NCBI GenBank assembly: GCA_002269645.1
Contig: NIVC01003195.1
Location: forward strand, 48,632 to 112,631
From: Macrostomum lignano
Taxonomy: Eukaryota
DNA length: 64,000 nt
Direction: 5' to 3'
Part shown: positions 1-64,000 of the stretch, piece by piece
Layout: every line of letters begins with the position of its first letter
Position numbering within the stretch: position 1 is the first letter of the stretch
Notes under the pieces: generated by a model
The model's input: only the letters and a program-made list of their open reading frames with translations
Database searches by the model: none
What the model was told of the DNA's origin: nothing
Program-made: the position numbers and the translations under genes

Positions 1-270
1 TCAATGGCATTGTACCATAGACATTTTTAATGAGCTACACTTTGAGAGTGAAGGTTGGGTGTGGGGCCATAGACTATTGTGTATCAATGACATTGTACCA
101 TAGACATTTTTAACGAGCTACACTTTGAGAGTGAGGGCTAGATGTGGGGCCATAGACTATTGTGTATCAATGACATTGTACCATAGACATTTTTAATAAG
201 CTACACTTTGAGAGTGGGTGTTTGGTGTAGGGCCATAGACTATTGTGTATCAATGACATTGTACCATGGA
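1..270. repeat. 83-bp tandem repeat (CCATAGACTATTGTGTATCAATGACATTGTACC...), intronic, cut by the window edge
   Basis: The unit start recurs at 67, 150 and 233. The same unit occurs at 5955-6677. Confidence 0.95.
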
Positions 271-591
271 CATTTCTCACATTTCTCCATAACATTCTCA
301 TAACATTTCTCTAGCAAAAGTTCAGCGCCAACGCACAGACTCTTGGACGACTCTATCGCGACTCTTTCACAATTCTATAACTCGCGTGACGCGCTTGCGT
401 CGCAACAGTCACCTCTCCGTCGCATTACACGCGTTTTGAGTCGTTAAAAAGTCACAAGAGTCGCCCATAGTCGCTAGAGTCACTAGTGAGCTGTTTGCAA
501 CAACTTAGCAATTCTTGTGACGGTATCGTTTTCAACGGGCAGGATTACCAGTACAGATATGCCAATAAAGCATAAATAATCTCTCTCCTAC

Positions 592-3500
592 CTGAACCGG
601 AAGCTGCTGTGCCGTTGCTTGAACAAGCCGGCCTTGGCTTTCATTACGCGGGCCTCCGTGCCTTTGTTTAGCCTGAGAAAATGACAGCAATAGTTTTTTG
701 CATTGCTATATGCTATTGCTCAAAGTTCACTCACAAGTTGCTCAAATCACTCTCACAAGTTGCTAAAACCTCATTCACAAATTGCTCAAATCACTCTCAC
801 AAGTTGCTCAAATCACTCTCACAAATTTCTCAAACCTCATTCACAAATTTCTCAAACCTCATTCACAAATTGCTCAAATCACTCTCACAAGTTGCTCAAA
901 TCACTCTCACAAGCTGCTCAAATCACTCTCACAAGTTGCTCAAATCACTCTCACAAATTTCTCAAATTTCACCCACAAATTGCTCAAATCTCATTAACAA
1001 ATTGCTCAAATCTCATCCCATGTTGCTCAAATCTCACTCACAAATTGCTCAAATCTCATCCCATGTTGCTCAAATCTCACCCACAAATTGCTCAAATATC
1101 GTCCCATGTTTCTCAAACCCCACCCACAAATTGCTCATATCTCACCCACAAATTTCTCAAATCTCACCCAAAAATTGCTCAAATCTCACCCACAAATTGC
1201 TCAAATCTCACTTACAAATTGCTCAAATCTCATCCCATATTGGTCAAATCTCATCCTATGTTGCTCAAATCTCACACACAAATTGCTCAAATCTCACTCA
1301 CAAATTGCTTAAATCTCACTCACAAATTGCTCAAATCTCACTCACAAATTGCTCAAATCTCACCCACAAATTGCTCAAATCTCACTTACAAATTGCTCAA
1401 ATCTCACTTACAAATTGCTCAAATCTCATCCCATATTGATCAAATCTCATCCTATGTTGCTCAAATCTCACACACAAATTGCTCAAATCTCACTCACAAA
1501 TTGCTTAAATCTCACTCACAAATTGCTCAAATCTCACTTACAAATTGCTCAAATCTCACTTACAAATTGCTCAAATCTCACTTACAAATTGCTCAAATCT
1601 CATCCCATATTGCTCAAATCTCATCCCCTGCTGCTCAAAACTCATCCCATGTTGCTCAAATCTCATTTACAAATTGCTCAAATCTCATCCCATATTGCTC
1701 AAATCTCATCCCATGCTGCTCAAAACTCATCCCATGTTGCTCAAATCTCATTTACAAATTGCTCAAATCTCACTTACAAATTGCTCAAATCTCATCCCAT
1801 ATTGCTCAAATCTCATCCCCTGCTGCTCAAAACTCATCCCATGTTGCTCAAATCTCATTTACAAATTACTCAAATCTCACTTACAAATTGCTCAAATCTC
1901 ATCCCATGTTGCTCAAATCTCGTCCCATGTTGCTCAAATCTCATCCCATGTTGCTCAAATCTCGTCCCATGTTGCTCAAATCTCATCCCATGTTGCTCAA
2001 ATCTCACACACAAGTTGCTCAAATCTCACTCACAAATTGCTTAAATCTCACTCACAAATTGCTCAAATCTCTTGCACAAATTTCTCAAATCTCATCCCAT
2101 GTTGCTCAAATGTCACCCAATGCTACTATAATCCCATGATTTCGTTGCTCAAGTCTCAACCCCAAGTTTGTGAAAACCTTAAAAGCCTTATTTGCAAGAC
2201 ACTGATTGAGCAGTCATGAACCGCAGAACTGGAACTCACGTATAGAACATCTGCTGCTCGAGAGACCAGGCCCACAGAGCTGAGGCGGCTGCCCGACTCT
2301 CGCATTTGAAGCCAAGCAGGTGACGCTTCTGACAGTGCAGGGGCGAGGGGCGGGGGATGTGCATGTAAGTAAATAGCTCATTGAGCTAACTTGAGGGCCT
2401 TTCTTAATCTCCGCAAACAGACCACTTTTGCAGGCTGACATACAAGCGTAAAATAGGCTACCGGGGGCTTTAGGGGAGATTCCTAAATGACAGTTTTGAG
2501 GGGCGATTCCTAATTGACAGTTTTGAGGAGCGATTCCTAATTGACAGTTTTGAGGAGCGATTCCTAAATAGCAGTTTTGAGGAGCGATTCCTAATTGACA
2601 GTTTTGATGGGCGATTCCTAATTGACAGTTTTGAGGAGCGATTCCTAATTGACAGTTTTGAGGGGCGATTCCTAATTGACAGTTTTGAGGGGCGATTTCT
2701 AAATGGCAGTTTTGAGGGGCGATTCCTAATTGACAGTTTTGAGGGGCGATTCCTAAATGGCAGTTTTGAGGGGCGATTCCTAAATGGCAGTTTTGAGGGG
2801 CGATTCCTAAATGGCAGTTTTGAGGAGCGATTCCTAATTGACAGTTTTGAGGGGCGATTCCTAAATAGCAGTTTTGAGGAGCGATTCCTAATTGACAGTT
2901 TTGAGGGGCGATTCCTAATTGACAGTTTTGAGGAGCGATTCCTAATTGACAGTTTTGAGGGGCGATTCCTAATTGACAGTTTTGAGGGGTGATTTCTAAA
3001 TGACAGTTTTGAGGGGCGATTTCTAAATGGCAGTTTTGAGGGGCGATTCCTAATTGACAGTTTTGAGGGGCGATTCCTAAATGGCAGTTTTGAGGGGCGA
3101 TTCCTAAATGGCAGTTTTGAGGGGCGATTCCTAAATGGCAGTTTTGAGGGGCGATTCCTAATTGACAGTTTTGAGGGGCGATTCCTAAATGGCAGTTTTG
3201 AGGGGCGATTCCTAAATGGCAGTTTTGAGGGGCGATTCCTAAATGGCAGTTTTGAGGGGCGATTCCTAAATGGCAGTTTTGAGGGGCGATTCCTAAATGA
3301 CAGTTTTGAGGGGCGATTCCTAAATGGCAGTTTTGAGGGGCGATTCCTAATTGACAGTTTTGAGGGGCGATTCCTAAATGGCAGTTTTAAGGGGCGATTC
3401 CTAATTGACAGTTTTGAGGGGCGATTCCTAAATGGCAGTTTTGAGGGGCGATTCCTAAATGGCAGTTTTGAGGGGCGATTCCTAAATGGCAGTTTTGAGG

Positions 3501-4707
3501 GGCGATTCCTAAATGGCAGTTTTGAGGGGCGATTCCTAATTGACAGTTTTGAGGGGCGATTCCTAAATGGCAGTTTTGAGGGGCGATTCCTAAATGGCAG
3601 TTTTGAGGGGCGATTCCTAAATGGCAGTTTTGAGGGGCGATTCCTAAATGGCAGTTTTGAGGGGCGATTCCTAATTGACAGTTTTGAGGGGCGATTCCTA
3701 AATGGCAGTTTTGAGGGGCGATTCCTAAATGACAGTTTTGAGGGGCGATTTCTAAATGGCAGTTTTGAGGGGCGATTCCGTTTTTATGGTAATTTAATTA
3801 GATGGGAGCATTTTGTTATATTAATAATAACGCAGCAATTTTGACAAAATACGACTTAATAATATAGGAGCAGGGTGGTATTTTCAGTGGATGCAAACTT
3901 TTTAAATTTGCTGACATCAAACAACACCGTGACAAGTAAATAAGGTAAAGCATTTTTACACGCAAACTGTGCAAAAAACATATTTAACTTAATAACTGGC
4001 AATATAACAAACATTTAACGGTTGCAGCTTAAGTCTAAGCAAATTAACCTGTGCTAACTACTCGCGATAGTAATAGTAGTAGTAAGTAGTAGTATAAGCA
4101 TCGCAAAGGGAACAAATACTCAATCAACTAGTCCATTCTAACAAAACAAATTAAGACACACTGAAGACAGTCGTGCATTTCCGCTACTGAAATTATGCTT
4201 TTTAAGAGTTTTAAAGATAGAATTGAAAAAATGTCTTTAGCGCTACTAATTAGTAGGCGAAAAGTAGTCTGATTAAGAAATTTCGGATAATAATATAAAC
4301 AGTGCCCACACAGCAGATAGGTATAGGGGCGGGCAGAGTAAAATGCATCCAGAAAACGGTAACAACACAGAGTGCAATTGGCGCGCTGGTTCGCACAGCC
4401 CTACCGTTACGAAGGCCAATGACAGCTTGGGCTAAAAATACGCGCGTTTAGAAATCAGTAAATACGAATTTTGATTAAAAAAATGAGAATTCAGTAATCA
4501 TTCTATGCGAAAAAAATTTCAATAACGCCCGCACAGGAAGAACGCCACGTTTTGAAACGAAACAACTAATAATGAAGCTTAGGAACTCAGACAAATATCA
4601 CGCGAATCAACGGGACAGGATTCCTTTAAATATGGAATGCAATTCTATTAGTTATTATATGGCAGGTAGAATTTAGTGAAGGAAAAGATAATTAGACAAA
4701 CAAAAGC

Positions 4708-4754
<47 letters not shown>

Positions 4755-7700
4755 AAGACAGACAGACACACACACACAGACAGACACAGACACTAATACA
4801 GACCCTAATACCCTAATACTGACACTAATACAGACCATAGTAGCCTAATACAGACGCTAATAGACACTAATACAGACACTAGTACCCTAATACAGACACT
4901 AATAGACACTAATACAGACACTAATATAGACACTAATACAGACCCTAATACCATAATACAGACACTAATAGACACTAATACAGACACTAATAGACACTAA
5001 TACAGACACTAATAGACACTAATACAGACACTAATAGACACTAGTGCAGACACTAATACAGACACTAATACAGACCCTAATACCCTAATGCAGACACTAA
5101 TACAGACCCTAATACCCTAATGCAGGTACATACACTCTAAGCCGCACTTTGAACCAAACAGACAGAGATAATACTATACAGACTTAAGCAGACAGACATG
5201 CAACAGGTGGTCAAAGAAAATGGCAGGTAAAATACTGAGCGTAAAACAAGCAACCAATGCAAACATAGACAATGCTTTACCCATCAAAGGAAATAAAAAA
5301 CTATAAGTCGTATTCAGCTAGATGAGGTAGCTGAGTCCAGTTGCTGGCTGCATCAAAAAGAGGAAGAGCTTGCAGCTGAGCAGTCGAGAGAATAGAGAGA
5401 CAGAGAGGACAGTGACACGGGCATCGGAGGACAAGACGCAGACAGACAGTTAAAGAGGGACTTCTTGAACCCAAACAATCTGCCCGAAGCGCCCTCTGCC
5501 CCCACCCCTTATAAAAACGAAACAAGAGTAGACATAGCAGACAGTGAGCTGCAACTGCAGCATAGAGATGGACAGCCTAAAGCGGTGGGTGGGCGGCCTA
5601 CTGCCGACTCTGAACTACTCTGAACCATTGAGCACTAATATTTCTTATCTAGAAAGCGGTAAAAGACAGGTATATAGAAATTGCACTGACTAGATATAGA
5701 AATGAAGCGGTAGAGTGAGAGAGAACCCGAGAATGAATATTCATGCATAATAGTTCGTGCCTTTAAAGCCATTTATATAGCAAAAAACCCGAGAGGGTGT
5801 CCTTAGCATAAGAAAAATCTGGAGCCGAATCTAGGCTCACTGCCTCACTAGCGTCTTTTTTCGTTTTTTTCTCAACACAGCTTCATCACAGCTTTTATAA
5901 GTGTGCTAATGAAATAATCAGAGGATGGGTAGCGGGCAAAGTCCACGCTTGAGACCATAGACTATTGTGTATCAATGACATTGTACCAAAGACATTTTAA
6001 TGAGCTACACTTTAAGAGTGAGGGTTGGGTGTGGGGCCATAGACTATTGTGTATCAATGACATTGTACCATAGACATTTTGTCTAAGCTACACTTTGAGA
6101 GTGAGTGTTGGGTGTGGGCCATAGACTATTGTGTATCAATGACATTGTACTGGTACCATAGACATTTTGACTTAGCTACACTTTGAGAGTGAGGGCTGGG
6201 TGTGGGGCCATAGACTATTGTGTATCAATGGCATTGTACCATAGACATTTTTAATGAGCTACACTTTAAGAGTGAGGGTTGGGTGTGGGCCATAGACTAT
6301 TGTGTATCAATGGCATTGTACCATAGACATTTTTAATGAGCTACACTTTAAGAGTGAGGGTTGGGTGTGGGGCCATAGACTATTGTGTATCAATGACATT
6401 GTACCAAAGACATTTTTAATGAGCTACACTTTAAGAGTGAGGTTTGGGTGTGGGGCCATAGACTATTGTGTATCAATGACATTGTACCATAGACATTTTT
6501 AATGAGCTACACTTTGAGAGTGAGGGCTGGGTGTGGGGCCATAGACTATTGTGTATCAATGGCATTGTACCATAGACATTTTGTCTAAGCTACACTTTGA
6601 GAGTGAGGGCTGGGTGTGGGCCATAGACTATTGTGTATCAATGACATTGTACCATAGATATTTTTAATGAGCTACAGTGTGTGATTGAGGGTTGAGTGTG
6701 GGGGAGAAGCCCCCAATCTATACCATGGACGATTTTTGTTTTTTATAAATAAACTGTGGGCCGCTTTCATGGGGTTAATGATACGAGTTTTGGCCATAGA
6801 GAGTCATCAACAAGTTTTCGTGCGTGCTTTCTCTGCCGCTCAATTAGCGGGCGTCAATGGGTCTGTAGCAATTAACAGGCACATTTGTAGGTGCGCCAGG
6901 CAAAAACGTCAATGTTAGAATAACAAAATAAGCTTTATGGCCGAGACCCTTCCTTATAGAAGATGTGGATATACTCGCACAATCATATAAATTAGTGGAT
7001 TTTGAAACTACTGAATGAAAACATGAGCTCATCTGGCGTTCTAAGCGTGCCCTTATACTATAAGTTATAGTTATTTTATACGGCTTAAAATATCAATTTA
7101 GTAGGATAATTAAATGACAATAACACAGCTGTTTTTTACCTTGTATTTGAAATCAGTGGAGTTGGTCAATTCCTGGTCAGGTTAAAAAGTGCAATACACA
7201 GTGTTGGTTAATTAGTATCATTATTTTTACTATTGATTATTTGCTAACATTGCCAATATAGTTAATGTATTTTAATTTCTCAAAACGTTAGCAGGTTACA
7301 AACAAGAAGGCTCGTAAATTGAATGTCTTGTTAACTACGGTAACTAATATTTTAAATACGTTTATGTAAACACTATTAATAAACTAATTAATTGTTAACA
7401 GACAGATAGCTGGTACGGCGGAAGCAAATATCTACAGATCTATAATTATTACACACTGCCAGATAGACTAATAAGCTTACTGACAAAGGCTTACCTCTCG
7501 GCTCAGGTTAACATCCAGCAGCAGCATTTTATCGTTGAACTGGATGCTGTTCACGTTCTCCCTGAATAATGCAAAGAATTGCCATTGGCATTATTAACCA
7601 ACTGATTTCAACATTTCTACATTTCCCTATCAATCATTTCAACAAATCTCTCAATCAAACAAACAAACAGACATATCAACTGATCAATCAATCAACAAGA

Positions 7701-10700
7701 ATTACTAACCGACAAATCAATTGATCAAACTAACTGAGGTATCAATCAATCAATCAAACTAACGAAATCATCAATTGATCAATCGATCAAACTAACTGAG
7801 GCATCAATCAATCAATCAATCAAACTAACAAAATCATCAATTGATCAATCGATCAAACTAACTGAGGCATCAATCAATCAATCAATCAAACTAACAAAAT
7901 CATCAATTGATCAATCGATCAAACTAACTGAGGCATCAATCAATCAATAAATCAAACTAAGAGGCACCAAGCAATCAAACTAAATTATCAATTGATCGAT
8001 CAATAAAACTAACGCAGGCATCAATCAAATAAACTAACTGAATCTTAGTCAATCAATCAAACTAACAGGCATCAATCTATCAATCAAACTAACAGGATTT
8101 TCAGCATATGGAAAACACAGATGACATCGATATCTTACCAGGGAAATGAGTGGGTGAGCCTGCTACCGTGAAATGTGACAATGGCATTGTGCGCCAGGCC
8201 CAAATGCAGAGTGTTTCCATTGCGATCCTGACAATGAAAAAGCAGCACAGCCAAAATTAGCGGTTTTTTTTATATTTCCAATTGGAATTAAACGACAATG
8301 ACCCTATGTATACACATAATATTTTACCTAATCGTAAAAACTAACTGCCGCAATAAAAAACCTGTAATTCTGATAAAAGTTGCAAAAATACAGACAACCT
8401 TAGTTGACCCTTCCTCAATTCCTTATCAATACGCAAACAGAGTGTCAAAGCCAAACCAAACTAAGGCATTAAATGAATGTAAATAGCGTGCTCAATATGT
8501 GACTGAATTCTATTCTCTGTTATCAATATTCATTCGATAATTCAATACCCCTTATCTGTACGTAAAAAAGCAGGAATAAAGCTCTTAAAAGTTAATAAAT
8601 TAGCTGGCTTACCCTGACGGGTTTCGGATCGATGCCATACGTGTCCAAGGAGAACGCCTTGCTTAGAAACATGGCCTCAACCTCCTGCACACTCTTGCCT
8701 CTGCGGATAGGAACAGGCAGGGGTGAACTTAGTTCGAGTGTCTCCGACTCTGCATGGGCCTCAGTAGGGGAGATTTCAGACACTGGCAAAGTCTCAGGGG
8801 GAGATTTCAGACACTGGCTCAGTTTCAGGGGGAGATTTCAGACACTGGCAAAGTCTCAGGGGGAGATTTCAGACACTGGCAAAGTCTCAGGGGGGAGATT
8901 TCAGACACTGGCTCAGTCTCAGGGGGAGATTTCAGACACTGGCTCAGTTTCAGGGGGAGATTTCAGACACTGGCTCAGTTTCAGGGGGAGATTTCAGACA
9001 CTGGCAAAGTCTCAGGGGGGAGATTTCAGACACTGGCTCAGTCTCAGGGGGAGATTTCAGACACTGATTCAGTTTCAGGGGGAGATTTCAGACACTGATT
9101 CAGTTTCAGGGGGAGATTTCAGACACTGATTCAGTTTCAGGGGGAGATTTCAGACACTGATTCAGTTTCAGGGGGAGATTTCAGACACTGGCTCAGTTTC
9201 AGGGGGAGATTTCAGACACTGGCTCAGTTTCAGGGGGAGATTTCAGACACAGGCAAAGTCTCAGGGGGGAGATTTCAGACACTGGCTCAGTTTCAGGGGG
9301 AGATTTCACACACTGGCTCAGTCTCAGGGGGGAGACTTCAGAAACTGGCTCAGTCTCAGGGGGAGAATCTCGTGGGGGAGATTTCAGACACTGGCTCAGT
9401 CTCAGGGTGGAGATTCGCCAACTGTAGCAGCAATTGCTGACACCTCAAAACACGGCTCACTTCAAGTTCCTGTGCTCCTCATAGATTCGAGTCTCAATTT
9501 TAGGCGTCTGGTTGTGAATGAGAGTGACTCCGGACAGGTAGGCGTTCTCCTCGTAGTCCTCAATTTCATCAAAGTCGCCAAACTCGGCTGCAATAAATAA
9601 GTAATGCGAGGTGGACTTCAGGATATCTTCTAATAATAAAATTACTTCTAATAATAAATGACAGTAAGAATTCCCAACTGCTCAAATACACAATGTAAGC
9701 TATAGTATTCCCAACTGCTCAAATACACAATGTCAGCTATAGTATTCCCAACTGCTCAAATACAAAATGTCAATCAATACATTATTCCGAACAGATTGTC
9801 CTCAAACACAGAAATTTTACACCAGAGACTATGCGTTAGTACTTCGGTATGCTCAAACTCAAACTCACCCTGAACTATGCAGGCAGCCAGAAAGATGACG
9901 TCATTAGAGGAGACACTGTACAGGCGGGCGTGAAGCAAGTCGCGCTTTAGCTGGCAGAATAGCAGGTACCTGGCAAAATACAAGGCAAAAATTAGTACAA
10001 CATGTACTAATAACTAATAGAAAGTGATATATATTGAGTGCACTCACTTGGACAGCTCCTGCTTCAAATTGTCGGTAGGGTGCGGCGGATAGTGCTTCAC
10101 GCGAAACGTGACCACGATAGGGGACAGGTCTGCAAGACGATAGAAGGGACACTAGCAGCTTAGTCCAAACCATTCGCTTAGGCGCTAAATGGCTAGCTAA
10201 AAGGTTTTATTGCTTACGCTTGAGCTGCTTGTAGGCAGGAAGTCCGTTCTCCAGCCATCGCTGCAAGAAAATTTGTAACTTAGCTTTATATGTTTTATAG
10301 GGCTGCCCAGCAACTGAGGATCTAGGAGGCTGGCCTAGAAACTGAGGATCTGGGAGACTGGCCTAGAAACTGAGGATCTAGGAGGCTGGCCTAGAAACTG
10401 AGGATCTAGGAGGCTGGCCTAGAAACTGAGGATCTGGGAGACTGGCCTAGAAACTGAGGATCTAGGAGGCTGGCCTAGAAACTGAGGATCTAGGAGGCTG
10501 GCCTAGAAACTGAGGATCTAGGAGGCTGGCCTAGAAACTGAGGATCTGGGAGACTGGCCCAGCAACTGAGGATCTGGGAGGCTGGCCCAGCAACTGAGGA
10601 TCTAGGAGGCTGGCCTAGAAACTGAGGATCTGGGAGACTGGCCCAGCAACTGAGGATCTGGGAGGCTGGCCCAGCAACTGAGGATCTAGGAGGCTGGCCT

Positions 10701-11373
10701 AGAAACTGAGGATCTGGGAGACTGGCCCAGCAACTGAGGATCTGGGAGGCTGGCCCAGCAACTGAGGATCTAGGAGGCTGGCCTAGAAACTGAGGATCTG
10801 GGAGACTGGCCCAGCAACTGAGGATCTGGGAGGCTGGCTTAGAAACTGAGGATCTGGGAGGCTGGCTTAGAAACTGAGGATCTGGGAGGCTGGCTTAGAA
10901 ACTGAGGATCTGGGAGGCTGGCTTAGAAACTGAGGATCTGGGAAGAGTGAAACAGAGATAAAGCAAACTCACCCGCTGCTGATCATCGCTGCGATACCTC
11001 AAGCCAAAATAGTCCTTCTCTTGCAGGTTGCCAATTACTTCGCACACCTTTTCGAAAATACCCTCGCCGAAAGTGTCCACCTGGTTGAAATTATTGATAA
11101 ATATTTTATCATTTCTTCTTATGATAAGTATTTGGTTCATTTTTAGTACAGTACAAGCAATTTATTGAGTAAAATTCAACTTTTACTATTATGCACAGAG
11201 TATAATAGAATAAATATACTTGATTTTAATGTTTATTAAAGAAAACCACTTACATGAAACTTGAACTCTAAAGGCTTGTCCTCATGCAGAAGGCTAACTA
11301 TGCACTGGAACTCTCCAATAGATTCTTCTTTCTTTTTGGTTGGCAGGTGCAACTTTTTCAATAATGATGGCAT
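592..11373 (-). CDS. FERM (band 4.1) domain protein, FRMD3/FRMD5-like, 3' incomplete. Exons (minus): 11254-11373, 10973-11080, 10218-10260, 10048-10129, 9869-9969, 9461-9587, 8613-8700, 8139-8227, 7495-7561, 2240-2328, 592-672; continues beyond base 1
   Basis: All 11 exons have GT/AG ends with compatible phases. The spliced product reads MPSLLKK..FQCIVSLLHED / FEKVCEVIGNLQEKDYFGLRY / RWLE / FRVKHYPPHP / YLLFCQLKRDLLHARLY..LAACIVQAEFGDFD / FLSKAFSLDTYGIDP / LGFKCESRAAASALWAWSLEQQMFYT / SSFRFS. These are the FERM-N, -M, -C and FERM-adjacent motifs. Subfamily assignment is from recalled similarity only. Confidence 0.92.
700..2112. repeat. Degenerate ~21-22-bp minisatellite (CAAATTGCTCAAATCTCACTCA) filling a FERM intron
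   Basis: Direct tandem copies. All long + strand ORFs here are translations of the repeat. Confidence 0.95.
2485..3778. repeat. 27-bp minisatellite (TTTTGAGGGGCGATTCCTAAATGGCAG), about 48 copies, intronic
   Basis: Direct tandem copies. Confidence 0.97.
4706..5125. repeat. (GACA)n tract followed by GACACTAATA-type short repeats
   Basis: Visible periodicity. Confidence 0.9.
5955..6677. repeat. 83-bp tandem repeat, about 8-9 copies, same family as 1-270
   Basis: Direct tandem copies. Confidence 0.95.
7640..8095. repeat. ATCA-rich degenerate repeat (ATCAATCAATCAAACTAAC...), intronic
   Basis: Visible periodicity between FERM exons. Confidence 0.85.
8760..9410. repeat. 31-bp minisatellite (GGGGAGATTTCAGACACTGGCTCAGTTTCAG), intronic
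   Basis: Direct tandem copies with variable G-run length. Confidence 0.95.
10305..10942. repeat. 28-bp minisatellite (GAGGATCTAGGAGGCTGGCCTAGAAACT), intronic
   Basis: Direct tandem copies. Shares a 25-nt core with 58780-59175. Confidence 0.95.
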
Positions 11374-12969
11374 TTTATATTATAAATATATATTTCAGAT
11401 CTATTGACATGCAAATAAAATAGACTCAATTCTAAAATAAAGCAAAAAAATTGTATCTATGAATAATATAGCTTTCTTGGTAACAAATATCATCATACTA
11501 CCTTGTATATATTTAAATATATAACAAAGATAAAATGTATCAATTGACAATTACCTACTTAGGCTATAAAAAAGGATACATTGAAATAAATTGCCTTATA
11601 TAATAAAAATCATGATAAAAAAGCCTCAAGATTATTATGGCTATATTTAGAATCAAACTAAGGCTTATGATTACTATATCTAGAATAGATTAAACTAGCA
11701 TTTAAAATAAAATAATATATTCATATTTTATATACATATTAATATATATATATATTTATACCTTTAAACTTAAACTTTTAATGCCTTATTTCAAAAGTGT
11801 TATTAAGTATAACAATTTTATATAATGATATAAATATATAGGTTTCTAAATATAACTTATATAATATAAGAATAATGAAATATTCTTGTATTAAATAAAA
11901 ATAAGGTACATACATACATATTATACTATTTGCTGTAAGATTTCGTATAAAGTTAAAAAATTGAAACATAGCAGAAAGCATCATTTTATATTAGATTAAT
12001 TTAATCTAAATATAGGTAATTCTATAATAATTTAGAAAAGTTAATGAAAATGGGAATAAAATAATGCAAGATCATAAAACTTGACTAAGTCAAGTGAGCT
12101 ACCTCTTGCCACAAACAGTGAAAAAGTTTTCGAATACAGACAAATGTATTCTGACTATTGTATAGTTTAGGCCTATTGCCCTATTGAAAATTTGAAAATA
12201 TTGACTAACTAAATTAATTACTTAAACTTTTAAAGTAAAGATGCCTAACTTTCAAACACAATCAGATTACAATGTATTCAATATAGTTACAGATGTAAAA
12301 TTTATTGAAAAATCAACAACAAGTTCAACTGTTAAAAGCTAAGAAATAGCAATAAACAAAAGCAATAAACTAGTATTCAGTAAGAACTACAATATTCAAT
12401 CAATCACTATCAATGTCGTATCAATAACTAATGCCAAGTATGTTAAAAATAAATATCTCATACAAGTCACCAATGAAGCTAAAGCCTTACTCTACATCGA
12501 ATGAAAAAACAGATCTTAATGATACTATATTATAATGAATCATATTAATAACTGCAGGACAGTAGTGCAGTACAGTATAAATATGAATAAATAACAGTTT
12601 CAAGAGGAAATCGAATAATTGATTCTTCGATAACACAGGACCGAAACATATTACTTGAAGCTAAGATTTATCACAAAATAGTTTAAAGTCATAGTTTTTG
12701 TCAATACAAAGGTTTTATATTATAGAAAGTTTAACTGATTTTTACAGTATTGTTTAAATAATTTATAAGAAAAAAGCTCGGAAGAAGCACAAAAGTTTGT
12801 TTCTTACAATTCACGACCCTGTCGACTTTTGTCCACAGAAGTTAAAACAGTGGTTCGACAGTGCAATATTAAGATACTCGTCGTACTCTTCCTATTGATA
12901 AAAGTTATATACATAGCTCGATTTAGATATTTTTTAAACCTGTAAATCAGTAAGAACTAATTCAAAGTC

Positions 12970-13147
12970 GGCGACGTCGGTCGATATTTTCCACCTCTAT
13001 CGACATCGCCGAAAAATATGAACTTATTACAACACAGACGCTCAGCCAATGTATGATTTCGTTATCCTTTGATGTAATGGAAACGTACATATTTGTCAGC
13101 GACGTCGATAGACGTCGGAAATGTAGGTCGATTTGTCACCGACGTCA
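12970..13147. repeat. Imperfect inverted repeat / hairpin (possible old MITE)
   Basis: 12986-13020 (ATTTTCCACCTCTATCGACATCGCCGAAAAATATG) pairs with 13088-13122, whose reverse complement is ATTTCCGACGTCTATCGACGTCGCTGACAAATATG. Confidence 0.6.
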
Positions 13148-13982
13148 GATTGCTGTACGGAAAGCGCTGAACAAATATAAATAAGATTGTTGAAGAAATA
13201 TTGCAATTTATGTGAATGTACAAGACATCTATCTGCTTGGACTTGATTGGATGTCTGTTCTGATCTATTCAATGATTACGTACCATCTTACGTACTTAAT
13301 GATTTACATTAAGTTCTAGTTTACATTCATCGAAGTTCTTTTGATCACTATATCCATGTACATATGTATATCATAAAAAATGGACGACTATATAGTGCAA
13401 GTATAATAAGACGTTACGTTCGCATCTTTTAGTGCATTTATAGTATACAAATTATAGTTCATACATGTACGTAATATGTAGAGCAAAATACATAAAATGG
13501 TTAAAAAAATAAAAAACACAAAATTTATTTTAGAATTGTTCGCAGAGTACATGCATAAATGAATCCTTTGTACATGTACGTACATGCTTGGGCAATTAAA
13601 TGTAAGAAATAAAACATGATTATGCATGCAATTCATACTCAATTAGTAAACAGTAAATTCTAATGTATATATTCCTAATCTTACAGCAAAATTTGTCGAC
13701 AAATAAAATTCTTAGTTAGCAAGTGAGAAAAGAGGAAGTTGCATAATTCTAACACGAGAAATGAATAAAATTTTGCCGGTTCTTCGTACATGCATGTTCA
13801 GTAACAAAAAACTTTTATTTGCGCACAGGATGTCCCGGGAAAATTAAGTGTGCTTAGAATTAAAGTTCAATTAGCTAATACGTTGAACGCAGTACGTTGA
13901 TGATTCTTTTTTAATCCAAATTAAAAATATGGAAAAACTACAAGTAAATGTACTATACATGCAGTTCTATAGTTCTCACTGC

Positions 13983-15350
13983 TTACCTGCCGTCCAATAG
14001 CCAGAGCAGCGCTGGCACCCCGAATTGGGTAAAATGAAAGAAGGCAATTAGAAGCAGAAAGCCGAACGCCAGGTGCAAATACTCGGCGCGCACATGTAGC
14101 AGCTCCACGATGGTGCCAAACACGTAGCCGGAGCCCCAGATTCCCATGAATATGCCGACTAAGACAGTCCGCGATGAAGCGAATCCAGACCGGTAAGCCA
14201 CCTCAATGGCCGTGGAGATCGCAAACGCTTCGCCGATTGCGTGGAAAAAATTCACAGCAACGGATGCAACCCAGATAAGACTTGTCTGCCCCAACAGTTT
14301 AGTTGAGGGCGTCACCAGGTGACCGAACGCGGTGGCGGCGATTCCAATGACAATGCGGATGTCGGGTTGGGTTCGCACCGCACTGAACGCACGAGTTGCC
14401 AGGATCAGAATTAGCATCGCCGCTACCAGGCAAACAGAGTAGCAGAGCAGCAGGAAATCGCGACTCAGTCTGAACTGCTCAGAGCTCAATTTTTGAACAA
14501 TTTTAGCCAATTCAGACACGCTTAGAGTAAAATAACCGAGCAGCACACTTGAGGACAGCAGTATAAGGGGCACAGAAATAATCATTAGGCGCCTCGCTCT
14601 GCTCCAGCCTGGCAGCTCGAAGACGCTCCGATTCCTGCCGGGCCGGTCAGCCGCGCCGCCAAAGGCCAGCAGCAGCAGCAGCACGGCTGTAGTTGGGACG
14701 CATGCAAAACCAAGCGGATACTTTAACTTAACCGATACAAAAGCCAGCAGGTAGCCAATCACCTGGCCAACCGCCTCCCACAGGTAGTACAACTGGCATA
14801 CGTAGCCAACAGAGAATGCCTGTAGACCGGATTCGATGGTGAGCACAAACAGGCAGGGCCTGAGAATTCCCGAAGCGACTACCAGAACAACCTCGCAGGT
14901 GTAGGCGAGGCCCAAGCTGCACAGAGCAGGCCAGTGCACCAGGCCCACGAGCAGCCAGGCTCCGATGTGGTAAACCAAGCAGCCGAAGGCCAGCGTCTTG
15001 GCGCAACCGAAAAACCTATCGGCAACGACGCCGCCAAGCACTGGCAGCAGGAATGACAGGCACTGCGGCAGCTGCAGGTTCAAGGCAGCCCACCATGGAT
15101 CGTTGGGGACGACGCCTTGCAAAGCGCCGCAGTACGGCAGGCTGCAGTTGCCAGCGTTGACCACCGTTGCCATGTAGTTGTAGTACGTGCACCGCTCCAC
15201 TGAGAACATGGCCAGCAGGGACAACAGAGGGCGCCATCTAAACGACGACGCTTGCTGCTGATCTGACTGGCCTGAGTTCTGCAGGTGATTTTCGTTGCGA
15301 CCACCTCCGTAGATTGGGTCGGCTTCTTCTGCAGTTGCAGCCATGGCCAA
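13983..15350 (-). CDS. MFS transporter, proton-dependent oligopeptide transporter (POT/PTR2/SLC15)-like, 455 aa, single exon as read
   Basis: Multiple hydrophobic TM segments. FSVERCTYY resembles the ExxERFxYY motif and LGGVVADRFFGCAKT resembles the PTR2/MFS loop motif. The ORF stop coincides with a donor-like AG|GTAAGC, so a further exon is possible. Confidence 0.72.
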   Translation of the reverse strand: MAMAATAEEADPIYGGGRNENHLQNSGQSDQQQASSFRWRPLLSLLAMFSVERCTYYNYMATVVNAGNCSLPYCGALQGVVPNDPWWAALNLQLPQCLSFLLPVLGGVVADRFFGCAKTLAFGCLVYHIGAWLLVGLVHWPALCSLGLAYTCEVVLVVASGILRPCLFVLTIESGLQAFSVGYVCQLYYLWEAVGQVIGYLLAFVSVKLKYPLGFACVPTTAVLLLLLAFGGAADRPGRNRSVFELPGWSRARRLMIISVPLILLSSSVLLGYFTLSVSELAKIVQKLSSEQFRLSRDFLLLCYSVCLVAAMLILILATRAFSAVRTQPDIRIVIGIAATAFGHLVTPSTKLLGQTSLIWVASVAVNFFHAIGEAFAISTAIEVAYRSGFASSRTVLVGIFMGIWGSGYVFGTIVELLHVRAEYLHLAFGFLLLIAFFHFTQFGVPALLWLLDGR

Positions 15351-15593
15351 ATTCGGTTTGGCTTAACTTTTGGAATAGCTCGTAGAGTGTAACAAACTTG
15401 AAAACTAAAACATACGGACCAGCAATAAAAGCGGCTGTCAAAAATCTCTTGTTAAGCTAAACACGCATCTGTGGCTGCCTTATCTTTTATCAAGCCCTAT
15501 GTACATTATTTGCATAAGCGAAAACCAGCACCTTCTAGAAAGCATCCGCAAACTTATTTAGAAAATTTATTTGGCAACATTTTTCGCGCACAA

Positions 15594-15906
15594 AAAGGGC
15601 CTGTCAACTTCAGCTCATAAAGTGGAGCCCGAGTAACTTATCTACACAAATAAATGTCATTCTGCTCACAATTGGACTTAGGATAGATGAGGACAAGCAA
15701 GCTAGAGGGAGTTTTATAGACTCTTACTTTATGAGCTCAAGTTAACATTGTACCTAATTATCCCCGTGCTTTTTCTCCCAAGTCTAATTTTTGTCGCTTT
15801 TTTCCCAAAACGGGCTTTCTGGTGTCACTGTGAGAAGAATGACGTATCATTTGTGTACATAGGTTACTCGGGCTCCACTTTATGAGCTTCAGTTGACAGG
15901 CCCTTT
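15594..15906. mobile_element. MITE-like element, ~313 bp, with ~45-bp terminal inverted repeats
   Basis: The left end AAAGGGCCTGTCAACTTCAGCTCATAAAGTGGAGCCCGAGTAAC matches the reverse complement of 15863-15906 with 2 mismatches. No internal ORF and no clear TSD. Confidence 0.8.
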
Positions 15907-16181
15907 GACGGCCAAACCTACTAGCGAGAGAGTTTTAAAGATTTACGAGTAAAATGCAGCGCATTGAAAACGTACAAAGCGATAAAGTAGACATACTAAT
16001 AAACAAGTGCACGTACACGTACGCTCTTAAGTATCGTTTGTCAGGCATGCTGCCAGGGACCAATGGGGTCCCTGGGCTGGCTAAAGTACATATAGAGCTG
16101 ATTCCAGTGGCTATGGCGTCTATCGGCGCTGATGTCTCCCTCAAAATGGATGGTGCCCGCTTAAATAAAATCTCTTGGATG

Positions 16182-16975
16182 AAATGGCGCTCTATCAAAT
16201 GAACCGGTCGTCTCTTGGATGAAATGGCGCTCTATTAATGAACCGGTTCTCTCTTAGATGAAATGGCGCTCTATCAAATGAGCCGGTCGTCTCTTAGATG
16301 AAATGGCGCTCTATCAAATGAGCCGGTCGTCTCTTAGATGAAATGGCGCTCTATCAAATGAACCGGTTCTCTCTTAGATGAAATGGCGCTCTATTAATGA
16401 ACCGGTTCTCTCTTAGATGAAATGGCGCTCTATCAAATGAGCCGGTCCTCTCTTAGATGAAATGGCGCTCTATCAAATGAGCCGGTCCTCTCTTAGATGA
16501 AATGGCGCTCTATCAAATGAACCGGTTCTCTCTTAGATGAAATGGCGCTCTATCAAATGAACCGGTCGTCTCTTAGATGAAATGGCGCTCTATCAAATGA
16601 ACCGGTCCTCTCTTAGATGAAATGGCGCTCTATCAAATGAACCGGTCCTCTCTTAGATGAAATGGCGCTCTATCAAATGAACCGGTCCTCTCTTAGATGA
16701 AATGGCGCTCTATCAAATGAACCGGTCCTCTCTTAGATGAAATGGCGCTCTATCAAATGAACCGGTCCTCTCTTAGATGAAATGGCGCTCTATCAAATGA
16801 ACCGGTCCTCTCTTAGATGAAATGGCGCTCTATCAAATGAACCGGTCCTCTCTTAGATGAAATGGCGCTCTATCAAATGAACCGGTCCTCTCTTAGATGA
16901 AATGGCGCTCTATCAAATGAACCGGTTCTCTCTTAGATGAAATGGCGCTCTATCAAATGAACCGGTCCTCTCTTA
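16182..16975. repeat. 40-bp minisatellite (CTCTTAGATGAAATGGCGCTCTATCAAATGAACCGGTCCT), about 20 copies
   Basis: Direct tandem copies. Confidence 0.97.
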
Positions 16976-17964
16976 AGAGTAATAAAGTACAATAAAGGCA
17001 AAATAAAATGTTTAGCGAGGCAACAGCAATTGGAATAAAACAGCATCCAAAAATAGATGATGGGGGCCCGTTTATTTGAATATTAGTACGGTCATATTAC
17101 TACTATTAGTAATGTAACCGTACAGTTAAGTTTATGGATGGAAAATTACATTACAAATTCAAATAGAACCTGGATAAATAAGATGAATATTAATAAAACT
17201 GATTAGTTAACAAGCCATACTAAAGTGATGCTTGGATTTATTCACTACTGTTTAGCGCAATTTAAAAGACAAAGAATTAAGGTAGTAGACCGTCTAAGTA
17301 TTATAATATCTGTTGGCTTCGATTAAACAAAGAGAATTTATCCATATGGATAAGACTACACTAAGTTTGAAGACTCAATTGCGTCCTATATTAGCTATCA
17401 GAATGACAGAATACGACCCCTAGTTTGATTTCTACATAGGAAATATTAATGACAATAAATAGCGGATGGGGAACACGAGAAGAAGGGGGCGGCAGTTGAT
17501 GGAGAGAAGTTCAGCAGCTTTATATTAAATTTTACACTTTACACGCGTCTGTGTAGCGGATATTATAATTACTAATAAAAATAGTGTTATAGATTAAGTA
17601 TATAGATTTGAGAAATTTATTTAGGTAAAAACAATTTGGCGAGTGTTGATTTTTGGGGGTGCGGAGTTCTGCGCGCAAGCACACGGAGTGGTCAATCACT
17701 GGGGTTAGGCTGTGTTAGCAGCAGCATTAATCAGGCTGCGAAATTGTCCCTGTAAGTCTTTTCTATTAGCATCTGCTATTTCGTAGTCACACAGAGCTGG
17801 CTAGGAGCGCTTGGCCGATTGTCAGTTGATTGTTGGATCGGAACCAAGCAAGCCTTGTTGCTGCTTACAGTCGTAAGGGCTGAAATGTGATGTTGATCAT
17901 TTTTTCCTTAGGTTGGGCTCTTTTTGGAAGTTGGTATGTTGCTAAGGTTGGCCACTGATTGATA

Positions 17965-18467
17965 AGGCTGGGGACTGGTTACAAAGGCTGGACACTGGTT
18001 GCTAAGGCTGGACACTGGTTGCTAAGGCTGGACACTGGTTACTAAGGCTGGACACTGGTTACTAAGGCTGGACAAGGCTGGACACTGGTTGCTAAGGCTG
18101 GACACTGGTTACTAAGGCTGGACACTGGTTGCTAAGGCTGGACAAGGCTGGACACTGGTTGCTAAGGCTGGACACTGGTTAATTACTAAGGCTGGACACT
18201 GGTTGCTAAGGCTGGACACTGGTTAATTACTAAGGCTGGACACTGGTTGCTAAGGCTGGACAAGGCTGGACACTGGTTGCTAAGGCTGGACACTGGTTGC
18301 TAAGACTGGGAATCGGTTGCTAAGGCTGGGGACTAGTTGCCAAGGCTGGCGACTGGTTGCCAAGGCTGGGGATTGGTTGCTAAGGATAGGCATCGGTTGC
18401 TAAGACTGGGCATCGGATGCTAAGACTAGGCATCGGTTGCTAAGGCCGGGGACTGGTTGCTAAGGCT
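17965..18467. repeat. 20-bp minisatellite (GCTAAGGCTGGACACTGGTT), downstream of UPF1
   Basis: Direct tandem copies that degenerate toward the right. Confidence 0.93.
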
Positions 18468-18903
18468 TATTTTAAGAGTGATTAGTTGTTCACTTGTGAA
18501 TTAAATGGTAAAGGATTAAAAAAATTGTAATAAGCTGACTCACCAAGAACCTTTGCTCACGTTAAGAAACGAGTTACAAGCCAAGCCAGTGCTGACTGAA
18601 CAAGCGCTGTCAGACATTTTAGCAGAACCGCCGCAAATAATGAAAAAAAGTCGAAAAAAAGAAATCAATCATCAGTCATCGGGAGTTCTTCTTTCCAGGG
18701 CTCGCCGCTTGAAACCTCCGACCGAACTTCGGGCGTTTTTAGTACCTCGCAAACAAAGCTCCCCCTGCAGTCACGTCTAGCTATATATAGAAAGAAAACT
18801 ACCTCAGCCAGTTGCGCCAGCCGACGCCTAACAAGAACAGATTATTGCTGAACGCCGATTTGGGGTTGCAAGCGCCTTTCCAATTGCATGGTTGCGAACA
18901 AAC

Positions 18904-21900
18904 TCAGAACTGGGACAGCGGAGCGTGCTGGCTCAGGCCAGCCTGGCTAGCCTGCCGATCGCCCTGATAGGCCGAGTCCTGGCTAAGCATGGCGTCCGCT
19001 TGCGATTGGCCCGGATTATGCTGGCTTCTCCCGCCAGCTGCGTACGAGTCCTGGCTGAAACCGACGCCGATGCCGCTGCCGCCGCCGCCGACAGTCTGGG
19101 AGAAACCGGCCAGACTCAGGCCTAGCTGAGACTGCGGCTGAGTCAGCATCTGCGATGCGCCCGACATGTCAGAGCCAGTGGCGCGCGGCTGCGCCGGACC
19201 GGCCTGTCGTTGATGACGCTGGCCTCGATTAGGCGGCGGCATGGGCGGCCCGCCTGGGTATTGCGACACGGCGTAGGCGCTCGGATGCACCTGTTGCATT
19301 AGCAGGCCAACCGGGATGGGCAGGTTGAGGCCGGCGGCCGCCTGATAGGCCCGGTGCGACCCGATCATGGCGATCGGATCGTGCGGCCGCGGCGCGTACG
19401 GCCCGCCGCCGCCGCGGGATGGCGGGGTCCCTGCTGGTAATGCGAAGGACCGGACAGGCCGCCGGGGTAGCCACCGGAGTAGCCACCGCCCCCACCGCCG
19501 CCGCTGCCGCCTGGTCCTCCGGAGAAGCCGAAATATTCGCGCGCGTCGAACATTGTGGAGTTCATGAATCTGGGAAAGAAATGATGGAGCAATGATGTCT
19601 GACAGACTCTGGCTACATTTTTCAAATAGGAACACCAATCCATTTTTCGCCCGTGGAACTACCAAGGGAGGGGGGAATTCCACCCCCCTCTCTGGCCTGT
19701 CAAGATATTCAACGATTCTGCCAGAAGGTCGGATTTACAGCCCTGTGCGCCAATTAGCACTGCGCCTCAGTGCAGCCTTGCCAAGCCTCCAAATTTAATC
19801 AGCTCGTCGAACACACGTGTCTGCATCAGCCCTGACTTCGTTGGTCACTGGCCTTCAGCCAGGTGGAGCTTCTGAACATTCAACAGGTGACACCAGGTGA
19901 CTATGGACACGCTGCAGCGAACTCCTCTAGTTTCGCTGATCAAGCCGACAGTGGGCATTTACTGGGCAACCCTCAACTGCTGGTACCCCCCCCCCCCTAG
20001 AAGTTCTACTGTTAATTCGCAGCGTGGTTAGTGCACGAAAATTGGGTTTGGGGCTTCTCGTGAGATTCCCACTGATGAGAACCGAAGCTCTAAGGCATAG
20101 AGGGTGTAGGGAGCATCAAACGTACAGTTTTGTATAATACAGTAATAAAGTTTGATTACCTTCCGCCCGGATTGGCCTGATTAATGAGCTTCTTAGGCTT
20201 AGGAAATTGCATCAGCGACTCTTTCAGATTGTTTAGCGGGCCTTCGGTTAATACGCGCAACTCTTTGTAGCTGACAAGCAGATGATGCCAGAGAGGCTGC
20301 TTAGACAGCACCTTCGGATTGCCGATGATCACCAGGCCGTACTTGGCCCGGGTCAGAGCTACGTTGAGTCGGCGAGGATCGTTCAAGAAGCCGATGCCCT
20401 GGTGCTCGTTGGCGCGAACGCAGGACAATATGATGAAATCCTTCTCCCTGCCCTGGAATGCATCCACGCTGGCCACCTCGATCTCTAAGTAGACTTTCGC
20501 GTTCAGGGTGGCGTTGTATTGAAAGTACTGGGCCAGGTAGGCGCGCTGGCCTTCGTAGGGCGTGATGACGCCAATGGCCGTGGGATCGATACCGGACTTG
20601 AGCAGCCTGGTAACCACCTGCGGATTATGGAATTAAACTTAGTTTACATTTATTGAACTGTCATTACAGTAAGAGGAGACACAGAGGCAGGAGCTGGAAC
20701 AGGTAAGAGGAGACACAAAGACAGGAGCTAGAATAGGTGAGAGGAGACACAAAGACAGGAGCTGGAACAGGTAAGAGGAGACACAAAGACAGGAGCTAGA
20801 ATAGGTGAGAGGAGACACAAAGACAGGAGCTGGAACAGGTAAGAGGAGACACAAAGACAGGAGCTAGAACAGGTGAGAAGACACAAAGACGGAGATCCGT
20901 CATGCACCGTCATGCATAGTCAGACATAGTCAGCATAGTCAGACAAGATACGCAACTGGGACAATAAACAACTGACGGATGCCACCAACCTTCTCCACAT
21001 TGGCAGCCTCGGTTCGATTCAGATAAGACGTGCCAGAGCCGGCAATTTCCTCTTGTCCGGCTGTACAATAAAACATCAGAGGCTTGTCCGGCTGCGGCCA
21101 GGGAAAATCTAAGCCTGGGTAGGCTCGGTCCTGGGCTGTGACGCCGTTCTGCAGGCTGCCTTCGTAGAAAATGTTGGACGGGAAGGCGGACAGGGCCGGG
21201 TGCATGCGGTATTGCACCTGAAAGCGGGGTAAGTGGATATGGGGACTGTGAGGGTTTCCATACTCGGAAGTGTACCCTAGACTCGCAATTCTGCCCATTC
21301 CGCCGACTCCTGAGCATATGTGTACATGAATGATGCTTCTGCAAAAATCTCACCTGCAATCGGATAGGCCTGGTGCCCAGCACTACCAGCCGTTCAAACA
21401 GAGACTGACTGAGCCCGGCAGCGGCTGACCGCTTGCACATGACAACTGGGCCGAGCTGGCAGTGATCGCCAACCAGCACCAGCTGCCGGCAGCCTGTCAC
21501 AATGGGTATCATGCACTCGGGCTCAGTAGACTGAGTAGACTCGTCAATCAATACGCAGCGGAATTGTAGACGGGCAATACGAGGATCCCCAGCTCCAACG
21601 CAGGTGCAGCAGACCACATCAGCAACGGCTAGCAGTTCCCGCTCGCACTGACGCCTCAGCTGTCTGTAGCGCTTCTCGTCTGCCAGAGCCAATTCGCCCG
21701 CCTCGTCTTTCAACTGCTGAAGCTTCTTTAATTCGGGAAATCCCTCAACATTGCGAGCCTGCTCGTGCAGCGACAGATAGGAGACCGGACTGTCGATTGC
21801 TTCGCGCGATTTAGCGCACAGCCTGACCACTTTTAGGCCGGTCTTGTGAATCTTCTCAGTCAGCTGGTCAACTGCTATGTTGCTCGGGGCGCACACCAGC

Positions 21901-24900
21901 ACCTGGCCTTGGTTGAGCTTGGACAGGTGGTATACTATTGTAGCCGAGGTTAGAGTCTTGCCCGTGCCTGGCGGGCCTTGAATAAGGCTTAGCGGTCGCT
22001 GCAGAACAGTCTTGACAGCGTAAACCTGATCCGAAGTGGGGTTGGCACAGCTTGTTAAACACCTGCCCAATTCTAAGGTAAACAATTATTCCAATTAAAA
22101 AACTATTGCCAATAATAGAATATCGTAGAATATATAACAGAATATAGCCAGTCTCCAGGTAAAACACACCTGATCAGACTCCCATCAAAGCCAGTCCCCA
22201 GGTAAAACACACCTGATCAGACTCCCACCAAAGCCAGTCCCCAGGTAAAACACACCTGATCAGAACTGCCATCAAAGCCAGTCCCCAGGTAAAACACACC
22301 TGATCAGAACTCCCATCAAAGCCACTCCCCAGGTAAAACACACCTGATCAGAACTGCCATCAAAGCCACTCCCCAGGTAAAACACACCTGATCAGAACTG
22401 CCATCAAAGCCAGTCCCCAGGTAAAACACACCTGATCAGAACTGCCACCAAAGACAGTCCCCAGGTAAAACACACCTGATCAGAACTGCCACCAAAGCCA
22501 GTCCCCAGGTAAAACACACCTGATCAGAACTGCCACCAAAGCCAGTCCCCAGGTAAAACACACCTGATCAGAACTGCCACCAAAGACAGTCCCCAGGTAA
22601 AACACACCTGATCAGAACTGCCACCAAAGCCAGTCCCCAGGTAAAACACACCTGATCAGAACTGCCACCAAAGCCAGTCCCCAGGTAAAACACACCTGAT
22701 CAGAACTGCCACCAAAGACAGTCCCCAGGTAAAACACACCTGATCATAACTGCCAACAAAGCCACTCCCCAGGTAAAACACACCTGATCAGAACTGCCAA
22801 CAAAGCCAGTCCCCAGGTAAAACACACCTGATCAGAACTGCCATCAAAGCCAGTCCCCAGGTAAAACACACCTGATCAGAACTGCCACCAAAGACAGTCT
22901 CCAGGTAAAACACACCTGATCAGAACTGCCATCAAAGCCAGTCCCCAGGTAAAACACACCTGATCAGAACTCCCATCAAAGCCACTCCCCAGGTAAAACA
23001 CACCTGATCAGAACTGCCATCAAAGCCACTCCCCAGGTAAAACACACCTGATCAGAACTGCCATCAAAGCCAGTCCCCAGGTAAAACACACCTGATCAGA
23101 ACTGCCACCAAAGCCAGTCCCCAGGTAAAACACACCTGATCAGAACTGCCACCAAAGCCAGTCCCCAGGTAAAACACACCTGATCAGAACTGCCACCAAA
23201 GCCAGTCCCCAGGTAAAACACACCTGATCAGAACTGCCACCAAAGACAGTCCCCAGGTAAAACACACCTGATCAGAACTGCCAACAAAGCCACTCCCCAG
23301 GTAAAACACACCTGATCAGAACTGCCAACAAAGCCAGTCCCCAGGTAAAACACACCTGATCAGAACTGCCATCAAAGCCAGTCCCCAGGTAAAACACACC
23401 TGATCAGAACTGCCACCAAAGACAGTCTCCAGGTAAAACACACCTGATCAGAACTGCCATCAAAGCCAGTCCCCAGGTAAAACACACCTGATCAGAACTG
23501 CCATCAAAGCCACTCCCCAGGTAAAACACACCTGATCAGAACTGCCATCAAAGCCAGTCCCCAGGTAAAACACACCTGATCAGAACTGCCATCAAAGCCA
23601 CTCCCAGGTAAAACACACCTGATCAGAACTGCCACCAAACCCAGTCCCCAGGTAAAACACACCTGATCAGAACTGCCATCAAAGCCACTCCCCAGGTAAA
23701 ACACACCTGATCAGAACTGCCATCAAAGCCAGTCCCCAGGTAAAACACACCTGATCAGAACTGCCATCAAAGCCAGTCCCCAGGTAAAACTCACCTGACT
23801 GTGATTGAGCTCAGGCAGACCAGGTGCAGAGAACCGCTTAGGCAGTTGGCACTTGAACACAATATCGTCAGTGTCGTGCCCAAGCAGTTTGTGATAGATA
23901 TGAGAAGTGACGCAGTGCTCATCGACGGCAAACTTTTTTAGGGCCGATTGCATTCGATCGAAGCTGATGCTTTTCCAAACGTATTCTACCGCGAAATTGT
24001 GCTGGCATTCTATCGGCGTGCCGGCGTTGTTCTTCAACTCGATGGCCACATCGTCGCTGTGATTGTCGGGTATCTTGATGACGTTTCCGACGCCAACCCA
24101 AGGCTTGGCCGAGTCGCCCATATAGCGAAGTCGCAGCTCGTCGCCGTGCATAATTTTTAATTCTTCGTTAGCGCGAGAAAATTGAAAATAGGCTATTCGC
24201 TTTTTATTGAGGCCCATGTCCCAGCGCACGCTGATGCTTTCCTGAGTCTGAGACTCCTTCAGCCGGCGGTCGTACTCTGCCTCCAGTTTAACTAGCGGGC
24301 CCAGTATGTTCTGATACTGATAGGCATCCTGGTAGCGCAGCGTCACCCGATTCGGCTCCTCGTCTACGCCCGGCTTCTCCAGATCCTCTAGCGTGGCGGC
24401 CGGGTTGCTTTTCCACAGTTCCTCCAGCTTGTTCATCTGGGCGGCGCTCATCTGCCTGGCCCGCATCTGCTCCTCCGACGAGGGCACCTTCACCTGCGGA
24501 TCGTAGGGTGGGGTCGGATCAGTGTGACAGTTGGTGGACAAGCATGTCAATCAGTGACAGCTGGTGGACAAGCATGTCAATCAGTGTGACAGCTGGTGGA
24601 CAAGCATGTCAATCAGTGTGACAGCTGGTGGACAAGCATGTCAATCAGTGTGACAGCTGGTGGACAAGCATGTCAATCAGTGTGACAGCTGGTGGACAAG
24701 CATGTCAATCAGTGTGACAGCTGGTGGACAAGCATGTCAATCAGTGTGACAGCTGGTGGACAAGCATGTCAATCAGTGTGACAGCTGGTGGACAAGCATG
24801 TCAATCAGTGTGACAGCTGGTGGACAAGCATGTCAATCAGTGTGACAGCTGGTGGACAAGCATGTCAATCAGTGTGACAGCTGGTGGACAAGCATGTCAA

Positions 24901-27900
24901 TCAGTGTGACAGCTGGTGGACAAGCATGTCAATCAGTGTGACAGCTGGTGGACAAGCATGTCAATCAGTGTGACAGCTGGTGGACAAGCATGTCAATCAG
25001 TGTGACAGCTGGTGGACAAGCATGTCAATCAGTGTGACAGCTGGTGGACAAGCATGTCAATCAGTGTGACAGCTGGTGGACAAGCATGTCAATCAGTGTG
25101 ACAGCTGGTGGACAAGCATGTCAATCAGTGTGACAGCTGGTGGACAAGCATGTCAATCAGTGTGACAGCTGGTGGACAAGCATGTCAATCAGTGTGACAG
25201 CTGGTGGACAAGCATGTCAATCAGTGTGACAGCTGGTGGACAAGCATGTCAATCAGTGTGACAGCTGGTGGACAAGCATGTCAATCAGTGTGACAGCTGG
25301 TGGACAAGCATGTCAATCAGTGTGACAGCTGGTGGACAAGCATGTCAATCAGTGTGACAGCTGGTGGACAAGCATGTCAATCAGTGTGACAGCTGGTGGA
25401 CAAGCATGTCAATCAGTGTGACAGCTGGTGGACAAGCATGTCAATCAGTGTGACAGTTGGTGGACAAGCATGTCAATCAGTGTGACAGTTGGTGGACAAG
25501 CATGTCAATCAGTGTGACAGCTGGTGGACAAGCATGTCAATCAGTGTGACAGGCAGAGGGGGCCACACACAAAGCCGTGATGATCAGTATGACAGGCAGA
25601 GGGGGCACACAAAACTGTGACAATAGCATAGAAAATAAAACCCAAAGCCTCCCACCATCCAGGACAGAAACTGGCGATCCTGGATAAGCGGCTCCCACAG
25701 ATTGGAGTCCAAATTCATGTCCTTCTTCTGCGAGGCGCACGGCTGTCTGCAGAGCAGCACAACCACGGAATCTGCTTTAGCCGGAATGTAGCCCAGCAGA
25801 AAGACATTCTTAGATCCGCAGACGTAGCACTCCAGCTCAGTAGCGCCAAGCGGACTGTCCTTGTGCAGACTAACAGTCTTAGTCTTAGCCCGGACCAGAT
25901 GATTAACAATATGCGATCCGCTAGTATTGCCGCGGCCATTGCAGAACCATTTCTGTGTGGAATTGCACAGCACAACGCAGGCCGGATCGTGAATGCCGCA
26001 GTAGGCGCAGGCGTGCTCAGGCAGGTCGCGGGTGTACAACGCGCCGCCAGCGCCAACACCGACGGCATTCTCGGCGTCGTCTTCGTCCTCGAAGGTTAGA
26101 CCGTTCAGGTTCAGCGCGCCTGCGGCCGAGTCAATGTCGGCTACAGCCGAGGCCAGGCCAAAACCGTCCGCCTGGGTTGCATTAGGATGGATCCAATCGA
26201 TAAGGCAATTATTTACTATGCTTATATATTACTATTATTGATAAGTAGCAAGAAAAGAATGTGTTGCATCCTTTTTAAAATTTTGTGCTAACCCAGCATC
26301 ATGGGTGGTATTTTGGGACCCTTATCTTCTTCTAATGTCTAAGAATATACAGAGGTTAGATGGGATCAAAATCTTTAGGATTGGGCAAGATCATGATCTT
26401 ATCCTATTTTACAAAAGTTACTTAAGTAAGTTACACATTAGAGTTAGAGCTAGGATGGGATTCTAATCCTGATTCCAAAATTGAATAGAGACATATAGAG
26501 ATTGAGAATATATATTTTGATTATGAAAAAGCTTGTCTTGAGCTTTATTTTAGCCCTATCAATCATCTGAATATTAAATATTATTTTGAAACATAGTTTC
26601 AGACTTAAGAGATTAAGAAAAATTTCAAATTGCATCCTAAAATTAAAAGTCCAAAAATTATATTGTCAAAGGAAAAAAGTTTTTACTAGGGGTTGGACAA
26701 GATCTTAATCTTAATCTTGATCATCAAGATCTTGGCACTTTTTAAAATCTTGATATTGGTTTCAAGATCTTGAAAAAAGTCAATATTTGCAACTACAGAC
26801 TTTGTAACTATGATATTCTTCAGTTATGGCAACCACCCAGTTTGCTTCCTGATATTACTTTAAAGTTTGAATTAGTGCTGCAACATAGTACCATGGTATA
26901 AAAAATATCTGGCCAAAAAGGATAGGAAATGATATCAGAAAATCTTTTAGCCTCTAGCTCATCTACTACTTTATCACTATCTATTACTCTATCATTTTAT
27001 CTACTGCTCTATCAATTGCTACTTTTACTGCCCTATCTATTGCACTATCTACTACTGCAGCTATTGCTCCATTTACTTCTATCTAGTGCTCAAAGGCACT
27101 ATATTGTGGCACCAATTCAAACTTGAAAATAATATTGCAAAAGAAACTGGAGCCTTGCCAATATTATTATACTTAAATCATAAATCTCAAGCTCAAACTT
27201 TAAGCTCAATAATTAAAACAATCAAATCGTTTTTTATTATCATCACTGTATTATATACATTTAACAAGTAACAATAATAACATTGAAAAATAGTGCAAAT
27301 AATAGTGTAAATAGACCTACTAGATGCCTATAGTTTAGAACAGTCTATATATACCCAAAAAAACTATTTTTTGTATATGTCAATGTATGCTGAGTACATT
27401 ATTTAAGCAAAGCTTCAAATCAATCAATTTAATAACTGTATTAGTAGAATAGTGATTTTTATATTTAATTTCAATTAGATGAAGTCAAAATCTAGAAATA
27501 ATTGTAATTGTATATATTTTATGTTTATATATAAAAAGCAAAATTTGTGATTTTTGTTATAATTTTAAATCATTACCTTGTAGAAAAGATGGGAATGAAT
27601 TTTGCATCAAATAGTTCTTAAATTTTACCATTATAATGCATGGATGACTATTGTTACCATTATCAATAATATGATTTTTTAATTTTTGGTGCATATCATA
27701 GACCAAGATATTAAATTTGTATACCAAAAGCCCAAAATCACTTTTTGAATGCCAATATATATGCCAAATTTCTTGAGAAATTTTCACTATACATGCCTTC
27801 TTCTGGACTATGGCTAGATGCTAATTAGACTTAATCTTGAATATTAATTGAATTTTAATTATCTCAAAAGTAGAAATCTAAAGTCTTGAAAATCTTGAAA

Positions 27901-30717
27901 ATTTGATATTATCTGACCCTTAGAAAATGTGCTATTGGATTTCTATCTTCCAAATATTTGTATTTTCTATTCTGCAATTCAGCTGCATACTTTTCAGTTA
28001 ATTGACTCCCTTTGTCTATTATGCTTTTCCCTATAGACAATCCCAACTGTTAATTTGCCAGACATTTTAGCTACCCTTTGCTATGTTAATATAAATACAA
28101 GTTCAACTTGTGGCTTTAGCTTTAGCCTGTCACTTCTGTTTCTCTTCTACTAATTCTTTCTCTACTAACTGCTTGTTCTCATATTAGTTTATTGTCAACT
28201 TTGACAAATTGGTAGCAATGTCAGCATTACCATGGTCATCATGTGATTAAGAACTGACCTATCTAGCAACCAGATCTAATAATCCCAGAATTACCACAGT
28301 ATAGCCTCTATTAAAGTGGAGCAGCTGCATAGCAAAGCCAATGACCTGCTACCAACTGCTTCAGTAGCCACAACATCTACTCTTCCCACTGCTCCTTTTA
28401 CAACTTTGATCCTTGTAATAGCTCCCACTGCCTCAATCAATATTAGTGCCCTCTTGACTATAATGACTAATATGATGCAACAAACCAATAGCTCATGCAG
28501 TAGCTTGCAGCTAATGCAACATCAACATTGGCATTGGTCATGCTGCTTGCTCCTAAAGACTGCAATCTAGCTAGCCTTATTAGCTTGGCCATCTAATAGA
28601 AAGTCTAGCTACTAACTTTCAATAGCATGGATTAATTAAATTCCCTAGATTCTAAGTGGAATTTATTCACCATATTGACAAAGCCACACCTAGTGATATC
28701 TATAAGCTCAAGGCACTCTGCAGTCTTCTCTCTGGCTTGGCACTCTGGAAGCTTGGCGCACTCAATGTTTGCCAGCCTAACACTTATGCTAAAGCTTGCA
28801 GCATCCTCTTGGCCAACTCTGCCAATGCTTAGAAGAAGAAAAACGTCTTCTAACATTTTTTGCTCTCTACTATAGCTCTACCTCTAGCCTAGACAAGCTG
28901 GGGAATTTCACTGATGCTTTCTATCTCACCACTGGCTAGCTACTCCACCTAGGTAAGCTTGCTTGCACCTATGACAGCCATATTTACACACTTTGGAACC
29001 ACTTTCTGCTCCAGTTCTAGATCAAAATCTAAAATATCTGCATTGCCAATAAGTTATATCTTGTGCCTACCATGGCCCAGCTTCAGGGCCACCTCAATTG
29101 CAAGCTGAAAATGCTTAGCCACTTCCACTATTCCACTGGCTACACTTTTCACTTTTGCCAACCTTTTGGGCAATGCCAATTCTAGATTATCACAAGCCCA
29201 TAGTACCTGAAAGTGCCTATTTTTAGGTACCTCTCAACTTGACCTACTCTTTGCACTGATATTACATCTTGCTTGACTATGTAGCTTAGCTCCAATGTTA
29301 GCCAAAAGGGGAACTAGGAGTTTTAGTCCTTACTTTGACAACCTAGCACAAGCTACTTTGCACTAACAAGGTCTGCAATCCTAATGCCTACCTAAAGATT
29401 ATTTGCAAAGAGCTTATAGGTTTCGATCTCTAGGCTCAAATTGGACATTGCTAGCTTATTAAGGCCTTTGCCTCCAAATAGCTAACTGTCCTAGTTTATA
29501 TAAGGCTTACCTACTATCAACCTATCCAAGGACCTTTTCAATACCTTCAAAAGTGTCACCAATAGCATCTCAAAGATGTAATAAATAGTGTTTTGTTATA
29601 TGTATTTGGCAAATCTTAAAATTAAAATAGATTAATTAAAACACCTATAAACAATTTAAACATCTTAATACATGTCTATCTAGTATCTATTTTCTATATA
29701 GATATAAAACTTTCAAAGTGTGAGAAAATTTAAATACATACTATTAATTTTCCCTTGTTATTGAAGTGGCTATTACCAGAGTTATCCTCATTTGTTAGTG
29801 AAAAGGTATGAAGTCATTTATTTGCCACCTTATTGTCTACTGGCAAATGAAACAACTTTTCAAAAATAAAAAATAAAATATAGCTACATAACTTATAAAG
29901 CTATTTTTAATAAGATATTTTGAGCCATGCATAGATTTTTTCTATGCTGCTTTTTTATATGCATAATTGTTTATTGCAATATTTCAAAGAAATTTGATAT
30001 TTAATTTAAACATTTATTGAAAAAAGTTTTATGACAGGCAAGTTTATTAGTGAATTAGATGGCAGAGTAGTTTGCAATTGAATATGATTATGATTGGCTA
30101 GCTGTTGCGAGCATTGTTATGATCCCTGACCCTACCCCATCTAATTTAATGATAATAATGCTAAAGTTTATTAATAATAAACAAAAAGTTAGTATTTAAT
30201 ATTTTGTTAGCAGATAAAATGACTGCATTGTATTTTTGCAGACAAGCGTGGCAGACAAACTGGAAGCAGACAAAATAACTATCAACCATCAAAAGGACTG
30301 TTACTATAAAACAATAATCAATATGACAATAGAAAAATTGCATAGATTGCCTAGTAAAGTGCATTGATTGCCCTACCCCTATCCCCCATACTTTTTTCTG
30401 GTACATACTATGCTGCCTTCCTGGCTCTAGCCATGGCCATGGGATTAGAGTTGCCAATAAAGGTACTCTTTAGTATCCTATTTTGGCATTAGGGCCTACA
30501 TTAGGCTTACCTGATTTTGACTTTCCAATGTTGATCCAGGAGGTCCATGTGAAAATTTCAGAGCATCATTTTGAGAATATTGTGAATCTGCTGTGACTGT
30601 AAAATCTTTATACTCAAAGTCAGTTCCTTGTGTGTCTGCAGGTAAATCATCCGGGTCTTCAAGGTCAAAAAAAGTTAAAGACTGTGAATTAGGACCATAT
30701 GGCTTTGTTGTTGCCAT
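18904..30717 (-). CDS. UPF1: UPF1 / regulator of nonsense transcripts 1 (SF1 RNA helicase). Exons (minus): 30511-30717, 25656-26171, 23795-24493, 21354-22025, 20990-21217, 20160-20617, 18904-19569. The last exon has an apparent -1 frameshift near 19425
   Basis: N-terminus [23 protein letters not shown]; CH zinc domain [32 protein letters not shown]; Walker A GPPGTGKT; [22 protein letters not shown] and [11 protein letters not shown] helicase motifs; SQ-rich tail ending [14 protein letters not shown]. All junctions are GT/AG with matching phases. Confidence 0.97.
20665..20890. repeat. ~34-35-bp repeat (GAGACACAAAGACAGGAGCTGGAACAGGTAAGAG) in a UPF1 intron
   Basis: About 6 tandem copies in two alternating variants. 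Confidence 0.9.
22150..23790. repeat. 44-bp minisatellite (CAGGTAAAACACACCTGATCAGAACTGCCATCAAAGCCAGTCCC), about 37 copies, UPF1 intron 3
   Basis: Direct tandem copies that begin at the donor site itself. Confidence 0.97.
24520..25550. repeat. 32-bp minisatellite (GTGTGACAGCTGGTGGACAAGCATGTCAATCA), about 32 near-identical copies, UPF1 intron 2
   Basis: Direct tandem copies. Confidence 0.98.
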
Positions 30718-32084
30718 CGCGGCTGCTGTGATTTTTTTTCTAATTCTGAAACACAGAACAAGTCACAGATTGCTTTATTATCAATTTGTATAATAAAAGA
30801 CAACGTAGCTTAAAATAGAAATGTCGTCAAAAAGAGTTCTAGAGATATAGTATATCTCTCACTACTCGGCAAACTGAAATTTGTCCTTTTTTACTAGTAT
30901 AAACAAATCAATAAACCTAAAAATTGTAACAGAAAGCATAAATTGTCCTTAAAGTTAAAATATCGACAAAATCGTTTATAATATTTCTAAAGTATTCGTT
31001 TTTAATTTTTTTAATATATTGTTTAAATTTCGACTTTTGGCAGTTTTTTAATAATAATTCTTTTAAATGCGAATTTCTAATTGATCAACCATACGTTTAC
31101 TTAGAGCGAGTACACGTTTTCCCTCTTTTCTCTCCTTCACTCCAAATTGTGAAATTCCCCTCTCATTCTATCTCTCTCACACACTTTCTTAATTTCCTTC
31201 TGTTTCTGAAATATTATAGACTTATATTATAGACTTCTCAATATGTGGAAGTGTGAATTGAATACCACGCGCACTAGTCGATCTTTCCCTCACACACGCC
31301 GAACTCCTCATTGTTCACTTTTCTTACATTATAATTTAAAATAAAATATTTCTCAAAATTGGAGTCCATGAAAAATTGAGCTAAAGTTTCTAACTTTTTG
31401 TGAGTAAACAAATAATTCGATTCATATAATTAGTGCTTTAGAGAGCGTTGCTGCAGCGACGAGCCAATTGAAATGACTGAGATCTTTCGTCATCAGGGCT
31501 TCGAAATCTAAATCTGGAACTCCCTTCTGTATCACTACCACCGCTAAAAACTATGAACTAATAGTAGTTCATATGAACTGCTATGAACTAACTACAGTAG
31601 ATAAACAGATTCGGTCGGGCATAACTCTTAAACCTTATAGGCGCCGGCGGCGCTCATTTAATTAAACAGTTCTAATTCCATCTTCCTACTTTGACTATGA
31701 ATATCTTCCTACTTTACCTGATTGCAGTGATTAGCTGGCTAACTAACATGGCTTCGCATTTTTCAAGCCGGTAAAGTGATCGTTTCGATAACCTTTCGCG
31801 GCAGCTAGGCTATTTAATTTGAAGTAGCGTTCCAAAGGACTGCGTTCTGCTGAACCATTCAGTTTGTGTTAGCTGCTATAATCTCCATCTCGAACGAAAG
31901 AGAACTTTCTTGATTCAACCAATATCCTGGGATAGTGTCAAAGCTATCTTTGGTTCCATCCTTTGGGTTCTATAAGCTGCATAGCATCAATTCATTACTT
32001 TTCTGGCATGTAGCTCATATTTCCCCATCTACTAACAGTAGAAATATGAACATTTTGCTGTCTAAATTTGGGTTAGCGGCTTGA

Positions 32085-32138
32085 TTTCTAGAAATTTCCA
32101 GAATGAAGTCAGTGGGCAAGAAAATTCGAGAAGCTTCC
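32085..32138 (+). promoter_or_regulatory. Two perfect heat-shock elements (4 alternating nGAAn units each)
   Basis: TTC-ta-GAA-at-TTC-ca-GAA at 32086-32103 and GAA-aa-TTC-ga-GAA-gc-TTC at 32120-32137. Both lie just upstream of a TATA box and a small HSP gene. Confidence 0.92.
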
Positions 32139-32150
32139 TCAGTGCCAGTC

Positions 32151-32157
32151 TATAAAA
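32151..32157 (+). promoter_or_regulatory. TATA box (TATAAAA) of the small HSP gene
   Basis: Consensus TATAAAA about 13 bp after the second HSE. It implies the real start codon is 32280, not the ORF-track start at 32103. Confidence 0.85.
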
Positions 32158-32279
32158 GCGAGACAGCTGGATCCGAGAGTGAGGCAGGATTGGAGCACAC
32201 AAAGCAACCGCAAGCAAAGCAATCTCAAGCAAAGCGAATCAATCGCCAAACTCTATCATTTACAAGCGACACAGCAAGC

Positions 32280-33104
32280 ATGTCTCTGTGGATCGCACCG
32301 AGCAACGTGTACACGCCGTTCTCGCACTCTCTGCCGCTCGTGGCAGCCATGAGCGAGCTGGACGACTGGCTGACGCCGGAGTATGACCCGCTGGTGCAGC
32401 TGCTGCGGCACAGAGGTCCGAGGCGACCGCGTCAGTGGAGCCGGACTGTGGACCTTCGCGGCTTCTCGCCGAAGGACGTGTCGGTGAAGCGGGAGGAGCG
32501 GAAGGTGCGGGTGGTGGCGCGGCTGGAGAACGGCGAGGACGTGACGGAGGTGAAGCGGACGGTGGAGCTGCCGGAGGAAGTGGACGCAGAGAAGCTGAAC
32601 AGCGGCTTCACCCGGGACGGCATGCTGGTGCTGCAGGCGCCGTTCAAAGAGCAGCAGAAGCAGCAGCAGCTGAAGCAGCAGGAGCAGCAGCAGCAGCAGC
32701 AGAAACCGCAGGGCGACTCCGTGTGGGACGAGCTGCGCGGCCTGCTGCGAGGCGACCTGCAGTCTGAGGGGTCCGGCCAGCTGGTGGAGGCGGACGATGG
32801 CAGCAAGCGGTTCAAGGCGGAGCTGTCGGTGCGCGAGTTCAAGCCGGACGAGATTCGCGTGCGACAGCAGGGCGACTGCGTGCTGGTGGAGGCGGAGCAC
32901 AAGGAGGAGGCCGGTGGGCAGCGGGTCCACAAGCGGCTGGAGCGAATCTACCAGCTGCCCGACGGCACCAAGCTGGACCAGGTGGTGAGCAAGCTCAGCC
33001 ACGATGGCCGGCTGTGCATCGAGGCGCCGTTCGAGGCTCCGGCAGCTCGGGAGCAGCCGCAGCTGAAGGACGTTCCCATGGAAACGGAGAAGGCCGCAGA
33101 GTGA
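32280..33104 (+). CDS. Small heat-shock protein (HSP20 family) with two alpha-crystallin domains, p40/Tsp36-like, 274 aa, intronless
   Basis: Domain 1: VDLRGFSPKDVSV..KRTVELPEEVDAEKLNSGFTRDGMLVLQAP. Domain 2: LSVREFKPDEIRV..RIYQLPDGTKLDQVVSKLSHDGRLCIEAP. A Gln-rich linker joins them, and a C-terminal IXI/V-like DVPME motif follows. HSE/TATA promoter upstream. Confidence 0.93.
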   Translation: MSLWIAPSNVYTPFSHSLPLVAAMSELDDWLTPEYDPLVQLLRHRGPRRPRQWSRTVDLRGFSPKDVSVKREERKVRVVARLENGEDVTEVKRTVELPEEVDAEKLNSGFTRDGMLVLQAPFKEQQKQQQLKQQEQQQQQQKPQGDSVWDELRGLLRGDLQSEGSGQLVEADDGSKRFKAELSVREFKPDEIRVRQQGDCVLVEAEHKEEAGGQRVHKRLERIYQLPDGTKLDQVVSKLSHDGRLCIEAPFEAPAAREQPQLKDVPMETEKAAE

Positions 33105-33554
33105 ACCATTTTAAGGCAGTTTCAGTAGCTGCTAATGAAGGCATTGAATTGGCATCGCTACTTTAATAGCAGTAAAATTGGACTCATAAATTACTTTAAT
33201 CTTTAGTAATATCTGCCTCCATCATGTTATAGGCCGCGTACTGTAAAAAAGTCAGTAAAGTAGTATTCAAATTTGTGCTTTTAAAGCAGCATTAACCGGT
33301 ATTGCTAACGCTCTTTATGCTGTTTACACTCGTGCATATGATGCTTGCTACACAATGTATCAAATTTGTTGTAATCAATAGTTTAATTTGTCGCGTAAAA
33401 TACATTTTAAAATTAGCAACTAGCTAAAACTTTTTTCCATTCATCTGTGTGAGTTACTTAGTAAATAAAGTTATTGTCTGCGTTATTATTTTCTATCAGC
33501 AAAAGCTTTCGACACCCTACGGTTAAATAAAGCCTTCTAACCCCCAAAGTGCAA

Positions 33555-34680
33555 GCCCTCTACACCCTTCAGTAGGAGATCTGTACAGTGTGCATCCTCC
33601 AGTAGGAGTCCTACACCCTTCATTAGGAGCTCTGTATATACAGTGTGCATCCTTCAGTAGGAGTCCTCCTACACCCACCCCTTCAGTAGGAGCCCTCCTA
33701 TACCCCTTCAGAAGGAGCCCTCTTATACCCCCTCAGTAGGAGCTCTCCTATACCCCCTCAGTAGGAGCCCTCCTATACCCCTTCAGCAGGAGCCCTCCTA
33801 TACCCCCTCAGTAGGAGCCCTCCTACACCCCTTCAGTAGGAGCCCTCCTACACCCCTTCAGTAGGAGCTCTGTACAGTGTGCATCCTTCAGTAGGAGTCC
33901 TTCTACACCCCTTCAGTAGGAGCTCTGTACAGTGTGCATCCTTCAGTAGGAGTCCTCCTACACCCCTTCAGTAGGAGCTCTGTACAGTGTGCATCCTTCA
34001 GTAGGAGTCCTCCTACACCCCTTCAGTAGGAGCTCTGTACAGTGTGCATCCTTCAGTAGGAGTCCTTCTACACCCCTTCAGTAGGAGCTCTGTACAGTGT
34101 GCATCCTTCAGTAGGAGTCCTTCTACACCCCTTCAGTAGGAGCTCTGTACAGTGTGCATCCTTCTATAGGAGTCCTCCTACACCCACCCCTTCAGTAGGA
34201 GCCCTCCTATACCCCTTCAGAAGGAGCCCTCTTATACCCCCTCAGTAGGAGCTCTCCTATACCCCCTCAGTAGGAGCCCTCCTATACCCCTTCAGTAGCA
34301 GCTCTGTACAGTGTGCATCCTTCAGTAGCAGTCCTCCTACACCCCTTCAGTAAGAGCTCTGTACGGTGTGCATCCAAGGACTACTAGACTTGAAGTGCTC
34401 CTAGTGGTCCTTGTGTGCATCCTTTAGTAGGAGTCCTCTTACACCCTTCAGTAGGAGCTCTGTACAGTGTGCATCCTTCAGTAGGAGTCCTCCTACACCT
34501 ATCAGTAGGAGCTCTGTACAGTGTGCATCCTTCAGTAGGAGTCCTCCTACACCCCTTCAGTAGGAGATCTGTACAGTGTGCATCCTTCAGTAGGAGCCCT
34601 CCTATACCCCCTCAGTAGGAGTCCTCCTATACCCCTTCAGTAGGAGCCCTCCTATACCCCCCACAGTAGGAGCTCTGTAC
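33555..34680. repeat. Modular minisatellite built on a CTTCAGTAGG core with 3-4 recurring spacer modules (55-bp higher-order unit)
   Basis: The core recurs every ~25-30 bp, and the spacers recur rather than being unique. Confidence 0.9.
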
Positions 34681-35121
34681 ACTACACCCTTTCCAGATCT
34701 ATTATCTTACTGAAGCTACTTCTAGTAATAGCTCGCGCTAGTGCTTGTGCATGCTTGTTGTATTTGGTGTAAGATGAAGTCACATTCGCCGTGATGGGTG
34801 TTCAAATATGCAGAATTATCATAATTGAGTATGGTGTTAGCTACATGTACTGATTATGTTTCTAGCTACTTTATGTTTCTGATATACGAGCGTAATCTTG
34901 TAAAAGTACACTCTATGGAGCGAAATTATAGACCATTCTATTTATAGACCAAATAGTCTATGGTCGCGCAAGTATCGACAGACAAAGAATGGAGAACAGT
35001 CACCGACTCTGCTAAGGGAGCTGAGAGCCGAGGCCGAGTCTGCAGCCAGCTACCAAATCAAAGCTCTCTAGTGCCCAGCAGTCCCGTCAGTGCACTACTA
35101 AAGCGAATTCTGCCCAGAGCC

Positions 35122-35673
35122 ATGGCTAGCCGATGCAAAACTCCGTGCAGTCTGAATAGCAAGCAGCAGCAACCGCAGGAGCAGGAGGCGGCCAACCCGA
35201 TGCCAAAGCCGGGCCTACTGCTGCTGTACACGGAGCCGCGGCAGCCGAAGCCGCAGGAGCGACTGCCAGCAGGCAACTGTCGACCAGGCTGCAACGCTGC
35301 TGAACAGCAGAAGAAGGCCAACTCCGACACCAACAGGAAGTGCTCGTGCGCGATGCCAAATCCAAATTCTCCGCCGCCGCCAAAATGCCCACCACCGCCA
35401 AAATGCCCGCCGCCGCCGCCGAAATGCCCTCCGCCTTGCCCTCCGCCTTGCCCTCCGCCTTGCCCTCCGCCTTGCCCTCCACCCTGCCCGCCGCCGTCGC
35501 AGAACGAGGAGCCGAGCAATGCGGCCAACTCCAAACAAGGGTCGTGGTCGAGCACTCGACCGGCCAACGGAGCGACAAGTCGCAGTCAGGCGGCCAGACG
35601 CAGCAGTTTCAAGTCGCAGCCAAGCAACAAACGCAGCGTCAATCTTTACGGCGAATTCCCGGCAGAGAACTGA
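35122..35673 (+). CDS. Cys/Pro-rich low-complexity protein (PPPKC / CPPP repeats), orphan. Start probably at MASRCKTP (35122); the ORF is open from 34960
   Basis: Open frame with non-repetitive flanks and mixed codon usage in the PPPKC units. An acceptor-like TCTGCCCAG lies 4 nt before the ATG. No recognisable domain. Confidence 0.55.
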   Translation: MASRCKTPCSLNSKQQQPQEQEAANPMPKPGLLLLYTEPRQPKPQERLPAGNCRPGCNAAEQQKKANSDTNRKCSCAMPNPNSPPPPKCPPPPKCPPPPPKCPPPCPPPCPPPCPPPCPPPCPPPSQNEEPSNAANSKQGSWSSTRPANGATSRSQAARRSSFKSQPSNKRSVNLYGEFPAEN

Positions 35674-36384
35674 CACAGTGGCACAGCTGACCAATGCATC
35701 ACTGGCTGGTTTGACTGTATCAATGCAAAACTAGAAAGCAAAGGCAATATTCTTTTTAACCAATTGCAACTTTCCCCACATATTCTCTCTCTCTTTTTGC
35801 GTTTTCCGGCTCGATGCGCCGCGATTATAAAACAAAATAATTGACGACCGATGTTGGATTGATTTGTGTGGCATTGAATTTCTTTTTCTTGATGTCGTTC
35901 TGTCCCGATCATTTTCTCTGTTGAATTAGCATTTGCTTTAGTCCCAATACAAGAGTTCATGCACTGTGTTTAGGCCTCCTGCAGCATCAATTAGCATGAG
36001 AGTTGAATGAAAAATCAGCCAAGCTACAGAGAGAAGTCAAGAGAAGCTCGGATGTCGAGTTTCGGCGCAGCCGGCGCTGATTCGATTTCGACGTCGCCGG
36101 GGGGAGAACTTTTTTGGGCCTCCGTAGAGGGGATTAACTTGATTATTTGATTGGCATGAAGTACCTCTATCGGTTTTGAGTTTGGCAGAGATTTAAAGAG
36201 TTTATTTGCGAGGAAGTGATTTGCTTGAAGACGATTGTTGTTTCCTCTGAACCGTATTAAACATGATTTATTCACCTCTGTGAAGTTGGTTTATTCATAT
36301 TATCCCGGTCAGGCCGAGTGTTAAACGTTTAACTTTACTGCATCGTAAGCACACCGACGATAGAAGATACTCGTATGCTCAGTA

Positions 36385-36640
36385 CGCCCGTACTTGATAG
36401 CGAAAAGAGCCGTACTCGGATGGTTCCGGGGTCTGGAAAGTATACCAAATGAAGAAGCTACGAGCGTACTTAGGGAAGGAGGCCTAGACCCGATGGAGGT
36501 TTAACGGATGTTCTTAGATCGCGAAGACTGGAGGAACTGGATTAAACAACGCGTCAGGCAAATGGAAGCCTGGGAGAAAATGCAAGTGAACAAGACAAGA
36601 CGCCCGACACGACCATACAAAGAACACCATCACCAGCAAC
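36385..36640 (+). mobile_element. Probable non-LTR retrotransposon (RTE-like) ORF2 C-terminal remnant
   Basis: The frame reads AKRAVLGWFRGLE..LREGGLDPMEV*RMFLDREDWRNWIKQRVRQMEAWE. This resembles the DRxxWR-containing C-terminus of RTE-clade ORF2 (recalled similarity) and has an internal stop. Confidence 0.5.
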
Positions 36641-38343
36641 TGATCCCTCATGGGTGACAACAACTGATCCCTCATGGGTGACAACAACTGATCCCTCATG
36701 GGTGACAACATGCAACTGATCCTTCATGGGTGACAACAACTGATCCCTCATGGGTGACAACAACTGATCCCTCATGGGTGACAACAACTGATCCCTCTGG
36801 GGTGACAACAACTGATCCCTCATGGGTGACAACAACTGATCCCTCTGGGGTGACAACAACTGATCCCTCATGGGTGACAACAACTGATCCCTCAGGGGTG
36901 ACAACAACTGATCCCTCTGGGGTGACAACAACTGATCCCTCATGGGTGACAACAACTGATCCCTCATGGGTGACAACATGCAACTGATCCCTCAGGGGTG
37001 ACAACAACTGATCCCTCAGGGGTGACAACATGCAACTGATCCCTCAGGGGTGACAACAACTGATCCCTCAGGGGTGACAACATGCAACTGATCCCTCAGG
37101 GGTGACAACAACTGATCCCTCAGGGGTGACAACATGCAACTGATCCCTCAGGGGTGACAACAACTGATCCCTCATGGGTGACAACAACTGATCCCTCAGG
37201 GGTGACAACAACCGATCCCTCATGGGTGACAACAACTAATCCCTCAGGGGTGACAACATGCAACTGATCCCTCAGGGGTGACAACAACTGATCCCTCAGG
37301 GGTGACAACATGCAACTGATCCCTCAGGGGTGACAACAACTGATCCCTCAGAGGTGACAACATGCAACTGATCCCTCAGGGGTGACAACAACTGATCCCT
37401 CAGGGGTGACAACAACTGATCCCTCAGGGGTGACAACAACCGATCCCTCATGGGTGACAACAACTGATCCCTCAGGGGTGACAACAACTGATCCTTCATG
37501 GGTGACAACAACTGATCCCTCAGGGGTGACAACAACTGATCCCTCATGGGTGACAACAACTGATCCCTCAGGGGTAACAACAACTGATCCCTCATGGGTG
37601 ACAACAACTGATCCCTCATGGGTGACAACAACCGATCACTCAGGGGTAACAACAACCGATCACTCAGGGGTGACAACAACTGATCCCTCATGGGTGACAA
37701 CAACTGATCCCTCATGGGTGACAACAACTGATCCCTCAGGGGTAACAACAACCGATCACTCAGGGGTGACAACAACTGATCCCTCAGGGGTGACAACATG
37801 CAACTGATCCCTCAGGGGTGACAACAACTGATCCCTCAGAGGTGACAACATGCAACTGATCCCTCAGGGGTGACAACAACTGATCCCTCAGGGGTGACAA
37901 CAACTGATCCCTCAGGGGTGACAACAACTGATCCCTCAGGGGTGACAACAACTGATCCCTCAGGGGTGACAACAACTGATCCCTCAGGGGTGACAACATG
38001 CAACTGATCCCTCAGGGGTGACAACAACTGATCCCTCATGGGTGACAACATGCAACTGATCCTTCATGGGTGACAACAACTGATCCCTCAGGGGTGACAA
38101 CAACTGATCCCTCATGGGTGACAACAACTGATCCCTCATGGGTGACAACAACTGATCCCTCATGGGTGACAACAACTGATCCCTCATGGGTGACAACAAC
38201 TGATCTTTCATGGGTGACAATTCAACTGATCCCTTATGGGTGACAACAACTGATCCCTTATGGGTGACAACAACTGACCCTTCATGGGTGACAACAACTG
38301 ATCCCTCAGGGGTGACAACAACTGATCCCTCAGGGGTGACAAC
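36637..38343. repeat. 24-bp minisatellite (CAACTGATCCCTCAGGGGTGACAA) with 26-bp variants, about 70 copies
   Basis: Direct tandem copies. The 2-nt insertions break any reading frame. Confidence 0.97.
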
Positions 38344-39034
38344 AGAGACTTAAAGCAGGAAATATTTATAATTAGATGAGATACTTATAAGTAGCAATGC
38401 GTTAACTGATAGAGCTCAGTTTCAAGAAATAAAAAATCTGCAGCAATCATTTGCAACGATGTAAATTTTGACTCCAGCAGATGCATTCGGTTCGGAGTAA
38501 GAAAAATTACCCATTATATGTATGGCATGTAGCAAAATGTACACGCGACTCTCGCGGGTTTCTATAATTAGCCAGTTATAGCTTATAGAGAGCCATGTTC
38601 ACTGTACACTTGCCTGTCGTAGATTACTGGCTCGTAAAGTGCAAGACAGATGCTTTCAACGAGGGCGAGGGCGGGTGCTCGGTTCCTGCTAAAGGGAAAT
38701 GCTCGCGGAGTCAAGCTGCATACAGCTACTCTCTACTATAAGATTTATTAGGCCAGATGCGCTGTGCTATATATAGGAAACTAGCTATTTCCTGCAGCCT
38801 TTGTTCAGAGCGAGGCCAGGTTAATGCATCGTATATGCGTATGTAGCTGTGTTCTGTAGTTTAGAATTTGACAACATCAACTGGTAGGATATTTCTAGCA
38901 TGGCTAGAATACCTCTGAGTTGAGTGAATTATGAAATATATTCCTCAGAAATGAGGTTTAGTATTTGACATTACAAAATGCATAAATTGAGAATTTGATT
39001 GAACTGACAACTACGAGCTACTTCGTATATTTCT

Positions 39035-39470
39035 AATTGACTCAAATTTAGCGCCAACTGACGAATAATTTAAGGCGTTAATTGACTCAAAGTTAGCGCC
39101 AACTGACAACTAATTGATGGCGTTAATTGACTCAAAGTTAGCGCCAACTGACAACTAATTGATGGCGTTAATTGACTCAAAGTTAGCGCCAACTGACAAC
39201 TAATTGATGGCGTTAATTGACTCAAAGTTAGCGCCAACTGACAACTAATTGATGGCGTTAATTGACTCAAAGTTAGCGCCAACTGACGAATAATTCATGA
39301 AGTCCATTGATTCAAATTTAGCGCCAACTGACGAATAATTCATGAAGTCCATTGACTCAAATTTAGCGCCAACTGACGAATAATTCATGAAGTCCATTGA
39401 CTCAAATTTAGCGCCAACTGACGAATAATTCATGAAGTCCATTGACTCAAATTTAGCGCCAACTGACACC
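39035..39470. repeat. 45-bp minisatellite in two variants (AATTGACTCAAAGTTAGCGCCAACTGAC...)
   Basis: About 9-10 tandem copies. Confidence 0.92.
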
Positions 39471-39545
39471 CAACTACGAGTATACAAGGGGTTAAGGGGT
39501 TAGTATTTGGGTTAGTGATAATGAAAGTTAAACTCAGCTCAAGAG

Positions 39546-40268
39546 TCACTTATGCTTGCCAGCCTGTTCGGGGTGCAAATAAGTCTGAAAGAATGCAATA
39601 ACCGTTGCCATGGAGATGACGATGCCCAGCAAATTCAGCCAGCAGGCACACCGGCCCAGCTGGGCGGCTTTGCGCCGCTGCCTGCCAACGCCGGCTGCCG
39701 TGTCGGCCGTCGAGCTGGCCGCCAGAGTCCGATGCGACCGGATGGACACGAGGACTGCCAGACCGCCGAACAGGAAGTTGAAGAAGATGCAGGTGACAAA
39801 CGACATGCCCAGGTAGGTGATTCTCTGAGGATTTGGCGACTCATTTGGCGACTGCGCCGGCGGTTGCAGCAGCGGCGGCACTGACAACGGCGGAGGCGAC
39901 CGCGTCGTTTTCGGCGACGACAACGACGGAGCTGCCGGCGGGATCGTCGGCGAGGGAAGCCGCGAAGCTGTCAAGCTGGCGCAGGTGCACTCGCGGGCGC
40001 CGCTGTTGGCGATGAGGACGCAGCGGCTGGCGGCACCGCCTCCGATGGTCGCGTCGGGTTGAACGACGACTCGCAACGGGCGTGGCGACGCGTCCAGCGC
40101 TTGGATCTGAAAGGACGGACGCGCCTGCGACGACGGCGACGATGATGAAGCCGGCTCGAGTCGTCGCTGATGCTGCAGGAATTCAAGAGGCTGCGGCTGA
40201 GCAGCTGGGAGACCGGATTCTCTGCCCACAATCAGCGGCTGTCTCTGCTCGGCCAGCAGCAGAGCCAT
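39546..40268 (-). CDS. CD225/dispanin (IFITM/PRRT-like) membrane protein, 240 aa, intronless
   Basis: A Pro/Ser-rich N-terminus is followed by TYLGMSFVTCIFFNFLFGGLAVLVS..A.QLGRCACWLNLLGIVISMATVIAFF, the two-hydrophobic-segment CD225 pattern. An acceptor-like CTACAG lies 15 nt before the ATG. Confidence 0.8.
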   Translation of the reverse strand: MALLLAEQRQPLIVGRESGLPAAQPQPLEFLQHQRRLEPASSSSPSSQARPSFQIQALDASPRPLRVVVQPDATIGGGAASRCVLIANSGARECTCASLTASRLPSPTIPPAAPSLSSPKTTRSPPPLSVPPLLQPPAQSPNESPNPQRITYLGMSFVTCIFFNFLFGGLAVLVSIRSHRTLAASSTADTAAGVGRQRRKAAQLGRCACWLNLLGIVISMATVIAFFQTYLHPEQAGKHK

Positions 40269-40960
40269 GGCTATGCAGAACTTCTGTAGTGGAGATCAAC
40301 TGCTCAGCTCTTTATTCTTTTATCCCATGCGTCTTTATTTCTTCTACTGCTCCTGTGTCTTATTATCCGCATAGCTAGATCCCTTTTTCTCCCCTAGTAG
40401 CTGCTCCCTCTACCCTTTTCTCCGATCTCCAGAGCCGCCAGTTGGTCCGCGACTGATGAAGCTAGAGGAGGCTGCATGGGTAAAGCCGGAACCCCGCCAA
40501 ACTCTGTGCTCGCCGCCGCTATTGGGGACGAATTCGTGACTGCGGGGGGGGGAGATTTGAAGAGCGGCGATACGATCTCTTTTTCCCAACCCTTTCTTTC
40601 TCTGCACCGGCTCAGCGTTGCTGGAATTGCTCTTCGCTGGCAGATCTGCGACCAGAAAATGTAAAAGAGGCGAAGCATTTTTCGCTATTTGAATTTTTTT
40701 GAGTGAGACCAAAATAGAAGCGGCAGAGTGGAGGGATTGACTGATGCCGCATTTAACGCTGATATTCTGACGTCCCGCAGTTTCTAGCCTCGACCTCATC
40801 TCTGACTGGAAAAGATTCCAGATTCATATGCTGGGCCCTTAGGCTCGAATTGCGGAACTGCAATATCGCCAGGGCCGCGATCTCCAATTAAATGCTTGAC
40901 GCGCTTGCGGCTTTTCATGTGCCAAAGTGAAATTCAGGTCAGCTGAGAGCTGGATGGTTG

Positions 40961-40961
<1 letters not shown>

Positions 40962-41038
<77 letters not shown>

Positions 41039-41095
41039 TAGACAGGCAGACAGACAGAAAGAAAGACAGACAGACAGACAGGCAGACAGACAGAA
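40962..41095. repeat. (GACA)n microsatellite
   Basis: Visible periodicity. Confidence 0.97.
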
Positions 41096-41699
41096 AGCGG
41101 TCACTTAAGGCCAGAAAGTGTGAGATAGCCATGATGCAGTGTATAGAGGCCATGTATGCACTATGAAAAAGGACATGCCGCGCTAACCCATCGAGAGACG
41201 CAGACGCCAGGTTCCCAAAGCTTAGCCAGCAATTTATTATTCATAGCGAAGATGAGAAATCACGAAATCTGTTGCGATGAGATTCGGGCAGATGCCTGAA
41301 TGAATTCGTGAGAGGAGATGATATGAGCTATAGAAAGATGAAGAAGAGAGACTGCTGGCTGCATGTTTTGTAAGCACTGGTTGCTCAACTGTCTGCATTG
41401 GCCCGGCCCGGCCCGGCTTAGCTACGAGTATGTTGTAGAGCATAGGACGATGGGAACCGCAAGCAAGAGACCCGGGCTTAGTGGAACAGCTGACGAGTAC
41501 GGCTTTGCTGGGGAAAGAGAAATGAAATTTCTGGGAAGAGAATTAATTCGAATGGATCGGGGCGATGAGAATCGATTATCAGACAGGGATTTTTCAGGTG
41601 CTGCGCAGAGATTGGGGCGATCAGGGTTGCATGAAAATTCATGAGAAATCAGTTTGCGATGATGAATTGAGAGGCTTATGTATGAGGTAAAATGGGGAA

Positions 41700-42075
41700 A
41701 CAAGAAGAGAGTGGAGAGAGCAAAGAGTAGAGAGAAGAGTTTACAGAGACTAGAGAGAGCGAGGGAGTAGAGAGTGGAGGATGGAGAGAGGGGAGTGTAG
41801 AGTGGAGACAGGAGAGAGGAAAGAGGAGAGTCGAGAGAGGAGAGTGGAGAGAGAAGGGGACAGAGGAGAGAGGAGAGAGGATACAGGAGAGTGGAGAGTG
41901 GAGACAGGAGAGAGGAGAGAGGAGAGAGAAAAGAGGAAAGAGGAGAGTGGAGACAGGAGAGGGGACAGAGGAGAGAGGGGAGTGTAGAGTGGAGACAGGA
42001 GAGAGGAAAGAGGAGAGTCGAGAGAGGAGAGTGGAGAGAGAAGGGGACAGAGGAGAGAGGAGAGAGAAGAGTGCA
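41700..42075. repeat. Purine-rich (GA) low-complexity tract with internal duplications
   Basis: Almost entirely A/G on the + strand. Confidence 0.9.
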
Positions 42076-43026
42076 AAGTGCAGAGAGCGAGGCAAAGAGC
42101 GAGGCAAAACGTTCGCAGGAGTCAGAACTCGTTAAACAATATATTAGCAAGCAAAAGGAAACCAGACAAACGGAAGGATCAATCAATCTACACAAAGAAA
42201 AGTCGCACAGAGGAAGTGGCTAAAAGTGCGAGGCCGGCCGCACAGATCTTAAAAGCGCAGCTAATGTCCAGAGTACGCATCGAGGTTAAGTGGCAGTGTT
42301 CAGAAACAGTCGGTCAGCCTAATCAGTCAAGCGGCAAGTACGCGCCAAACACATTTTAGCTTGGTGTTTTTTTTTCCGCGGTCCGCGCAGTCCAGGCCCC
42401 AGGGTGTGGGACACATTCGATCCCTGGAGCCTTATCCCACATTCCGGACCCCAGGGAAAAAGCCAGGCAAGAGAGTGAACTCCCGCTACAGAGTTCTCCA
42501 CTAAAAAATCACGGCGGAGTCTACTCGACCCACCCCAGTTAAAGAGCACTTTTAAGCATACCGAATCGTTTAGTCTAGTAAGCTGCCATGCAACAGACAG
42601 ATTGATAGAGATTTGTAGGGAAATATCCTGCCTCAGGTTTTAGCAGTTCAGTTAGATTTGTCCCAAGGGAAATCGGCGTTCCTTTTTAGTCTGTCTGATG
42701 AAGCTGTGTAGGTTTCAGCTGAATTTTCAACCAAATCCATTAGCCTGCCCTTTCCGATGCAGTTTAGTGCGCATCATTCATCACGGAGACGCCCCGGTGG
42801 GTGTTCAGTAGGCGGCTGGGGGTGTCAAGAGACAATTTTTTCTTCCAAAACCCGATACGTGTCGGTTTTAGTTTTGTAGATTCTATCAAAAACAGAATTT
42901 TTTTAATTTACGGCATTCATCAATTTTTGTTTGTTTTGAGAGAGCAGCCGCTGGAAAGTTAAAATGTCTTACAATTTTTTTAAACTGAAAAGGCCTGTCT
43001 AATTCCTTTCATTACTCACACATTTA

Positions 43027-43250
43027 CTCTCTCCTCGCTACTCTCCCTTCTCTCCTCGCTACTCTCCCTTCTCTCCTCGCTACTCTCCCTTCTCTCCTCG
43101 CTACTCTCCCTTCTCTCCTCGCTACTCTCCCTTCTCTCCTCGCTACTCTCCCTTCTCTCCTCGCTACTCTCCCTTCTCTCCTCGCTACTCTCCCTTCTCT
43201 CCTCGCTACTCTCCCTTCTCTTTTTGCTACTCTCCCTTCTCTCCTCGCTA
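43027..43250. repeat. 21-bp pyrimidine-rich minisatellite (CTCTCCTCGCTACTCTCCCTT)
   Basis: About 10 tandem copies. Confidence 0.95.
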
Positions 43251-43533
43251 CTCTTTCCTCTTTATCCGCTAGTCTCCCTCTTCCGATTCTCGCTACTCTT
43301 CTTCTCTACTTACTTTGCTTCCTCTGCTACCTACTCTACTGACCTTTCTGTTCGCTATTTGTACCAACACAAGAAAAACAAGGTGTTAATCATGAAAATT
43401 TACTCGCTTATTGCATTTGATTTTCATTAGAGATTTGCCAGCGAAGAGCATTGCTCTCATATTGTCAAGAATGACGATCCTGTCCTGTCCTGTCCAGTCA
43501 CTGATATGATTTCGATATCTTCGAATCTGCCAG

Positions 43534-45498
<1,965 letters not shown>

Positions 45499-45579
45499 CT
45501 GCGGGAGAAACTCGCATCTTGTCAGCCTCAAATACGACCCTTTATTGACACTTAGTCCTTAGATTCTTCTCTGTAATTA

Positions 45580-45935
45580 CCAGAATCACTCCACTCGTCC
45601 CTACCAAAATCACTCCACTTGTCCCTACCAGAATCACTCCCACTCGTCCCTACCAGAATCACTTCACTCGTCCCTACCAGAAATACTCCACTCGTCCTTA
45701 CCAGAAACACTCCACTCGTCCCTACCAGAAATACCAGAAATGCTAGTTGACGCTAGAGCTGCCAGAATTGAAAAAAACTGTTTTGCAATGAGAGACAATT
45801 ATTGTTCCTTTTAGATTGTGGCTTAGCTATAGGCTTTCAGGTGGTAGCTCAGGCTTTCAGGTGGTAGCCCAGGCTTTCAGGTAGTAGGCTAGTAGCTCAT
45901 GCTTTCAGGTAATAGCTCAGGCTTTCAGGTGGTAG
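45580..45935. repeat. Two short minisatellites: 25-bp CCAGAATCACTCCACTCGTCCCTAC (45580-45740) and 20-bp GCTCAGGCTTTCAGGTGGTA (45830-45935)
   Basis: Direct tandem copies. Confidence 0.85.
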
Positions 45936-48576
45936 CTATTCTATTTCTAATTTCGAAAATCTTTTGGTAACACACAATTCGAATCAATAATTTTAAACGC
46001 AACCGTTATGACAAGAAAGATACAACAAAGTTTTACAATATATTAGTAGCAATGAGTAAAGAAAAAAATTCAAACGTTTAAACTCTTTAAAAAAGGTTTT
46101 ATAATTATTTTGGTTTAAAATTTTTGCGATTGCTTATAAAAAGCACAGAAAATTAAATCAATGGACGAAAAGAAATAACAAGCAAAAATTCTATTGACTG
46201 TCACAGGGTATAGGTCTATTAATATATTAGAGACACGGTTGAAAATTAATTGATTCTAATAGGTAAAAACATTTTGTGTTTACTAACTCTTTGCTATAGA
46301 AATGGCTAGTATTTTATTATTTAGATACATTTCGTGTGTGGGGCCTTCAATCTATGTTTAAAGAACCAAGAAATTTGCTGCACATAAACAGTTTCTAATA
46401 AAAATAGTAAGGGCCTTATCTTTAAATAGATAAAAAATAAACGATAACTAATGTTTTGGCTTTGTATTAGGGAGGAGTTTTTTGCTAGGCCTAAGTAATT
46501 TTTCTATATATTGATAGTGATAGGCTAGGCTAGCCAATTCCCTTGGTAGGGCCTAGTGGCTGAGGGAGGCCTAATATCACAATCAAAATGGCCAGTGTAT
46601 TAGACAGTATGGATCTAGTACTTTTAATTTAATTATAAAATATGGAATTTAGAAAAAAACATTTAAAACAATGGAAATACAATAAATTTTTCTTTTTTCT
46701 TTTAATTAAGCATAAAATATAAATAAACTAAAATGTTAGATTATTAGAGAAGTAAAAGTAAAGATTATCTCAATATTTTATTCAGCTTATAATAATGTAA
46801 TGTATAGTGTGTTATATGGCATTTGTATAGTATTAACCTATACAAAAGATAATTTAGAAAATAGAATAATATAAAAAACTAGGCCCTAGTATTAAATATA
46901 CTAAATCTCTAATATTTGTATGTCTATAACGCTCTAGAGATTGCAATTCTTCACCGATTTTCATCGTGTTTTTGCCAAAATTACTAGCTAAGGCTATAAA
47001 AAGAGCTGTCTACCAGCTAGCAAATAATTTTTTCTCATTTCTCATATTGGTATGCAATGTAAATAAAGCAATTGTCTTGCCAACAGGGATATATCTAAAA
47101 AAAACGAGACACTCGGGACATGTCCCCCTTTAGAAAGAGGTTTTTATTGTTTTTATATTTTATTTTTAGTTTTATTGCTAATATTTGAGTATGCACTGTG
47201 CAGTTAAATTTAGCTTAGAAGCAAATATACTAAAAAGCCCCTATGATATTGTTTTTTTGAATATTTAATCCTTTTAACAATGAGCTATAAGCTCATTGAA
47301 ATTTATATATCAATTTACACACTTGACATCTTTTGGTAAAGAAATATTGAAAATTGGTTGAGCTATTTGGCAGATAAGCAATTGCAAACATATAAGATTA
47401 TTATTATTAGTAGACCTTTACTAAGGCTATTTGATTACTAGGGCCTATATGATATAGGCCCTTATATAAATGTTTCTTTTATAATTAGGCCTCTAATAAA
47501 AAGAAAGATATTTATATGAATAGTATGCAAACTATTAATATAGGTATAGTTATTTAAATATATAGTAATAGCTATTCCTAGACTTATCTAAATATTTAGA
47601 TATAATTAAAAGTTAACCTATATCATTTTTCATATTGTTGATCTAGTCTTAGGAAAGTGACCAATTTTAGTATTTATATATAACATTTTTTATACTTGTA
47701 TATCTTTTGAAGGAAATAACATTCTGTTGAAATTAAAAAAGCAATAAAACTGTAAAATACTTATCTATATAGTGATACATTGCATTCAATTATGATTTTG
47801 CAATCAGTATATATGGAAAAATAGTGGGAAAGGTATGGATCAATTTTCCCACTATTTTTATGATTTCTTTATATTAAGGCAAAATGCTTTGTCATCTAGT
47901 ACTCTATCTATATTTTTAGGTAGGCATTTTTGTGACTTACCTTGGCTAGGCCCTAGATCAGCTAGCTTGGCTAGGTATTAGGCATATACAAAACTTTATT
48001 TTATCCTATAGTTGTGCAATAAAAATTCAGTTTTGTATTGTTTTTTTATTTTATAAGACCAAGCCAAAAATATATTTGCAAATGAAATGTTTTGTTCCTT
48101 TTTGAATCAAGTATATAAGTATATAACTATTCCTAACAAATTGCACTTAGACAGAGTGTGAATCCAGGATGCCATATAGCACTGTGAATGTGACATTTTA
48201 TAAAACCTTTGACTCAAATATTCTTTTTAATTTGTATAACCTGAATATTTATGGTTTAATTGGCTTAAACATTGGTTTTATAAACTAATGGCTGTAGCAA
48301 TATGCATTAAGTTTATTTATTCAACCTTATCTTTATGCACTGGCGCATAACTTGATAAAGAATTTCTGGAATAACTCTGGGAGTTGCGCACCTCCAAGTT
48401 GACCTACTAGGTGTCGAATCCTTGAGCTGAACTTTCTTAAACGCTCATTGACCTTGTGGCTCTTCCATCTTGAAGCAGTCTTAGTTGCTGTTCGGGCGCG
48501 CGCCTTATTACCATTGGCCAATCGCTCCGATGCGTAAAAAGCAGGCCTAAGCGCTTTATTTTGGAATTCTCTATAA

Positions 48577-50841
48577 ATGGAGACAACAGCCAGGCGGCCT
48601 AGCAATTGCGGCGCCGCCTCCGGCACAGTGGCGGCAGTTGCAGCTGCCTCCGCAGTCAAGGCGGGCGGCGTCAGTGGAGGACTTGGCACTAAAAGTGCAC
48701 CATCCCCGCCATCAGCATCAAACAATGGCGACGATTTATATGTTGTTGGCAAAATTCTAGCCGAGAAAACTGAGAATGGCATGTCTTATTTTAAAGTTCG
48801 CTGGAAAAATTATCCGCCATCGAATGACACCTGGGAGCCTGAGGACAATTTAACAGTTGTATCCGATATGATTCAAGCCTTCCGATCGGCTCGAGCCAGT
48901 AAGCTCAGCAGCGGCAGCAGCAGCAATCGGGCATCGACTGGCGGCAATAGTAACAGCAGCAATAGCAGCGGCAGCAGAAAGCGTCCAGCGCCAAAGCGAT
49001 GGGATCAAGGCTCCTCAACAACGGCAGCGGCGGCAGCAATGCATTTGCCAACAACTGGCGGTGGGTCGGCAAAGACTAACAAATTGGTGGACAGTCTGGA
49101 CGAAAATCGGCCAAAATCCCGGCGTCGGCTGAACGGTGGCAGCGGAGTTAGCGTCGGCCGAGAGAGCGAGGACGCATCGGCCGAGGACACAACCGGGGAG
49201 GAGGGCAATTCAAACAATTCCGAAGGCGGCAGCAGTTTCGCTAACTCAATTGGCTCGTCGAGCACTTTAGAAATCGAAGGCAAACCGACTGTCTCGGCTG
49301 CCGCTGCAACAACTGGAAGCGGCGGACAAGTTTTGAAAGACTCAACAATAGCGTCTGCCGCCACGGTTGGAGAGTCAGTGCAACCGCCAACGCCTACGCA
49401 GCAATCCGCTTCGTCGGCGTCATCAACAAAGCCATCGCAGCATCAGTCGCCGCTGCTGGCGGATTTGCTCGGTTCCGCTAAGCGAGACTCAACCGCCGCT
49501 GCGACAGCCTCTGCCTCGGCCTCGGCCGCAGCTTCAGCCGCTGGCGACGCCTCCGATGAACGATCAGACAAAGCGGCGTCCGCGACCGCCTCGGCGGTGT
49601 CCTCGACGCCGACTCCGCCGCCTCCGCCGCAGCAACAACAGCAGCCGTCGACATCATCGTCAGCGTCGGTCTCAACGACGCCAATCGAAGAGACAGCGGC
49701 CGACTTTCGCTACGTAGCTAATCAGGCTGAACTGCTGCGCGCTCACCTAGCCGGACAGGCTGCCCGACTGCCGCCAAACCGGCCGCCTCCGCTATCCTGG
49801 CCGCTGCTCTGCCGAGCGGTTGAACGAGGCGACTGGCCGGCTGTTAGCCGGACCGTCAGCCAGCAGGAGCCGCAGCTGACTATAGCAGACTTGCAGCGGC
49901 TTCTCTGTTTAGCCGTGGCCCGCGGTCACGCTTGCATAGTTGATTTGTTACTAGATACGGCTGGCACCGTGGCTCACCTATCAGAGACTATAGACATTGA
50001 TTGTCGCTCCTCCGAGTCCGGTCTAACACTGCTAATGCTGGCAGTTGAACGAGACTCGCCGGCATTAGTTCATCGCCTGTTGCTAGCCGGCGCCGATCCC
50101 AATTTGCTTTGTCCGGCCGGCAATTCCACTTTGCAGCGTGCTATTAAGCTGCGCAAGCCGCATTTAGTAGACGCATTGTGCAGCCTTGGCGGTGTCGATT
50201 TTGGTGTAGAAACCTGCGAAGGTCAAACTCCGCTACGGTACGCCAGGCGCGCTTGTCCTCAAAGTGCAGCCGTACTGCAATTGTACGTTGGCCATCTGTG
50301 CCGGACTATGCACGACCATCTGGCCGATCATCTGGCTAGGCTAGGCTTCGCTCCTGCGGCGCTATTATTTGCTCCACGCTACCTGCGACCACAGCCAGGC
50401 CTTGTGTGCCAGGTGCGCTTTCGCCTGCCCGAAGAGGAGGCCTCCAAATATGGCCACGCCGTCGCCCTGCTGCACTGCCGTCAGCGTCCCTGCTCGGCCT
50501 TGATGCGCCGTCAGCCTTGCCCGGATCCAATTTCAATGCACTGCTGGCTATCCGACGGGCCCTGCTTAGTTGAATCTGTTCAGCTCAATGGCGCTATTCA
50601 ACGATCTCTAACAGCCTGCGGCGCACCGTTTCTTACTGCGCTAACCGGTCCAACAGCTGGCGAGAATTGCTTGCGCATCGCTTTTCCCAGATCCTCCGCT
50701 TCAGCTTGCGTTGCCGGCGAGGCGGCGGAACTTCGCTCTACACTGGCCAGCTCCTCCGCGTCTGCCGGCCTGTGCGGCCTCAGAATTGGCGTGTTCGCCT
50801 TCCGCCTGTCCGCACTGCCGCCCGCTGGTGCAGCGGACTGA
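48577..50841 (+). CDS. MPHOSPH8: Chromodomain + ankyrin-repeat protein, M-phase phosphoprotein 8 (MPP8, HUSH subunit)-like, 754 aa, intronless
   Basis: The chromodomain LYVVGKIL..YFKVRWKNYPPSNDTWEPEDNL has the aromatic cage residues. A long low-complexity linker leads to ankyrin repeats (GLTLLMLAV..LLLAGADPN, GQTPLRYA). The C-terminal motifs GPCLVESVQLN, GENCLRI and LRIGVFAFRL correspond to the recalled human MPP8 motifs GPCSVQAVVLN, GPNKLFI and LLIGAYRV. Confidence 0.85.
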   Translation: METTARRPSNCGAASGTVAAVAAASAVKAGGVSGGLGTKSAPSPPSASNNGDDLYVVGKILAEKTENGMSYFKVRWKNYPPSNDTWEPEDNLTVVSDMIQAFRSARASKLSSGSSSNRASTGGNSNSSNSSGSRKRPAPKRWDQGSSTTAAAAAMHLPTTGGGSAKTNKLVDSLDENRPKSRRRLNGGSGVSVGRESEDASAEDTTGEEGNSNNSEGGSSFANSIGSSSTLEIEGKPTVSAAAATTGSGGQVLKDSTIASAATVGESVQPPTPTQQSASSASSTKPSQHQSPLLADLLGSAKRDSTAAATASASASAAASAAGDASDERSDKAASATASAVSSTPTPPPPPQQQQQPSTSSSASVSTTPIEETAADFRYVANQAELLRAHLAGQAARLPPNRPPPLSWPLLCRAVERGDWPAVSRTVSQQEPQLTIADLQRLLCLAVARGHACIVDLLLDTAGTVAHLSETIDIDCRSSESGLTLLMLAVERDSPALVHRLLLAGADPNLLCPAGNSTLQRAIKLRKPHLVDALCSLGGVDFGVETCEGQTPLRYARRACPQSAAVLQLYVGHLCRTMHDHLADHLARLGFAPAALLFAPRYLRPQPGLVCQVRFRLPEEEASKYGHAVALLHCRQRPCSALMRRQPCPDPISMHCWLSDGPCLVESVQLNGAIQRSLTACGAPFLTALTGPTAGENCLRIAFPRSSASACVAGEAAELRSTLASSSASAGLCGLRIGVFAFRLSALPPAGAAD

Positions 50842-52624
50842 CGTTTTTATACATACACACCGATTTCTCTCTATATATATATTGTTAGAGATACCAATTC
50901 TGTTATCCATGCTTTACATTAGCTAATTATTAGTTTTGTTATTTGTTTGTTTTTTAGCTTATGATGACATCTTTTCTCTCTGTTATCTTTATATCTCTTC
51001 GCTGTTTGTAGGCCTATGCTCGGTAGAGTTTGTCTGTTTGTCTCTCTGTTTATTGATCATTAACATGTTCATTGGCAGCAGCACGGTGGTTTCCCCATTG
51101 TTTTACTAGTAAAATAGCGAATTCATACAGACTTAACCATATAAACTCCTAACTATATATGCATATATGTCATTCTCGGTTTCTCCATTTTTATCGACCC
51201 ACTTCTGAGTGGAGTGATGCGACACCATGGTTTCTTTACGGTAATGATAATCTTAATTATCCTTCTATGTGTGAAAGATCTTTTTCCAGCTTCCTTCTCG
51301 CCAATGCGATTCGTTTGTTTGACTCATAGATACTAGAGTAACCAGATATTATGTCACTCGCAATTTAAACCTGTGTAAAGTAGAGTGTCTACTTTTTTCA
51401 GTAGTTTGTTAGCGCATTGTCGCTTAAATTTAATTTGGCTGCTAATATTTCCTTTCCTTCCTCGAGGCTTGCGGCCTCGGAGGCATAATGGGTTAAGAAT
51501 GAAAAATTAGCAATTAACCTGATGTACACAAGTAAACGCAAGACAAACGAAGCACAGCCTACGGGGGCAGGCCCAACCTAGCTCAGCCAATAAGAGAGCA
51601 GTAAGGAGAGAGGTCAAAGTCAGACGGACGAAGCTCAGGCTTAAGGGGTAGACCCGATCTCGCTCAGCCAATGAGAGAGCAGTAAGAAAAGAGGTCAAAG
51701 TGAGTCACGAGCGGGAAAGAGGAAAGCCCAACTGTTTATGGGTCTGGCTGGGGCGCCACACCCTTTCTCTCTTGCTGGCTATGCACACTCACTGGATTTG
51801 GGTGCAGCTTTAAACAAGGTGATGATGCTACTTTGATGGGTATACTTGTAGGAAGCAAAAGACGATTGTTGCAGCATCAAAAACTTGTAAATAGTTTGTA
51901 AAATTTAATGCAAAAATGCTAATTTTGCTACTCAAAACAGAGTCCATCAGCGTATTTTTTACGAGTGATACATCTAGTTATTCTACTATCTGTGGCTCAA
52001 CTGAATCTACGTCGGGTGTATTGTATTGTTCAAGTTTAACTAGCTCATCTCCTTATTTGCCGTCCGTAGTTCGTACACCTATTTATTACTGGTTAGGAAA
52101 TGAGGCTTAGCTTAGCTAGGTCTTGCGTATTATTTTATATAACCTGAATACATATAATAATTATGATGAAGCAAAGCAATAGAAGCTATTAGTAGATCAT
52201 TTTCGCAGCTTTTTGCATCAGATGATGTCATGTAATACTGTTAGTAGTAGTAGGTCGAAGTAGTTAGCATGAATCGTTGGATTTCGTGTTCTATGAGTTT
52301 TAATGTTCTTTAAAAATGTAGAAAGTTATAGTATAATGTTCCAGTTATCAGAATGGGAATGGACACAAAACAATTCATAAATTCACCTTATAACTTGAAT
52401 CGAATACTAGAGATGTTTACTTTAAGTATTCGAAATTTGCACTTGTAATTAAAAATGCTTTTGTTTATATAGTTCCATTCTATGCACCGATGTGAAGAAT
52501 GCGCGTACGCTGCTTAAAATTTTATAGCAAATGTATACGAGATATGCATTAATTCGCACTGTTCTTTTCATGCGCAACTGTGTACAGGGGTGAATATTTT
52601 GGCCTTCATTTCATTAATGTACTC

Positions 52625-52765
52625 TGTCTTTGTCTCTGTCTGTCTGGCCTGCCTGTCTGTCTGTCTGTCTGTTTGTCTGCCTGCCTGTCTGTCTGTCTTA
52701 GTGTCTTAGTGTCTGTCTGCCTGCCTGCCTGTCTGGCTGTCTGTCTGTCTGTCTGTCTGCCTGCC

Positions 52766-52822
<57 letters not shown>

Positions 52823-52877
52823 GCCTGCCTGTCTGTCTTAGTGTCTGTCCGTCTGTCTGTCTGTCTGCCTTCCTGCC

Positions 52878-52921
<44 letters not shown>

Positions 52922-52953
52922 GGTCTGCCTTCCTGCCTGTCTGTCTGTCTGCC

Positions 52954-53034
<81 letters not shown>

Positions 53035-53090
53035 GCCTACCTGCCTGCCTGTCTGCCTGCCTGCCTGCCTGCCTGCCTGCTTGCCTGTCT
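52625..53090. repeat. (TGTC)n/(TGCC)n microsatellite
   Basis: Visible periodicity. Confidence 0.97.
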
Positions 53091-54239
53091 CTATGAATTG
53101 TTGGCGCACCTTTTCTTTATCTAGTTTGCTTTAATTGTGCCTTAAATCTATAAACAAATTCTGAGGACTAGCTATTGTAATAATATGCTTTTTAACTAAT
53201 TGTAGTGTTAATGTTAACTCCCTGTCCCTTGCGCTTGCTTCTGGGGTGTTGTTTGTGTTCTAGTAGCGCACACTTCTTATTAGCTGTTACAAATATTACT
53301 GAATTATAAATGTTAATTGAGGGGCTCGGTAATATTTTGGCCAGTACAATGTCTTCATATAGTTATCTATTGTTAAGCCATTAGCAGTCTCCCCCAAGCC
53401 TAATTATTATTATTAATTATGAAAACAGCGTGTATCGGTGCTGCAATTTCTATTTTTTTTTCTATTGTTTGTCCCAGTTTACCGTGTCTGTTCGTGCGGT
53501 TTCTCTACTGAATTAAACTGTTTAATTTGTTTCCATTTCTATTGCTGTTTTTTAGATCTTCTTCTTCTGGCTGTCAAGAGTTTTTTATAACTAATATTTT
53601 CTCTTCCCTTCTTTGATGCAGTTGAACCAGGCAGATAGAGAGAGCGGCAGTTGCGGTGGTGTCTGTAGCTTTGGTAGTTATTTGCATAGTGATTTAGTAA
53701 GATCATAGTTCAGTGTTATCAAGTCCTTAGAGGCGCTAATTATAGTTCTAACAGGTTTAGAAATTTATATGATACACTGATGACCGCTTATTAATTGATG
53801 CTTTTGAACTGTTAATTATGTCATTATAACCAATTATTGTCTCGTATTCATATTATATATATCTTATATCTATTGCCCTCCTTACTACACTAAGCTAATA
53901 ATCTGCATTGACAGTAAACTTGATCTTTATTAAAGCTTGACAGAAGCGGTCATGTTCGTTGATCATGTTGAAAAAATTGTGCTTTTTCTATTAAATGCAG
54001 CAAATTTAATTTCCCTGGCTATTTGCTCCACCCGCCCACCAGCCTTCTGTAATTTCACTTGCAAAAAGTAAATCCTCAGTTACTCATATTAATAAACATA
54101 ATATACACTTGCGTGTGTTTTGTACACGTTTCAATTTTTGGATTCGGCAGTCGGTTCTGTTTCGTCTAAGTTATTAAAAGCATTTTTATTAGCAGTTTAT
54201 ATGAAAACAAGTAGATTTCCTCGGAATATCATTGAGTCA

Positions 54240-54978
54240 TAGACCAAAAGTCTATCATCGATTCATAGCCCAGAAGTCTATAATTGATTCATAGCCCAAA
54301 AGTCTATCATTGATTCATAGCCCAAAAGTCTATCATTGATTCATAGCCCAAAAGTCTATCATTGATTCATAGCCCAAAAGTCTATCATTGATTCATAGCC
54401 CAAAAGTCTATCATTGATTCATAGCCCAAAAGTCTATCATTGATTCATAGCCCAAAAGTCTATCATTGATTCATAGCCCAAAAGTCTATTATTGATTCAT
54501 AGCCCAAAAGTCTATCATTGATTCATAGCCCAAAAGTCTATTATTGATTCATAGCCCAAAAGTCTATCATTGATTCATAGCCCAAAAGTCTATTATTGAT
54601 TCATAGCCCAAAAGTCTATCATTGATTCATAGCCCAAAAGTCTATTATTGATTCATAGCCCAAAAGTCTATCATTGATTCATAGCCCAAAAGTCTATTAT
54701 TGATTCATAGCCCAAAAGTCTATTATTGATTCATAGCCCAAAAGTCTATCATTGATTCATAGCCCAAAAGTCTATTATTGATTCATAGCCCAAAAGTCTA
54801 TCATTGATTCATAGCTCAAAAGTCTATCATTGATTCATAGCCCAAAAGTCTATCATTGATTCATAGCCCAAAAGTCTATCATTGATTCATAGCCCAAAAG
54901 TCTATCATTGATTCATAGCCCAAAAGTCTATCATCGATTCATAGCTCAAAAGTCTATCATTGATTCATAGCCCAAAAG
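54240..54978. repeat. 26-bp minisatellite (CCCAAAAGTCTATCATTGATTCATAG), about 28 copies
   Basis: Direct tandem copies. Confidence 0.97.
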
Positions 54979-54979
54979 T

Positions 54980-55830
54980 CCCAAAAGTCTGATTGAGTCA
55001 ACTCAAAAGTCTGATTGAGTCAGCTCAAAAGTCTGATTGAGTCAACTCAAAAGTCTGATTGAGTCAGCTCAAAAGTCTGATTGAGTCAACTCAAAAGTCT
55101 GATTGAGTCAACTCAAAAGTCTGATTGAGTCAGCTCAAAAGTCTGATTGAGTCAACTCAAAAGTCTGATTGAGTCAGCTCAAAAGTCTGATTGAGTCAAC
55201 TCAAAAGTCTGATTGAGTCAGCTCAAAAGTCTGATTGAGTCAACTCAAAAGTCTGATTGAGTCAGCTCAAAAGTCTGATTGAGTCAACTCAAAAGTCTGA
55301 TTGAGTCAACTCAAAAGTCTGATTGAGTCAGCTCAAAAGTCTGATTGAGTCAACTCAAAAGTCTGATTGAGTCAGCTCAAAAGTCTGATTGAGTCAACTC
55401 AAAAGTCTGATTGAGTCAGCTCAAAAGTCTGATTGAGTCAACTCAAAAGTCTGATTGAGTCAGCTCAAAAGTCTGATTGAGTCAGCTCAAAAGTCTGATT
55501 GAGTCAGCTCAAAAGGTCTGATTGAGTCAGCTCAAAAGTCTGATTGAGTCAACTCAAAAAGTCTGATTGAGTCAGCTCAAAAGTCTGATTGAGTCAGCTC
55601 AAAAGGTCTGATTGAGTCAACTCAAAAGTCTGATTGAGTCAACTCAAAAGTCTGATTGAGTCAACTCAAAAGTCTGATTGAGTCAACTCAAAAAGTCTGA
55701 TTGAGTCAGCTCAAAAGTCTGATTGAGTCAACTCAAAAGTCTGATTGAGTCAGCTCAAAAAGTCTGATTGAGTCAGCTCAAAAGTCTGATTGAGTCAGCT
55801 TAAAAGTCTGATTGAGTCAGCTTAAAAGTC
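54980..55830. repeat. 22-bp minisatellite (CTCAAAAGTCTGATTGAGTCAG/A), about 38 copies
   Basis: Direct tandem copies abutting the 26-bp array. Confidence 0.97.
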
Positions 55831-56087
55831 TCATTGAGTCGCAGCCCATAAGTCCCAAAAAGTCTCATTGAGTCATAGCCCATAAATCTCATTGAGTCAT
55901 AAGCCCAAAGGTGTATCCAAAAAAGTGGTAGACGAAAAGCACAATCTATAATTGATAAAAATATCCAGCTATTTTAAAGTACACTTTAATAACATAGTTC
56001 ATTATCATAGAAAGAAGATGTTTTCCATTAGCTCCTGATAATTAATTGGCCCTTAATTAAATATGTGAATGCATGCTTGTCAACAGC

Positions 56088-56504
56088 ATGGCCTTGCTAG
56101 GAGTTCCATCTAAACTGTTGCACGAAGCCGAAGGTCACGTGATCACATGCGAGATGGACACAGGCGAGATGTACCGCGGCATGCTAGTAGAAGCCGAGGA
56201 GAATATGAACTGCCAGATGTCGGACGTCACGGTCACATTCCGCGACGGTCGCGTTGCTCATCTGGAAAACATTTTCCTGCGCGGCTCAAAAGCTCGATTC
56301 TTCATTCTGCCCGACATGCTTAAAAATGCGCCAATGTTTAAACGAACTACCGGCACTAAAGGCTTAGGCATGGGCCGCGGCAAGACTATGATGCACCGCG
56401 GCCGGGGCGGATTCCGCGGCGGACGAGGCGGCGGCGGTGGCAGTCGAGGCGGCGGCGGAGGCGGTCGCGGTGGTGGTCGAGGCGGCGGTCGAGGCGGTTA
56501 TTAG
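56088..56504 (+). CDS. SNRPD3: Small nuclear ribonucleoprotein Sm D3, intronless, with RG-rich tail
   Basis: [74 protein letters not shown] followed by an RGG tail. An acceptor-like CAACAG sits 1 nt before the ATG at 56088. Confidence 0.93.
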
Positions 56505-57058
56505 CTGGGGGATTTTCGCGATCTAAATATCAACGAGGCAGCGATGGTACCCCGGTTTGGCTTGGATTGCATTTTCACCCCGCGGCCCGCTATTGCTATT
56601 GCTATAATAATTAATTAATCAGTGATTCATGCGGGCTTATCGAAGGTTTCCCTTGCTGCTAGTTCCGTTTCTGTTTTGCTATCTATAATCTGTTTGAATA
56701 GTCCTGAATCCTGTTCCATCGGTAAATATATTACAGGGTCTTATTAATTCAATTGTATTGGCGATAATTAGTGTTTTATTGTTTGTTCAAATAAAATTAA
56801 TTATTGTGAACTCAATTTAACAAAGGCAACAGTTGCACTTTATATAATATTAATATTGTGCATATGTGCGACTTGGATACGTTTGGCTTTTTACTGTTTA
56901 TCTTTGTTAGTTGCATTTACTAGTCGAAAAAATGTAAGGAAATAATTAGTAGCCTTTGTATTATGCGTAGCTTATATTTTCATTAAATTATAGCACGAAT
57001 GCCATTGATTCATGCGCTTGGCCTTTTTCTTTTGACCTTTAAAGAAAACAGCAGAAAA

Positions 57059-59516
57059 ATGGAAGAAAACGGCCAGAAAAAAGTCATGAGCGCCAGATGG
57101 GAGGTGCCTCTGAGCGATAGGGTGCATGTTGTGCAGTTTGACCATGGTACGACCTCGGGCCGGAGGGCCATCTTTCTTAACGGAGAGGTAAGGTTTGAAT
57201 GCCGAAGTCCCGTGTCTTAATTCAATCCCAAAAAATGCTAGATCGCTTTCACAAGCTCGAAATTTCACATTGTCGAAAGTCTTGTTTGTCGGACGTCACA
57301 ACCATAAGCTTGGAAACCGAAAGGTTAGAGAAGGTTAGAGATTTTGAAGGTTAGGGATTGTGAAGATTCGAGCTTGTGAAGGTTAAATATTGTGAAGGTT
57401 AGAGATTGTGAATGTTCAAGCTTGTGAAGGTTAAATATTGTGAAGGTTTGAGATTGTGAATGTTTGAGATTGCGAAGGTTAAAGATTGTGAAGGTTAGAA
57501 ATTGTGAATGTTCGAGATTGTGAATGTTCGAGATTGTGAATGTTCGAGATTGTGAAGGTTAGAGATTGTAAATGTTAGAGATTGTGAATGTTAGAGATTG
57601 TGAATGTTAGAGATTGTGAAGGTTAGAGATTGTGAATGTTCGAGATTGTGAATGTTCGAGATTGTGAATGTTAGAGATTGTGAATGTTTGAGATTGTGAA
57701 TGTTAGAGATTGTGAATGTTAGAGATTGTGAAGGTTGGAAATTGTGAATGTTAGAGATTGTGAAGGTTAGAGATTGTGAATGTTCAAGTTCAAGATTGTG
57801 AATGTTCGAGATTGTGAAGGTTGGAAATTGTGAATGTTTGAGATTGTGAATGTTTGAGATTGTGAAGGTTCGAGATTGTGAAGGTTTGAGCTTGTGAAGG
57901 TTTGAGCTTGTGAAGGTTAAATATTGTGAATGTTTGAGATTGTGAATGTTTAAGATTGTGAAGGTTCGAGATTGTGAAGGTTCGAGCTTGTGAAGGTTCG
58001 AGATTGTGAATGTTTGAGATTGTGAATGTTTAAGATTGTGAAGGTTTGAGCTTGTGAAGGTTTGAGCTTGTGAAGGTTAAATATTGTGAATTTTTGAGAT
58101 TGTGAAGGTTCGAGATTGTGAAGGTTCGAGATTGTGAATGTTCGAGATTGTGAATGTTTGAGATTGTGAATGTTTGAGATTGTGAAGGTTTGAGATTGTG
58201 GATGTTCGAGATTGTGAATGTTAAAGATTGTGAATGTTTGAGATTGTGAATGTTTGAGATTGTGAAGGTTAGAGATTGTGAAGGTTAGAGATTGTGAAGG
58301 TTAGATCTTGTGAAGGTTCGAGCTTGTGAAGGTTAGAGCTTGTGAAGGTTAGATATTGTGAAGGTTCGAGCTTGTGCGAGATTCTGTCTGAACGCTATCT
58401 AAGATGCCCTCCCTCGTGCTCCGCATTTCTCCGCCAGTGCATCAAGCGCGAAGACTTCATGTTCAAGCTAGTTGGCATTGAGCATTTCAAAATCGGCAGC
58501 ACTCCCTGCACAATTGAAATCGTCGCAGCAGACGATTTTAATTATCATTATAAACTGTTGGTGAATGGCAAATCCGTGCAGAGCTTCAGCGAGAACCAGG
58601 CGCGCATTCTCAAATGCTGGCTGCCTATTATTGATGGCGAGTTCGTGAGAATTGTACTGGAGAAGGATTCGCTTGATGTCTACGTTGATGGAAAAGTCGT
58701 TGAGACAGCTGTGAGTTTCCTGGGCTCTATCTTGATCCCTATCATTTTATTTCTGGCCAGTTTTGTCAGATCCCAGACTGTTGTCTCCTCCAAGATCCTC
58801 ATTTGCTGTTCCACCTGCCTCCCAGATCCTCAGTTGCTGTTCCACCAGCCTCCCAGATCCTCAGTTTCTGTTCCACCAGCCTCCCAGATCCTCAGTTTCT
58901 GTTCCACCAGCCTCCCAGATCCTCAGTTTCTGTTCCACCAGCCTCCCAGATCCTCAGTTTCTGTTCCACCAGCCTCCCAGATCCTCAGTTTCTGTTCCAC
59001 CAGCCTCCCAGATCCTCAGTTTCTGTTCCACCAGCCTCCCAGATCCTCAGTTTCTGTTCCACCAGCCTCCCAGATCCTCAGTTTCTGTTCCACCAGCCTC
59101 CCAGATCCTCAGTTTCTGTTCCACCAGCCTCCCAGATCCTCAGTTTCTGTTCCACCAGCCTCCCAGATCCTCAGTTCTTGGGTCATCGCCATCCTCACAT
59201 GCCTTGAGCCTTAATGTTTAGACGGATTTGATTTACTATAGAAGAAAGTCTTGCTACTTTATCAGCCTGACGAAGACCCCATTCCCACAATATCCCACAT
59301 CCCCAGGGCGAGTTCACAGACGAAGGCACTGAGACGCACTTTACAGTAGGCGATCATGCCTGCTTCATCCGTGCCGTGTCTAGCGGCAAGCGGCGCACAG
59401 GCATTATACAGACTTTGTTCATTGACGACCACGAGGTGACTGAAGCGGCCGTCGATCAGTCGTGGTTAGTTTTTTACACAATTGTGCGCCTTTTAGCTAC
59501 TGTACGGAGTGGTTAA
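57059..59516 (+). CDS. FAIM: Fas apoptotic inhibitory molecule (FAIM1 family). Exons 57059-57187, 58438-58710, 59307-59516 (the last exon could instead splice at 59464)
   Basis: WEVPLSDRVHVVQFDHGTTSGRRAIFLNGE / REDFMFKLVG..RIVLEKDSLDVYVDG / GEFTDEGTETHF..AVSSGKRRTGII. All junctions are phase-0 GT/AG. Confidence 0.93.
57320..58372. repeat. 16-bp minisatellite (GAGATTGTGAATGTTC), FAIM intron 1
   Basis: About 65 degenerate tandem copies. Confidence 0.95.
58780..59175. repeat. 31-bp minisatellite (CCAGATCCTCAGTTTCTGTTCCACCAGCCTC), FAIM intron 2
   Basis: About 12 tandem copies. Confidence 0.96.
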
Positions 59517-59576
59517 CTGGCGCAATTGATTGTCAGTGACATTTGACTGCCACAAATTGACTGCAAATTTAGTCCT

Positions 59577-59770
59577 TACCCTAACCTAATCCCAATCCCT
59601 AACCTAATCCCAGACCGTAACCTAATCCCAATCCCTAACCTAATCCCAATCCCAAACCTAATCCCAATCCCTAACCTAATCCCAATCCCTAACCTAATCC
59701 CAATCCCTAACCTAATCCCAATCCCTAACCTAATCCCAATCCCTAACCTAATCCCAAACCCTAAACTAAA
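59577..59770. repeat. 18-bp telomere-like repeat (CCCTAACCTAATCCCAAT)
   Basis: About 10 copies, each containing CCCTAA and CCTAA. Confidence 0.9.
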
Positions 59771-60474
59771 CAGCAGCTTTAACCTGAATCATAACCTAAA
59801 CTTCAACAATAGTCCTATCCTGAATCGTCGGCAGTCGACTTGCAGTATCCCACTGCATTGCCTATTGATAATTAATGATCATTATTGATCAGCAGGTATG
59901 GATTCAGATTAAAAGAGTGCCTAATGAATGATTTGGACGTGGCACTGAAGTTTAATCGATAGTAAAATATTGGTTTGTCCATAGCTATCTACTGAAAGCC
60001 TTTTAGACTATTTTATATAGTTCATTTTAAATCGTTCAAGTCGAAATGCTTTGTAACAAAATAAGCACTGTGTACTGTACTATCTAGATAATATATTTAT
60101 AATATGGAATGCGAAAGTCACCGTTTGAACCATTGTTGTGAGCAGCTAGGTCAAACACGCACATTTACAATTGCTTTGTTGCTAACTGAAGACGATTGCT
60201 TGGAAATAATCGGTGGAGTTTCTTATGCTCGGAACCGACTGACACAAATAGCTGGCTCTGGTAGGTTAGCAACTGAAAACTCACGCTGGTGACGAAGGTT
60301 ACGCGGTAATAAAGTATTTATGAAAATATAATATCTACTGAAAATTTTGTCCGATGCAACCTTTTATTCAACAAGTTACAGCAAATAGCATCCTGCAAAA
60401 AGTCTTTGTCTATTAAAATTAAAACAAAACAAAGCTAATTTTTATGTACTGCAGCTACCGCTAAACTGGAGCAG

Positions 60475-61761
60475 CTAACAGGCGGGATGAATATTATGAT
60501 TGGAAAAATGCCAGACCCGAAGAATTTGAGACAGGCAATGCGGCAATCTTTTGCAGCAGTAGGCTGCCCAGGCTTGCGTCCTTGGCAACGCGGGCACTTT
60601 CGGCCAGCTGAAGCAGCGATGCGTGACAGGCCACGCCGCATCGCTGCGACTTGACGGTGAGCTGGTAGGCAGCGCCGAATCTGGACAGCGACGGCGCAAC
60701 GGCTGCTGGTCCAACAGCAGCTGACGGCTGGTGCGCAGGTCGCAGAGCAGGCAAGCCCGGAACAGCGGCGTCCTTTCAACTGTGGCCAGCTCTGCGATGA
60801 GCGGCCCGGTGGCCACCAGACGAATCAACTCGTCGACTGCGGCGTCAGCAACGCCGGAGGCTGCGGCATGGCGCAAAGCGACAGCTCTGGCTAGCAGGCC
60901 AGCGCAACCGACAATAAGTCTGTCCGTTAGCTGGCCTGCCCAGTCAGAGAAGATGCTCACAGCGCTAGCGTGCAGACGCAATTTGACAAACGCAGCTTCC
61001 ATCAGTTTGTCTTCGCAGCGGCGCAGTGCCACCCTAGTGGAAGCCGTTGCCACAGCCGCGGTGTCGATAGCAGAGTTGACAAGCTGCAATCGGTGCATAA
61101 TTTCATTGGCTGCTGCTTCAGCCATTTGGTCGGCGGCTGCTTTCTCTTTTGATTTGTCTGCAGTTTTTGGTCGCTGCGACTGCGACGGTGGCGGAGGCGT
61201 GAGCAGCGGTTGACGCTGGAATCGGGGCGCAGCGCTGGCGCCACGGACAGTCTTGGTGTGAGTTCGCACCTTGGCGCAGGCGCTGCACCTGGCGCCATTG
61301 ACTGTAGTGTCTCCGCAGCTGCGACTGTCGGCCGGTCCCAAGCAGATGTTTGTCAGCTGCAGACGCACGCAGATTCGATTCAAAGCGGCCAGAAATTTGG
61401 CGTGCGCACTCGCTCCTCCGTCGGCATAGTCAACGCTGAACGTCTGCAGGCCGTCCGGAGCGACGTAGTCCGGAGTTCGAACCCGGCGCAACTGGCAGCC
61501 CAGCTGCGCTTTTAACAGAGGAGCTTCGGTGCCGAGTACGCAGATCAAATTAGCCAAGTTGGTTGGGATGACGAATAGAAACTGGGTTACTGTGGCAATC
61601 GAACAGCTGTCCCTGCTCCGCTGATGAATCTCCAGCCAGTGCAGGTGCTGTTGGCGGAGCAGGCTGTTTAGATAAACTGGTGAGCAGAAGTCCAGACGGA
61701 AAGCAGATTGAGTCTCCAGTTGTTCCTGTTGCGTTTTATTGCTGCTCATTGTGTTGGTCAT
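60475..61761 (-). CDS. Hypothetical protein, 428 aa, intronless, with a possible degenerate KH-like segment; C-terminal frame uncertain
   Basis: Long non-repetitive GC-rich ORF with an acceptor-like CTTCAG ~13 nt before the ATG. FVIPTNLANLICVLGTEAPLLKAQLGCQL weakly resembles a KH fold start. Confidence 0.65.
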   Translation of the reverse strand: MTNTMSSNKTQQEQLETQSAFRLDFCSPVYLNSLLRQQHLHWLEIHQRSRDSCSIATVTQFLFVIPTNLANLICVLGTEAPLLKAQLGCQLRRVRTPDYVAPDGLQTFSVDYADGGASAHAKFLAALNRICVRLQLTNICLGPADSRSCGDTTVNGARCSACAKVRTHTKTVRGASAAPRFQRQPLLTPPPPSQSQRPKTADKSKEKAAADQMAEAAANEIMHRLQLVNSAIDTAAVATASTRVALRRCEDKLMEAAFVKLRLHASAVSIFSDWAGQLTDRLIVGCAGLLARAVALRHAAASGVADAAVDELIRLVATGPLIAELATVERTPLFRACLLCDLRTSRQLLLDQQPLRRRCPDSALPTSSPSSRSDAAWPVTHRCFSWPKVPALPRTQAWAAYCCKRLPHCLSQILRVWHFSNHNIHPAC

Positions 61762-62099
61762 TGCATGTGTATTACTGAAGCTGAATGATCGAGATTAGTC
61801 TAGTATTGAGAATTGTTCAATTCATAACCAAACACAAATTTATTTTTGCATACTATTCTTCCAACTCTGATAGTTTTTTTGTGATTTCAATTGCGCGTAT
61901 CAATTAAACTCCCTTAATTAAATGCGCTCCCGGAGTTTGCCATAGACAGAACAGACGCATATCGGATCATCAACTTGATTCACGGAAGAGAAAAGGAACC
62001 AATTAGAGTAATAATTAGGAATAAATAACAATTGATTACACCTGCCCTAATGAGCAGATGTGCAACCGACAGCTCAGCCGCAGCTATTGCGCGGTGCAT

Positions 62100-62316
62100 C
62101 TGAAGGCTGGGGGGGGGGGGTCGCCACACATCCTCAATTACCCCAGCTAATGCTGGCACCCATTTTACAGCTGGGGGAACTGAAGCAATGCAGAGTTAAG
62201 TGTCTTGCGGACACTTCTTGTGTCTTAAGGACACAAATTGTTCCAGTGGGATCGGGAATCGAACCGCCGACCTTCAAGTCGTGAGTCCGACGCTCTAACC
62301 ACTGGGCTACAACCCC
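62100..62316 (-). mobile_element. tRNA-derived SINE with MIR-like CORE domain
   Basis: On the minus strand: box A TAGCCCAGTGG, box B GGTTCGATTCC, then GCAAGACACTTAACTCTGCATTGCTTCAGTTCCCCCAGCTGTAAAATGGG. This resembles the CORE consensus GCAAGTCACTTAACCTCTCTGAGCCTCAGTTTCCTCATCTGTAAAATGGG. No 3' acceptor stem. Confidence 0.8.
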
Positions 62317-63589
62317 TATGGCCAATTGAAAGTCCTTGAAAATCGACAGAAGTTGCTTTAAAAGAGACAAAGCGCCTGAGCCCATGGTGTAATCCGATAC
62401 AGAACATGCTGCCACTGACCTTCATTTGCCTGTGCGCAAAGCTCATTTCTGTCTATATTCAATCTAGAGATCAGGGCATAAGATTGCCGAACAGCTAGGA
62501 GTCAATAGAAATAATACTCTTTGGGGACATCCGTTACAAAATATGGCAAATTAAAACACTTAATATTCAAAAAAATTGAACATATTACACTTCAAACAAA
62601 ACGAGAAATTCTCCTTTCTGTACAATTGAGACACTCAAGTTTGATTTCTTTTAATCATCTAATCTTAAATATAAAACCGCAGCTTAATAAATAAATCAGT
62701 AAATTAAGTAGAAAAATTTTGAGCCACCCAACAATATATTACAATCGCTCCTATTATTGGCTGTCGCCATTTCAGTTGAACCTTGCCGTGTCTTCCTGGC
62801 GACCTGAGGGCATCCATGGTGCCCCTGTAATCGTAATATAGAAAACTGAGTGAACTCAGCTGACTGAATTATCTACTAATTATTGCTATTGTTGCCTTTT
62901 TACACATGAATAGACTCAGCTAGAGATTTTTCCTTTGTGTTTATCTAGCTGTTTATGTATTCATAATATCAAGAATAATAGATTTCATTGGAGAATTTGT
63001 TTCTGTCTGTAGCTTCCGTCCTTTTTTTTCTTCCAGATTATTACCGAGACTTTTAAATGCTACTTCTCTGATTAAGTAGTATTTAAGATTTTGGCTGATA
63101 TGTTTCAATTTTTAAATGTCTGGTTCGACAGAAAAGAACAGATGATAAATATTTTTGTAATGATTTCTTTCTCTTTTAAAACTGCATGGTTTCATTGCGT
63201 AAAGCGCCTTTTTGTGTATGAAAATCTCACAGCAGTTATATTTAAACAAATATAGAGGTTCATCTTTACAATATATACACGTATGCGCGTTTTTGTTATT
63301 TATTCTCGTATTTTTGTTATCAAGGTTAATTCAGAACTTAGTAATGTAGCATGTATAAATAAACTAGTATATAAGGCTAGTCAAAATTAGTGTTATATTT
63401 TTGCTTCTATTGTCTTATAGTTTTATTTTCTGTGCCTTTTCAGATTAAAAAAAAAATTTAAGAAGTAAAATATTGAATCATGGGTAAGAGCTAATTACAA
63501 TATTGTGTTTTTTGCAACGTCAATACTAATTTGTGTTTTTCTGAGTACATGTGGCCTAAACCTCTACTCTATAATTTGGCTCTCTCTTT

Positions 63590-64000
63590 TCCCTTCCCTC
63601 CTCTCCCCTCTCACCTCCCTCCGCCTCTCCCTCTCCTCTCTTACTCCTCTCTCCTTTCTCCCTCATCCCTCCTCTTCTCCATCCTCTCCTCTCTTTCCGT
63701 TCTCCTCTCTCTTCCCGTCCCTCTCCTCTCTTCCCTCTCCTCTCTTCCCGTCCCTCTCCTCTCTTCCCTCCTCTCCTCTCTTCCCGTCCATCTCCTCTCT
63801 TCCCTCTCCTCTTCCCGTCCTCTCCTCTCTTCCTCTCCTCTCTTCCCGTCCATCTCCTCCTCTCTCCCTCTCCTCCTCTTCCCGTCCTCTCCTCTCTTCC
63901 CGTCCCCCTCTCTCTCTTCCCTCCTCTCTTCCCGTCCCTCTCCTCTCTTTCCGTCCCTCTCCTCTCTTCCCTCCCTCTCCTCCCGTCCCTCTCCTCTCTC
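63590..64000. repeat. CT-rich low-complexity repeat (CTCTTCCCGTCCCTCTC-like), cut by the window edge
   Basis: Almost all pyrimidines on the + strand. Confidence 0.93.

Follow-up and report, generated by a model that had tools for sequence, protein, structure and literature searches.

In a macrostomid flatworm, the 5' end of UPF1 lies in a 4.5-kb stretch of DNA from which about 94% of the CpG dinucleotides have disappeared, with no loss in the neighbouring sequence. What process could have emptied this stretch and spared its surroundings was addressed by analysing the 64,000 nucleotides of DNA in which it is located (the window).

A CpG-void block over exon 1 and intron 1 of UPF1

A first-pass annotation of the window had reported about six CpG in the first intron of UPF1 and one in the first coding exon (roughly 100 being expected at a GC content of about one third), common GpC, and CpG-rich surroundings. 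Counting bore out each of these points. Between positions 26230 and 30717 (GC 0.33), seven CpG were found against 120.3 expected (observed/expected ratio (o/e), 0.06). The void part of intron 1 accounts for six of them (27228, 28757, 28844, 29424, 30108 and 30247), and the sole CpG of exon 1 is at 30652. GpC occurs 205 times in this interval (o/e 1.70) and 207 times in the complete block. For such a void the binomial probability is approximately 1e-52 when p is set to 0.16, and a p of 0.05 still gives 5e-12. As all four 5' contexts (ACG, CCG, GCG and TCG) are depleted to 0.07-0.10, the loss is CpG-specific.

The edges of the block were determined by maximum-likelihood change-point analysis of the probability of G given C, which drops from 0.247 in the exon-2 flank to 0.0073 within the block and is 0.152 towards the promoter. 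The exon-2-side edge was placed at 26198/26206 (2-lnL support 26206-26271) and the promoter-side edge at about 30651 (support 30591-30718), i.e., they are resolved to ≤65 bp at the acceptor side of intron 1 and to ≤130 bp at the ATG side. Both switches are thus as abrupt as previously described, although the 3' edge is at 26199 and not at 26230. The block comprises coding exon 1 and intron 1 minus its last 27 nt (Table 1). Directly beyond it, the first 200 nt of exon 2 contain 25 CpG.

Table 1. Positions of the CpG-void blocks and of associated features in the window.
Feature	Position	Strand	Characteristics
CpG-void block over UPF1	26199..30717	-	7 CpG vs 120.7 expected, GC 0.33, GpC o/e 1.7
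UPF1 coding exon 1	30511..30717	-	69 codons, conserved UPF1 N-terminus, donor CAG/GTAAGC
UPF1 intron 1	26172..30510	-	4339 nt, unique sequence
GC-richer core of intron 1	28201..29500	-	GC 0.415; 3 CpG vs 53 expected
Inverted repeat around decayed 12-nt tandem array	26827..27160	.	66-nt arms, 74% complementary
UPF1 exon 2 (block flank)	25656..26171	-	CpG o/e 1.02, GC3 0.69
AT-rich, CpG-normal DNA between UPF1 ATG and divergent sHSP gene	30718..31800	.	GC 0.33, CpG o/e 1.2-1.3
Second CpG-void block	11069..12416	-	2 CpG vs 18.2 expected, GC 0.23
FERM gene coding exon 1	11251..11373	-	MPSLLKKLHLPTKKK...FKFH, zero CpG
Third CpG-void block	46443..48343	.	Two stretches; upstream of MPP8-like gene (ATG 48577); unique

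Base composition does not explain the void. AT-matched flanks have a CpG o/e of 1.2-1.4, the equally AT-rich flank 30721-31800 being at 1.2-1.3, and the remaining unique DNA of the window is at about 1. Moreover, the core of intron 1 (GC skew of the sense strand, +0.23) is GC-richer yet CpG-void, so that the void is independent of AT-richness. A 3' splice-site-like sequence, TTTCAG/AATTAG, was seen 29 nt upstream of the UPF1 ATG.

Coding exon 1 is an intact, conserved open reading frame, in frame with the later exons, with one CpG against 7.2 expected, a GC12 of 0.47 and a GC3 of 0.19. The reported change from A/T-ending codons in exon 1 to G/C-ending codons thereafter was evident, as GC3 is 0.63-0.74 in exons 2-6 (CpG o/e 0.78-1.08). 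Six other genes have a GC3 of 0.48-0.68 over their first 69 codons, so that a general 5' codon ramp does not exist. Because GC12 of exon 1 resembles that of the other exons while GC3 has collapsed, the exon appears to have evolved in place under purifying selection. Intron 1 contains almost no tandem repeat and no repeat dispersed within the window, and its ORFs gave no Pfam hit and the intron no Rfam hit. Neither Pfam domains nor, within the window, further copies of the block were detected, and its inverted repeats are weak; the one listed in Table 1 is the only repeat-like structure of the block.

The block signature in the window and at Macrostomum lignano loci

According to the first-pass annotation, the pattern recurs at two other genes. 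This is clearly the case for a FERM-domain gene, where the second block, also unique DNA, holds exon 1, the region upstream of it and the short next intron. CpG return at exon 2, and exons 1 and 2 joined match Pfam FERM_N. The third block fits less well: it is located upstream of both a probable promoter, a CpG-rich, CCAAT-bearing region, and the ATG of the MPP8-like gene. Its two stretches (46443-46929, 0 CpG against 7.7 expected; 47115-48343, 0 against 21.2) are split by a CpG-bearing islet of 185 bp. At least six genes in the window have no void block.

The three blocks share a vocabulary that goes beyond the absence of CpG. Their CpG-free trinucleotide frequencies correlate with r = 0.64 among each other versus r = 0.29 with control DNA. 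The words previously noted as frequent were indeed over-represented in the pooled blocks (CTAG 2.3-fold, CCTAG 3.6-fold and GCTAGC 15-fold over expectation), with CTAG at 0.6- to 0.8-fold in control DNA. Other characteristics are GGCC (4.5-fold), TGGC (4-fold), GAAC (0.32-fold), AC/GT (0.75), an excess of TAG/CTA and a deficit of CAG/CTG. By contrast, the label "TpA-rich" had to be dropped: with a TpA o/e of 0.94-1.0 versus 0.85-0.93 in controls, the UPF1 block is not TpA-rich beyond its own AT content. Removing CpG from control DNA by in-silico decay failed to generate the block vocabulary, the correlation rising from 0.29 to 0.36 only, and even the total decay of synonymous CpG would bring GC3 down to just 0.505, compared with 0.19 in UPF1 exon 1. 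CpG decay alone accounts for neither. For CpA/TpG, the blocks have an o/e of 1.11-1.18 and controls 1.04, while complete in-silico decay predicts 1.32; relative to pure CpG decay, the blocks of the window have less CpA/TpG and more TpA. This shortfall is compatible with further CpA>TpA decay or with a different ancestry of the blocks.

DNA of the same signature is present at three M. lignano loci, and its CpG-free trinucleotide profile correlates with that of the blocks with r = 0.88. The dinucleotide values of the blocks of the window and of the M. lignano void DNA, respectively, are 0.10 and 0.09 for CG, 1.63 and 1.77 for GC, and 0.80 and 0.77 for AC. Void DNA is also found at M. lignano loci lacking a recognisable gene start. 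The motif TAGG(S)CC clusters in the third block and in M. lignano void DNA, which hints at a shared element.

Substitutions were compared between two M. lignano copies (L002 and L003). In CpG-poor DNA, a stretch of about 1 kb with 34 unpolarised transitions, the frequency of transitions per site was 0.333 at CpG and 0.083 at non-CpG positions (odds ratio 5.5, p = 0.004). In CpG-normal DNA the values were 0.0053 and 0.0087 (odds ratio 0.61), i.e., CpG is not hypermutable there. Ranked by context, transitions in the CpG-poor copies affected 33% of CG, 14% of CA, 6.3% of CT and 1.4% of CC sites. The claim that CpA is hit as well receives some support from the difference between CpA and CpT+CpC, which was significant (p = 0.0025) in this small, unpolarised M. 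lignano sample. The void, its edges and recurrence, the signature shared with M. lignano loci and the order of contexts between copies are all direct observations.

Candidate causes of the CpG void

The void is best read as the product of regional cytosine modification followed by deamination, as first proposed, because even synonymous positions of a conserved coding exon are affected; the loss is CpG-specific, AT-independent and sharply bounded. With a probability of roughly 55%, judged from sequence, it represents the footprint of long-standing, block-restricted germline methylation by DNMT1/DNMT3-type enzymes. We infer here methylation as the cause, the germ line as its site, and the feature that targets the blocks. 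M. lignano is reported to retain DNMT1 and DNMT3 and to have low-level 5-methylcytosine (PMC11292947, PMC9246332); the window itself carries no DNMT gene. The void zone would be one block of a distinct macrostomid genome compartment that is AT-rich and single-copy, with CpG nearly gone, GpC kept, and surroundings with CpG at expectation. Germline enzymes of the DNMT1/DNMT3 type would methylate cytosine within such blocks only. Deamination of 5-methylcytosine to thymine would then convert CpG to TpG or CpA until about 6% are left, and the unmethylated neighbours (the promoter side and UPF1 exons 2-7) would retain theirs. In exon 1, selection at the protein level would have persisted (GC12 is unchanged and the N-terminus conserved) while synonymous sites drifted to block composition. 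A weaker non-CpG component, chiefly at CpA, probably contributes to the decay. As exon 2, 27 nt past the block edge, shows no CpG depletion at all, the methylation border would have to be unusually sharp. Most likely, the UPF1 block marks one of few long germline-methylated places in an otherwise unmethylated genome.

Alternatively, methylation might be anchored at the transcription start site (TSS) and cover the first kilobases of certain genes up to exon 2. The UPF1 block begins within 130 bp of the ATG, two of the three blocks include coding exon 1 together with the next intron, and later introns of unique sequence (introns 4-6 of UPF1 and one of the FERM gene) are CpG-normal. Such anchoring is nevertheless less probable given that the third block is upstream of a promoter-like region and the MPP8-like ATG, that M. 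lignano has void blocks where no gene start is recognisable, and that at least six genes of the window have none. Moreover, animal gene-body methylation guided by H3K36me3 is 3'-biased and includes exons. Targeting by chromatin or sequence class seems to us more likely than a distance measured from the TSS. Canonical invertebrate gene-body methylation was also considered and rejected in view of CpG-replete exons 2-6 (0.78-1.08) and the CpG-normal later introns of both genes.

Somewhat less probable still is a foreign ancestry of the blocks, which would then have been CpG-poor on arrival and never methylated in situ; they could be remnants of ancient transposons or repeats, or could have been acquired by exchange with a divergent homeolog or species. 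Their CpG-independent vocabulary, unlike controls and common to the blocks and M. lignano void DNA, and the TAGG(S)CC clusters would suit such an origin. It is at odds with the location of two first coding exons, those of UPF1 and the FERM gene, inside the blocks, both in frame and encoding conserved protein, with the normal GC12 and collapsed GC3 of UPF1 exon 1, and with the persisting hypermutability of CpG in CpG-poor M. lignano DNA; within the window, no repeat copies, transposon protein remnants or convincing terminal repeats were found.

A repeat-induced C-to-T mutator acting chiefly at CpA in the manner of fungal RIP, the other cause initially suggested, is highly improbable. RIP requires duplicated DNA, attacks CpA first, depletes CpA/TpG and fills coding sequence with stop codons; it is recognised by a (CpA+TpG)/(ApC+GpT) ratio below about 1.03 and a raised TpA/ApT ratio relative to unmutated DNA. 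The blocks resemble RIP products in being AT-rich and C-to-T mutated with sharp edges, and both the TAG/CTA and CAG/CTG bias and the enrichment of CpA-to-TpA differences in CpG-poor M. lignano DNA point in its direction. However, the first ratio is 1.30-1.59 in the blocks versus 0.99-1.00 in controls, the opposite of RIP, and TpA/ApT is control-like (0.96-1.07 versus 0.95-1.00). The main target is CpG, with the order CG > CA > CT > CC instead of CA > CT > CG > CC, and the UPF1 block is single-copy within the window with an intact exon 1. Thus, none of the hallmarks of RIP (duplication, CpA-first targeting, CpA/TpG depletion, stop codons) applies to it. Equally improbable is selection or structural constraint against CpG, or an artefact of sequencing or assembly such as methylated CpG miscalled in long reads. 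In favour, the void is extremely clean, and methylated motifs are a recognised source of error in long-read consensus sequences. However, we know of no selective reason that would affect a 4.3-kb unique intron and not its neighbours, an artefact could not take GC3 from about 0.68 down to 0.19 with frame and conserved residues kept, and an independent assembly of M. lignano contains this compartment as well.

Relation to known methylation systems

The methylation pattern of free-living flatworms was described as unknown in a 2022 review, despite the retention of both DNMT1 and DNMT3 in M. lignano (PMC9246332). The footprint predicts where methylation should be found, namely in a minority of CpG-void, AT-rich blocks and not over whole gene bodies, some of these blocks being expected to extend over exon 1 and intron 1 of essential genes. 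If borne out, this location would (i) add a third layout of animal methylomes beside gene-body and transposon-only methylation; (ii) provide a natural example of methylation that stops with razor sharpness where an exon begins or ends; (iii) possibly reveal that methylation outside CpG leaves a mutational trace in the germ line; and (iv) explain codon-usage jumps within a gene (GC3 0.19 versus 0.68) by regional mutation bias. A more far-reaching proposal, which we regard as tentative, is that low-level methylation in macrostomids is limited to sharp AT-rich blocks that can engulf the first exon and intron of housekeeping genes such as UPF1 and spare the exons downstream, and that germline CpA methylation of the DNMT3 type is strong enough to leave a CpA>TpA footprint. 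To our knowledge, such an "inverse CpG island" architecture is undescribed in any animal.

In the mosaic methylomes of Ciona, oyster, cnidarians and arthropods, low CpG o/e likewise marks historically methylated DNA beside CpG-replete DNA, with TpG and CpA as decay products. There, however, whole gene bodies including exons are affected at an o/e of roughly 0.3-0.6, compared with 0.06 over exon 1 and intron 1 only in the present case. The chaetognath Paraspadella gotoi has a transposon-only methylome without gene-body methylation, and the same is reported for early nematodes and ctenophores (PMC12460157). In this layout, too, genes are largely unmethylated and methylation is confined to discrete non-genic or repeat blocks, which would yield sharp CpG-void patches, some of them intronic. 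The UPF1 block differs in that analysis of the window found no transposon hallmarks in it and that it contains a functional coding exon; P. gotoi, furthermore, leaves low-complexity repeats unmethylated.

The proposed methylation of the block would share with the sparse, 5'-biased and exon-favouring gene-body methylation of holometabolous insects (roughly exons 2-4) a concentration just past the gene start, but here exon 2 is fully CpG-replete, and depletion mainly concerns the intron. Mammalian DNMT3A/B prefer CG >> CA > CT > CC, the same rank order as in the between-copy transitions of CpG-poor M. lignano DNA. We know of no clear germline mutational footprint of non-CpG methylation in mammals; the evidence from M. 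lignano is indirect and small. Finally, vertebrate CpG islands are also sharp, promoter-proximal domains, and their CpG contrast arises from a difference in germline methylation, as proposed for the block. The polarity is inverted, however: at UPF1 a CpG-empty 5' intragenic domain is set in a CpG-replete background.

CpG depletion at the 5' end of UPF1 and in two further blocks

Between positions 26230 and 30717, seven CpG dinucleotides were counted where 120.3 are expected from base composition (observed/expected, o/e, 0.06); GpC is present 205 times (o/e 1.70) at a GC content of 0.33. Six of the seven CpGs are intronic (27228, 28757, 28844, 29424, 30108 and 30247), and the only one in coding exon 1 is at 30652. 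The nearest CpGs beyond the UPF1 block are found at 26198 on one side and at 30718/30720 on the other. Block edges were determined by fitting P(G|C) across 25553-32100 with a two-change-point likelihood model. The exon-2-side edge was placed at 26198|26206 (2-lnL support to 26271) and the promoter-side edge at about 30651 (support 30591-30718), with P(G|C) being 0.0073 within the block, as compared to 0.247 towards exon 2 and 0.152 towards the promoter. At the flank rate, the chance of such a low CpG count is ~1e-52. The counts and the fit therefore confirm the CpG counts, the coordinates and the abrupt switch reported in the first-pass annotation, which had been made from the sequence alone; its 3' edge at about 26230 is indeed sharp but is located at 26199, 27 nt upstream of the intron-1 acceptor. 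Exon 2 shows no CpG depletion although it begins just 27 nt from the block edge. Within the blocks, CpG was lost evenly across 5' contexts (ACG, CCG, GCG and TCG all 0.07-0.10).

Features of the window, with positions counted from its first nucleotide
Feature	Position	Strand	Remarks
Block 1	11069-12416		2 CpG vs 18.2 expected
UPF1 block	26199-30717		coding exon 1 and intron 1 of UPF1 save the last 27 nt
Block 3	46443-48343		0 CpG vs 7.7 and 0 vs 21.2 expected, each side of a 185-bp CpG-bearing islet
Islet in block 3	46930-47114		185 bp, keeps 4-5 CpG
UPF1 coding exon 1	30717-30511	-	69 codons, phase 0; N-terminus conserved with animal UPF1
UPF1 intron 1	30510-26172	-	
UPF1 exon 2	start 26171	-	
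Small heat-shock protein gene	32103-33104	+	two alpha-crystallin domains
MPP8-like gene	48577-50841	+	single exon; N-terminal chromodomain, C-terminal ankyrin repeats
Open reading frame	13983-15350	-	455 aa, GC3-rich, membrane-protein-like
tRNA-like element	62247-62316	-	sole Rfam match at gathering threshold, 35 bits; no ARAGORN call

In 250-bp windows, non-tandem DNA across the 64 kb was CpG-normal apart from three unique blocks. Local AT content alone is contradicted as an explanation by equally AT-rich DNA (30721-31800, 12420-13980 and 45940-46441), the CpG o/e of which is 1.05-1.36. Block 1 includes coding exon 1 of a FERM gene; CpGs return at exon 2, and a Pfam FERM_N match spans both exons. 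Block 3 is followed, in the direction of the MPP8-like gene, by a CpG-rich stretch that bears CCAAT boxes and then by the ATG of this gene. No recognisable exon was found in block 3, so it may represent intergenic DNA. The proposed recurrence at two other genes is thus clear at the FERM gene, and block 3 probably lies upstream of a promoter. CpG voids are not a property of every intron, as UPF1 introns 4-6 and one FERM-gene intron are CpG-normal (~24 CpG per ~590 nt in UPF1 intron 6; 8 per 380 nt in the FERM-gene intron). Other long CpG gaps were set aside as minisatellite arrays with units that happen to lack CpG.

The islet in block 3 carries a TATA-like GGCTATAAAAAG and a perfect palindrome GGGACATGTCCC; it may represent a regulatory element that has been protected, or else a short transcription unit. 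Five GACGTC (CRE-like) sites are clustered at ~12965-13150 in CpG-normal DNA. The cluster precedes the ATG of the FERM gene by 1.6-1.8 kb and possibly marks the promoter of this gene.

UPF1 exon 1, neighbouring genes and repeats

Exons of UPF1 were mapped by tblastn, for which the human UPF1 protein served as the query. Exon 1 has a GC content of 0.19 at codon position 3 (GC3) and of 0.47 at positions 1+2 (GC12), and contains 1 CpG vs 7.2 expected, compared to GC3 0.63-0.74, GC12 0.46-0.53 and CpG o/e 0.78-1.08 in exons 2-6. The jump in codon usage seen at first pass was thus substantiated. As the shift is limited to synonymous positions, exon 1 was shaped by the regime of the block where it lies and while functional. 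Complete synonymous CpG decay would take the UPF1 exons from a GC3 of 0.68 to one of 0.505, compared with the 0.19 seen in exon 1. A translational 'ramp' was rejected because GC3 is 0.48-0.68 over the first 69 codons in six other genes.

Protein searches with UPF1 yielded identities of at most 67% and did not find M. lignano UPF1, while a metagenome scan returned a single UPF1 fragment (53% identical); exact look-up of two window proteins gave no match. The small heat-shock protein (sHSP) gene is arranged head-to-head with UPF1 at an ATG-ATG distance of 1.4 kb. Its best solved relative in the PDB is 2BOL, the tapeworm protein Tsp36. In the protein databases it is most similar to a Logan-assembled protein (82%), followed by BOX15_Mlig005128g1 [Macrostomum lignano] (70%), which identifies the source of the window as a macrostomid flatworm. 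The MPP8-like gene has an MPP8 / HUSH-like architecture, with paired CCAAT boxes ~60 nt upstream of its ATG. The open reading frame 13983-15350 had no Pfam match, and a search of 5.8 billion proteins found no homologue.

The UPF1 block itself has no dispersed copy within the window and is almost devoid of tandem structure, with one inverted repeat of 66 nt. Its open reading frames contain no Pfam domain, and it has no Rfam match. Searches for SL RNA genes, tRNAs and Rfam families found nothing relevant; the tRNA-like element falls within a spurious open reading frame and may be a tRNA-derived repeat. Early intron 1 contains two G-runs on the UPF1 sense strand (30371-30388 and 30124-30139), both with GGGGTAGGG, and GC skew on that strand is +0.23 in the intron core (28201-29500). 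The sequence just downstream of exon 1 is quadruplex- or R-loop-prone.

Minisatellite arrays crowd introns and spacers (715-2116, 8767-9366, 10301-10943, 22146-23798, 24518-25552, 33651-34673, 36637-38344, 54227-55840 and others). Consensus units lack CpG in 18 of 24 arrays (9 CpG observed vs 33.8 expected), and arrays 2472-3779, 16171-16975 and 39034-39467 have as many CpGs as expected, so that the arrays, too, can be divided into void and normal ones. The mutation spectrum among array units was obscured by register slips. The array in UPF1 intron 3 (22146-23798; 44-nt unit) starts exactly at the exon-3 donor, and all its units bear a donor-like CAGGTGTGT. Related arrays in different genes (10301-10943 and 58787-59176) have TCCCAGATCCTCAGTTTCT in common, with equal orientation relative to the host gene and a 3' splice-site-like end, and a family of 83-nt units was found at 1-275 and 5955-6703. 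The arrays seem to be dispersed and are possibly mobile.

Block composition beyond CpG

The TpA richness noted at first pass is essentially a matter of AT content, as TpA o/e is 0.94-1.08 in the blocks vs 0.85-0.93 in CpG-normal control DNA. A mutator resembling fungal RIP, which had been considered besides methylation, is contradicted by the RIP indices: (CpA+TpG)/(ApC+GpT) is 1.30-1.59 in the blocks vs 0.99-1.00 in controls, and TpA/ApT is 0.96-1.07 vs 0.95-1.00. The frequent CTAG and GCTAGC words were borne out (enriched 2.3x and 15x), together with GGCC (4.5x), TGGC (4.0x), TGCA (2.7x) and AGCT (2.4x); GAAC (0.32x) and GTAC (0.54x) are scarce, and AC/GT is 0.75.

In-silico mutation of every control CpG failed to generate this vocabulary. 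Such decay predicts CpA/TpG 1.32 (observed 1.11), TpA 0.86 (observed 1.00) and CTAG 0.87; in the blocks, CAG/CTG is under-represented and TAG/CTA over-represented. Profiles of CpG-free trinucleotides correlate at 0.64 between blocks but at 0.29 between blocks and controls, rising to just 0.36 after in-silico decay. As neither vocabulary nor GC3 is matched by CpG decay, something more must have shaped the blocks, be it additional C>T change that depends on context or distinct ancestry. An origin of CTAG-type words in CG>TA double conversion was rejected because the products that it predicts from TCGA and GCGC, both control-enriched, are TTAA and GTAC, which are depleted. An AID/APOBEC-type 5'-neighbour effect is incompatible with the enrichment of AGC and TGC and with the uniform CpG loss.

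Related M. lignano loci and comparison with known systems

Three M. lignano loci (L002-L004; 20.9 kb each, 98-99% alike) were reached via the sHSP gene. No UPF1 was found within 10 kb of sHSP in these loci, hence there is no synteny. Void-type DNA is present in L004 (15501-17500 and 19251-20000) and L003 (13001-14500 and 18501-20500). Its signature is nearly identical to that of the window blocks (loci/blocks: CG 0.10/0.09, GC 1.63/1.77, CC 1.30/1.20, CA 1.10/1.12, AC 0.80/0.77, TA 0.99/0.99), with a CpG-free trinucleotide correlation of 0.88 as compared to 0.54-0.59 with control DNA of either the loci or the window. This likeness indicates that void DNA is a conserved genome compartment and no peculiarity of UPF1.

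The motif TAGG(S)CC / GG(S)CCTA (e.g. TAGGCCCTA) clusters in block 3 (46486-47949) and in void DNA of the loci (L003 12710-14196 and 18559-19197; L004 15635-16273). Its density is 2.6 per kb in blocks vs 0.55 per kb in the rest of the window, and the UPF1 block has almost none. L002 carries a 6.85-kb insertion (12463-19318) relative to L003 and L004, past which between-copy divergence rises from ~0.75% to 4.6%; the three loci are therefore mosaics of different histories.

Substitutions were compared between L002 and L003 (one locus outside the window, 34 transitions, unpolarised). CpG is not hypermutable in 9.8 kb of CpG-normal DNA, with 0.0053 transitions per site at CpG vs 0.0087 at other G/C (OR 0.61). 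In an AT-rich, CpG-poor stretch of 1.0 kb, the corresponding rates are 0.333 (6/18) and 0.083 (OR 5.5, p = 0.004). The comparison between copies suggested at first pass thus revealed a CpG transition excess in the CpG-poor stretch only. Ordered by 3' neighbour, transitions there affect 33% of CG, 14% of CA (19/135), 6.3% of CT (8/126) and 1.4% of CC sites (1/73), and CpA exceeds CpT+CpC (OR 3.5, p = 0.0025); in CpG-normal DNA the values are 0.8% (CA), 1.5% (CT) and 0.25% (CC). DNMT3-type enzymes prefer their substrates in the order CG > CA > CT > CC. The observed order fits these enzymes but not RIP. Zone-specific hypermutation in M. lignano was rejected, since CpG-normal and CpG-poor parts both differ by 4.6%, a divergence that reflects the copy history of the whole region.

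The best-supported reading, based on sequence, is that the voids are the footprint of long-term germline cytosine methylation restricted to blocks in an otherwise unmethylated genome; at UPF1, such methylation would have been confined to exon 1 and intron 1. A contribution of CpA, as proposed at first pass, is weakly suggested along two independent lines, namely the M. lignano transition spectrum and the composition of the window blocks, in which CpA/TpG is lower and TpA higher than CpG decay by itself would give, along with the CAG/CTG and TAG/CTA biases. As to targeting, two of the blocks speak for a rule based on 5' intragenic position; block 3 and those of M. lignano point to recognition of a class of DNA or chromatin.

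According to reviews (PMC11292947, PMC9246332), both DNMT1 and DNMT3 have been kept in M. lignano, which shows 5mC at a low level, and methylation patterns in free-living flatworms are described as unknown. The UPF1 block behaves as expected for methylation-driven CpG depletion. It lacks the features of fungal RIP, and also those of canonical gene-body methylation because exons are spared. The transposon-only methylome of Paraspadella gotoi (PMC12460157) is similar in that genes are left unmethylated; the UPF1 block, however, revealed no hallmark of a transposable element and holds a coding exon.

Follow-up and report, generated by a model that had tools for sequence, protein, structure and literature searches.

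A very diverged MPP8 family member encoded by an intronless gene of the flatworm Macrostomum lignano

The 64,000-nucleotide stretch of Macrostomum lignano DNA analyzed here, called the window hereafter, harbors a genuine, very diverged member of the MPP8 (MPHOSPH8) family with the complete architecture of that family. We regard it as probable that this gene is a functional, long-branch MPP8 member that combines H3K9 reading with docking on a TASOR-like partner, and that its lack of introns goes back to a lineage-wide loss of ancestral introns before the split of two paralogues. Its coding sequence (48577..50841, plus strand) is a single exon of 754 codons plus stop, and it is the longest ORF of the window and intact. 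The in-frame TAA read from the sequence immediately 5' of the ATG (48574..48576, +) implies that the frame cannot extend further upstream unless by splicing. The gene is a near-identical copy of the GenBank gene BOX15_Mlig014748g4, annotated in M. lignano as a hypothetical protein only, whose range is exactly 2265 bp for 754 codons. At the level of annotation, the 2.3-kb ORF is thus intronless, as the first-pass annotation of this DNA had it, a status that concerns the coding sequence and is compatible with introns in the UTRs. The model of the GenBank gene stems from a genome-guided transcriptome assembly.

The coding sequence of the window and that of the GenBank locus differ at 11 of 2265 nucleotides, with eight synonymous and three non-synonymous differences. 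The resulting pN/pS between these near-identical loci is 0.14 (P=0.002), and the window gene is under purifying selection. The sense strand of the gene contains 20.8% A and 59% GC. A neighboring gene of 428 aa is also one uninterrupted ORF (60475..61761 of the window), its GenBank gene range stopping at the end of the locus, and intronless coding sequences may therefore not be rare here. Among the other large ORFs of the window, none coding for a periphilin-like protein, MORC2 or SETDB1 was found. Queried with the full protein, a word-index search for homologues returned the gene itself and one paralogue only.

The chromodomain spans aa 51-107 (48727..48897, +), as delimited by Pfam (Chromo, aa 55-103, E 3e-12) and by its best PDB match, human MPP8. 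The aromatic cage noticed in the first-pass annotation is indeed kept, with Y55, W76, and Y79 opposite F59, W80, and Y83 of human MPP8 as read from the alignment, in which E87 corresponds to human E91. The best PDB sequence matches are the human MPP8 entries 9h77, 3qo2, and 3lwe (E 2e-10 to 2e-9), whose scores of 42.9-40.0 bits exceed those of HP1 (35.4) and CDYL (31.9) by a modest margin; CBX chromodomains also rank below human MPP8. A word-index search with the human chromodomain yielded exon-sized fragments only and no full-length MPP8.

The linker that follows (aa 108-375; 48898..49701, +) is of low complexity, rich in Ser, Ala, Thr, and Gln, and disordered, and it belongs to no Pfam family. 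The two flatworm paralogues conserve it poorly, and their alignment is filled with gaps in this part. Around aa 165-184 (49069..49128, +), the sequence KTNKLVDSLDEN..RPKSRRR appears as a degraded remnant of FWxDLExGxI...DMYSKVK, a linker motif of invertebrate MPP8 proteins. The M. lignano paralogue BOX15_Mlig020555g1 (P0002), its near-copy A0A1I8GI69 (P0087) and 25 further members from non-vertebrates keep this motif intact; vertebrates do not have it. With the loss of a motif found in nearly all other invertebrate members, the function of the window protein may have diverged.

A short pre-ankyrin segment, DFRYVANQAELLRAHLAGQ (aa 376-394; 49702..49758, +), resembles by eye the LEDFQKHL stretch of vertebrates. 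It might be a faint counterpart of that stretch, the F548 segment that contacts the SPOC domain of TASOR in the human protein; MAFFT did not align the two. Then come five ankyrin repeats (aa 408-588; 49798..50340, +), delimited from the secondary structure of an AlphaFold2 (AF2) model and from Pfam (aa 471-559, E 2e-12), in agreement with the repeats noticed at first. The model contains five helix pairs, followed by an elongated helix (model residues 181-208). This helix is like alpha-10, the last ankyrin helix of human MPP8, which the crystal-structure paper describes as having about twice the usual length and lying along the domain that follows. Block-mean pLDDT values in the ankyrin region are between 77 and 98, mostly above 88. 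The protein ends with a PINIT-like beta-sandwich, the hallmark of the MPP8 C-terminus (aa 592-745; 50350..50811, +), identified by profile-profile comparison, AF2, and Foldseek, and it holds HCWLSDGPCLVESVQLNG...GENCLRI...LRIGVFAFRL. Within the sandwich, a flatworm-specific low-complexity insertion (aa 709-733; 50701..50775, +) faces a gap in all other sequences and is predicted to be disordered (pLDDT <50 at AF2 model residues 329-353).

A BLASTP alignment of the window protein with human MPP8 runs colinearly from the ankyrin repeats into the tail (299 aa at 24% identity, pairwise E 8e-8), with the common motifs GPCxVxxVxLN, GxNxL, and a terminal LxIG...L, which bears out the initial reading of the C-terminal motifs. 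When the tail alone (aa 560-754) was used, phmmer found no match in the PDB at E<=10, and against all fetched proteins it gave meaningful scores for the Macrostomum copies only (best other, 13.9 bits). The similarity of the tail to MPP8 is therefore visible only by profiles or structure. By hhalign, the tail matched 17 vertebrate MPP8 tails with a probability of 87.5%, an E-value of 3.6e-6 and a score of 41.9, whereas 200 column shuffles gave a mean score of 13.3, a maximum of 24.0 and a probability of at most 7.6%. The AF2 model of the C-terminal region, computed from a 37-sequence alignment (pLDDT 83, pTM 0.80), took in vertebrate MPP8 sequences and is thus not independent of the homology inference. 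Its top four Foldseek matches in the PDB are all chains of 8qfb, the crystal structure of the human MPP8 C-terminal domain (CTD), with E 3.3e-19 over about 350 columns. The superposition has TM scores of 0.83 (target) and 0.67 (query) and an rmsd of 3.5-3.8 A, and in the structural alignment that the first-pass annotation had named as a test, the domain thus falls on MPP8. The matches that come after 8qfb are generic ankyrin proteins, aligned with the ankyrin half only (about 3e-8, 165-190 columns). An earlier model from 13 sequences (pLDDT 69.8), superseded by the 37-sequence model, also had 8qfb as its first match (TM 0.36-0.45).

An exhaustive profile search with the tail only, among 1.84 billion proteins, retrieved MPP8-type proteins exclusively, in 122 clusters at 50% identity. 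Among 36 full-length proteins, namely the window protein, 32 matches and three vertebrate representatives, the chromodomain is found in 32 and ankyrin repeats in all. In RefSeq, many of the 122 clusters already go under the name M-phase phosphoprotein 8(-like), with proteins of a brachiopod, bivalves, gastropods, an octopus, a nemertean, echinoderms, a hemichordate, a mite, and a spider, and annelid and centipede members with the C-terminal domain bear generic names only. The MPP8 architecture in its full form, TASOR-binding C-terminal module included, is therefore broadly bilaterian. The initial impression that it would be unusual in an invertebrate has to be abandoned: this architecture is not rare there, and the window gene is a solid addition to the family rather than a surprise. 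In phmmer comparisons, the window protein scored at most 32 bits with any non-Macrostomum member, indicative of a long branch.

The M. lignano genome contains two old lineages of MPP8 paralogues, and the window gene represents one of them. The products of the other lineage, P0002 and P0087, have 49-50% identity with the window protein in the CTD and a similar chromodomain, and they share with it the flatworm-specific features HCWLSDGPC and LRIGVFAFRL. The MPP8 genes of Capitella and Lineus have nine intron positions and phases in common, three of which fit vertebrate exon boundaries. None of the nine is found in the window gene, and none in P0002. As both paralogues are devoid of ancestral introns, their complete loss is probably older than the duplication, and the most likely scenario is a complete loss before duplication that is not special to the window copy. 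This order of events, with intron loss first, then duplication and then intron gain, is proposed on grounds of parsimony. The suggestion of a retroposed origin made at first sight thus stands insofar as all nine ancestral introns are missing, but it does not hold as a peculiarity of the window copy, since the intron-bearing paralogue lacks them as well. P0002 has four canonical GT-AG introns, all at non-ancestral sites, one of which falls within a 12-aa insertion absent from the window protein and from all outgroups, and three of the four consist of 54-85% tandem repeat. These introns are probably later gains. All ancestral MPP8 introns would thus have disappeared in the flatworm lineage, most simply by a reverse-transcription-mediated event before the paralogues split, and the other paralogue would have acquired its four introns afterwards, three of them made mostly of tandem repeats. 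Of the two paralogues, the window copy is not the more diverged one in the folded domains, which lie no further from the outgroups than those of P0002.

Other explanations of the gene can be weighed against these data. That an unrelated chromodomain-ankyrin protein, of the cpSRP43 or CEC type for instance, merely resembles MPP8 by convergence hardly seems credible: chromodomains and ankyrin repeats are both promiscuous and the tail alone has no pairwise match, but the beta-sandwich tail shows specific homology to the MPP8 tail, and 8qfb is the only structure on which the whole CTD, with its domains in the same relative orientation, superposes. The window gene might also be a dead or silenced retro-pseudogene that is itself the target of HUSH-like repression, in line with the autoregulation or HUSH-substrate status envisaged in the first-pass annotation. 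Human HUSH targets are described as A-rich, and being long and intronless is one criterion, which this 2.3-kb transcription unit matches. This proposal is nevertheless very improbable, and the corresponding claim found no support, as the 754-codon frame is intact, the pN/pS between the two copies is low, cage and core motifs have been conserved, transcripts underlie the gene model, and the sense strand has only 20.8% A where human targets are A-rich; the neighboring 428-aa gene is also a single ORF, and an intronless coding sequence may not be rare. A processed retrocopy, arising from a spliced mRNA of an intron-bearing P0002-like lineage and not from an already intronless ancestor, is more plausible, if still rather unlikely. 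M. lignano genes have about five introns on average, the paralogue has four canonical ones and the window gene none, and the conserved linker motif is lost in the window copy and kept in the paralogue, as might be expected of a new copy under relaxed constraint. However, intron gain after the split fits better with the non-ancestral positions of all paralogue introns, including that in the 12-aa insertion. No poly(A) remnant was found 3' of the stop codon, and the sole direct repeat in the flanks, situated in AT-rich DNA, is imperfect over its 26 nt and exact over a core of 13 nt, which is close to chance expectation. The folded domains of the window copy are not more diverged either. Loss of the ancestral introns before the duplication thus remains the preferred reading.

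As to function, the CTD of human MPP8 is a TASOR-binding module, and the HUSH complex is regarded in its literature as a vertebrate one, described as "conserved from fish to mammals," with no MPP8 orthologue in Drosophila and Caenorhabditis according to the literature. TASOR-like proteins with a DUF3715-SPOC-DomI organization have been published throughout Metazoa in work that does not name flatworms, and we found no literature joining MPP8, HUSH, and planarians. Three human residues were linked to TASOR binding by mutation, F548, R741, and F813. In the window protein, F813 is replaced by I675, F548 by a leucine in AELLRAHL, and R741 may match R588 in one of two alignments only. R741 and F813 are found only in vertebrates and vary in all invertebrate members, and they are therefore not family-defining. 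An MPP8 homologue acting without a TASOR or periphilin partner, for instance one that reads H3K9me on its own and brings in H3K9 methyltransferases by way of its chromodomain, would agree with this variation and with the binding of the human chromodomain to methyl-lysine mimics in SETDB1, ATF7IP, G9a, and GLP. We nonetheless consider it doubtful. The ankyrin and PINIT-like module has no known role other than TASOR binding, and its fold and core motifs have been kept throughout Bilateria; TASOR-like proteins that carry the corresponding SPOC-DomI region occur across Metazoa. The reading that we favor, with docking on a TASOR-like protein, would have the chromodomain recognize H3K9me3 or H3K9-like methyl-lysine marks and the ankyrin and sandwich module dock on a TASOR-like scaffold at its SPOC-DomI part. 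The resulting HUSH-like complex might then maintain H3K9 methylation on repeats. We infer that such a HUSH-like module may be present in M. lignano.

Possible, but more tentative, is the idea of a HUSH-like complex ancestral to Bilateria and still active in M. lignano, with two sub-functionalized MPP8 paralogues, one that has kept the linker motif and one that has lost it. RNAi and transgenesis are established in M. lignano. If the idea is correct, this flatworm would be the first invertebrate in which the intron-dependent discrimination by HUSH between self and non-self can be tested, and a HUSH-like complex could also explain the behavior of transgenes in this animal. A duplicate MPP8 in a genetically tractable flatworm offers an entry point to ask whether HUSH-type surveillance predates vertebrates. 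The value of the window gene itself mainly lies in annotation, as a "hypothetical protein" can be named, and the paralogue pair documents a complete loss of ancestral introns together with four introns at new positions.

Compared with human MPP8, the flatworm protein has the same domain order, a preserved cage, five ankyrin repeats of which the last helix is lengthened, and a PINIT-like sandwich. Its CTD, in contrast, is only 19-24% identical to the human one, its sandwich carries insertions at aa ~645-660 and 709-733, its linker is Ser/Ala-rich where that of human MPP8 is Lys/Glu-rich, and its gene has no introns whereas vertebrate MPP8 genes are multi-exon. Among invertebrates, the proteins of Lingula anatina (XP_013386278.1), Lineus longissimus (XP_064627542.1), Saccoglossus kowalevskii (XP_002739805.1), and Capitella teleta (ELU04569.1) have the same architecture as the window protein, and the C-terminal core pattern [HK]C[RW]L..GPCxVxxVxLNGxxQxxLT..F[VL]..GxNxL is common to it and to the invertebrate members. 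It differs from the invertebrate M-phase phosphoprotein 8-like proteins, as from P0002, by the absence of the FWxDLExGxI..DMYSKVK motif. The fold of the human sandwich is that of the Siz/PIAS PINIT domain, as described in the crystal-structure paper, and the flatworm domain shares it through its match with 8qfb, but no sequence similarity to Siz/PIAS PINIT domains was seen, the flatworm protein has no RING domain, and no Siz or PIAS structure was found among the top 50 Foldseek matches of the two-domain model. Finally, vertebrates have two HUSH complexes built on the paralogues TASOR and TASOR2, to which the two MPP8 paralogues of the flatworm would, if sub-functionalized as proposed above, form a loose parallel.

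The longest open reading frame of the 64-kb window by far is an MPP8-like coding sequence of 754 uninterrupted codons on the forward strand (48577..50841). An in-frame TAA, read from the sequence, immediately precedes its ATG, and the second methionine falls within the chromodomain, so that Met1 is the sole start giving an intact domain. Three residues (T38A, A307T, S479P) separate the protein from the GenBank "hypothetical protein BOX15_Mlig014748g4", annotated in GCA_002269645.1 as one 2265-bp exon, in agreement with the lack of introns reported in the first-pass annotation; gene annotation of that assembly was built from a genome-guided transcriptome. Since 11 of the 2265 coding positions differ and the flanks also carry indels, the two loci are separate alleles or homeologues of a partly duplicated genome. 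Eight of the coding differences are synonymous and three non-synonymous (pN/pS 0.14; binomial P = 0.002), and the gene, judged from this comparison, is under purifying selection. The ATG is preceded, at a distance of 55 bp, by the palindrome CCATTGGCCAAT (back-to-back CCAAT boxes; 48511-48522), and an 81-nt tandem duplication with a GCCAAT box in each copy lies downstream of the gene (51532-51693); both may be candidate promoter elements. An Ala/Pro-rich ORF of 149 aa on the reverse strand (48333-48782), which overlaps the 5' end of the gene, most likely reflects no more than the high GC content of the coding strand.

The architecture initially proposed for this ORF, an MPP8-type chromodomain, ankyrin repeats and an MPP8-like C-terminus, was confirmed by Pfam, PDB, hhalign and Foldseek searches. 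The chromodomain (aa 55-103; Pfam E 3e-12) has human MPP8 chromodomain entries as its top three PDB sequence matches (E 2e-10 to 2e-9), with HP1, CBX5 and CDYL ranking lower. Y55, W76 and Y79 align to the human MPP8 cage residues F59, W80 and Y83 in the printed PDB alignment; at sequence level the reader cage is intact, and the protein is predicted to read H3K9me3. Ankyrin repeats were found by Pfam at aa 471-559, and the last 195 residues, the tail, had no Pfam match. In its crystal structure (8qfb), the C-terminal domain of human MPP8 is built of five ankyrin repeats, a last helix of unusual length and a β sandwich that is PINIT-like. Against the human domain sequence (100% identical to chain 8qfb_B over 305 residues), flatworm aa 381-754 aligned colinearly in BLASTP across the ankyrin repeats and the tail, with 24% identity over 299 aa and a pairwise E of 8e-8. 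The tail alone gave no pairwise PDB match. When profiles of two flatworm tails and 17 vertebrate MPP8 tails were compared with hhalign, the probability was 87.5% (E 3.6e-6) and the score 41.9; the scores of 200 column shuffles had a mean of 13.3 and a maximum of 24.0, and that of the reversed sequence was 15.2.

An initial AF2 model of the domain from 13 sequences was mediocre, and 8qfb was nonetheless its top-ranked match. In the model from a 37-sequence alignment (pLDDT 83.0, pTM 0.80), five ankyrin repeats lead into a long helix at model residues 181-208 and a sandwich of nine strands. Foldseek ranked the four chains of 8qfb first (E 3.3e-19; rmsd 3.5-3.8 Å over about 350 aligned columns; TM 0.83 when normalised to the crystal structure), an agreement that carries the caveat that the AF2 alignment included vertebrate MPP8 sequences; the remaining matches were all generic ankyrin proteins, covering only 165-190 columns (E about 3e-8). 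The C-terminus thus aligns structurally to MPP8, and the protein, as modelled, has the MPP8 family fold.

This architecture, which the first-pass annotation had singled out in an invertebrate, is not very unusual there. A tail-only profile, run exhaustively with hmmsearch, retrieved 122 cluster representatives at a cutoff of E<=0.001; 92 of these also passed E<=1e-10. The matches include RefSeq entries named "M-phase phosphoprotein 8(-like)" from Lingula, Lineus, Dreissena, Mercenaria, Gigantopelta, Biomphalaria, Elysia, Octopus, Saccoglossus, Anneissia, Patiria, Lytechinus, Holothuria, a mite, a spider and hagfish, and unnamed proteins from Capitella, Magallana, Nucella, Batillaria, unionid mussels, Antedon and the centipede Strigamia; these source organisms are bilaterians only. 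A scan of the window protein, 32 full-length matches and three vertebrate representatives (36 proteins) showed ankyrin repeats in all and a chromodomain in 32. The flatworm tail agrees with the core block of the family, [HK]C[RW]L..GPCxVxxVxLNGxxQxxLT..F[VL]..GxNxL. No Macrostomum member scores above 32 bits against the rest of the family (phmmer), and these long branches explain why they bear no MPP8 name. With the window gene, a new and diverged member joins a known family, which automatic annotation has already named widely in invertebrates. In their otherwise disordered linker, non-vertebrate MPP8-like proteins carry a strongly conserved short linear motif, FWxDLExGxI(4-10 residues)DMYSKVK, for which we know of no described function. 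It is intact in the M. lignano paralogue P0002 (aa ~119-140) and 26 other proteins, absent from nine of nine jawed-vertebrate representatives and hagfish, and left as a degraded remnant in the window protein (49069-49128); it looks like a putative partner-binding site lost in vertebrates. According to one paper, Drosophila and Caenorhabditis lack an MPP8 orthologue; another describes HUSH as conserved from fish to mammals, and TASOR-like DUF3715-SPOC-DomI proteins occur across all Metazoa according to a third. A literature search found no paper tying MPP8 or HUSH to planarians.

The second M. lignano lineage consists of P0002 (BOX15_Mlig020555g1, 780 aa) and its near-copy P0087; their C-terminal domain is 49-50% identical to that of the window protein and their chromodomain similar, whereas the linker has diverged. 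Orthologous genes contain 12 introns in Capitella and 13 in Lineus, nine of which coincide in alignment column and phase. Three of these nine (window aa ~573, ~624 and ~681) agree with human exon boundaries 722/723, 777 and 819/820, vertebrate boundaries being inferred from genomic ORF fragments; these introns are ancestral. None of the nine is present in the window gene or in P0002. The latter is split into five exons by four canonical GT-AG introns (591, 1175, 339 and 1518 bp), all at other, non-ancestral positions, one of them within a 12-aa insertion unique to this paralogue. Tandem repeats, namely (GACA)n, an array of 16-mers and a minisatellite of 22-mers, make up 54-85% of three of the four introns (P0002 locus 7130-8124, 9054-9237 and 9842-11239). 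Positions and repeat content together suggest that introns were gained, or inflated by repeat arrays, in the M. lignano genome.

By parsimony, the simplest history is that the flatworm stem gene would have lost all its introns, probably by a reverse-transcription-mediated event, that its intronless form would then have duplicated into the two lineages, and that the P0002 lineage would have gained introns later. That the window gene is instead a retrocopy of a P0002-like gene seems rather unlikely, as this leaves the insertion at the P0002 intron site unexplained, and neither a poly(A) tail nor a convincing target-site duplication is left around the gene. An imperfect 26-nt direct repeat flanks it (48227-48252 and 52130-52155; 85% identity, 13-nt exact core); it was rejected as a target-site duplication, being at about chance level in AT-rich DNA and without poly(A) before its 3' copy. 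Of the retroposed origin suggested earlier, total ancestral intron loss, probably via reverse transcription, stands, but retrocopy hallmarks are absent and P0002 also lacks the ancestral introns. M. lignano genes have about five introns on average. The neighbouring 428-residue GenBank gene matches one uninterrupted ORF in the window (60475-61761, reverse strand; no Pfam match), although its GenBank range is truncated by the end of the locus.

Elsewhere in the window, exons of a UPF1-type RNA helicase (AAA_11, UPF1 1B and Zn-binding domains) lie at ~18900-25600 on the reverse strand, separated by long minisatellite arrays (44-mer, 22146-23798; 32-mer, 24518-25552; 34-mer, 20669-20894), and an HSP20/alpha-crystallin domain ORF (32103-33104) and a FAIM1 exon (58342-59214) on the forward strand. 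The window holds more than 25 minisatellite arrays, and two separate arrays, with about 5.7 kb between them (1-275 and 5955-6703), share one 83-nt satellite unit. Several mechanical 'ORFs' (703-2139, 43457-44584 and 52580-53134) are nothing but minisatellite arrays.

The initial observation is confirmed and its interpretation partly supported. Self-regulation, in which the gene would itself be a HUSH substrate, is unsupported: human HUSH targets are A-rich, whereas the sense strand here has 20.8% A (59% GC), the gene is conserved and, by its transcriptome-derived model, transcribed. The protein might dock onto a TASOR-like scaffold. In human MPP8, F548, R741 and F813 have been validated by mutation; in the alignment, R741 and F813 occur in vertebrates only and vary throughout the invertebrate members, the flatworm residue being I675 in place of F813 and, possibly, R588 where human MPP8 has R741. 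By eye only, AELLRAHL (VELFRAHL in P0002) resembles the vertebrate F548-bearing LEDFQKHL. A "hypothetical protein" of M. lignano can thus receive an MPP8-family name, and there is evidence for the TASOR-binding module of MPP8 across Bilateria. The gene pair also provides a clean case of total ancestral intron loss, one copy now having introns at new, repeat-rich sites that are, by parsimony, later gains. The likeness of the flatworm tail to human MPP8 is visible by profile and structure rather than by pairwise PDB search.
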